From the IMG/VR virus record IMGVR_UViG_3300047094_000158: 20,000 nucleotides of DNA; one strand, given 5' to 3'. The DNA comes from an uncultured virus (IMG/VR IMGVR_UViG_3300047094_000158) (taxonomy: Duplodnaviria > Heunggongvirae > Uroviricota > Caudoviricetes). The notes under the pieces are model-generated. The model saw only the letters and a program-made list of their open reading frames with translations, made no database searches and was not told the origin of the DNA. How positions within the stretch are numbered: the first letter of the stretch is position 1; each line of letters opens with the position of its first letter. The translations under genes and the position numbers were made by a program. Positions 1 through 20,000 of this stretch are shown here, one piece after another.

Positions 1-93
1 GGTGGTAAAGACTGGTCTTCCTGGACTACCCTGAATGGATCACGGTATCAGGAATGGTACAACAAATATCCATGCAAAAAAGACAAAAAATAA
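1..93 (+). CDS. C-terminal fragment of a probable lytic transglycosylase/lysozyme-like protein (truncated by window)
   Basis: Frame 1 reads GGKDWSSWTTLNGSRYQEWYNKYPCKKDKK*; the G-x-D-W-x-x-W end is typical of actinophage SLT-like proteins. Confidence 0.45.
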   Translation, partial: GGKDWSSWTTLNGSRYQEWYNKYPCKKDKK

Positions 94-102
94 TATCAAA
101 TA

Positions 103-140
103 AAATACCCCCCTTGCTTTTGGCTTGGGGGGTTTTATTT
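103..140. terminator. Probable bidirectional intrinsic terminator between convergent genes
   Basis: ACCCCCC...GGGGGGT stem flanked by an A-rich tract upstream and TTTTATTTT downstream. Confidence 0.6.
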
Positions 141-190
141 TAAATGTTAACTATTTTACTAACATAAAAGGCTAGAAATAAAGTATAAAA

Positions 191-880
191 TTAAACCTTG
201 CTAGTCCAGTATAGGTTGTAGTAGTCAACGTTTAATTGAAACCTTTTTACGTGCGTAGCAATAGCGCCTGTGTGTGCATGTAATGGAATTCCTGCTGCTT
301 TTAATTTTCTAAAGAAAACAACATCTTCACCAATATACTCGTCTTCAATCCCCTCTTGTTCTGCAAATAAAGACTGATTTGGATATTTTTCTCTTAATTT
401 AGAAATAATAGATCGGTGCATAATTACTAACCCCATTCCAGCAGAATCACACCTTACAACCTCATCAACTGGAAGAGGATGTACATACTCAATAGCAAAC
501 TCAGACAGGTCATTAAATAGTGCGGGAAAAGGTACCATAAGAGAGCCATCTAATTGTTTAGAAATAAAATATGTTCCACTTACAACTGGTCTTTTTTCTT
601 TGTCTGCCGTATCCCAAATTTTCTTTAATGTTTCTGCAGTTATATGAATGTCAGAGTCAATCCATAACAACCAATCATCTTGTGAATCATTTGCCCAACA
701 ATCAAAAAGTGCTTGCCTCTGTCTTCCTATTTGATTTCCTTCTACACGCACAAAAGAATCTATGTTAAGACCAAGACTTTTGCCATGGGTAAAAATTGAA
801 ACTAATCCTTCTACAAATTTACCATCTGTGTTGCCATTGTCGCACCAACCAAGCGCAACAGATTCTTTTTTAGTTATCAC
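191..880 (-). CDS. Glycosyltransferase, GT-A/GT2-like
   Basis: LLWIDSD (DxD) motif, GMGLVIMHR and GEDVVFFRK motifs typical of phage GT2-like enzymes. Confidence 0.8.
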   Translation of the reverse strand: MITKKESVALGWCDNGNTDGKFVEGLVSIFTHGKSLGLNIDSFVRVEGNQIGRQRQALFDCWANDSQDDWLLWIDSDIHITAETLKKIWDTADKEKRPVVSGTYFISKQLDGSLMVPFPALFNDLSEFAIEYVHPLPVDEVVRCDSAGMGLVIMHRSIISKLREKYPNQSLFAEQEGIEDEYIGEDVVFFRKLKAAGIPLHAHTGAIATHVKRFQLNVDYYNLYWTSKV

Positions 881-892
881 GATTCTCCTATT

Positions 893-1084
893 TTATAAGT
901 TTGGGATAGGTACAACTATATCAGAAGACAGTCCGCAGTTAAAGCAATGAGAACCTGGCGCATAAAAGTATTGGCTTTTATCAGATGCAAGGATTACCTT
1001 ATTTTGTTTAAATAAGGGAATCATTTCTTGAGACCAATTACCGTAAATAATTGGCGCTAAGTCTGCACCGCAGTTTGGACACAT
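893..1084 (-). CDS. Small zinc-ribbon protein
   Basis: CPNC...PIIYG...CFNC; start overlaps upstream stop (TAATG). Confidence 0.7.
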   Translation of the reverse strand: MCPNCGADLAPIIYGNWSQEMIPLFKQNKVILASDKSQYFYAPGSHCFNCGLSSDIVVPIPNL

Positions 1085-1770
1085 TACCTATACTCCTTTT
1101 TATTCCAAAACATAGTTTTATATCTATCAAAAAATTTGCTGTTTAGTTTTGACCTAATACTATGTTGTTCTTTAAGTTCTTTGTCAGATCCTAAACTCAT
1201 ATGCCAAGTATCACGCCTGAAGGGAATAACCTGTGCAATAGGTGTTCCTTTTGGAATTAACCCCTCAAAGTCAGGATCATTCATAATCATAGGGAAATTA
1301 ATTGGCGCCGTGTAAGTGTCGGTATCCACAATTCCTGGAAGAATGGTAAAAACCGATTCTCTATGAAACGGTTGAACAAATAAGGTTGAATATCCTTTAG
1401 GTGTTTTAATAGACCAAGGATTCTCCCACTTGGGTACAGGTACATCTTGTCTATTTCGGGCTGGATGCTCAATGGCTTGTTCTAGAGAATGCAGACTAAT
1501 TAAATTAAAAGAAGCCCATTCAAAGTAATGATAACCATCTACAAGGCTAACGTAGACATCAGCGGGTGACGAGATTATATATCCTGCAGTTATAGCATCA
1601 AACACTGGCATGCAACGTTTTATCGTTCCCGTTGTACCACCGTTACCATCTGGTTTTTTATTTTTACCAATGTATGAGTCTGTGTTTGTGTACCATTCAG
1701 GTATAAACTTAGATGCGGGTTGTGGGGGATCTATTTCAAAAGGAATAGTGTTGGTAAAAGTAATATTCAT
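1084..1770 (-). CDS. Conserved phage protein, possible dUTPase-like beta-clip fold (DUF6065-like)
   Basis: TIKRCMPVFDAITAGYII and GLIPKGTPIAQVIPFRR motifs; GGGGGG RBS-like element upstream. Confidence 0.55.
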   Translation of the reverse strand: MNITFTNTIPFEIDPPQPASKFIPEWYTNTDSYIGKNKKPDGNGGTTGTIKRCMPVFDAITAGYIISSPADVYVSLVDGYHYFEWASFNLISLHSLEQAIEHPARNRQDVPVPKWENPWSIKTPKGYSTLFVQPFHRESVFTILPGIVDTDTYTAPINFPMIMNDPDFEGLIPKGTPIAQVIPFRRDTWHMSLGSDKELKEQHSIRSKLNSKFFDRYKTMFWNKKEYR

Positions 1771-1834
1771 CTGCCCCCCCGTTTATATTATTAAACCCAC
1801 TATACAGCAATTACAAGCAAGCCTTTAAAACTAG

Positions 1835-2113
1835 TTAATTATTTGTAATCCAAGAAAGATTTTCTTCATCCCAAACCATAGTTGCATCTGGACACTCTAC
1901 TGGTGCATTCCAACTACCATTTGAGTAGACCCAACTTGGAAAAGGTTTAACTGGTATAAAGTTTCCGTTAATATATGAGCCACCTACTTGAGCATTATCT
2001 TCATCTGTACACTCAACACAGGCAAACTCTGTCACCGACTGTGCAATTTCTAGTGAATCAGCAATAATAATATTTACTACTTCATCCCCATCAATAAATG
2101 CAAATTTACTCAT
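1835..2113 (-). CDS. Tail-fibre-associated small protein
   Basis: F-x-P-x-KPFPSW...WNAPV..P...WDE...W motif, directly downstream of Gly-rich fibre gene. Confidence 0.6.
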   Translation of the reverse strand: MSKFAFIDGDEVVNIIIADSLEIAQSVTEFACVECTDEDNAQVGGSYINGNFIPVKPFPSWVYSNGSWNAPVECPDATMVWDEENLSWITNN

Positions 2114-2125
2114 GATAGTTCCTCT

Positions 2126-3037
2126 CTAAACCTCAAGGACGTAAGCAACGCCTGCTCCACCATCGCCACCATTGCCAGTAGGGCCATTACCACCTGCTGC
2201 GCCACCACCACCTTTAAGACCTGCACCAGCATTAGTACCCCAAGCACCGCCAGTTGATATAGTTCCACTTTTTACGAAAATAAATTCACCCGAGTTGTAA
2301 GAGGTGCCACCACCAGTACCATATCCATGGGGTCCTCCAGAACCACCATTTACGGCATTTCCAGTTCCGCCTCCGCCACCTTGTGCGCCATTGTGTAGTG
2401 AGTAATGTCCGCCACCACCGCCGTTTGCAGTTAATGTTGTAATTCCAGTACCAGAAATTGTTGATGTGCCACCACCTGAAGCATTTCCTCCGCCAAATCC
2501 TGCGCTGGGTCCTGCGCCACCTGCGCCACCGCCAATTACTATAGAAGCGTTTGATGATATTGGAGTATAGCCAGCAGAAATACCGCCAGCGCCACCAGCA
2601 CCGCCTGGGTATGATCCAGCACCTGATCCGCCACCTCCGCCACCAACAATTATGCTATATGCAGCACCAGTTGTACTAAGAGTTGTAGTTGTATTATATT
2701 CAGTAGCCGCACCAGTTGCTACTGGGCTAAGGGATCTACCGCTAGGGGTAATCGTAACAATTACGCTAGTTCCAGCATTAGTATAGATAAGTGCTTTATC
2801 TGCATCTCTAGACAAACTGAGTTGAACTGAACCACTTGATGTAGAAGTTCTTCCAATTGCGCCAGCAGAGTCTTCAAAAGTTACTGTAGCAACAACAGTT
2901 GCTGGGCAGGTGATTGTGTAGGTAGATGCGGGAAAACTTGTAGATAGTCTGTAGCCAACAGATGCTGCTGGTACCGATACCGCTTTAGTTTCTAATACAG
3001 ACGCTGCTGATGCTGGGGGAAATACACTAATTCCCAT
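2126..3037 (-). CDS. Glycine-rich tail fibre/virion protein
   Basis: VGGGGGG...GGAGG...ANGGGGG...GGDGGAGVAYV glycine-rich domain. Confidence 0.75.
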   Translation of the reverse strand: MGISVFPPASAASVLETKAVSVPAASVGYRLSTSFPASTYTITCPATVVATVTFEDSAGAIGRTSTSSGSVQLSLSRDADKALIYTNAGTSVIVTITPSGRSLSPVATGAATEYNTTTTLSTTGAAYSIIVGGGGGGSGAGSYPGGAGGAGGISAGYTPISSNASIVIGGGAGGAGPSAGFGGGNASGGGTSTISGTGITTLTANGGGGGHYSLHNGAQGGGGGTGNAVNGGSGGPHGYGTGGGTSYNSGEFIFVKSGTISTGGAWGTNAGAGLKGGGGAAGGNGPTGNGGDGGAGVAYVLEV

Positions 3038-3339
3038 TACGCTATCTCCACTCCGCTAATGTGAAAGTCTACTGTTGTAGCAGATGCTAAACCTTTAATT
3101 GTATCTGTAGCCTCTAAGACCTGCTTAAGGTCAATGTATGCTGTTGTATTGGCAGCGACTGTTGAGTCTTTCTGTAATTCAATATCATCTAACAAAATAG
3201 TGAATGTTGCTGCAGATGCTGCAGTATTAGCAACAGAAATATTTGTTACTACCGTTGTGGTTGACGAAGGGGTTGTGTATAGGGTTGCGCTTGAGGTTGA
3301 TGCTGCTCCTCTAAAAAGCACCTTTGAAGTTGTAGCCAT
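3037..3339 (-). CDS. Putative virion structural protein
   Basis: LYTTPSSTTTVVTNISVAN...FHISGVEI beta-rich protein, coupled to the fibre gene. Confidence 0.65.
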   Translation of the reverse strand: MATTSKVLFRGAASTSSATLYTTPSSTTTVVTNISVANTAASAATFTILLDDIELQKDSTVAANTTAYIDLKQVLEATDTIKGLASATTVDFHISGVEIA

Positions 3340-3382
3340 TAGTTACTACCTTTCTGTGGTATGAGATTATTATAGCACCTTT

Positions 3383-3763
3383 TTATAAGGTATAAACTCC
3401 CATAATTGTTTTAATTTCTAACTCTTCAACGATAGATTGTTTTGCAATTGGTAACCAGTTAGATCCATCATAAATTTGAAGGGTATTAATTATATTTCCA
3501 GATGAATCTTGTCTTATTACACATATTGATCCAGCGACTGGAGATGTAATTGATGCATCTCTTGCTGCTGGATTAAGATAATTATTTATACCCCTTTTTG
3601 CAACTAACGCCTCAACCATTGTTACATTAGATAAATAGGTTTGCAACCCCGCCCACTCATAAGTTCCAGATGTATCTGTTTTACCAGATAACTCATACCA
3701 GGTATCGTCTGCTACATTATAAATATATCCTGGTTTTCCGTCGTAATTAAATAATGTTGGCAT
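3383..3763 (-). CDS. Putative minor tail/virion protein
   Basis: LQIYDGSNW tail-fibre-like motif; operon context. Confidence 0.55.
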   Translation of the reverse strand: MPTLFNYDGKPGYIYNVADDTWYELSGKTDTSGTYEWAGLQTYLSNVTMVEALVAKRGINNYLNPAARDASITSPVAGSICVIRQDSSGNIINTLQIYDGSNWLPIAKQSIVEELEIKTIMGVYTL

Positions 3764-4242
3764 TAAACCACCTGATCAAAAGTGCTAGTGTCCCCATTAT
3801 AAACATACATCTCTAGTGGGCTTGATCCTTTTTTAATCCAAATAACTCCATTGGCTAATCCAGTTGATGGCTGTGTTGCAGTATAAATAGATGTTGCCGA
3901 TATATACCCTACTGGGGCTGCTGCATCTTTGTCCACCCAAATATATCCATCTGGTATTGTTGCAGAAAATGTTGTGAAGTTTGCTGCAACGGGTGCAGAG
4001 TTTTGTGCTGAAGATATGTTTCTTGCTGAAACCTCTAGCGCAGCCTTTGTAGTGATTTGACTCTGTAAACTGTTAATTGTATAAGCAATTGATGGATTTA
4101 AAAGTTCTGCTGGATCTGTTTCTGCAGTATCAAAATCATACGAGCCGTAGTGGTATGCCTTTAAAGCATCTTGAATATTAGCATCATCAATTAATGCTGG
4201 AATTTTTGTTGGTACTAAATTTCCTATATTTTCTACAGCCAT
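3763..4242 (-). CDS. Putative minor tail/virion protein
   Basis: DGYIWVD and NGVIWIK...MYVYNG fibre-type motifs; AGAGGTG RBS. Confidence 0.55.
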   Translation of the reverse strand: MAVENIGNLVPTKIPALIDDANIQDALKAYHYGSYDFDTAETDPAELLNPSIAYTINSLQSQITTKAALEVSARNISSAQNSAPVAANFTTFSATIPDGYIWVDKDAAAPVGYISATSIYTATQPSTGLANGVIWIKKGSSPLEMYVYNGDTSTFDQVV

Positions 4243-4277
4243 CGGATCACCTCTTTAAAGATTATACCATTTTTATA

Positions 4278-4853
4278 TTAAACTATAGATATAAAAAGGT
4301 GTACAGTTTTATTTCCAGTAAGCGCTGACCAACTACCACCGCTATATTGAACTGCGTCAAAGTTTATTACTAAGTTTGTTCCAGCCCCTGCTAAAGCAGG
4401 TATCTCCATTGATGAAGCAATTGGATTTGCTCCTTCAATTTGAAACTGAACATTGAAGTTTGAAGCGGTAAGTGGTGAACCACTAACTGTTACTATGTTT
4501 GATATTGGAATAGTTATTGATCCTGCGCCAGACGTAAAGGCAATTGTTTCTACAGAGGAGTAAATTGCTGGACTTACTTTTAAAACTTGAACCCAAGTAT
4601 TTGCACCAGCCTGAGAAATATATTGATACATATATCCATAGTTTTCTCCTGGGGCGGTATTAATATACATATCATTTAAAATTAAGGTGTTTCCAAATAA
4701 AACACCACTTGCTGTTAATGCATTAGGTTCTCCAGAACCAACAATAAACTTACTACCACGAGTTCCCTGTGGTCCAATGTCAACTAATAGATCAATTGAC
4801 TCTGGCGGTCCTATAACAACAACATCATCGGTATTAAGTAGTACGTCAACCAT
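4278..4853 (-). CDS. Putative virion structural protein
   Basis: GPQGTRGSKFIVGSGEP...DMYINT; operon context. Confidence 0.55.
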   Translation of the reverse strand: MVDVLLNTDDVVVIGPPESIDLLVDIGPQGTRGSKFIVGSGEPNALTASGVLFGNTLILNDMYINTAPGENYGYMYQYISQAGANTWVQVLKVSPAIYSSVETIAFTSGAGSITIPISNIVTVSGSPLTASNFNVQFQIEGANPIASSMEIPALAGAGTNLVINFDAVQYSGGSWSALTGNKTVHLFISIV

Positions 4854-5203
4854 TATGAATCATCTGCTCCAGTAATATCATCTGTTACTGTTATTGATCC
4901 AGTCAAAAGTGTGTAAATTAGTGTTGCTCCAGAATCTATTTGAACATCGTAAACATATGTTCCAGCAGCAAGTTCTTCTCCAGCACCTGGTAAAATTGTG
5001 CAAGTTACTACATCTGTAGAGCCATCAACAACTGCTTGCATTTCATATTGAGTTTTATTTTCACCTCTTTGATTTGCAATGAAAAAGCCTGCACTATATC
5101 CTGTTAAGTCAAATGCGTCGCCGTTTGCGTTTTTAGGACGGATTACAAATTCGTACCTATCACCACGGTAGTAATTAAAATTATATGTGCCTGGAAATGC
5201 CAT
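4853..5203 (-). CDS. Baseplate/virion Ig-like protein (BppU N-terminal-like)
   Basis: RGD...FDLTGY...GTYVYDVQI...LLTGSITV pattern; AGGAGG RBS. Confidence 0.6.
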   Translation of the reverse strand: MAFPGTYNFNYYRGDRYEFVIRPKNANGDAFDLTGYSAGFFIANQRGENKTQYEMQAVVDGSTDVVTCTILPGAGEELAAGTYVYDVQIDSGATLIYTLLTGSITVTDDITGADDS

Positions 5204-5227
5204 TATTCCTCCTATAACATTATACCA

Positions 5228-5947
5228 TTATGATACTGCTATATATATGCCTTTTAATATAAAAGATCCTTCATTGTCTGTTCTGATTTGAGGGATGCCT
5301 CCATAATTTTTTATCTTGTCGCTATTTATAAAAATGGTTTGAGAGTAAGACAGGTCATATTGATATTGATATTTTAATAACCCAACATATCCTATAGGTG
5401 ATAATTCTTCGTTTCGTAAAAAGGTTCTAATCCAAACTTCTGTATTGTTTGAATATGTTTCTAAAGAAAAATCATACCTAACCTCTACCTTTGCCCCTAC
5501 TTTAAGTGTTTTTAGGTTGATAGTCTTTGCTATTTGATTTAATAAAGAAACTGATTTGTTTGGAAGATATGCTTCATTGGTTTGGGATTCATCTATATCT
5601 AAGAAAAAAGAAACCCATCCATCTTCTCCTCTTTCTGGACCGACTTTATAAGTCTTTGTATTTTTTCCAACATAGTGTGCCCACCCAGGGTACTGACCAG
5701 AGGGGCTATCGTATCCTTCTGCACCTTTACCCGTATCACCTTTTTCTCCTTTTGGTCCTTGTAGTCCTTGTGCACCCTTTTCGCCTCTATCACCTTTTAT
5801 ACCTTGAGGGCCTTGAGGACCAATTGGCCCCACTTCACCTTTTTCCCCTTGGATTCCAGGAACGGCAATATACTCAATAGATTTTGTTTGTTCTACAGTC
5901 TCAGTGTATTTTTTCTTTTTGATTGGAAAATCCATGCTCTTTGTCAT
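5228..5947 (-). CDS. Collagen-like (G-X-Y repeat) protein
   Basis: About 14 G-X-Y triplets GIQGEKGEVGPIGPQG...; ATG at 5947 preferred over TTG at 5956. Confidence 0.75.
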   Translation of the reverse strand: MTKSMDFPIKKKKYTETVEQTKSIEYIAVPGIQGEKGEVGPIGPQGPQGIKGDRGEKGAQGLQGPKGEKGDTGKGAEGYDSPSGQYPGWAHYVGKNTKTYKVGPERGEDGWVSFFLDIDESQTNEAYLPNKSVSLLNQIAKTINLKTLKVGAKVEVRYDFSLETYSNNTEVWIRTFLRNEELSPIGYVGLLKYQYQYDLSYSQTIFINSDKIKNYGGIPQIRTDNEGSFILKGIYIAVS

Positions 5948-5959
5948 GTTTTCCAAACC

Positions 5960-6049
5960 TTACTTTATTTTTGTCTTAAAGACCTTTTTGCCAATTTTAA
6001 CAATTGGTGGAATATTTGTATTTGGAGTAGAAACCTTTACAACTGGCAT
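5960..6049 (-). CDS. 29-aa basic peptide MPVVKVSTPNTNIPPIVKIGKKVFKTKIK
   Basis: Fills the gap; TAATG coupling and GGAGG upstream; not in ORF track. Confidence 0.5.
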   Translation of the reverse strand: MPVVKVSTPNTNIPPIVKIGKKVFKTKIK

Positions 6050-6450
6050 TATAAACTTCCTCCAGGGGTGACATTTCCAAGCACACAAATTGTTCCAATT
6101 ACTGGAGTCCAAATTGTGTCTGCTTCTCCACTACCACCAGGAATTGTAACCTGAAGGTCAAATTGTAATTCTGAAACCACGGACCTATACTGAGTCCCCC
6201 AGTTAGTAGCAATATCTGCAGGTATAGAAATAATTGCATACCCATCATCTTCTGTTACTGTAAGTTCATCAAGAACTTCTCCTGTAGGATCATAGGCTGT
6301 AGATAGGTATGTCCAGCCATCTGTGTCGTAAACAGTTGTTTCGTCATCTTCAAAAAATTCTACTTTTAGGGTCGCATTGTTTCCACGGACTACGGTCCAT
6401 TGAATGTTTGCTGGCGAAGCGCCATATTTTTCTATTGTAGGAGCACACAT
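6049..6450 (-). CDS. Putative virion structural protein
   Basis: WTVVRG...LQFDLQVT...WTPVIGTI, similar pattern to 4853-5203; preceded by TGGTATAAT. Confidence 0.55.
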   Translation of the reverse strand: MCAPTIEKYGASPANIQWTVVRGNNATLKVEFFEDDETTVYDTDGWTYLSTAYDPTGEVLDELTVTEDDGYAIISIPADIATNWGTQYRSVVSELQFDLQVTIPGGSGEADTIWTPVIGTICVLGNVTPGGSL

Positions 6451-6742
6451 AATAATTGATTATACCATTAAATAAAACTGGACACCTAGACGCAGTGGGG
6501 TGGGGGGGTAGTATCTAGGTGCCAGCATAAAAATTATAACATTGTATTATTCTAAAACGGACATATTATAACAAAACGTTATAAACCAGACATTAAAAGA
6601 ATTGTTATAGAATCGTTATAATCATTTCCGCATAAAGTGTAAAAAACCAGGGTATAAAAGTGTATACTTAAAATATATAAAGAAAAAGAATAACTAGCAA
6701 GTAAGGTTTTTAAAGTATCTTATATATTATATATAAAGAAAA

Positions 6743-6958
6743 TTATTTTTTAGAATGATCTTTAAAGTGTTCAAGTAAAAGATCAAATAGTTTGTCAGTT
6801 TTTTCCTCTAGGCGATTAACGGAGTCTTTTAGACTGGATCCAGAATTTGGCTTAAGTTCGTTTAAATAATGCTTTACAAGCCAACGAATTCCACCAGCAA
6901 CAATAGTTACAATGGTAAGAAGAGTTAAGGTTAATGCTGCCCAATCTTGAGGTGACAT
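6743..6958 (-). CDS. Holin-like membrane protein
   Basis: Single N-terminal TM helix, then ELKPNSGSSLKDSVNRLE coiled segment typical of actinophage lysis-cassette membrane proteins. Confidence 0.6.
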   Translation of the reverse strand: MSPQDWAALTLTLLTIVTIVAGGIRWLVKHYLNELKPNSGSSLKDSVNRLEEKTDKLFDLLLEHFKDHSKK

Positions 6959-6987
6959 AAGGTTTATTATATCATTATTTGAGACTG

Positions 6988-7434
6988 TTATTCACAAATG
7001 TATGAAAAAGACATATGAAATAAATCATTTGTTGTTAAACCAATTGGACTGTTGTGGTCAAATGGTTCATCTGCTGCCGAAGATTTAATATTCCAAATTG
7101 TAAAAGTAGAACTGCCATCATCTAAATGTCCTTTAAGACTATAGTGATCCACACCTTGATTTACAATATCATGAACGGAGCCACCATAAACATCCGTATG
7201 GTATTTTGATGGAAACGGAAGTGTTAAGAAATATTGTCCAGTTCCGAAATTACTTACATTATCAAAGTCAACGCTAATTTGAACTTGGATAAAATTTCCT
7301 ATTTTTATATATGTTCCTGTTGCAGGAGTTCCAGTAAAGACTAATCCAGTTCCAGACCATACTGGAAAATAAGATTTTATTTCGGTTGTGAGTCCGCCGA
7401 CATCTCCAAAAGCGGGATGCGTAAATCTTGCCAC
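6988..7434 (-). CDS. Tail-fibre C-terminal-like protein
   Basis: GTYIKIG..V....FGTGQYFLTLPF motif. Confidence 0.55.
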   Translation of the reverse strand: MARFTHPAFGDVGGLTTEIKSYFPVWSGTGLVFTGTPATGTYIKIGNFIQVQISVDFDNVSNFGTGQYFLTLPFPSKYHTDVYGGSVHDIVNQGVDHYSLKGHLDDGSSTFTIWNIKSSAADEPFDHNSPIGLTTNDLFHMSFSYICE

Positions 7435-7713
7435 TTAAGGCTCCAAGCCGATTTGAATCATAGCAACGTTCATAGAGTTTACGGATGAAGTTGCATATAG
7501 CGCATCATTGGATACAAGTTCAAAAGAGATTGAATGGTTTGGCATAATTCTAAACCCGTAGTTAGAAGATGATACTCCTTCGCCACCAATATAAATATAT
7601 CCAGTTGCGTTAACATTTTGTAGGGTAATATCCATTCCGCCGTGTGCGCCTAATGGCGTCAAGCGAGTAGCAGAAGAATCGCTAAGTGTGACTAATGAAT
7701 GCGCTGTTGCCAT
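7435..7713 (-). CDS. Small beta-rich virion protein
   Basis: LQNVN..GYIYIGGEGVSSSNYGF...LYA pattern; ATG 6 nt after TATAAT (leaderless). Confidence 0.6.
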   Translation of the reverse strand: MATAHSLVTLSDSSATRLTPLGAHGGMDITLQNVNATGYIYIGGEGVSSSNYGFRIMPNHSISFELVSNDALYATSSVNSMNVAMIQIGLEP

Positions 7714-7841
7714 ATAGCAATTATATCTATTTATTTAGGCGGGATATAAGTTAAGCCGAAAATAGAGATATCAAACCATCATAAGACATAATACGACTGC
7801 TACGCAGTCCACAAATGTCTAATCGGATGTAGTATCTATGT

Positions 7842-7870
7842 TTGCTTAATATCCCGATATGGGTTATACT
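7842..7870 (+). promoter_or_regulatory. Sigma70-type promoter, leaderless
   Basis: TTGCTT-N17-TATACT, GTG start 5 nt downstream. Confidence 0.55.
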
Positions 7871-7875
7871 TAGAT

Positions 7876-8472
7876 GTGCTAGATATGATTAAGCAAATCC
7901 TTATTGAAGGTTTGACAAGCAAACTAAAAACACATCATTCAGTTTATAGGCTTCCCTGTACAAGTGAGTTTTTGGAAGAACTTATTGCTAACACCTTTAC
8001 AGAACATGGCCTGATAAACGACTGGCAGCCTAATAGAAGCCATTCCGTCAGCGTAGACATGTCTTTAGAGTCAGGCGAAAGTTTCTCTGTTAAATCGGGT
8101 GTATACGCAAATAACACACTAACCTTCTCTGGATCCAGGCTAGGTAAATATCAAACCTTAGATGCCATGATATCTAGCGTAGTGGATAATAGTGCTAAGT
8201 ATTATGTGTGTCTTGCTAAGTCAGACCAGGATTGGTCTTCTGTCCCCGCCGAAAATGAGAAAAAGGTTTATTATCTTTTTGTATTTGATTCCCAAACCTT
8301 GATATATGATAGTGGGGTTTGGAACAAAGTTCAAACCAAGTCTGGAGGATATAACTACGTTATGGAGTCTATAGGTATGTCTGCTAAAATTAATACTAGT
8401 ATGTCCTCACAGTTGTGGACCAGTGTTAGTGAGAGTCTTATTGGTGCCCCGATAAAATTGGAGATATTGTAG
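7876..8472 (+). CDS. Putative PD-(D/E)xK restriction-endonuclease-like protein
   Basis: EFLEELIA...SHSVSVDM...FSVKSG resembles the E...D...(S/E)xK catalytic pattern. Confidence 0.45.
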   Translation: MLDMIKQILIEGLTSKLKTHHSVYRLPCTSEFLEELIANTFTEHGLINDWQPNRSHSVSVDMSLESGESFSVKSGVYANNTLTFSGSRLGKYQTLDAMISSVVDNSAKYYVCLAKSDQDWSSVPAENEKKVYYLFVFDSQTLIYDSGVWNKVQTKSGGYNYVMESIGMSAKINTSMSSQLWTSVSESLIGAPIKLEIL

Positions 8473-8580
8473 TTACTTTTTAAAGTACCAAAATATTATT
8501 GCTACCCCCGACAAAATTGCAAAAATTAACAAACCTCTATCCGAATGATCATATGGATCTGTGTGAACTAAATAATTCAT
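8473..8580 (-). CDS. 35-aa membrane peptide
   Basis: MNYLVHTDPYDHSDRGLLIFAILSGVAIIFWYFKK; TAATG coupling, GAGG RBS. Confidence 0.55.
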   Translation of the reverse strand: MNYLVHTDPYDHSDRGLLIFAILSGVAIIFWYFKK

Positions 8581-8696
8581 TATTCCTCAAATGAGGTTTG
8601 GGATTGTAGTAAGTCATTTACTGTGGTTTGACAATTACAATCACAAGGTTTGTTTATAATAGGAATATCTTTTGGTTTGTCTATGTTAGATTCCAT
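8580..8696 (-). CDS. 38-aa hypothetical protein (CDCNC motif)
   Basis: GGAGG RBS; MESNIDKPKDIPIINKPCDCNCQ... Confidence 0.55.
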   Translation of the reverse strand: MESNIDKPKDIPIINKPCDCNCQTTVNDLLQSQTSFEE

Positions 8697-8838
8697 GATC
8701 CTCCATGTATTTTAGACGTTCCATTAACTTATGGTGTTCTGGATCTTCAAGCATTTCTTTAATTACATCGTTAACTGTTTTCTTTGGAATACCATAGTCA
8801 TCTGGCAAAGATGCTTCAAGATTGTCTAAAATAGCCAT
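8686..8838 (-). CDS. 50-aa hypothetical protein
   Basis: MAILDNLEASLPDDYGIPKK...MEDHGI. Confidence 0.55.
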   Translation of the reverse strand: MAILDNLEASLPDDYGIPKKTVNDVIKEMLEDPEHHKLMERLKYMEDHGI

Positions 8839-8891
8839 ATCAATGCTGCCAAACCAATTATTATGATAGAGACTAGTATTCGTTGTTTCAT
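8826..8891 (-). CDS. 21-aa hydrophobic peptide, leaderless
   Basis: MKQRILVSIIIIGLAALIWLF; ATG 6 nt after TATAAT. Confidence 0.45.
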   Translation of the reverse strand: MKQRILVSIIIIGLAALIWLF

Positions 8892-9110
8892 ATAATAATT
8901 ATACCCTATACCCTGCCAAATCTGAAAAAATTTTCATTTTGAGAAAATCTGAATATTTTTCTTAGATGTATGATATGTAATTTTAAAAATAAAAATGAAA
9001 AAAAATAGTGAGCACACTACTCTGACTCTGTGTAGTGTGTCCTATCATAGTTAGCAAGTGTCCCACCATTTTCTAGGTGGGCTTTGCGTCTTAACTGTTC
9101 AGCAGAATAC

Positions 9111-9308
9111 TCAGACACTCTTGCGTCCTTGTATCCAACCTGAGTGAATACCAATGAGCGGTGCGTCAATGTTGACGGCTGTGCCCAATGGTAATGCGTC
9201 AGCGTATTTGTCAATAAACTCTAACACTTTTTCTTTGCTATCAAACGGCATGTCTTTGACTGCGCCATTTACTGATGTTAATTGAACTGGTATCATTTGT
9301 TCCTTCAC
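9111..9308 (-). CDS. Hypothetical protein, paralog of 12339-12521
   Basis: Aligns with 12339-12521 (NGxVK...SK..V..FI..Y..ALPxG). Confidence 0.75.
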   Translation of the reverse strand: MKEQMIPVQLTSVNGAVKDMPFDSKEKVLEFIDKYADALPLGTAVNIDAPLIGIHSGWIQGRKSV

Positions 9309-9406
9309 TAGTTAAACCAACCTTGTCTATCTGCTGCTATAAAAAATAGCATGGTGGACATAAATACTACAAAAAATATCACGCTACCAATTCCTTCTGT
9401 TTCCAT
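9308..9406 (-). CDS. 32-aa membrane peptide
   Basis: METEGIGSVIFFVVFMSTMLFFIAADRQGWFN; AGGAG RBS. Confidence 0.55.
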   Translation of the reverse strand: METEGIGSVIFFVVFMSTMLFFIAADRQGWFN

Positions 9407-9408
9407 AA

Positions 9409-9513
9409 TTAGTTATTCTCCTCGTCAATTCCAAACATTTCCACAAACACTTTGTTTGCTTCTTGTAAAGCCTCTATGGCTTCGTTAATCTTATCCATGT
9501 TAGCGATAGTCAT
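9409..9513 (-). CDS. 34-aa hypothetical protein
   Basis: MTIANMDKINEAIEALQEANKVFVEMFGIDEENN; TAATG coupling. Confidence 0.6.
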   Translation of the reverse strand: MTIANMDKINEAIEALQEANKVFVEMFGIDEENN

Positions 9514-9671
9514 TAGCGACCACCTGCCTTAACATATTCCATAGCAACATCAAAACCCATTTCGTCAATGAGTTGAGCAGCACGGCGAATGCTAATCTCA
9601 GGTTGAGGATGATTGATAGATAGAGCAGATGAGCCAAACTCATCAGCGATTTCGTTATATATAGTGTTCAT
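9513..9671 (-). CDS. 52-aa hypothetical protein, first gene of leftward early operon
   Basis: AAGAAAGG RBS; MNTIYNEIADEFGSS...VKAGGR. Confidence 0.7.
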   Translation of the reverse strand: MNTIYNEIADEFGSSALSINHPQPEISIRRAAQLIDEMGFDVAMEYVKAGGR

Positions 9672-9720
9672 TTAATGAACCTTTCTTTTAATGCGGTTAA
9701 ACCTTTTAACCTTTTGCTGA

Positions 9721-9753
9721 CCTAGGTTATTTGCTCTTGCGAGGCTCACTAGG
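9721..9753 (-). ncRNA. Structured 5' leader: stem, UGAGC/CAAAUAAC internal loop, GCAA tetraloop
   Basis: Minus strand CCTAG-TGAGC-CTC-GCAA-GAG-CAAATAAC-CTAGG. Confidence 0.55.
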
Positions 9754-9778
9754 ATTTCTTATTTAATTGTATGTCGTA

Positions 9779-9817
9779 AGACTATCATATAAACCTTGAA
9801 AAGTCAAGGCGACACGC
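9779..9817 (-). promoter_or_regulatory. Leftward promoter with GACAC box
   Basis: Minus strand GCGTGTC-gcc-TTGACT-N17-TAGTCT. Confidence 0.75.
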
Positions 9818-9837
9818 TGTCTTTTTTTGTGTGATTT

Positions 9838-9901
9838 GCCTCACTTACTTGCTACGCTCATGCGAACACTTGTTCGCCTTATTTGGTAGGCTCATTGAGA
9901 C
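9838..9901 (-). ncRNA. Candidate small RNA with two opposed UGAGC/CAARUAAG internal loops
   Basis: Minus strand GTCTCA-ATGAGC-CTAC-CAAATAAG-GCGAAC-AAGT-GTTCGC-ATGAGC-GTAG-CAAGTAAG-TGAGGC, downstream of its own promoter, no convincing ORF. Confidence 0.55.
9863..9876. promoter_or_regulatory. Perfect Gram-positive/actinobacterial SOS (LexA) box
   Basis: CGAAC-ACTT-GTTCG. Confidence 0.5.
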
Positions 9902-9928
9902 TATCTTTCTTTATTTATTTATAGTAGA

Positions 9929-9968
9929 ATACTATCACACAATACCTGAAAAGTCAAGACGACACGCC
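9929..9968 (-). promoter_or_regulatory. Leftward promoter with GACAC box
   Basis: Minus strand GGCGTGTC-gtc-TTGACT-N17-TAGTAT; 150 bp from the sister promoter. Confidence 0.75.
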
Positions 9969-10049
9969 GTGAATTACATGCCTGTAATTAGTGATATACA
10001 CCACACGACAAATAGTACAAATCGGACATTGGACTCGGGTTTTTTAGAG

Positions 10050-10112
10050 TTATCCACAGGGGTTATCCACAGACACTTTTATACTGGTGAGTATACTGCT
10101 GAGTTATCCACA
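10050..10112 (+). promoter_or_regulatory. Three perfect DnaA boxes
   Basis: TTATCCACA at 10050, 10063, 10104. Confidence 0.8.
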
Positions 10113-10172
10113 GGCTAATGTGTTGCGGATCACATAAAAATTGTCTCATATACTGGTCAGTAATAGCGAAAA

Positions 10173-10194
10173 TGTCAGTGGTCTATGTTAGACT
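10173..10194 (+). promoter_or_regulatory. PafBC/RecA-NDp-type promoter
   Basis: TGTCAG-N10-TAGACT, no TTG -35. Confidence 0.7.
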
Positions 10195-10243
10195 TACCAG
10201 TATAAAGAAAGTGAGAAACTCTCACTAAAGAAAGGAATTCAAA

Positions 10244-10417
10244 ATGAATTCACTAAAAGAAAAAGTGTGTAAGCATACACCTAATAAAAATGCTATCTCT
10301 ATCGTTCATGATGAGCGATTTACTTTCTGCGAGGATTGTGAGCAGAATATAACTTCTCACCTTCGTGAGGATAATGACTTCATGTCATACTGGACTTCAT
10401 GGAAGGTTGGTAAGTAA
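10244..10417 (+). CDS. 57-aa Cys/His protein, paralog of 11244-11426
   Basis: AAGAAAGG RBS; VCKHTPNKNAISIVHDERFTFCEDCEQNI...WTSWKV. Confidence 0.75.
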   Translation: MNSLKEKVCKHTPNKNAISIVHDERFTFCEDCEQNITSHLREDNDFMSYWTSWKVGK

Positions 10418-10516
10418 ATGATAACAACCTTAGCATGTCGCTTGTGCGATAATAAAATTTCTAGTGAATTCTTTGATGAGCAAGATATAATTACTTGCTC
10501 TAATTGTTGGGAGTAA
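10418..10516 (+). CDS. 32-aa zinc-finger peptide
   Basis: MITTLACRLC...ITCSNCWE. Confidence 0.6.
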   Translation: MITTLACRLCDNKISSEFFDEQDIITCSNCWE

Positions 10517-10520
10517 ATAA

Positions 10521-10712
10521 ATGAAAACTGATTTTGAAATTCAGCAAGATTTAGAAAATGAATTTAATGAAATGCTTGATGAATGTTATCCCACTGTGGA
10601 AATTGGTGGCATAACTTTTTACCCTTCTCAAATTGTAAAAGATTGCGATCCAATTGCTTATCGTGTCTGGTTATCTGATTGGGAAGCAGACGCAGAAAGT
10701 AGAGGAGAATAA
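10521..10712 (+). CDS. Conserved small phage protein
   Basis: FNEMLDECYPTVEIGG.TFYPSQIVKDCDPIAYR motif; GGGAG RBS. Confidence 0.75.
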   Translation: MKTDFEIQQDLENEFNEMLDECYPTVEIGGITFYPSQIVKDCDPIAYRVWLSDWEADAESRGE

Positions 10713-10714
10713 AA

Positions 10715-10840
10715 ATGTTAAAAGAAATAAAAAATAAAATAATTCGTATTCAAGAATTGCGCCGCAGTAATGCGGCTACTGCAATTCCAAATAAGAAAAA
10801 ATATTCTAGAAAAATAAAACATAAAAATAAATTGCAATAA
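10715..10840 (+). CDS. 41-aa basic peptide with ArfA-like C-terminal motif
   Basis: MLKEIKNKIIRIQELRRSNAATAIPNKKKYSRKIKHKNKLQ; AGGAG RBS. Confidence 0.6.
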   Translation: MLKEIKNKIIRIQELRRSNAATAIPNKKKYSRKIKHKNKLQ

Positions 10841-10853
10841 AAAACCCGAGGAG

Positions 10854-10874
10854 TTATCCACAGGTTTATCCACA
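10854..10874 (+). promoter_or_regulatory. Two perfect DnaA boxes
   Basis: TTATCCACA at 10854 and 10866. Confidence 0.8.
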
Positions 10875-11000
10875 TGATACGTATCACATTTACCCCCCTC
10901 TATAAAAGCCCTGCTCAGAGCCTTAATTGGCATACCTATAGAAATGTGGCGTACATCACAAATCAAAATGTCCGTTTTGCCCTACTTACTGGCTAGTAGA

Positions 11001-11022
11001 TGTCAGACCCCCCTGTTATACT
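11001..11022 (+). promoter_or_regulatory. PafBC/RecA-NDp-type promoter
   Basis: TGTCAG-N10-TATACT, no TTG -35. Confidence 0.7.
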
Positions 11023-11072
11023 TACTAGTATAAAGAAAGTTAAATAAAGGTTATTTAACAAGAAAGGTCAAA

Positions 11073-11195
11073 ATGACAAACAGAATATTTGAAAAAGATA
11101 TAACAGATACTATGGCTCAACTTATGGGCTACAATAAATGTGAAAAATGCGGTGGCGGTTGGATAGCCCAACCAATATGCGTAATGTGTAAATAA
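11073..11195 (+). CDS. 40-aa zinc-finger peptide
   Basis: AAGAAAGG RBS; CEKC...CVMCK. Confidence 0.65.
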   Translation: MTNRIFEKDITDTMAQLMGYNKCEKCGGGWIAQPICVMCK

Positions 11196-11243
11196 TAACT
11201 TAATAAAATAAAATTAACTAACAAAAAAGAAAGGTTGTCTAAA

Positions 11244-11426
11244 ATGATAACACTAGAAAAAACAATAGTATGCAAAGAGCATACACCAAATAAATCTGCT
11301 ATCTCTATGGTAGGAGATGACCAATTCACATTCTGCGAAAGTTGTGAACAAAATATTGAGCGTTGGTATAACGATACTGACCCAGAGCGTCTGCCTATGT
11401 GGACAGATTGGAAAGTGTCTAACTAA
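11244..11426 (+). CDS. Cys/His protein, paralog of 10244-10417
   Basis: VCKEHTPNKSAISMVGDDQFTFCESCEQNI...WTDWKV. Confidence 0.75.
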   Translation: MITLEKTIVCKEHTPNKSAISMVGDDQFTFCESCEQNIERWYNDTDPERLPMWTDWKVSN

Positions 11427-11602
11427 TGAGTATTGAACTTCAAGATGTACTAAATGTCTGCCGTCAAATTCGTGGAAACGATAGAGACTCAGGCGCACAC
11501 TATTTACTTGGTTATCTTTGGGCTAACACTCCAAAGAAAGAACAAATTAGAATTGCAAAACTATTTAATAACGATTTATTAGAACAGGAAAAAAATAAAT
11601 GA
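11426..11602 (+). CDS. 58-aa hypothetical protein
   Basis: TAATG coupling; MSIELQDVLNVCRQ...YLLGYLWAN... Confidence 0.65.
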   Translation: MSIELQDVLNVCRQIRGNDRDSGAHYLLGYLWANTPKKEQIRIAKLFNNDLLEQEKNK

Positions 11603-11700
11603 ATAACTTTTATCAAACCTTTTTTGTAAGTGGTAACGCATTGTTTTGGTTTTCAATGATCTGTTTATCTTATGCATTTTATTTATTCGTAAAAGAATAA
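11599..11700 (+). CDS. 33-aa membrane peptide
   Basis: ATGA overlap; hydrophobic ALFWFSMICLSYAFYLFV. Confidence 0.55.
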   Translation: MNNFYQTFFVSGNALFWFSMICLSYAFYLFVKE

Positions 11701-11851
11701 TTATTCAGATCACTGCATAAAAAACCCGACTCCCCTGGCGTGTCGTCCACAGCCTGTGGATAACTTACGAGATGTGTTTAAGATCACAGAAATTTTGTGG
11801 GGCATATCACACCTCTGAGCGTCTCATTATTTGGAATTACTGGCTAGTAAG

Positions 11852-11880
11852 TTGTAAATGTCTGCTAATTTTGATAGACT
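11852..11880 (+). promoter_or_regulatory. Promoter with -35 and PafBC-like element
   Basis: TTGTAA-a-TGTCTG-N10-TAGACT. Confidence 0.65.
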
Positions 11881-11917
11881 TACATAGTAAGAAAATAACG
11901 AAAGGAAGTGGCTAACA

Positions 11918-12118
11918 ATGGCTAACTTATACACAATAGAAAACTTGCTAATTGGCAAGACTTATAACTCAAAAACTTTGCGTGGAGAAATTATCTCAGC
12001 AGAAAAACACCCTAAAGCAATTTGGTATGGAGAAAATACCGAAGCCTATTTGGTGGAAATTAACTCTGGAACTTTCAGAAATAAATTCCGCACAATAGCG
12101 GTGAAGGTTGGTGAATAA
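11918..12118 (+). CDS. Small beta-barrel (SH3-like) hypothetical protein
   Basis: GAAAGGAAG RBS; IGKTYNSKTLRGEII pattern. Confidence 0.7.
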   Translation: MANLYTIENLLIGKTYNSKTLRGEIISAEKHPKAIWYGENTEAYLVEINSGTFRNKFRTIAVKVGE

Positions 12119-12120
12119 TA

Positions 12121-12243
12121 ATGGGATACATTGAAATTTTTAGATTAGATGAAAATGGTGCTGGCTGGGTAGATTTATCTGAGGCTACCCCGCAGGAATT
12201 GCTTGACCTAGAAATAGGCTTATTTCAGGAAGGGGCTTTGTGA
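12121..12243 (+). CDS. 40-aa acidic peptide
   Basis: MGYIEIFRLDENGAGWVDLSEATPQELLDLEIGLFQEGAL. Confidence 0.6.
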   Translation: MGYIEIFRLDENGAGWVDLSEATPQELLDLEIGLFQEGAL

Positions 12244-12304
12244 GATAAATCACAAGGCAACACACCCCTAGCAGGTTGAAAATGTCAGGGATTTTTGGTA
12301 GGAT
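12239..12304 (+). promoter_or_regulatory. Perfect Crp/GlxR box plus promoter with PafBC-like element
   Basis: TGTGA-GATAAA-TCACA (12239-12254); TTGAAA-a-TGTCAG-N10-TAGGAT (12276-12304). Confidence 0.7.
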
Positions 12305-12338
12305 AGTCCTATCAAACAATAAAGAAAGGTGGTCAGAA

Positions 12339-12521
12339 ATGACTTACACTATAACACTAGAAACCTTTAATGGTTCTGTAAAAAAAATCAGCGTTCCTTC
12401 AAAGGGTGCTGTATCTCAATTCATCAACGAATACCCAAAGGCTTTGCCTGTTGGTATCTCTGTAAAAATGTCTTGCGACGCTCTTGGCGTTCGTGGAACA
12501 TTGAGGGGGTTGGCTAAATGA
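12339..12521 (+). CDS. Hypothetical protein, paralog of 9111-9308
   Basis: AAGAAAGGTGG RBS before ATG 12339. Confidence 0.75.
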   Translation: MTYTITLETFNGSVKKISVPSKGAVSQFINEYPKALPVGISVKMSCDALGVRGTLRGLAK

Positions 12522-12667
12522 TAAACTCTGTAATGGCTTTTGATTGTGATGAGTGTAATGGGCAAGGTCTTATTTTTTGGGGTAATGATCTTGACTATGA
12601 TGTAGAAAAGTGCGAATGTGAAAATTTTGCACTAGGCACTTTATTTACCACTAAGGAGAACGACTAA
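12518..12667 (+). CDS. 49-aa zinc-binding peptide, paralog of 13346-13531
   Basis: CDECNGQG...GNDLDYDVEKCEC...LFTTKEND. Confidence 0.7.
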   Translation: MINSVMAFDCDECNGQGLIFWGNDLDYDVEKCECENFALGTLFTTKEND

Positions 12668-12879
12668 TGATGACTAGAAAAGACTATATTAAAACCGCAA
12701 ATATTCTAAAAGGATTTGTTGATGAAATTCCACAAATTACTTATGAGGATTTAGTAAATGAGTTTGCTGAGTGGTTCAAATCTGATAATGAAAACTTTGA
12801 TTTCGCAAGATTTGAGAAGGCTTGTGGAATTGATGAAATTGGTTTAGTTCCTGTTGGATCTGAAATGTGGAAGGGGTAA
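12667..12879 (+). CDS. Conserved small phage protein
   Basis: MTRKDY...A......F..DN.NFD.ARF.KAC motif; AAGGAG RBS. Confidence 0.75.
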   Translation: MMTRKDYIKTANILKGFVDEIPQITYEDLVNEFAEWFKSDNENFDFARFEKACGIDEIGLVPVGSEMWKG

Positions 12880-12883
12880 ATAA

Positions 12884-13030
12884 ATGTTAACTGATTTAGA
12901 TTTAATTGCAATAATAATTGCGCTAACTGGTTGCTTAACTGTTATGTTTTTATTTTGGAAACAAAATATTGCACAACAAAAAGAAATTCGTAGATTGCGT
13001 AATGAATTGCGTAAACTTCTTAAAGTATAA
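12884..13030 (+). CDS. 48-aa membrane/coiled-coil peptide
   Basis: N-terminal TM (LIAIIIALTGCLTVMFLFW) and basic helix. Confidence 0.6.
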   Translation: MLTDLDLIAIIIALTGCLTVMFLFWKQNIAQQKEIRRLRNELRKLLKV

Positions 13031-13036
13031 AATGAA

Positions 13037-13062
13037 ATCCTGGACATGATATAAAACTGTCC
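13037..13062 (+). ncRNA. 3'-UTR H-type pseudoknot, copy 1
   Basis: ATC-CT-GGACA-T-GAT-ATAAAAC-TGTCC. Confidence 0.6.
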
Positions 13063-13161
13063 GAACGTTTGTTCTAAAAATCCCCGAGGCGTTTTCCACA
13101 GGTTTGTCCACAGGCCTTTACGTGTGATTAAAAACACACCCCAGATTCCCCAGATCTTTAC

Positions 13162-13200
13162 GGCGTGTCGTTTGAAAACGTCAGTCCAGTCTGCTAGGAT
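13162..13200 (+). promoter_or_regulatory. Promoter with GACAC box and PafBC-like element
   Basis: GGCGTGTC-gt-TTGAAA-a-CGTCAG-N10-TAGGAT. Confidence 0.7.
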
Positions 13201-13223
13201 AAAGATATAACGAAAGGAAAACT

Positions 13224-13346
13224 ATGAAAGATTACTTTGATGAATTCTATGATGACTACTATTCTAACGTTGAGCGTGTTAGCGTGTCTGATTGCTATTG
13301 TAAAACTATGATGCTATGCTCGTATTGTGCGAAGGGATATAACTAA
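13224..13346 (+). CDS. 40-aa Cys-rich peptide
   Basis: GAAAGGA RBS; DCYC...LCSYC. Confidence 0.6.
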   Translation: MKDYFDEFYDDYYSNVERVSVSDCYCKTMMLCSYCAKGYN

Positions 13347-13531
13347 TGGGTAAAGTTAAAAATGCACTAATGGATATTCTTGCTCATAGCGATTGCTATG
13401 GCGCAGGTTGGCAATTCGTAGGAAATGCTATAGACTATGATGTATGGGCGTGTGAGTGTAATCCTTACAATATCCCTGCTGATGAAATACAGGACTACCA
13501 CCAATTATTTAAAACTAAGGAGAACGCATAA
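13346..13531 (+). CDS. Zinc-binding protein, paralog of 12518-12667
   Basis: HSDCYGAG...GNAIDYDVWACEC...LFKTKENA. Confidence 0.7.
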   Translation: MGKVKNALMDILAHSDCYGAGWQFVGNAIDYDVWACECNPYNIPADEIQDYHQLFKTKENA

Positions 13532-13740
13532 TGGAATATAATTATTCACTTACTACTTCGTATGACGGAGAGTTAGTTCATACCCTGCGAGTTAGCGACA
13601 TGCTAGAGGCAGTAAACGCTTGGACTAAATGTGTAGACTTTGGCGATGCTAAAGAATACGCAACCTATAATTTATCTGACCCAACAGGTAAAATGTATAC
13701 AAAGACCTTCTACACTAACGGAAATGTGGTAATTAAATAA
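13531..13740 (+). CDS. Hypothetical protein
   Basis: AAGGAG RBS, TAATG coupling. Confidence 0.7.
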   Translation: MEYNYSLTTSYDGELVHTLRVSDMLEAVNAWTKCVDFGDAKEYATYNLSDPTGKMYTKTFYTNGNVVIK

Positions 13741-14027
13741 TGGGATCAATAACAGCACTAGGAATTAAAGATGAAGTCTTAGACTTAGAAACTCAATTAC
13801 TTTATCACTTAAAGGGTAATCACTATCCACCAGTACCAGCAGAGATGGTTAAGCCTTGTATTGAAGCGATTGACGCATTCTATGATGAGGACTATCAACG
13901 CATGATTGAGATGCCTATGGTTGGCGACTTTCAAATTTTATATCGTGGAATGACACACGCACCTGCTAGCGCAATAGTAAGCCAGCACCACCTAGAGTGG
14001 TTTATTGACCCAGTAAATGAGGACTAA
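13740..14027 (+). CDS. Hypothetical protein
   Basis: HLKGNHYPPVP...SQHHLEWF His-rich motif; TAATG coupling. Confidence 0.7.
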   Translation: MGSITALGIKDEVLDLETQLLYHLKGNHYPPVPAEMVKPCIEAIDAFYDEDYQRMIEMPMVGDFQILYRGMTHAPASAIVSQHHLEWFIDPVNED

Positions 14028-14028
14028 G

Positions 14029-14268
14029 ATGATTGATCTAGAAAATGATGATACCATTCAGATTGTGGACTATGTAAAAGTTGATATATTAACTTCAGGT
14101 CAATTAGAGATTGAAGATTGTATTCTAATTGGCGATGAAGTTGTGTCTATTGTAGATATAGTATCACTACCTGATGGATATACTTTAGAAATTGTAAATG
14201 ATTTTGGTGAAAGAGAAATAATTGAAGTTGGCGAATACGACCAATTTGATTTAATGATGTTACAGTAA
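14029..14268 (+). CDS. Acidic hypothetical protein
   Basis: GAGG RBS before ATG 14029. Confidence 0.65.
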   Translation: MIDLENDDTIQIVDYVKVDILTSGQLEIEDCILIGDEVVSIVDIVSLPDGYTLEIVNDFGEREIIEVGEYDQFDLMMLQ

Positions 14269-14315
14269 AGGCCGCCCGAGTAGCGATTTGTCCGATTTGT
14301 ATCAATTAAGAAGGC

Positions 14316-14344
14316 TTGATATTTTCTCCAAATTATGCTAAAAT
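14316..14344 (+). promoter_or_regulatory. Sigma70 promoter, leaderless
   Basis: TTGATA-N17-TAAAAT with TG extension; ATG 6 nt downstream. Confidence 0.7.
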
Positions 14345-14350
14345 TTTTAT

Positions 14351-15079
14351 ATGAACACACCACAGTTAAAAAGATCACATGATAGAAAGGTGACTAACCT
14401 TGTCACAAAAAATGGAAAACAGTCCGCTATTGCCAATACTTTTGGATTACCTGCTGGAAAAGAATTCTCATGTCCTGGGGCTACTAGTGTCTGCGAAAGT
14501 GTCTGCTACGCAGGAAAACTTGAAAAGTTATTCAAAGGAGTAAAAACTAATCTCCTGCACAATTGGGAGTTATTGAAAAACGCTGATCATGAAACTATGA
14601 CGGCATTGCTATATGTAATGATTGCTGATTTTAAAAAAGATTGTGATAAGAAGAATGCACAAAAACTATTCCGTATCCACTGGGACGGAGATTTCTTTAA
14701 TGACACTTACACAAAAGCATGGAAAGAAGTTATAGAGTATCATAGTGACGTAAAGTTTTGGGTATACACTAGAGTACATTCTGCAGCGGTAATGCTCAAG
14801 GACATCCCTAATCTATCTTTATACTATTCAACAGATAGCGAGAATAAAGATATTGGTGTTAGTTTAAAGAAAGATCACGGAGTGCGTCTTGCATACCTTG
14901 CAAAGAATTTTGCTATTGGTCAAGCAGACATGAAAGAGTTATTCAACCGTCCTGGCGCTAAGTGTCCTGAGAATCTAAAGTCTATCCCCCTTATCTCAAA
15001 TAGTGGAAGTGCTTGCGTATCATGCGGATTGTGTGTATACTCAAAGAGCGACATCGTATTCTCGTCATCTAAAAAATAG
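14351..15079 (+). CDS. GP88-like protein (mycobacteriophage L5 gp88 family; Cys-rich, possibly Fe-S/radical-SAM-related)
   Basis: FGLPAG..SCPGATSVCESVCYAGK, FRIHWDGDF, FWVYTR, CP...CVSCGLC. Confidence 0.75.
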   Translation: MNTPQLKRSHDRKVTNLVTKNGKQSAIANTFGLPAGKEFSCPGATSVCESVCYAGKLEKLFKGVKTNLLHNWELLKNADHETMTALLYVMIADFKKDCDKKNAQKLFRIHWDGDFFNDTYTKAWKEVIEYHSDVKFWVYTRVHSAAVMLKDIPNLSLYYSTDSENKDIGVSLKKDHGVRLAYLAKNFAIGQADMKELFNRPGAKCPENLKSIPLISNSGSACVSCGLCVYSKSDIVFSSSKK

Positions 15080-15088
15080 GAGTATCGC

Positions 15089-15154
15089 TTGGAAATGTTA
15101 ATAATACTATCAATCATATTCTGCTGCCTATTGTTCGCAGGTATGGGTCATTAA
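15089..15154 (+). CDS. Short hydrophobic peptide
   Basis: AGGAG RBS then TTG/ATG; LIILSIIFCCLLFAG. Confidence 0.35.
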   Translation: MEMLIILSIIFCCLLFAGMGH

Positions 15155-15201
15155 GTGTGGTCTAAATCACATCTCAAAATATGAGATTATTGTGATATAA
15201 C

Positions 15202-15230
15202 TTGTATTTTTGGGATAAAAATGTTAGACT
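15202..15230 (+). promoter_or_regulatory. Sigma70 promoter
   Basis: TTGTAT-N17-TAGACT; Crp-like box at 15156-15171 upstream. Confidence 0.65.
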
Positions 15231-15265
15231 TGTATAGTAAGCAAAAACCAACAAAAAGGAGAACC

Positions 15266-15433
15266 ATGTCCGTATCAAACGCAACTTACAAAGTAGGGGA
15301 TACCTACACAAGCCAAAAGTCCAAAGCCACAGGCGTTATCAAAGAAATCGTGCCACAGGCAAATGGTAATGTTCGTGTTAAGTTAGATGTTGCTGGCGCA
15401 ACTCGCTGGACAACTTGGACAGCAAAGTCATAA
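15266..15433 (+). CDS. Small SH3-like protein, paralog of 16057-16227
   Basis: AAGGAG RBS; TYKVGDTYTSQKSKATGVI. Confidence 0.75.
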   Translation: MSVSNATYKVGDTYTSQKSKATGVIKEIVPQANGNVRVKLDVAGATRWTTWTAKS

Positions 15434-15436
15434 CAC

Positions 15437-15481
15437 TTTAGCAAACGCTAAAAGTCCTGAGCATGACTACTAAAACTGCTC
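15437..15481 (+). ncRNA. Hairpin plus H-type pseudoknot, copy 2
   Basis: TTTAGC-AAAC-GCTAAA then AGTC-CT-GAGCA-T-GACT-ACTAAAAC-TGCTC. Confidence 0.7.
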
Positions 15482-15488
15482 ACCACAA

Positions 15489-15510
15489 TGTCAGACCAAC
15501 CCCCTATACT
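15489..15510 (+). promoter_or_regulatory. PafBC/RecA-NDp-type promoter
   Basis: TGTCAG-N10-TATACT, no TTG -35. Confidence 0.7.
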
Positions 15511-15542
15511 AGAAATATAACCCACTAAAGAAAAGGAACACC

Positions 15543-15965
15543 ATGTCAAGAGGAAAAGCAATCTCAGTAAAAATCCCTACTGCTAGAGTAATCAAAGCAC
15601 TAGAAACTAAACTAGCACAACTAGAAAAAGACTATGCTACACAAGGTGAAAACGAAGCAAAGTATCAAAAGGCTTACAAGGCTTGGCAAAAAGAACTTGC
15701 TGAGTTCGCAGTAGGTAAAATTGCTAAGGCTGAGAACATCAGAACCAATTATCGTTCTTGGAACTCAACACTAAATGTTGATTTTGATTTAATTCTCAAA
15801 GATGGAGAATTTCCTAAAGAGCCTGAAAAGGATTTTGAGGTTATCCACTCTCATACTTACAATGAGCAGAAAGAGGAAATGTCTAACGCTATTCGTATCC
15901 TCAAGATGACAGATGAGGAAGTAGTTAATACTTCTACATACAACGCAGTTGCTCGTTATCTCTAA
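15543..15965 (+). CDS. Helical hypothetical protein
   Basis: AAAGGA RBS; 140 aa ORF with strong codon bias. Confidence 0.8.
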   Translation: MSRGKAISVKIPTARVIKALETKLAQLEKDYATQGENEAKYQKAYKAWQKELAEFAVGKIAKAENIRTNYRSWNSTLNVDFDLILKDGEFPKEPEKDFEVIHSHTYNEQKEEMSNAIRILKMTDEEVVNTSTYNAVARYL

Positions 15966-15989
15966 TTAGATAGAGATGGGGGAGGGTAT

Positions 15990-16018
15990 TTGACTCCCCC
16001 GTCAAAATCTAGTAAAAT
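15990..16018 (+). promoter_or_regulatory. Sigma70 promoter overlapping a GC hairpin
   Basis: TTGACT-N17-TAAAAT; GGGGGAG...CTCCCCC inverted repeat at 15978-16000. Confidence 0.6.
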
Positions 16019-16056
16019 TAAATAATACAAACCACCATAAACAGAAAAGGAAAATC

Positions 16057-16227
16057 ATGACACTAGGCGGATACACATATCAACTAGGTGATCTATTCAC
16101 CACAAGCAAAACTGGCGTTACAGGTAGAATTGTAAAATTCTCACCTATCAACTCTAAACTAACTAGAGTATCGCTACAGTTAGCAAACGGCTCTCGTCGT
16201 TTAGCAATGGTATCAACAACTAAATAA
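16057..16227 (+). CDS. 56-aa SH3-like protein, paralog of 15266-15433
   Basis: AAAGGA RBS; TYQLGDLFTTSKTGVTGRI...RVSLQLANGSRR. Confidence 0.75.
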   Translation: MTLGGYTYQLGDLFTTSKTGVTGRIVKFSPINSKLTRVSLQLANGSRRLAMVSTTK

Positions 16228-16282
16228 ATAAACAGGGGGGGTAGACAACCTGCCCCCCTCTAACTAAGAAAGTAGGCCCCTT

Positions 16283-16693
16283 ATGGAGCAAACAACAATA
16301 CATGCAACTGAAGATTATCTTAGATCTCAGATTGCAGAAAAAAATGAACGCATTCTAACACTGGAGCAACACATCCAAAGAGTAACACAACGTGACTACA
16401 CAGGCGCTGCTAACCTAACAGCAATGCGTGATCAAATGCATACGTGGACCACGACTGAATTAGAAAATCAAGATATCACAAAAGAGCAGGCAGAAGCAAT
16501 TGCTGAAATCTGTGGATTTGAATTAACTAATGAAGTTGAGGTCATGGTAACCGTAGAATATTCAATGACCATTAATGTACCTGCAGGTGAAGATGTAGAA
16601 GATATCATTCATGATATTGATTTTGACGCAATCTCATATGACACTGACAAGATAACTTATGTTTCTAGTTCTCTTAGTGGAGTGGAGTTTTAG
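16283..16693 (+). CDS. Hypothetical protein (coiled-coil N-terminus, acidic C-terminus)
   Basis: 136 aa ORF, GAAAGTAGG RBS. Confidence 0.75.
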   Translation: MEQTTIHATEDYLRSQIAEKNERILTLEQHIQRVTQRDYTGAANLTAMRDQMHTWTTTELENQDITKEQAEAIAEICGFELTNEVEVMVTVEYSMTINVPAGEDVEDIIHDIDFDAISYDTDKITYVSSSLSGVEF

Positions 16694-16735
16694 TAGGGGG
16701 CTACTAAAGGACCTGGGCACGTCTTTAAACTGCCT
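16689..16735 (+). ncRNA. Hairpin plus H-type pseudoknot, copy 3
   Basis: TTTAGTAG-GGGG-CTACTAAA then GGAC-CT-GGGCA-C-GTCT-TTAAAC-TGCCT. Confidence 0.65.
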
Positions 16736-16824
16736 CACAAATCCCCAGCAAAAATCCTCGGGGAATATCCCAAATGTCCGATTTATACCATTTAAGAAGA
16801 TTAAACTATTTTCCCCAGTCCTGA

Positions 16825-16853
16825 TTGACATTGTCAGCCATGAGTGCTAAAAT
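16825..16853 (+). promoter_or_regulatory. Consensus promoter with PafBC-like element
   Basis: TTGACA-t-TGTCAG-N10-TAAAAT. Confidence 0.75.
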
Positions 16854-16879
16854 TAATTAAAACAACCGAAAGGATAAAA

Positions 16880-17902
16880 ATGGCTCATGATTTAGAATCA
16901 CAAAATGGTGTAGCAAGTTTTGCATCATTCCGTGAACCTGCTTGGCATGGTTTAGGTACTGTGTTTACAGATGAAAAAACAACTAGCGAAATGCTAGAGA
17001 CTGCTAACCTTAATAATTGGAATGTTCGTTTAGAGGAATTAGAAATTCCATCTGCGCTAACATCTGATAAGAATTACCAATATGTAGTGCGTACAAACCC
17101 TACTGATAAATCTCAAACTGATGTTTTGGGAATTGTTGGTGAGCGTTATGTGCCATTGCAAAATGAGGAACTATTCTCATTTGGTGATAACATTCTTGAT
17201 GGCGGTGGACGTTGGGAGACTGCTGGCTCAATTCGTGGTGGTCGTGTAGTATTTGGCTCACTAGCATTAGAGCGTGAAACAATTCTTGACCCTAATGGTG
17301 TTGCAGATAAGGTAAAGACTTATTTGCTTATTAACACATCACACGATGGCTCAATCGCTATTCAAGCAAGCATAACACCTGTTCGTGTTGTGTGTGCTAA
17401 TACTCTTAACCTTGCTCTTGGTGGCGTAGGTCGCAAAAAGAATAAGGGTATCAAGCAATCTTTCAAGATTCGCCACACGCAAACTGCCAATGGTAAGGTG
17501 CAAGTTGCTCGTGAGACTTTAGGTCTTGCTAATGCGTACATGGATGAATTTGATATCATGGCTAAGGCAATGATTGAAAAGACTGTTGATGCTAAAATGT
17601 TTAACGACATTATTCTTGCTGCTTATCCTAAGCCAGAAAAAGATGCTAAGGGTGCTGTTAAAAAATGGGAAAATAAAGTTGATACCATTAATGACATCTA
17701 CACTGGCGAATTTAATGGCATGATTGCTGGTAGTGCGTGGGGTGCGTTCAATGCATTAACTGAGCGTCTTGATTGGTACCGTTCTGCTCGTGGTGGTAAT
17801 AACGAAAGTTTATTAGCATCAGCAAGTGGTTTTGATCCATCAATCAATGCAGAAAAAAATCGTCTGCTAAAAGTTGTACAAAATGTTATGCAACTAGCAT
17901 AA
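16880..17902 (+). CDS. DUF932-family phage/plasmid-like protein
   Basis: MAH...REPAWHGLG, YVPLQN, WETAGSIRGG, YLLINTSHDGS, TPVRVVCANT, IRHT, SAWGAFNALTE; GAAAGGA RBS before ATG 16880. Confidence 0.9.
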   Translation: MAHDLESQNGVASFASFREPAWHGLGTVFTDEKTTSEMLETANLNNWNVRLEELEIPSALTSDKNYQYVVRTNPTDKSQTDVLGIVGERYVPLQNEELFSFGDNILDGGGRWETAGSIRGGRVVFGSLALERETILDPNGVADKVKTYLLINTSHDGSIAIQASITPVRVVCANTLNLALGGVGRKKNKGIKQSFKIRHTQTANGKVQVARETLGLANAYMDEFDIMAKAMIEKTVDAKMFNDIILAAYPKPEKDAKGAVKKWENKVDTINDIYTGEFNGMIAGSAWGAFNALTERLDWYRSARGGNNESLLASASGFDPSINAEKNRLLKVVQNVMQLA

Positions 17903-17934
17903 CAAAAAATCCTGAGCATGATTTTAAACTGCTC
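17884..17934 (+). ncRNA. Hairpin plus H-type pseudoknot, copy 4
   Basis: TGTTATGC-AACTA-GCATAACA then AAAATC-CT-GAGCA-T-GATTTT-AAAC-TGCTC. Confidence 0.7.
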
Positions 17935-17942
17935 ACCTTCAA

Positions 17943-18016
17943 GGTCTGGTAGATCAATTGGTTAGATCGTTACCCTGTCACGGTAAAGGTTGCGGGTTCA
18001 AGTCCCGTCCAGATCG
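17943..18016 (+). tRNA. tRNA-Asp (GTC)
   Basis: Acceptor GGTCTGG/CCAGATC, D stem GATC/GATC, anticodon arm TTACC-CTGTCAC-GGTAA, T arm GCGGG-TTCAAGT-CCCGT, discriminator G; CCA not encoded. Confidence 0.95.
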
Positions 18017-18072
18017 CAAGCGGGGTCGGGTTTTATAACAAAAATGTTATTTATTTTTTCTATTAAGAATAC

Positions 18073-18101
18073 TTGTATTTTTCCCCATTTTTTGCTACAA
18101 T
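18073..18101 (+). promoter_or_regulatory. Sigma70 promoter, leaderless
   Basis: TTGTAT-N17-TACAAT with TG extension; ATG 6 nt downstream. Confidence 0.7.
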
Positions 18102-18107
18102 TAATTT

Positions 18108-18269
18108 ATGACCACTACATACAAACCATACACAATAGATGAACTCGTAACTACTATCTATGAAGATAACCTATCGCACTTTGAATTTATGGAGGCAATG
18201 AACGCAGGGGACTGCGATTGCAACTTACATACCACATTAAATACAATTGTCAAATATTGGGGTGAGTAA
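18108..18269 (+). CDS. 53-aa hypothetical protein (CDCNLH)
   Basis: Leaderless ATG; MTTTYKPYTIDELV... Confidence 0.65.
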   Translation: MTTTYKPYTIDELVTTIYEDNLSHFEFMEAMNAGDCDCNLHTTLNTIVKYWGE

Positions 18270-18424
18270 TGTCAAAACAAGTATGGCAATTTACTATCAC
18301 TGATAATATGATAAAACATCTAGACATGAATGAACTTAGTTTATTTATTAACTCATTAGAGGATAACATTCAAGAGATCTGTGGCAACTACGATGTAAAA
18401 CCTTGGGAGATGTATGTGGAATAG
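18269..18424 (+). CDS. 51-aa hypothetical protein
   Basis: TAATG coupling; MSKQVWQFTITDNM... Confidence 0.55.
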   Translation: MSKQVWQFTITDNMIKHLDMNELSLFINSLEDNIQEICGNYDVKPWEMYVE

Positions 18425-18653
18425 ATATGATTACTTATGTACTAACTGTGATGCTTTAATTGAGGTTACCGCCAAAGTTAAGCCTGCCCTGGATGCTGAC
18501 TGTATCTGTGGCAATAGTGCTGTTATTAATATTGGAAATACTCCAGCCCATAAACCAGGAAGTTGGGTCAAGGCAAAGAAACTCAATAAGGTGACCAAAG
18601 TCACAAAGCCAGAAGTTGTAAAGATAGACACAAACCCTTATACTTTATATTAA
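18414..18653 (+). CDS. Zinc-ribbon protein
   Basis: YDYLCTNCD...CICG; GGGAG RBS. Confidence 0.6.
   Translation: MWNRYDYLCTNCDALIEVTAKVKPALDADCICGNSAVINIGNTPAHKPGSWVKAKKLNKVTKVTKPEVVKIDTNPYTLY
18590..18644 (+). promoter_or_regulatory. Crp-like box and promoter inside the 3' part of the upstream CDS
   Basis: GGTGA-CCAAAG-TCACA (18590-18605); TTGTAA-N17-TATACT (18616-18644). Confidence 0.55.
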
Positions 18654-18676
18654 GAACCTACAGAAAGAGACCCTGA

Positions 18677-19198
18677 ATGCATACGCTACACTACTGGCTA
18701 GTAGAAGCAGAGGATAAAGAAAACGCAAGAGCCAATGTCACTGATAGATTAATTAATGATGACGGACAAAGGTTTGTTGAATGGTCAGACTGGCATGTTG
18801 TTGGTGGTGGTCGTTGGAGCGATAGCCAATACAATGATTCATCTGACATGATTGTCTCATATACTGAGAAGCCTGCCTTGTTTGATAGTATAGTTGAAGA
18901 TTGTAAAAAAGCAAGGATAAAAGAAATGCAAGACTGTATGTCTAAGATAGACACTGATAAATTTATTAGTAATATGGTTGACTATATATCAAACAATGCC
19001 TCATTAGGGGAATTAAGGTTTGACATGAACTCATACTATATTAAGTCAGCAAGTAACCTAATGGATGAACACTATACTCCTAACAGTTACTTTTACGATC
19101 TTATTGAGTATACCGCTAGCATGGAGTATATCCAAAGCGCTATTGACAATAAGAACCCTGCCATGTTATTCTTAGTACCTATTGACTTCCACTTCTAA
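18677..19198 (+). CDS. Conserved hypothetical phage protein
   Basis: MH...WSDWHVVGGGRWS...LVPIDFHF motif. Confidence 0.8.
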   Translation: MHTLHYWLVEAEDKENARANVTDRLINDDGQRFVEWSDWHVVGGGRWSDSQYNDSSDMIVSYTEKPALFDSIVEDCKKARIKEMQDCMSKIDTDKFISNMVDYISNNASLGELRFDMNSYYIKSASNLMDEHYTPNSYFYDLIEYTASMEYIQSAIDNKNPAMLFLVPIDFHF

Positions 19199-19206
19199 GG
19201 AGACCC

Positions 19207-19665
19207 ATGAACGAACTTATAGAACTTACAGAGGAAGAGTGGTTTAACACCTTTAAGCCACTCCCAAACCTTATAGACCCTAATGCCTCGTTTAACGATG
19301 GGGAGCAAGGCTATATGTTTGAGACATATGGTAAAGAGTTAGACTTTGTCAAAGCCCAAGATCCTAACAGGATATGGACTTATTGTGACGGAGACAATGG
19401 CGGCACCTATATATTTCAGGGTATGCGTATAGTTAATAGGATTGGGTACTTCGTAACTACCGTGCCCTTTAATGGTAGCAAGGACTATCAGATACAAATC
19501 AGTAGCGAAGATGTTTACGAATGCTCTAACTGTGGTGAGATCTGGGAAGATGAGATGGCCTCTCTACACTATGACAAATTTGAGGATTTGGAAAAATGCG
19601 CTGGTTGCGCTACAATAGAAGAAATCAAAGAGTTAGAAGAAATAGAAAACCACACACTCAACTAA
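19207..19665 (+). CDS. Hypothetical protein with C-terminal zinc ribbon
   Basis: MFETYG.EL..V...IWT...G..IVNRIGY; CSNC...CAGC; AAGGAG RBS. Confidence 0.8.
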   Translation: MNELIELTEEEWFNTFKPLPNLIDPNASFNDGEQGYMFETYGKELDFVKAQDPNRIWTYCDGDNGGTYIFQGMRIVNRIGYFVTTVPFNGSKDYQIQISSEDVYECSNCGEIWEDEMASLHYDKFEDLEKCAGCATIEEIKELEEIENHTLN

Positions 19666-19674
19666 GGAGACAGT

Positions 19675-20000
19675 ATGACCCAAATAAATAAAGATAGCCT
19701 AATATTAGCAGGTCGCTTTTCAGTAGATAGCGGTCAGGCTATGGTAGGCGACCCATGCTATCTTGATGACTGGGATACTAATAAAAATGAAGATTGGAAC
19801 CTTGATGGCAAACAAAATCAATACTCTTATCATGGAGCAAGTGCAACTACTATTGCTAGCAATTATGGCGAGTTAGGCAATGCCAATTCTGTAGTATTTA
19901 GCACAGGATATGGCGATGGTTTATATCCTGTATATGTAGTCCTTAACGGTGATGACAGGGTATCTAAAGTAATCATTGACTTTGAAGGCGACCTAGATGA
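19675..20000 (+). CDS. DUF4241-like protein (runs off window)
   Basis: VDSGQAMVGDPCY...VVFSTGYGDGLYPVY; AAGGAG RBS. Confidence 0.75.
   Translation, partial: MTQINKDSLILAGRFSVDSGQAMVGDPCYLDDWDTNKNEDWNLDGKQNQYSYHGASATTIASNYGELGNANSVVFSTGYGDGLYPVYVVLNGDDRVSKVIIDFEGDLD

Follow-up and report, generated by a model that had tools for sequence, protein, structure and literature searches.

A covarying family of early leader hairpins with a repeated UGAGC/CRANUAA internal loop in WhiB-encoding lake phages

Minus-strand hairpins in a 20,000-nucleotide stretch of an uncultured Caudoviricetes virus (hereafter the window, meaning the whole stretch analyzed) belong to a structured RNA family that is real and is shared by many related phages. 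The internal loop of these hairpins is conserved in sequence while the helices are exchangeable, and three helices covary, which bears out the RNA-level motif that an earlier note had proposed from the letters of the window. The family is apparently undescribed. We tentatively favor the reading that it is an accessory, modular, multivalent protein-binding leader RNA that heads the first transcripts and acts by dose. The evidence documented below shows how the RNA folds, that its loop is nearly invariant, which strand encodes it, where it lies and how patchily it is distributed; the reading adds to this a putative motif geometry and a presumed binding of protein.

Hairpins and early region of the window

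The window corresponds to G000:C1:18939-38938 within a 42.4-kb virus record (37% G+C) and holds small unknown genes, a gp88 gene, a DUF932 gene and a tRNA-Asp(GUC) gene at 17943-18017 (plus strand). Hairpin 1 (9838-9901, minus strand) is composed of an outer 6-bp stem, two internal loops, a central 4-bp helix and a 6-bp top stem. In loop A the 5′ strand UGAGC (9890-9894) faces CAAGUAA (9845-9851), and in loop B the CAAAUAA strand (9879-9885) faces UGAGC (9856-9860); the two copies have opposite orientation and are separated by the central helix, CUAC (9886-9889) with GUAG (9852-9855). Hairpin 1 scored 76.6 bits with model R1, which was built including this hairpin. Hairpin 2 (9721-9753, minus strand) has a single loop copy, a 5-bp base stem with a bulged C, a 3-bp top stem and a GCAA tetraloop cap, and relatives carry single-loop hairpins of the same type. 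Both hairpins had been described in the earlier note and were confirmed, coordinates included.

As had also been proposed, each hairpin follows its own TTGACT-N17-TAGTNT promoter, with the -10 hexamers ending 27 and 25 nt before the stems of hairpins 1 and 2, respectively. Promoter P1 (9957-9929, minus strand) is of the sigma-A/70 type, TTGACT-N17-TAGTAT with an extended TG, and its predicted start lies near 9922; promoter P2 (9807-9779, minus strand) reads TTGACT-N17-TAGTCT. A GTGTC sequence is located 3 nt before both -35 hexamers, at 9961-9965 for P1 and at 9811-9815 for P2 (minus strand), and is the reverse complement of GACAC, which the available text of PMC10243135 gives as the WhiA motif. 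Between P1 and P2 the minus strand has no ORF of at least 50 aa, in agreement with the earlier remark that the larger structure lacks a convincing ORF.

A third hairpin, missed in that first reading, is a 7-bp stem at 9695-9711 (minus strand), between hairpin 2 and the ribosome-binding site (RBS). Its structure is kept among relatives but its sequence is not, with compensatory changes in 6 of 6 pairs, and folding z was below -1.5 in 40 of 45 distinct leaders of this type. The Shine-Dalgarno sequence at 9680-9685 precedes the first ORF (9513-9671, minus strand), which encodes 52 aa of no family; behind leaders of the hairpin 2 type, this first ORF varies widely among relatives (44 cases).

The hairpins sit at the left side of a divergent early region. 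Three boxes at 10047-10114 (plus strand), which we take to be DnaA-type by their consensus, lie where the two early arms diverge. Clusters of such boxes occur at this divergence point and again about 8 kb past gp88, bracketing the early region, and further DnaA-type boxes were seen at 10851-10874, 11763 and 13089-13112 of the window and in loci L207 (18771-18816), L218 (17915-17982) and L221 (17550-17767). On the right arm, short gene cassettes are headed by repeated TGTCNG-N10-TANNNT promoters (10170-10212, 10998-11040, 11856-11883, 12278-12301 and 13174-13197, all on the plus strand), a type that is presumably PafBC-like, and a 79-nt coding segment is duplicated with 78% identity in two small ORFs (10272-10350 and 11278-11356, plus strand).

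The end of the left arm carries a conserved DNA element of fixed spacing (8945-9015, minus strand), in which a 10-base motif is followed after 30 bases by a second motif and then by an A/T-rich one; over 8 bases the first of these motifs is reverse-complementary to the 5′ arm of hairpin 2. Among the matches listed, the element was present in 38 distinct loci, including those without hairpins and the distant G005 phage, and it is possibly a genome-end or terminal-repeat boundary. A plain terminator at 8995-9024 was considered and dropped because its 5′ arm is not conserved and a distant phage lacks the U-run.

Comparative evidence for the fold, the strand and the probable host

The window sequence by itself makes a weak case for the fold. 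Folding z was -2.05 for hairpin 1 and -0.80 for hairpin 2, the plus strand folded equally well (z -2.76 and -1.90), and a one-loop pattern gave 2 matches in the window against 0.23 expected, a number reached in 3 of 200 shuffles. A third, weak one-loop match, at 17311-17362 (18 bits), is antisense within the DUF932 gene and was treated as chance.

The case becomes decisive with the relatives, because these show a complementary central helix and covariation. Our double-loop search pattern left the four central bases free, so their pairing is an independent check. The exact pattern matched 74 IMG/VR loci, which together with the window yielded 123 double hairpins, 64 of them distinct, and the central bases were fully complementary in all 64 (CUAG/CUAG in 37, CUAC/GUAG in 23 and CUAU/AUAG in 4). 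RNAalifold recovered three helices, with changes on both sides in 11 of 14 pairs. Under our own structure, pairing was seen in 94.7% of 1004 cells, and covariation was 0.638, compared with 0.133 when shuffled and at most 0.092 when slid, figures that come from related sequences and hence are not probabilities. A relaxed scan with a 5-base core gave at least 120 matches, and full pairing was found in 79 of 80 matches from the 80 loci examined. The conservation of the loop is not a mere effect of the pattern, because the outer strands were near-invariant when only the inner loop was required (UGAGC in 52 of 53, CRANUAA in 53 of 53). Loops kept without compensating helices, which the earlier note had named as the sign of DNA sites, were looked for among the relatives and not seen.

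As a control, the relaxed pattern was applied to cellular genomes and matched 63 loci, of which 55 had no fully paired core, five were family phage-like contigs within metagenome-assembled genomes (MAGs) and three were wobble-paired tandem repeats. Tandem repeats of a GAGCGNAGCGA-type unit are widespread in Bacteroidota and other cellular genomes (many cases, L079-L139); they match the loop pattern by sequence, and the hairpin is not formed.

Three features of the aligned elements bear on the nature of the molecule. Over the eight inner variable pairs, G.U outnumbered A.C by 10 to 0, and by 16 to 11 when the two outermost pairs were added. The loop-flanking pair in 64 outer loops was A.G in 51 and G.A in 6. 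Distinct top loops were GNRA in 22 of 60, closed by A-U, U-A, G-C or C-G pairs, the other 38 not being GNRA, and one distant copy had a cUUCGg top loop. On comparative sequence grounds, the G.U bias, the A.G/G.A exchange and the GNRA/UUCG loops point to RNA of the transcribed strand rather than to single-stranded DNA.

The carriers of the RNA family are ∼100-kb WhiB-encoding lake phages, with relatives' records of 85-112 kb. WhiB was present in 5 of 5 virus records searched, and serves as an actinophage marker in the consulted part of PMC10202952. The gp88 protein matched 391 GenBank records (283 Mycobacterium-named and 99 Streptomyces-named), and its closest cultured relatives are from Mycobacterium and Streptomyces phages. 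From WhiB and the gp88 relatives, we infer that the hosts are probably freshwater Actinobacteria. A distant relative (L146, G005:C1; 85 kb) carries WhiB and three RNA copies and lies inside a Bifidobacterium-labelled MAG. The class of this MAG is apparently not actinobacterial, and five genomes of that class were without WhiB; a search of 151 genomes of the class with R1 gave three weak, unconvincing hits outside G005. Four further family contigs (L089, L097, L110 and L116) lie inside unrelated MAGs.

No known family corresponded to the RNA in the collections searched. Rfam 15 returned only the tRNA for the whole window to E 1, one 17.8-bit hit under its cut-off of 50 for 9680-9980 to E 10, and no match for seven relatives to E 0.5. 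BLASTN of the region against 50,697 GenBank phages found no match, and a BLASTN query with a single element, run at E 10 on phages and plasmids, found short chance pieces only. The double pattern had no convincing match to a cellular chromosome in the genome collection, so no host RNA with the loop was found there. The motif strings and a general description of the RNA were not found in the literature, in a search that stopped short of the alignment files of PMC10690425 and PMC5737381; the strings were absent from the searched supplementary files of PMC10690425, and the accessible portions of PMC4129139 and PMC10914622 contain nothing on a loop-hairpin RNA of this kind. A literature search for phage regulatory RNA for freshwater Actinobacteria likewise found none.

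Placement, distribution and candidate functions

Placement just after promoters, reported earlier for the window, extended to the family: the hairpin started 10-34 nt after a -10-like hexamer in 114 of 133 distinct contexts, compared with 2.0% of random positions. Ninety-one of these promoters were of the TTGAC type and 23 of the TGTCNG-N10 type; of the remaining 19 contexts, 8 were behind another hairpin and 11 behind neither. Some hairpins come after a short ORF (L018, L040 and L032), and some tandem promoters each have their own hairpin (L061, L073 and L116), with up to 10 loops in L061. The element next downstream was a promoter in 79 contexts, an RBS in 46 and neither in 8, and a U-rich tail, a feature of intrinsic terminators, followed the stem in only 2 of 133. 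These counts lend no support to the discrete small RNA that had been proposed; because terminators are scarce and a promoter or RBS usually comes next, transcription from P1 probably continues through P2. The proposal of a strictly two-fold ligand is also weakened. Hairpins held one, two or three loops in 12, 112 and 9 of the 133 contexts, at a spacing of 4 or 5 bp, and for this reason we regard each loop as an independent site rather than as half of a rigid two-fold unit.

In all four virus records that are at least 90% complete, hits of at least 22 bits spanned at most 1.7 kb and were confined to the early region. RNA sequencing runs gave nine matches with a share of at most 0.08; the four contigs examined hold pieces of the region with relatives' variants, and such contigs carry no strand, start, end or level.

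Distribution was assessed in 80 loci picked via the gp88 protein and not via the RNA (the best 80 of 188), 61 of which span the left boundary element to gp88; tallies were made by model hits. Among these 61 loci, the RNA was confined to the left arm in 30 and to the right arm in 5, occupied both arms in 23 and was absent from 3. The hairpin-less loci are L207, L208 and L218, of which L207 and L208 are near-copies; all three records are fragments, and the two searched whole are 24-25% complete. Left copies in L168, L169, L186, L187, L172 and L174-L177 were found by the model at 53-58 bits. The four arm states needed nine changes on a tree built from 38 distinct gp88 genes (with L225 entered as none although it bears the RNA), and L168 and L172, only 0.006 apart on this tree, differ by one RNA copy. 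In the window the hairpins precede the ∼0.9-kb left arm alone, promoters are numerous within the right arm, and most early promoters have no hairpin. This arm distribution, together with the unrelated genes behind the hairpins, is more readily explained by a protein sponge or 5′ cap that is accessory and dose-dependent than by an antiterminator of the put/nut type, and the decoy idea of the earlier note gains indirect support from the patchy, dose-like pattern.

The RNA stems also house candidate DNA operators. A CRP-like site at 9830-9845 (unstranded), which overlaps the hairpin 1 3′ arm upstream of P2, matches 9 of 10 positions of TGTGA-N6-TCACA, which we take to be the CRP consensus. The top stem of hairpin 1 coincides with a candidate LexA-type operator, CGAAC-N4-GTTCG (9863-9876, unstranded), the Gram-positive LexA consensus as given in the available portion of PMC2248561. 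Nine of 60 distinct top arms were LexA-type and 10 were CRP-type. LexA-type sites lay within such stems at 9 of 15 distinct sites (154 loci), and a third top-stem palindrome, ATAAC-N5-GTTAT (L003, L010, L011 and others), did so at 9 of 48. Because homologous promoters without loops (L207 and L219) retain a CRP-type box in the corresponding position, the loops appear to have been built around a pre-existing DNA site. A sequence-free RNA stem that houses candidate DNA operators would be an unusual dual coding.

Under the favored leader reading, each UGAGC/CRANUAA loop would fold into a kink made of a U-A pair, a sheared G.A, a reverse-Hoogsteen A.U, an A-rich bulge, a G-C pair and a bulged C; the non-canonical pairs are drawn by analogy, the invariant bases yielding no covariation. 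Each loop would bind a single molecule of a protein, which would most likely be an RNA-binding protein or a nuclease of the host. As the first RNA from the strongest promoters, present in 0 to 10 copies, the element would work by dose, with a leader-embedded decoy rather than a free small RNA soaking up the protein. The hairpins may also shield the 5′ part of the transcript, and the top stem, which often doubles as a LexA- or CRP-type operator, could let the state of the host gate the output. The element seems indifferent to the gene behind it, because a promoter comes next in 79 of 133 contexts and the first ORFs are unrelated in 44 leaders. Several observations count against the favored reading: proximity to promoters is equally expected of a cis-acting signal, there is no terminator or processing signal to release a small RNA, neither a protein partner nor a host RNA with the loop was found in the collections searched, and the three hairpin-less records are fragments.

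Such a cis-acting signal, a 5′ cap or translation switch, is a possible but rather doubtful alternative. Here the bound protein would block 5′-end-dependent decay, or would free the RBS from the 5′ arm of the leader. The separate hairpin at each tandem promoter agrees with this, as does the finding that the hairpin 2 5′ arm can alternatively pair with the RBS-to-start stretch, at -12.9 kcal/mol the best of 55 cases and the predicted minimum for the P2 leader (mean of the 55 related cases -7.4, compared with -5.8 for 329 control RBS regions). However, these 55 cases are related and the signal is restricted to one leader type, comparable RBS spacers are also seen in the absence of a hairpin (L230 and L207), and a promoter, not an RBS, follows most hairpins while most early promoters lack one.

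We think it unlikely that the RNA is a put/nut-like antitermination signal through which RNA polymerase reads through terminators. Phage lambda nut sites are structured RNA in nascent transcripts of divergent early promoters. The phage RNA likewise amounts to ∼60-75 nt just after such promoters, as do putL and putR in the consulted text of PMC9378689, the P2 leader has two stem-loops, and the gene for a conserved 55-aa protein of SH3/KOW type lies nearby. Against this, homologous arms have or lack the RNA freely, and an element needed for the read-through of each operon should not vary in this way; the window RNA heads only its short left arm while the right arm relies on many internal promoters; and one to three loops per hairpin are unlike the fixed put fold. 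The gene for the 55-aa protein (15266-15433, plus strand) is common to 6 of 6 genomes compared and has 107 relatives at E 0.001. Its structural model is a small SH3/KOW/Tudor-type barrel (mean pLDDT 74.6) whose best match is generic (Z 6.6, rmsd 1.9, 46 aligned), with no Foldseek match at E 0.001, and from this model the protein is a candidate nucleic-acid or RNA-polymerase binder. As the partner of the RNA it is disfavored, since it does not co-vary with the RNA and is kept in all three hairpin-less loci.

That the loop mimics the L1 site, and that the phage thereby senses or sequesters free ribosomal protein with uL1 or a related binder of rRNA sites as the ligand, is improbable. Both the rplK operator of E. 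coli and the L1 site of 23S rRNA share with the phage loop a GA opposite UA, a closing G-C pair and a bulged A/U-rich strand, and the 23S L1-site core GAG/AAAUA is identical to the phage loop core, but GA/UA tandems are common in RNA loops. In uL1 operators a G-C pair is conserved next to the GA, together with a GG/CC helix, whereas the phage elements have U-A at that place in 64 of 64, followed by a purine mismatch or bulge. A pattern search of 72 rplK leaders gave 26 hits and left 46 leaders without one; the G-C pair with the GG/CC helix was present in 22 of these hits and was recognized by eye in the Nonomuraea, Tsukamurella, Collinsella and B. subtilis rplK leaders, which the pattern missed; these flanking pairs are critical for L1 binding according to the accessible part of PMC3616713.

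A single-stranded or duplex DNA element, such as a priming signal or iteron, is very improbable. DnaA-type boxes adjoin, the 18-base unit looks like a direct repeat, and a 20-base stretch after the DnaA box of ColE1, presumably its primosome assembly site, is identical to the window copy in 18 of its 20 positions; R1, however, did not find this stretch even at E 10, duplex sites cannot give three covarying helices, the top loops and G.U bias are RNA-like, and the cellular repeats that fit the pattern are mostly unpaired. A module for RNA-RNA docking or self-assembly that has no partner protein is scarcely credible: the A-rich bulge and GNRA loops would suit it, and kinked two-fold units can assemble (excerpted text of PMC5435971), but most top loops are not GNRA and the 33-nt single-loop hairpins have no docking target in cis.

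Returning to the multivalent leader reading, we searched for its protein partner and found none among the phage proteins covered. Neither the 20 window proteins nor 74 of 79 proteins common to the genomes had an RNA-binding Pfam domain at cut-off, and the L7Ae and L1 families were not found in 5 virus records. The 12-base loop is near-invariant and yet is gained, lost and multiplied among close relatives, which suggests that the partner stays the same while selection shifts, as happens in conflicts between phage and host. A more speculative extension, to which we give little credence, is a new class of multivalent phage RNA sensor-decoy in which a re-wired kink, similar to a ribosomal-protein site and stacked in varying numbers at the start of the first transcripts, would capture a protein of host translation or RNA surveillance, with the LexA/CRP operators tying output to DNA damage and cAMP. 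The partner of the 33-nt hairpin, if named, would define a new RNA-protein recognition pair.

Comparison with known RNA motifs and regulatory systems

Among known motifs, the closest likeness of the phage loop is the uL1-binding site, whose fold it may share. It is not assigned as an L1 site and is further unlike uL1 sites in having an invariant extra C, in being repeated and in not lying before ribosomal-protein genes. Structure entries 1zho, 2hw8 and 2vpl are L1 entries, and the excerpt of PMC5435971 places RNAs bound by L1 among the 2/6+ k-turns. By the standard kink-turn consensus given there, tandem G.A/A.G pairs are required, whereas the phage loop has U at the first of these positions in all elements. 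The phage loop could accommodate the 3-nt bulge after C-G of a kink-turn if its invariant G and C paired and one C were bulged, positions at which there is no covariation. The bulged-G motif of the sarcin-ricin loop and loop E is not matched either. That motif has a conserved G in AGUA opposite GAA, and the corresponding phage position is A in 49, G in 3 and U in 1 of 53 outer loops.

Among regulatory systems, the HK022 putL/putR RNAs (as presented in the consulted part of PMC9378689) are alike in being ∼70-nt structured RNA in nascent transcripts of divergent early promoters. The put-like placement downstream of early promoters holds in the same 114 of 133 contexts, and the put arrangement of one site per early operon was not found among the 61 loci. 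HK022 put RNA binds RNA polymerase and suppresses termination. In contrast to put RNA, to which it has no likeness in sequence or by model, the phage RNA is built of one to three repeats of one internal loop and is optional on either arm.

The RAT hairpins bound by the CAT dimers of LicT, SacY and BglG have two asymmetric internal loops in a quasi two-fold arrangement. The phage RNA differs from them in having no overlapping terminator, in varying the spacing and number of its loops, and in having no Rfam match. CsrB/RsmZ, phage pseudo-ToxI repeats and Racr RNAs are decoys built of repeats in variable copy number, the phage examples being early. With CsrB-like decoys the phage RNA shares the multiple copies of one unit; unlike the units of CsrB/RsmZ, pseudo-ToxI and Racr, its unit is the internal loop of a rod, set within mRNA leaders and without a terminator of its own.

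Follow-up and report, generated by a model that had tools for sequence, protein, structure and literature searches.

The 20,000-nt window analysed here belongs to the uncultured virus record IMGVR_UViG_3300047094_000158 (42.4 kb; 42,423 bases), a fragment of a phage of ~110 kb. On its plus strand, four short operons with 14 tiny ORFs (32-70 aa, most without a family; those at 10244-10417 and 11244-11426 are paralogues) occupy 10244-13030 between intergenic cassettes. GP88 and, after it, DUF932 occur in the same order in the terminal part of Streptomyces phage Jay2Jay, where the same TGnTAGACT promoters are found. Homologues of GP88 and DUF932 come almost all from actinophages and WhiB is encoded in five of five near-complete relatives, which supports an actinobacterial host. 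The best reading is a large, virulent-looking lake-water phage of a low-GC freshwater actinobacterium, with the cassettes probably lying in its early, host-takeover-like part. The near-complete relatives also encode DnaB, DnaG and Pol III alpha. In the complete relative, where 118 of 151 ORFs were examined, these three were again found, no initiator, sigma, RNAP, repressor or integrase was recognised, and WhiB was the sole recognised transcription factor. DnaA_C, HTH_Crp_2 and LexA_DNA_bind domains were absent from all five near-complete relatives, while control profiles gave matches; thus, if proteins of those families bind the cassettes, they must be the host's.

Cassette A (9672-10243) is a divergent control region, with small genes leading away leftward (start codon 9671) and an operon rightward (ATG 10244). 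Its minus strand carries promoter P_L1 (9779-9817), with -35 TTGACT at 9802-9807, a 17-nt spacer, TGA-TAGTCT at 9779-9787 and GCGTGTCG at 9810-9817, 2 nt upstream of the -35. P_L2 (9929-9967; TTGACT-17-TAGTAT with TG, and GCGTGTCG 2 nt upstream at 9960-9967) repeats P_L1 at 150-bp spacing. A CRP-like site with one mismatch (TGTGATTTGCCTCACT, 9830-9845, plus strand) is followed by an SOS/LexA-box-like perfect 16-bp palindrome, GCGAAC-ACTT-GTTCGC (9862-9877), flanked by two ATGAGC(C/G)TA(C/G)CAA(A/G)TAAG repeats. In inverted orientation on the minus strand (10019-10043) lie AAATCGGACAT, of the ATGTCCGnTTT type, and then CTCGGGTTTT, of the A-tract-CCCGAG type. The remaining elements are on the plus strand: three perfect DnaA boxes (10050-10058, 10063-10071 and 10104-10112, with TACTGGTGAGTA in between at 10082-10093), the CRP-like site TGTGTTGCGGATCACA (10119-10134) 6 nt past the third box, and promoter P_A (10151-10202), composed of TACTGGTCAGTA (10151-10162), -35 GCGAAA (10166-10171), TGTCAG (10173-10178) and TGT-TAGACT (10186-10194), with a near copy of TACT-N4-AGTA covering -10/+1.

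The other cassettes all face rightward on the plus strand. Cassette B (10841-11072, ATG 11073) opens with AAAACCCGAG (10841-10850), a pair of DnaA boxes 3 bp apart (10854-10862 and 10866-10874) and the palindrome TGATACGTATCA (10874-10885), continues with a CRP-like site (10945-10960), ATGTCCGTTTT (10968-10978) and TACTGGCTAGTA (10987-10998), and closes with TGTCAG (11001-11006), TGT-TATACT (11014-11022) and TACTTACTAGTA over -10/+1 (11019-11030). In cassette C (11701-11917, ATG 11918), AAAACCCGAC (11721-11730) and GGCGTGTCG (11737-11745), the latter overlapping the weak box TCGTCCACA (11742-11750), precede a perfect DnaA box inverted onto the minus strand (11755-11763); two CRP-like sites (11773-11788 and 11796-11811), TACTGGCTAGTA (11838-11849) and TGA-TAGACT (11872-11880) lie on the promoter side. 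Cassette D (12239-12338, ATG 12339) is minimal: a perfect TGTGAGATAAATCACA (12239-12254), which overlaps the preceding gene's stop codon, -35 TTGAAA (12276-12281), TGTCAG (12283-12288) and TGG-TAGGAT (12296-12304). Cassette E (13031-13223, ATG 13224) starts with a covarying hairpin (13037-13066), CGAACGTTTGTTCT (13062-13075) and A-tract-CCCGAGG (13077-13090), followed by a DnaA-like pair 3 bp apart (TTTTCCACA, 13092-13100; TTGTCCACA, 13104-13112), CRP-like TGTGATTAAAAACACA (13123-13138), CCAGATTCCCCAGAT (13141-13155), GGCGTGTCG (13162-13170) and the core promoter TTGAAA (13172-13177) and TGC-TAGGAT (13192-13200).

An earlier sequence-only reading had proposed five spacers that reshuffle a small set of motifs and each end in a promoter. 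The spacers and every listed motif were indeed present at those places, and the spacers are no copies of each other, having in common only blocks such as 36 nt at 86% (B/E) and 41 nt at 80% (A/B). Promoters close all five (10166-10194, 11001-11022, 11852-11880, 12276-12304 and 13172-13200): a -35-like hexamer, then TGTCAG, then TGn with a TAnnnT -10 hexamer (extended -10 TGnTAGGAT, TAGACT or TATACT), followed by a strong Shine-Dalgarno site, GAAAGGA, and the ATG of tiny ORFs. Further cassettes lie beyond the region first described, at 15080-15220, 15434-15542, 16694-16879 and 17903-17989, all on the plus strand. The first two (15080-15542) include CRP-like TGTGGTCTAAATCACA (15156-15171), a hairpin (15454-15487) and TGTCAG (15489-15494). 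The cassette before the DUF932 gene (16694-16879, ATG 16880) has a hairpin-like CCTGGGCA...TGCC, AAATCCTCGGGG (16752-16763), ATGTCCGATTT (16774-16784) and a core promoter of TTGACA-T-TGTCAG (16832-16837) and TGC-TAAAAT (16845-16853), and contains neither a DnaA box nor a CRP-like site. A third copy of the covarying hairpin (17909-17940) directly follows the DUF932 gene.

For motif counts the spacers were taken as above, with D as 12244-12339 (1310 of 42,423 bases, 3.1%), and 100 dinucleotide-preserving shuffles of the whole record served as control. The perfect DnaA box TTATCCACA occurs eight times in the record, six of them inside spacers (shuffle mean 0.62, max 2). TGTGA-N6-TCACA with at most one mismatch occurs nine times, seven inside (2.12, max 6); a single copy, that at 12239-12254, is perfect (1/7 in the window). 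All four copies of GCGTGTCG (shuffle mean 0.16) and both of CGAAC-N4-GTTCG at up to one mismatch (0.22) fall inside spacers, as do five of six TACT-N4-AGTA (0.99) and two of six ATGTCCGTTTT at up to one mismatch (0.73). Counts of the DnaA box, TGTGA-N6-TCACA, GCGTGTCG and TACT-N4-AGTA are far above the shuffles; AAAACCCGAG (up to one mismatch; four in the record, three in spacers) is not significant by its count alone (1.89, max 7). The in-spacer enrichment is partly circular because the motifs were picked after inspecting those very spacers; their independent test is recurrence in relatives.

Such recurrence was found: across 80 related loci the motifs are conserved while the sequence between them diverges. 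Orthologues of cassette E (19 distinct sequences, mean pairwise identity 0.61) keep the hairpin, TCCACAGG-TTATCCACAGG, TGTG.TTAA.A.CACAC, TGTC.G and TGATAGGAT, with variable linkers. From 380 promoter anchors (345 on the gene strand, 35 on the other) we obtained 215 non-redundant upstreams, which were set against 2000 segments of 200 nt drawn at random from the same loci. A CRP-like site is present in 176 of the 215 (82%, versus 9.5% of random segments), GCGTGTC in 111 (52% versus 5.3%), ATGTCCGnTTT in 95 (versus 6.9%) and a DnaA box with at most one mismatch in 90 (42% versus 10.7%); TACT-N4-AGTA (19/215 versus 1.8%) and GAAC-N4-GTTC (15/215 versus 0.6%) are rarer. The order in these upstreams is fixed, with DnaA boxes at -130 to -90 and CRP-like sites at -85 to -64. 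The one RNA run, made up of contigs of relatives, revealed no transcript starts.

The cassettes are real and conserved, and combine promoter parts with candidate sites resembling those for host DnaA, CRP-type and LexA regulators, as judged against phylum-wide consensus specificities that may not be the host's. The proposed match to DnaA is borne out by the six perfect 9-mers in spacers. Moreover, 3-bp-spaced pairs with the same flanks recur in at least 119 unrelated viral stretches (27-63% GC), which points to a universal protein, DnaA. For the Crp/GlxR assignment, the relatives yield the matrix TGTGA-TnTAnA-TCACA; its unbiased inner positions, T-n-T-A-n-A, agree with the CRP/GlxR consensus and are the opposite of Rex. 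In relatives, 230 of 232 CRP-like sites lie upstream of -60, with peaks at -64.5, -74.5 and -84.5 that stem from a handful of orthologous promoter families and do not represent 215 independent events. Within the window the sites lie at -64.5, -74.5, -76.5, -76.5, -83.5 and -106.5, not strictly in helical phase. A TGTGG variant of the site also differs from an inverted DnaA box at a single position.

The likeness to LexA sites likewise holds at the consensus level, 26 distinct contexts giving the actinobacterial SOS box CGAAC-A-nn-T-GTTCG. LexA usually acts over the core promoter; none of these boxes is placed there. They either precede the next -10 by 130-170 bp or sit between the two leftward promoters, and in some relatives GC-rich arms turn the palindrome into a terminator-like hairpin. 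The WhiA assignment is not supported, GCGTGTCG containing only the 5-nt WhiA core GACAC, and for the 'lipid' and 'division' readings the analysis found no basis. What stands of the original interpretation is a set of non-random, conserved DnaA-, CRP- and LexA-like motifs in a phage with an actinobacterial host. TACT-N4-AGTA overlaps the core promoter, at -45 and at -10/+1, and looks like a repressor-type operator whose protein may well be phage-encoded. ATGTCCGnTTT/AAAnCGGACAT is common to the record and Jay2Jay, so this motif, at least, may be the target of a conserved phage protein; the DnaA, CRP-like, LexA-like and TACT-N4-AGTA motifs are absent from Jay2Jay's 14 kb end.

Our preferred reading, which we hold at a probability of about 0.55, is that the spacers are early promoters for host RNA polymerase with upstream candidate sites for host DnaA and a CRP/GlxR-type factor, optional SOS-like boxes and unassigned operators. 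The promoters, of sigma-A type with an extended -10, would control short operons whose tiny genes are mostly orphans. Each cassette is a collinear stack of modules in set order: an optional RNA hairpin closing the preceding operon; an optional SOS-box-like palindrome; the A-tract-CCCGAGG block; one or two DnaA boxes, mostly paired at 3-bp spacing, at about -130 to -90 relative to the start; the CRP/GlxR-type palindrome at about -85 to -64; ATGTCCGnTTT at about -65 to -50; TACTGGnnAGTA or GGCGTGTCG adjoining the -35; and the core promoter with conserved TGTCAG within its spacer. The identity of the binders and the sign of regulation are inferred. A host CRP/GlxR-type protein would act from an activator-like position, host DnaA on paired boxes would modulate the promoter and might keep transcription of the upstream operon from reading through, LexA-like boxes may add damage control at some cassettes, and TACT-N4-AGTA could allow early shut-off by a repressor, possibly phage-encoded. 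Because blocks are conserved, the cassettes may double as recombination joints swapping small genes; the differing first genes behind one and the same cassette and, as weak evidence, the contig joins described below point to this role.

It is possible, though unlikely, that most or all motifs are instead operators of phage-encoded regulators (tiny early proteins, phage WhiB or another DNA binder) timing the early-to-middle switch, the host-consensus likeness being coincidence or mimicry. L5 stoperators and the conserved inverted repeats of phiC31 follow the same logic. TACT-N4-AGTA recurs in a repressor-like layout in promoters A and B (at -45/-40 and again over -10/+1), TGTCAG is conserved inside the promoter spacer, ATGTCCGnTTT is shared with the distantly related Jay2Jay despite its very different host, and in 401 sampled Actinomycetota genomes TTACTGGnnAGTAA does not show the multiple copies expected of a regulon. 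Yet six boxes match the universal DnaA 9-mer exactly, and many unrelated phages have the same 3-bp-spaced pairs and flanks. The five near-complete relatives gave no cognate domain, WhiB is the sole transcription factor recognised in the complete one, and early promoters have to fire ahead of any phage protein. No HTH family matched among 22 tiny early ORFs scanned, although unrecognised tiny DNA-binding proteins could conceivably be among them. Improbable, in our view, is a role of the boxes in replication or titration, with cassette A as an origin where host DnaA loads phage DnaB, or with boxes soaking up DnaA and stopping host initiation (the 'decoy' of the sequence-only reading). Cassette A would suit an origin (572 bp, three perfect boxes, an AT-rich tract at 9895-9935, 150-bp repeats, divergent promoters), in a phage family with replication proteins and no recognised initiator. 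At 7.5-8.4 kb downstream of GP88, more distant relatives have a DnaA pair beside an AT-rich stretch, AGTGGAG iterons and CCAAACCT repeats; the same region here has no DnaA pair, leaving the cassettes as the only DnaA-box clusters. However, boxes sit at fixed distances before many separate promoters, abutting the CRP-like site, and in cassettes B and E no AT-rich unwinding element adjoins the boxes.

Equally doubtful is that the cassettes are essentially promoter-plus-hairpin recombination modules, conserved for shuffling joints and promoter strength, with the extra motifs having no protein partners. Among relatives, at least five different genes do come first after cassette E, the number of operons between cassette A and GP88 varies (DnaA-box positions -2.9 to -5.4 kb), the hairpin is real and strand-specific, and lake-metagenome contigs join cassette edges at -10 hexamers and hairpins (for example 10191 to 12321, 11022 to 12321 and 15426 to 17909; weak evidence with short sides). 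Identity would suffice for recombination, but this reading leaves unexplained why DnaA 9-mers are exact, why CRP-like half-sites are conserved around variable inner bases and why distances to the promoter fall into fixed classes. Most improbable is that this is first-injected DNA whose sites recruit a host-protein coat protecting or pausing the incoming genome, an idea put forward for the T5 injection-stop signal. Nothing in this analysis supports a decoy, a protective coat or first-injected DNA. The homologous GP88-DUF932 block lies at most 5.3 kb from Jay2Jay's left end, and DUF932 matches two places per record in Jay2Jay-type phages, as terminal repeats predict. Nevertheless, the record is a fragment, the complete relative shows only a 72-bp terminal overlap, Jay2Jay's end is without DnaA boxes, and the boxes here lie in promoter spacers between operons predicted to be expressed and not in a long untranslated repeat region.

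The claim that no precedent has been described was too strong. The first-step-transfer DNA of T5-like phages has eight DnaA boxes, arranged as pairs with 3 bp between the boxes (10.1101/866236). Together with these T5 pairs, the closest precedents are the T4 PeSLs, which resemble promoter-plus-hairpin modules, and the SPO1 host-takeover module.

We read the intergenic control regions in front of the small early operons as early promoters for the host RNA polymerase, with upstream input from a host CRP/GlxR-type protein and from host DnaA, and we put the probability of this reading slightly above one half (about 0.55). The five regions (cassettes A, 9672-10243; B, 10841-11072; C, 11701-11917; D, 12239-12338; E, 13031-13223) take up 3.1% of the record. 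Measured against 100 dinucleotide shuffles, perfect TTATCCACA boxes of the DnaA type number eight in the record, six of them in the spacers (shuffle mean 0.62); TGTGA-N6-TCACA with at most one mismatch occurs nine times (seven in spacers; 2.12), GCGTGTCG four times (all four; 0.16), TACT-N4-AGTA six times (five; 0.99) and CGAAC-N4-GTTCG with at most one mismatch twice (both; 0.22). The enrichment suggested by the sequence-only reading is thus borne out, except for AAAACCCGAG, which with at most one mismatch occurs four times (three in spacers; 1.89) and is not enriched by count. All motifs claimed by that reading are in place, among them TACTGGnnAGTA, ATGTCCGnTTT and GGCGTGTCG, and its description of the spacers as reshuffled rather than copied also holds, since they have blocks in common and not their whole length. 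The same architecture recurs farther downstream, at 15080-15542, 16694-16879 and 17903-17989, and the original observation is therefore both confirmed and extended, while its interpretation is supported in part.

Every one of the five spacers ends, as had been proposed, in a promoter. A -35-like hexamer (TTGAAA, GCGAAA or TTGTAA) is directly followed by (A/T)TGTCAG and, after a 17-nt spacer, by an extended -10 (TGnTAGGAT, TAGACT or TATACT), a GAAAGGA ribosome site and an ATG. Cassette A is divergent and additionally holds two strong leftward promoters 150 bp apart (TTGACT-17-TG-TAGTAT and TAGTCT), both with GGCGTGTCG 2 nt upstream of the -35; up to four copies of GAGCCTAGCAAATAA are found upstream of the leftward promoter in relatives. 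Between 10244 and 13030 lie 14 ORFs of 32-70 aa, arranged in four operons with extended -10 promoters and GAAAGGA sites. Two of the tiny proteins, of 57 and 60 aa (10244-10417 and 11244-11426), are paralogues with a CxH...CxxC spacing (79 nt at 78% DNA identity), are first or second in their operon and have no family match. On 8000-20000, the metatranscriptome run X24 yielded contigs only, which are mostly 88-95% alike and thus derive from relatives; such contigs show no transcript starts or ends, and the parts that they leave uncovered are uninformative.

In relatives the motifs recur while the linkers diverge, as seen in 80 loci, 19 orthologues of cassette E and 215 promoter upstream regions. 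The 19 distinct E orthologues have a mean pairwise identity of 0.61 (minimum 0.40), and between variable linkers they conserve a hairpin, TCCACAGG-TTATCCACAGG, TGTG.TTAA.A.CACAC, TGTC.G and TGATAGGAT; GAACATTTGTTC is retained in 12 of them. In cassette E a direct repeat, CCAGATT-CC-CCAGAT, at 13141-13155 sits between the CRP-like site and the -35 and is kept as CCAGATTnnCCAGATT in most orthologues. With the promoter core as anchor, 345 occurrences on the gene strand against 35 on the other were reduced to 215 non-redundant upstream regions, which were compared with random 200-nt segments. Bearing in mind that these regions include many orthologues and are thus not independent events, a CRP-like site is present in 82% of them (176/215; random segments 9.5%), GCGTGTC in 52% (5.3%), ATGTCCGnTTT in 44% (6.9%), a DnaA box in 42% (10.7%), TACT-N4-AGTA in 9% (1.8%) and GAAC-N4-GTTC in 7% (0.6%). 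The order of the modules is fixed across relatives: DnaA boxes occupy roughly -130 to -90, the centres of CRP-like sites fall at -85 to -64, ATGTCCGnTTT at -65 to -50, TACT-N4-AGTA at -45 to -40, and GCGTGTC at -45 and also farther upstream. The CRP-like site begins 6-11 nt past a DnaA box in cassettes A, C and E.

The CRP-like sites of the five spacers comprise one perfect 16-bp palindrome (12239-12254) and six with one mismatch. A matrix of 232 such sites has T in 57% and A in 0% at inner position 1, T in 55% and A in 67% at the two central positions, and A in 71% and T in 2% at inner position 6, so that the unbiased inner positions read T-n-T-A-n-A. CRP/GlxR sites have the inner bases T..TA..A with a central TA, whereas Rex sites have A....T; Rex, which we considered as a binder of TGTGA-N6-TCACA, was rejected on these opposite inner bases. 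All but two of the 232 sites (230) are upstream of -60, an activator-like position and not one over the core promoter. Their centres peak at -64.5, -74.5 and -84.5, with smaller peaks at -69.5 and -76.5, values that come from few orthologous families and assume a start 7 nt after the -10. In E. coli, activators are placed at about -61.5, -71.5 and -82.5, on one helix face. Palindrome, inner bases and placement upstream of -60 together uphold the earlier match to Crp/GlxR, and the sites are credible candidates for a CRP-type protein.

The DnaA assignment is the strongest of those made to any factor. The six perfect boxes match the universal 9-mer exactly (general form TT[A/T]TNCACA), and the spacers additionally contain TTTTCCACA and TTGTCCACA; in three cassettes the boxes form pairs, 12-13 nt start-to-start, and such pairs stand at equivalent places in nearly all of the 80 related loci. 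Perfect boxes also cluster in the early region of five near-complete relatives. From their sequence and conserved pairing, we regard them as credible DnaA sites. Box pairs with this flanking sequence and a 3-bp gap are found in at least 119 viral stretches, which range over 27-63% GC and for the most part have no relation to this phage family. In E. coli, DnaA-box complexes block RNA polymerase. Separately, an origin-like cluster lies 7.5-8.4 kb downstream of the GP88 gene in distant relatives (at about 15.8 kb in locus L050, 16.1 kb in L053 and 15.6 kb, minus strand, in L065). It combines an AT-rich stretch with a DnaA-box pair, CCAAACCT repeats and three AGTGGAG iterons; the record's own counterpart, outside the window at about 40.56-40.76 kb, has the iterons and CCAAACCT repeats without the DnaA pair.

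T5-like phages offer a precedent for this part of the cassettes. Eight DnaA boxes in pairs 3 bp apart are described in their first-step-transfer DNA (10.1101/866236, citing Heusterspreute 1987), and in the part of that account drawn on here they occupy one long untranslated repeat or palindrome region of the terminal repeat, without promoters, for which an injection-stop role was proposed (10.1101/866236). Within what that account describes, both are large virulent phages (~110-120 kb), both combine TTATCCACA with one-mismatch boxes in 3-bp-spaced pairs (here 10854/10866 and 13092/13104), about eight per region, and in both the boxes are conserved across relatives and away from the known replication origin. 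In our phage, by contrast, the boxes are spread over several promoter spacers, each followed by a CRP-like site and a promoter, and the host is actinobacterial.

The remaining motifs are harder to attribute. In cassette A, 9862-9877 reads GCGAAC-ACTT-GTTCGC, with a core identical in 12 of 12 positions to the SOS palindrome, and 13062-13075 in cassette E reads CGAACGTTTGTTCT; the actinobacterial SOS (LexA) box has the consensus TCGAAC-N4-GTTCGA. Among relatives, 26 distinct contexts give CGAAC-A-nn-T-GTTCG, and the conserved A..T at the edges of the N4 argues for recognition as duplex over an RNA hairpin. Similar boxes include GAACAGGTGTTCGA, in the region upstream of lexA in one actinobacterial MAG. 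The LexA match made by the sequence-only reading stands as far as the consensus goes, but the boxes of A and E neither overlap nor closely follow a promoter: that of E is ~130 bp upstream of the -10, and that of A falls between the two leftward promoters, at about +45 relative to one of them and -60 relative to the second. Moreover, the box is missing from 7 of the 19 orthologous E cassettes and is dispensable. Given these sequence features, the odds that LexA would be the binder are about even. In some relatives the box sits atop a GC-rich stem, and in cassette A two ATGAGC(C/G)TA(C/G)CAA(A/G)TAAG repeats surround it (9846-9900, minus-strand reading). WhiA sites have the core GACAC. This core is contained in GGCGTGTCG and in GCGTGTCG, three of whose four copies, all in spacers, stand 1-2 nt upstream of a -35, but five nucleotides are too few to discriminate. 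TACT-N4-AGTA lies across the -35 and, in the case of promoters A and B, across the -10/+1 too, a repressor-type layout. Among 401 sampled Actinomycetota genomes, 43 had a match to this motif (TTACTGGNNAGTAA), with two per genome at most and controls of similar order, an uninformative outcome without regulon-like multiplicity. ATGTCCGnTTT is common to this phage and to the terminal early region of Streptomyces phage Jay2Jay, and its binder would therefore be a pan-actinobacterial factor or else a conserved protein of the phages. We also considered the A-tract-CCCGAG block as half of an intrinsic terminator and rejected this, as no complementary arm was seen by eye.

Many cassettes start with a part that was absent from the initial motif list, a hairpin of the form TCCTG-[5 bp]-nGAnnnAAAAC-[5 bp], for which the gene strand has 285 occurrences and the opposite strand 24. 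Sense-strand copies in the window are at 13037-13066, 15454-15487 and 17909-17940, with a variant near 16715-16745. In 74 sequences anchored on flanks and loop only, pairing holds for 96.5% of cells, compared with 86.8% in shuffles (slid controls at most 38%), and two-sided changes affect all five pairs (32 cells against 3.9 in shuffles); the U-G wobbles are consistent with a sense RNA. With its conserved loop of 11 nt and no U-tract, the hairpin may be a U-less terminator, a processing site or a protein target. An Rfam scan of 9000-17500 at E<=1 returned only a chance snoRNA match (E=0.79), and no known RNA family in the spacers.

Stem-loop and promoter form a composite in cassette E and at 15454-15542; among relatives no fewer than five different first genes come after cassette E, and the number of operons between cassette A and the GP88 gene varies. 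Lake metagenome and metatranscriptome contigs join 10191 or 11022, the ends of -10 hexamers, to 12321, and at hairpin edges they connect 15426 with 17909, and 17935 with 10850 or 15517. These joints at cassette edges point to variants in the population in which whole small operons are missing or exchanged; having short sides (21-41 letters) and coming from relatives, they lend weak support to the cassettes as joints. A further contig joint connects 13224 to 13368. In T4-like phages, composite cassettes of a stem-loop and an early promoter (PeSLs) mediate gene shuffling (PMC4122927). As described there in part, small units of this kind flank small orphan genes in variable regions, one cassette stands beside different genes and indels fall at cassette edges, all of which is found here as well; the likeness is one of described architecture, between different phage lineages and host phyla. 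Our cassettes are longer (95-570 bp) and have extra conserved blocks (DnaA, CRP-like and others) that the consulted part of the PeSL description does not mention.

The window covers bases 18939-38938 of a 42,423-base IMG/VR record of 37% GC, with a CheckV completeness of 39%. A near-identity DNA search with 9700-13300 found no match among cultured phages. Proteins of the GP88 family (14351-15079; Pfam E=3.6e-53) and with a DUF932 domain (16844-17902, the true start probably being ATG 16880) are both best matched by actinophages, and 386 of the 391 records matched by GP88 are Mycobacterium, Streptomyces or Fromanvirus phages. Related loci with a GP88 identity of 77-92% were retained for comparison (80). 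All five near-complete relatives (104-115 kb) encode WhiB, which the source, as far as consulted, calls exclusive to Actinobacteriota and a marker of actinophages (PMC10202952). The complete relative G002 (109,757 bases, 72-base terminal overlap) encodes a portal, a DnaB-like helicase, a DnaG-type primase, Pol III alpha, RecA, ribonucleotide reductase, thioredoxin and WhiB, and the 118 ORFs of at least 70 aa scanned (of 151 called; E<=1e-5) had no match to integrase, repressor, sigma factor or RNA polymerase. The actinophage matches, WhiB, this gene set and the lake-water metagenome runs with most of the stretch (more than 10) suggest that the record is a fragment of a ~110 kb, virulent-looking phage whose host would be a low-GC freshwater actinobacterium. 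Assigning a host through the phage WhiB in bacterial genomes was unsuccessful: there were four matches, and those examined were contigs of 33-34% GC binned into MAGs, without host signal. These phage-like contigs with a phage-type WhiB (L089-L091) are in MAGs labelled Saccharibacteria and Acidimicrobiaceae; the lexA locus of the latter has 72% GC, so that contamination in binning is likely. The window and the genome record differ by one base, at window position 3029.

How, then, might these cassettes work? Our preferred reading draws on what the analysis shows, namely the motifs with their order and conservation, and the fact that no version of the factors is encoded by the phage itself; from these we infer binding and the sign of regulation. 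A host CRP/GlxR-type protein would act from its activator-like position, and host DnaA on the paired boxes just upstream would modulate the promoter, perhaps by blocking read-through from the preceding operon. SOS-like boxes could contribute at some cassettes, and TACT-N4-AGTA, as an operator that overlaps the core, may serve for shut-off. A more ambitious version, which we consider possible but doubtful, is that each host-takeover operon is wired through enhanceosome-like cassettes to several host regulators, namely DnaA (replication and growth), a CRP/GlxR-type cAMP sensor (energy and carbon) and, at some, LexA (DNA damage), so that the start of infection would be computed from the state of a slow-growing oligotrophic host, with the DnaA pairs as insulators and the cassettes as recombination joints.

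Alternatively, the motifs could be operators of phage-encoded proteins. TACT-N4-AGTA, with its repressor-type layout and no regulon signal in the 401 sampled genomes, would suit such a protein, and so might ATGTCCGnTTT. Five near-complete relatives were found to encode neither a Crp-type HTH nor the DNA-binding domain IV of DnaA, and scanning 25 and 22 tiny ORFs against Pfam and PHROG revealed no DNA-binding family, the PHROGs matched being all of unknown function; we deem this explanation unlikely. That the cassettes are plain promoter-plus-hairpin recombination modules would fit the PeSL-like architecture and leave the extra conserved blocks and their fixed order without a role, and it seems improbable to us. 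We give equally little credence to an origin function or DnaA titration, which would agree with the exact, paired boxes and not with their distribution over promoter spacers, next to CRP-like sites. A protein coat on first-injected DNA, as proposed for T5, would appeal to the shared box pairs, yet the T5 boxes lie together in one region without promoters, and we find this most improbable. The decoy, coat and first-injected ideas of the sequence-only reading are unsupported.

The claim that no phage system of this kind has been described needs to be narrowed. The eight-box array of T5, as reported in the portion of the account consulted, is a precedent for the DnaA part, and it is the combination of several sites in fixed order that is undescribed in the consulted parts of the T5, PeSL and SPO1 accounts. 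The literature covered yielded no account of these cassettes or of promoters in this phage family. If host DnaA and a CRP-type protein do act here, the phage would be a clear example of lytic infection in which several host signals are read combinatorially at the very first step. In lakes this phage family is abundant, judging by the metagenome runs mentioned above and by 188 relatives in IMG/VR, and its likely hosts are slow-growing actinobacteria that are hard to culture; the reading, if true, would open delayed or state-dependent lysis of oligotrophs to molecular study and extend the T5 DnaA-box puzzle to another phylum. Whoever binds them, the cassettes are a ready catalogue of actinobacterial promoter and operator parts, and, outside T4-like phages, a second case in which regulatory cassettes serve as gene-shuffling joints.

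Other known systems resemble parts of the arrangement. SPO1's host-takeover module is made up of small early genes that possess strong promoters and ribosome sites; it lies within the terminal redundancy, and its genes shut off host functions (PMC6873191, citing Stewart 1998). Our phage likewise has, as far as can be told from its DNA, a cluster of small genes in short operons with host-type promoters; as SPO1 is described in the excerpted source, both have some two dozen early genes of small size, divided among several short operons that each carry strong host-type promoters and ribosome-binding sites, and both are large virulent phages with Gram-positive hosts. Arrays of host-regulator sites are not reported at SPO1 promoters in that excerpt (PMC6873191). 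Many short conserved sites in short intergenic regions also characterize the early regions of other actinophages. The stoperators of mycobacteriophage L5 and the conserved inverted repeats of phiC31 belong to temperate phages and are each a single site type bound by a single phage repressor; our cassettes contain seven or more site types, two of which match universal host-factor consensus sequences, and neither repressor nor integrase was detected in the G002 scan. Jay2Jay, a Streptomyces phage of the BE cluster, is similar in having a GP88-like gene (49% identity) followed by DUF932 (54%), and small genes separated by gaps of 70-190 bp, each with a hairpin, AAAnCGGACAT and a TGnTAGACT promoter. 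Its 14 kb end differs in having no DnaA box pair, CRP-like site, GAAC-N4-GTTC or TACT-N4-AGTA, and instead carries GC-rich terminators or hairpins and TGTCCGnCCCGGACA palindromes in the intergenic gaps (bases 1-14000). Jay2Jay and Streptomyces thus offer a cultured system for the cassette parts in common.

Follow-up and report, generated by a model that had tools for sequence, protein, structure and literature searches.

The whole stretch of phage DNA analyzed here, which we call the window, is 20,000 nucleotides long and carries four copies of a small RNA pseudoknot (the knot) between genes. The features concerned are the following.

12884..13030, + strand: 48-aa ORF, 5' of copy 1
13037..13062, + strand: knot copy 1, with a 3-bp stem 1, a CU linker, a 5-bp stem 2 and an AAAC loop
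13172..13200, + strand: predicted promoter about 110 nt 3' of copy 1 (consensus match only)
15266..15433, + strand: 55-aa ORF (g55), 5' of copy 2
15437..15452, + strand: predicted local hairpin separating the g55 stop from copy 2
15453..15481, + strand: knot copy 2, a variant with an 8-nt spacer and a 4-bp stem 1
15489..15510, + strand: predicted phage early promoter directly 3' of copy 2 (consensus match only)
15543..15965, + strand: 140-aa ORF (g140)
15975..16018, + strand: GC-rich hairpin overlapping a predicted promoter
16283..16693, + strand: 136-aa ORF, 5' of copy 3
16689..16708, + strand: predicted local hairpin with a GGGG loop, spanning the stop codon
16709..16735, + strand: knot copy 3, whose stem 1 has 4-6 bp counting G-U
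16825..16853, + strand: predicted sigma-70-type promoter 3' of copy 3, before the DUF932 gene (consensus match only)
16880..17902, + strand: DUF932 gene (PF06067)
17906..17934, + strand: knot copy 4, with a 6-bp stem 1
17943..18017, + strand: tRNA-Asp(GTC)

All four pseudoknots proposed by the sequence-only reading were found where it had placed them, on the + strand and with the stems it had described. A structure-only scan of the 74,826-base contig gave exactly these four matches and none on the - strand, and 100 dinucleotide shuffles of the window gave a mean of 0.12 chance matches with a maximum of 1. The stop codons preceding copies 1 to 4 are those of the 48-aa ORF, g55, the 136-aa ORF and the DUF932 gene, respectively. 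The description of the elements as standing immediately after stop codons was right for copies 1 and 4, where 9 nt lie between the end of the stop and the CT linker, but not for copies 2 (23 nt) and 3 (19 nt). The 8-nt gap between copy 4 and tRNA-Asp was also correct, as were the absence of a U-tract from all four copies and the folding of three hairpins 5' of the knots, two of which contain the stop codon. Three copies have a predicted promoter on their 3' side, and the fourth has the tRNA. A knot was present behind all six distinct homologues of the 48-aa ORF that were checked. The DUF932 gene has counterparts of about 54% identity in Samisti12 and other Streptomyces phages. This similarity is the one pointer to an actinobacterial host, as a WhiB gene was not found in the contig, which is 68% complete. 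The Pfam match of g140 to Anthrax-tox_M (E 0.003) was below the cut-off and was treated as noise. Four RNA runs, consisting of contigs without RNA-end information, share 5-7% of words with the region.

The knot family was estimated to occur in about 3,900 viral stretches. Its carriers are many phages and some bacterial genomes, the hosts span many phyla, and the copies are intergenic and on the sense strand. The H-type pseudoknot structure received strong support, since phage contigs whose flanks are dissimilar showed covariation well above that of shuffles. That is, pairs 2 and 3 of stem 1 were formed in every one of 127 non-redundant copies, where shuffles reached at most 78 and 74, and the outer pairs of stem 2 in 106, 114 and 115 of 117 copies (shuffle maxima 98, 95 and 96). 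Watson-Crick pairing of stem 2 was also supported by covariation with the stem positions left free, and the CT linker appeared in 98/107 copies when the linker was left free in the scan. Stem 1 is typically 3-4 bp and stem 2 is 5 bp. Among 186 copies from related phages, the loop-closing pair was C-G in 182 and the 6-nt spacer register was kept in 157; the first loop base was C and the penultimate one A, two letters that the scan itself had fixed. The loop starts C-U-(A/G); it ends in C in copy 3, as it does in 15 of the 186. The AAAC motif, which had been called invariant, is not fully so: 162 copies read AAAC-U and 22 read AAAA-G. The region 3' of the knot is unstructured and G-poor. The hairpin upstream of some copies does not belong to the element, being present in 120/344 viral copies against about 100 expected. 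The 15437 hairpin changes in sequence with its pairing kept in some relatives, and the 16689 hairpin is kept in relatives at the same junction. A match in Erwinia phage Berlingot, in which stem 1 is broken, was left out of the counts.

The covariance models of Rfam 15, including the STAXI, preQ1, SAM-II and GP20 motifs, gave no match to the knot in the window up to an E value of 10. There was likewise no knot match for 12 coremin-type loci and 13 leader loci, and 17 related loci matched tRNAs only. We found no description of the motif in phages or bacteria in the open-access literature; catalogues in supplements (e.g., bioRxiv 10.64898/2026.09.22.753630) or in subscription journals could list it. 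A real copy was absent from Syn9, crAss001, SPO1, AR9, P-SSM2, phiKZ, K, Patience and Samisti12, and six pattern matches in three of these nine cultured phages, for which transcript maps are likely to exist, were judged from the matched letters to be due to chance. As far as the available part of PMC2864571 describes it, the STAXI motif (RF01728) resembles the knot in being a small repeated pseudoknot near DNA-handling and antirestriction-type genes, but its units stand in tandem and have UUCG loops, it is listed for Enterobacteriales, and no Rfam match to it was obtained here.

The closest known relative of the knot is coremin, an Xrn1-blocking motif of plant viruses that forms the xrRNA-C class of beny-, cucumo-, umbra- and hypoviruses (PMC6546385, PMC10520033). 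In the available parts of these papers, coremin is defined by stalling a 5'-to-3' exoribonuclease without protein cofactors, it also blocks scanning ribosomes (PMC10520033), and its fold is called unsolved in papers of 2023. The knot shares most of the nucleotides reported there as essential in the tests of PMC6546385, and two defining coremin features fail. Both motifs are located behind stop codons or between genes, and both have a short C-G-closed hairpin, a first loop C and a penultimate loop A; most knot copies also keep the 6-nt spacer register of coremin, followed by AAAC-U. The coremin first hairpin is 3-5 bp with a pyrimidine-purine closure, and stem 1 of the knot is within this range with C-G closure in nearly all copies. 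Against the coremin spacer A-A-A-C-U-A-C, the knot agrees in part, through AAAC-U and in the register in the proportions given above; the next letter is mostly G, and 5/361 copies contain the coremin 3' half exactly. The two motifs differ in the loop, for which the coremin consensus seen in these sources is Y-G-(N)n-A-D; the knot loop has 8 nt and U, not G, as its second base. Moving the loop G abolished resistance in coremin hexaloops (PMC10520033), and loops of 6-8 nt were also resistant in the coremin work. A second hairpin directly behind the spacer was found in 62/344 copies versus 108 expected from random windows, a test that a 2-bp hairpin, sufficient in vitro, would escape. Furthermore, coremin stem 2 is described as a non-canonical contact, in contrast to the 5-bp Watson-Crick stem 2 of the knot, and the knot occurs in DNA phages and bacterial genomes. 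A second comparison is offered by xrRNA-WCC (PMC10321173), the Watson-Crick variant of coremin, which in the available text is, like the knot, a canonical H-type pseudoknot on a coremin scaffold, in which stem 2 covaries and A-minor contacts are predicted. It has a 4-nt loop, an obligatory one-nt G linker, a 3-bp stem 2 and a second hairpin required for Xrn1 stalling; the knot shares the Watson-Crick stem 2 and lacks the G linker, the 3-bp length and the second hairpin.

True coremin was present in gut-phage contigs, just 3' of a terminator in 9 of 12 non-redundant cases and standing before the head-scaffold gene. The same pre-scaffold site is taken by an 8-nt-loop knot in Lactobacillus phage AQ113 and in another locus, L237.

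Eighty related loci were fetched via g140, so that knot presence was not a selection criterion, and promoters at the junction were scored by a phage-specific consensus. In the 53 relatives with the g55-g140 junction, the knot interchanges with hairpin-plus-promoter cassettes; the promoter motif was present in 17/20 junctions without a knot versus 9/33 with one (Fisher p 6e-5), and the promoter seen 3' of copy 2 is missing in most knot-bearing relatives. At the 15975..16018 hairpin site, many relatives have a knot instead. These swaps indicate that the knot is transcribed through, and transcription often continues from it into a next gene lacking its own promoter. The replacing cassettes resemble the PeSL cassettes of T4-type phages (PMC2839356), which lie between small ORFans and consist of a GC-rich stem-loop that overlaps an early promoter; in the available part of that paper the PeSL stem-loops are terminators, whereas the knot is a pseudoknot that is usually read through and needs no promoter. 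The knot was rejected as an intrinsic terminator, since at least 5 U follow it directly in only 22/344 viral copies and the genes behind it are often promoter-less. A terminator lies just 5' of the knot in 12/344 copies and just 3' in 1/344 (28 versus 15 in a looser window).

Taken comprehensively, these data lead us to propose, with somewhat less than even confidence, that the knot is a read-through roadblock to motors moving 5' to 3', which preserves the RNA downstream. Of the functions offered by the sequence-only reading, exonuclease block seems the best. The compact 3'-UTR module it described has to be modified, because the knot is not simply 3'-UTR, being often transcribed into the promoter-less next gene, and its closest relative blocks from the 5' side. 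The RNA 3' of the knot would survive as a separate message. The fold is probably coremin-like: the first loop C would occupy the major groove of stem 2, the adenosines would contact stem 1 in its minor groove, and the longer Watson-Crick stem 2 may substitute for the second hairpin of coremin. The motor blocked would be RNase J in hosts that have it, and elsewhere perhaps scanning ribosomes or Rho. RNase J1 is known to be blocked by a flaviviral xrRNA (PMC5760640).

The main rival, which we regard as unlikely, is a non-terminating 3' cap. It would protect the message 5' of it from 3'-to-5' exonucleases once the RNA has been cut further 3', for instance by RNase P at a tRNA, while transcription continues. 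Knots crowd stop codons, and 16 of the 19 copies with a downstream tRNA lie only 3-14 nt before it. At the pre-tRNA site, 42 of 49 loci have a knot, 6 a plain GC hairpin without a promoter, and 1 neither; the same swap separates Labelle from Patience. Such replacement by plain GC hairpins at an equal distance from the stop fits a cap better than a roadblock. A cap requires no particular host nuclease, and it also fits the promoter anticorrelation, since a terminating hairpin needs a new promoter and a read-through cap does not. In contrast, it leaves unexplained the near identity to the essential letters of coremin, the knots 3' of intrinsic terminators, and the knots that a leader ORF overlaps with a constant spacing to a cysteine codon (see below). 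The unstructured, G-poor tail behind the knot would, moreover, be a good loading site for 3' exonucleases. Gene orientation cannot tell a 5' from a 3' role, because 101/111 copies are flanked on both sides by co-directional features.

The stop-to-linker distance has its mode at 9 nt (51/284) and is below 8 nt in 7/284 copies; that is, there is a sharp floor at 8-9 nt and a long tail up to 80 nt, and the knot stands about one ribosome footprint 3' of stop codons. In the roadblock model, this spacing would prevent the terminating ribosome from melting the knot. It could instead mean that the ribosome itself is the target, with the knot bracing at the mRNA entry channel and either pausing it or blocking post-termination sliding and re-initiation as a specialized ribosome termination structure (RTS), which we consider rather improbable. 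Stem 1 typically starts 5-6 nt past the stop, where the available part of PMC7518266 assumes the entry tunnel to end. The RTS described there is likewise a stable fold that begins just outside this tunnel when a ribosome has reached the stop codon; it is defined by generic folding energy, whereas the knot is a sequence-specific pseudoknot family. The ribosome is common to all hosts, and coremin is described, in the sources available, as stalling scanning ribosomes and promoting frameshifting. Against such an action stand the tail to 80 nt and the copies after terminators or far from stops, which need some other role. Nor was a conserved frame found beyond the stop (65/109 frames stop within 15 codons and 18 reach at least 30), which speaks against a read-through or frameshift pseudoknot.

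Bacterial copies lie at a fixed 11 nt from the last cysteine codon of a two-cysteine mini-peptide (13/13 loci found by the knot and 18/19 found by the peptide), a spacing that again favors a role of the ribosome. The leader ORF overlaps some of these knots. The peptide has no family match in Pfam or NCBIfam, and its knots often precede Rrf2, redox or metal genes. We suppose that a ribosome passing the last cysteine would melt the knot, which would make a switch. In 21 of 79 mini-peptide loci the knot is followed by a terminator, and 8 of these 21 face a convergent gene, so no downstream gene is served there.

Cis-acting antitermination RNAs such as HK022 put and the Bacillus EAR element suggest a further alternative, that the knot is an antiterminator or a protein-binding site causing RNA polymerase to read through. 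It would explain how promoter-less genes are reached, and in some leader loci a terminator lies 10-50 nt 3' of the knot, as in an attenuator. We think it improbable, given that hosts come from many phyla, that phage knots so rarely have a terminator behind them, and that a convergent gene faces several of the terminator-followed loci. Least probable of all, and in our view very unlikely, is that the knot works as a minimal self-cleaving ribozyme or binds a small molecule as an aptamer: the compact pseudoknot with invariant unpaired letters is of a size similar to preQ1-I, but Rfam gave no match, and the related coremin has been assayed as an Xrn1 block with no self-cleavage reported in the available text. 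The suggestion of a ligand-binding aptamer or riboswitch gains no support from the phage copies, as their flanking genes are functionally unrelated and their length and position are set by a ribosome footprint.

Returning to the roadblock, we counted in its favor the stem covariation, the coremin register match, the floor in the stop-to-linker distance, the placement of exact coremin and of the AQ113 and L237 knots before the scaffold gene, the promoter anticorrelation, the predominance of terminators on the 5' side and an excess of RNase J, which was found in 32/50 genomes with a real knot versus 20/50 with a chance match (p 0.027). Counted against it were the missing second hairpin, the loop U in place of G, and the 18/50 carrier genomes in which RNase J was not found, many of them incomplete or possibly containing mis-binned phage contigs. 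Phages of Vibrio, Pasteurella and the crAss group also have complete knots, and their hosts are not known to carry RNase J. The pre-tRNA swap, the loci without a served downstream gene, and the promoter or tRNA behind each window copy also speak against it.

More tentatively still, we propose that the knot and plant-virus coremin may be one structural family and the first exoribonuclease-resistant RNAs of bacteria and phages. In phages they would lie beyond terminating ribosomes and give promoter-free, protected 5' ends; in anaerobes the overlap with the two-cysteine leader would let ribosome position switch the block under metal or redox stress.

The available parts of the xrRNA papers cited describe directional RNA roadblocks from eukaryotic RNA viruses only. 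If the proposal is true, the knot, at about 27 nt and present in thousands of phage contigs as well as in the leaders of bacterial operons, would extend xrRNAs across domains, and phages would possess a post-transcriptional substitute for promoters. The leaders would represent a new type of leader-peptide control with a pseudoknot as its output, and the knot would provide a very small, portable RNA-stabilizing part for bacteria. With its canonical 5-bp stem 2 and deep covariation, the knot is also a natural object on which the coremin fold could be solved, probably with less difficulty.

The whole contig was scanned for the architecture stem1-CT-stem2-N-stem1'-AAAC-stem2', in which CT is the linker between the two stems of an H-type pseudoknot of about 27 nt (the knot). 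Exactly four matches were found, all on the plus strand, and these are the four elements that the sequence-only reading had pointed out; in 100 shuffles of the window the mean number of matches was 0.12 and the maximum was 1. The window forms the final 20 kb of a linear 74.8-kb phage contig (estimated completeness 68%), and from about 10 kb onward it carries small co-directional genes with recurring promoter-like motifs.

13037-13062, plus strand: knot copy 1, stop-to-linker distance 9 nt
15453-15481, plus strand: knot copy 2, 23 nt
16709-16735, plus strand: knot copy 3, 19 nt
17906-17934, plus strand: knot copy 4, 9 nt
Run from about 10 kb: GP88-family gene
Run from about 10 kb: DUF932 gene
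Run from about 10 kb: tRNA-Asp

A position immediately after stop codons, claimed for all four copies, therefore holds for copies 1 and 4 but not for copies 2 and 3. The DUF932 product shares about 54% identity with Streptomyces phage genes such as those of Samisti12, from which we infer that the host is probably actinobacterial. Clusters of 9-mers, which we take to be DnaA-box-like, lie in intergenic cassettes at 10050-10100, 10850-10875, 11745-11765 and 13090-13115, one of them just 3' of knot copy 1. A paralogous pair of small Cys-containing ORFs (10272-10350 and 11278-11356) shows 78% identity across 79 nt.

A pattern scan of IMG/VR returned 131 loci, and extrapolation from 2 of 64 parts gave an estimate of about 3,900 stretches. 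Stem 1 had at least 3 bp in all 136 distinct matches, though the pattern fixed only the closing pair. After copies with similar flanks were merged, pairs 2 and 3 of stem 1 were kept in 127/127, with all four Watson-Crick types present (shuffle maxima, 78 and 74), and pair 4 in 106/127; pair 5, paired in 44/127, was not above chance. In stem 2, the outer pairs, where the scan left the positions unconstrained, were kept in 106/117, 114/117 and 115/117 (shuffle maxima, 98, 95 and 96); these column shuffles leave relatedness in, yet the copies were drawn from many contigs whose flanks are dissimilar, and covariation is seen within one genome too. With the inner two positions unconstrained, both pairs were kept in 116/123 (CA/TG 80, TA/TG 31, TA/TA 5). 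Both covarying stems of the sequence-only reading are thus borne out, and the predicted pseudoknot fold is shown by covariation. The linker and the AAAC loop end, described as invariant, are mostly kept, with exceptions (CT 98/107 and AAAC 96/107 when the loops were unconstrained).

The knot was also present in 73 of 80 loci retrieved by the protein of g140 (a 140-aa ORF, 15543..15965) alone, in which the knot was not used for selection; these held 186 distinct sense copies vs 2 antisense. Among cultured phages, those of Vibrio, Pasteurella, Mycobacterium, Bacillus, Lactobacillus, Synechococcus and Roseobacter include carriers of complete knots, as does a crAss-like phage record. Among 121 GTDB matches, 56 had at least three Watson-Crick pairs in stem 1, and the 52 with the fixed pair only served as chance controls. 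The knot structure is real and widespread. It had no Rfam match up to E 10, as checked for a known class, and the family was absent from Rfam and from the open-access literature searched.

The main comparison is coremin (xrRNA-C), the Xrn1-blocking motif of plant viruses. Its register is shared by the 3' half of the knot, and the knot retains the letters that are essential by mutagenesis (PMC6546385), namely a closing pair of pyrimidine and purine, C as the first loop base, three adenosines, C and U. The knot resembles coremin, but because its second loop base is U, not the G of coremin, and the second hairpin is depleted (62/344 vs 108 expected), it should not be classed as coremin. Coremin remains resistant with longer loops, and coremin blocks scanning ribosomes (PMC10520033); a Watson-Crick variant is known (PMC10321173), and bacterial RNase J1 is halted by a flaviviral xrRNA (PMC5760640). 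Phage contigs, among them that of an Erwinia phage, also carry coremin-like variants with 6-nt loops (L691, L751:2691-2716 and L688; L-numbers are fetched loci), which suggests that loop sizes in DNA phages form a series from 4 to 8. Tandem knots, spaced a few to about 50 bases apart, were seen in L181:640-696, L185, L796 and L081; tandem coremin pairs are also reported for some plant viruses.

By this analogy, the most likely function of the knot, which we propose tentatively, would be a coremin-like 5'-to-3' roadblock. RNase J was mildly enriched, in 32/50 knot-carrier genomes vs 20/50 controls (p 0.027; 50 of 54 carrier and 50 of 52 control loci entered, many genomes being incomplete). RNase J is not required; the Vibrio, Pasteurella and crAss hosts are not known to have it.

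A less likely explanation, but a live rival, is that the knot is a read-through 3' cap for the upstream message. At the junction between g55 (a 55-aa ORF, 15266..15433) and g140, 53 distinct relatives had the knot with a promoter motif in 9, the knot only in 24, the promoter only in 17 and neither in 3 (12, 22, 18 and 1 by eye), an anticorrelation with Fisher p 6e-5; at the next junction (g140-g56, n=12), 10 had the knot only and 2 the promoter only. This pattern means that the knot is read through and replaces the hairpin and promoter of other lineages, cassettes that look like the PeSL of PMC2839356. The read-through placement is shown, but the direction of the block is left undecided by these swaps, because a read-through cap predicts the same pattern. 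At the DUF932-tRNA junction (n=49), 42 had the knot, 6 a plain GC hairpin without a promoter and 1 neither, and in phages Patience and Madruga a long hairpin takes the place that the knot has in Labelle; these hairpin swaps count against a 5'-to-3' roadblock and fit a cap better.

Exact coremin inside phages bears on the cap from the other side. Its pattern scan gave an estimate of about 490 stretches and 122 loci, 80 of which form a single group of gut-phage contigs (12 after collapsing). A terminator hairpin with a U-tract precedes coremin in 9 of the 12, and an element 3' of a terminator cannot cap an already terminated upstream message. All six downstream proteins tested were head scaffolds, a short second hairpin is possible at these sites, and the same pre-scaffold site is taken by an 8-nt-loop knot in phage AQ113 and L237. 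The exact plant-virus coremin lies between terminator and head-scaffold gene in L632, L633, L635, L636, L640-L642, L670 and L703, with two to four short repeats 3' of it.

At the g55-g140 junction, a separate conserved, structured element that spans about 60 nt and has several apparent helices stands in place of the knot, followed by a small hairpin and promoter (L909:3870-3940, L951, L933, L975, L922, L939, L973, L980, L961); it had no Rfam match in the 4 loci scanned. The same junction holds another feature:

L910, L911, L924, L953: candidate second, larger H-type pseudoknot (5-bp stems, A-rich loop), in tandem 5' of the knot

A crude ORF caller placed 111 of 132 long-flanked, non-redundant viral copies outside ORFs; 106 of these 111 had a same-strand feature upstream and 105 had one downstream. 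Among 344 viral copies, 284 had a stop codon in range upstream, and the stop-to-linker distance was most often 9 nt (51 copies); 4 copies were at 8 nt and only 7 were closer. The 7-12 nt range took in 109 copies, vs 9 in the reverse-strand control. Stem 1 typically begins 5-6 nt 3' of the stop, where PMC7518266 assumes that the entry tunnel of the ribosome has its edge. A ribosome-footprint spacing of the knot behind stops is shown. Downstream start codons concentrate 17-30 nt from the knot, and 16/19 downstream tRNAs lie at 3-14 nt. A U-tract after the knot was usually absent, no conserved read-through frame past the stop was found, and an upstream hairpin, proposed as part of the module, was not enriched (120/344 vs about 100 expected).

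An ORF of 20-29 residues with terminal A-H-C-x-x-G-C overlaps the knot in 13 GTDB loci; its last Cys codon lies exactly 11 nt 5' of the linker in 13/13, while the stop position varies. When selection was by the peptide only, which matched 133/301 genomes of one phylum, 19 of the 30 fetched loci were judged by eye to be such mini-ORFs, and 18 of these had stem 1 together with an 11-nt distance to the linker. A metagenome scan with the 11-nt spacing and loop letters fixed and both stems unconstrained gave stem 1 in 115/117 loci and all five stem 2 pairs in 86/117. These results show that the knot is coupled to the leader peptide. Rrf2 regulators made up 27/78 downstream ORFs; redoxin, YHS, MerE, HMA, Metal_resist and DUF326 domains were among the others. 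A terminator lies directly 3' of the knot in 21/79 leader loci, 8 of them facing a convergent nucleotidyltransferase-like gene, so that no downstream gene is served by the knot there. Before Rrf2-ferredoxin-hcp genes, a palindrome, a candidate Rrf2 operator, overlaps the promoter predicted for the two-cysteine leader ORF (L182, L186, L140, L137, L234).

A role in which the knot acts on the ribosome is less probable than the cap but is also a live rival. Neither this role nor the 3' cap need exclude the roadblock.

A natural variant, AAAC-U to AAAA-G, was observed in 22/186 copies (related loci L906-L985), in which A-G takes the place of the A-U pair innermost in stem 2. This variant could serve as a natural test of the predicted tertiary contact.
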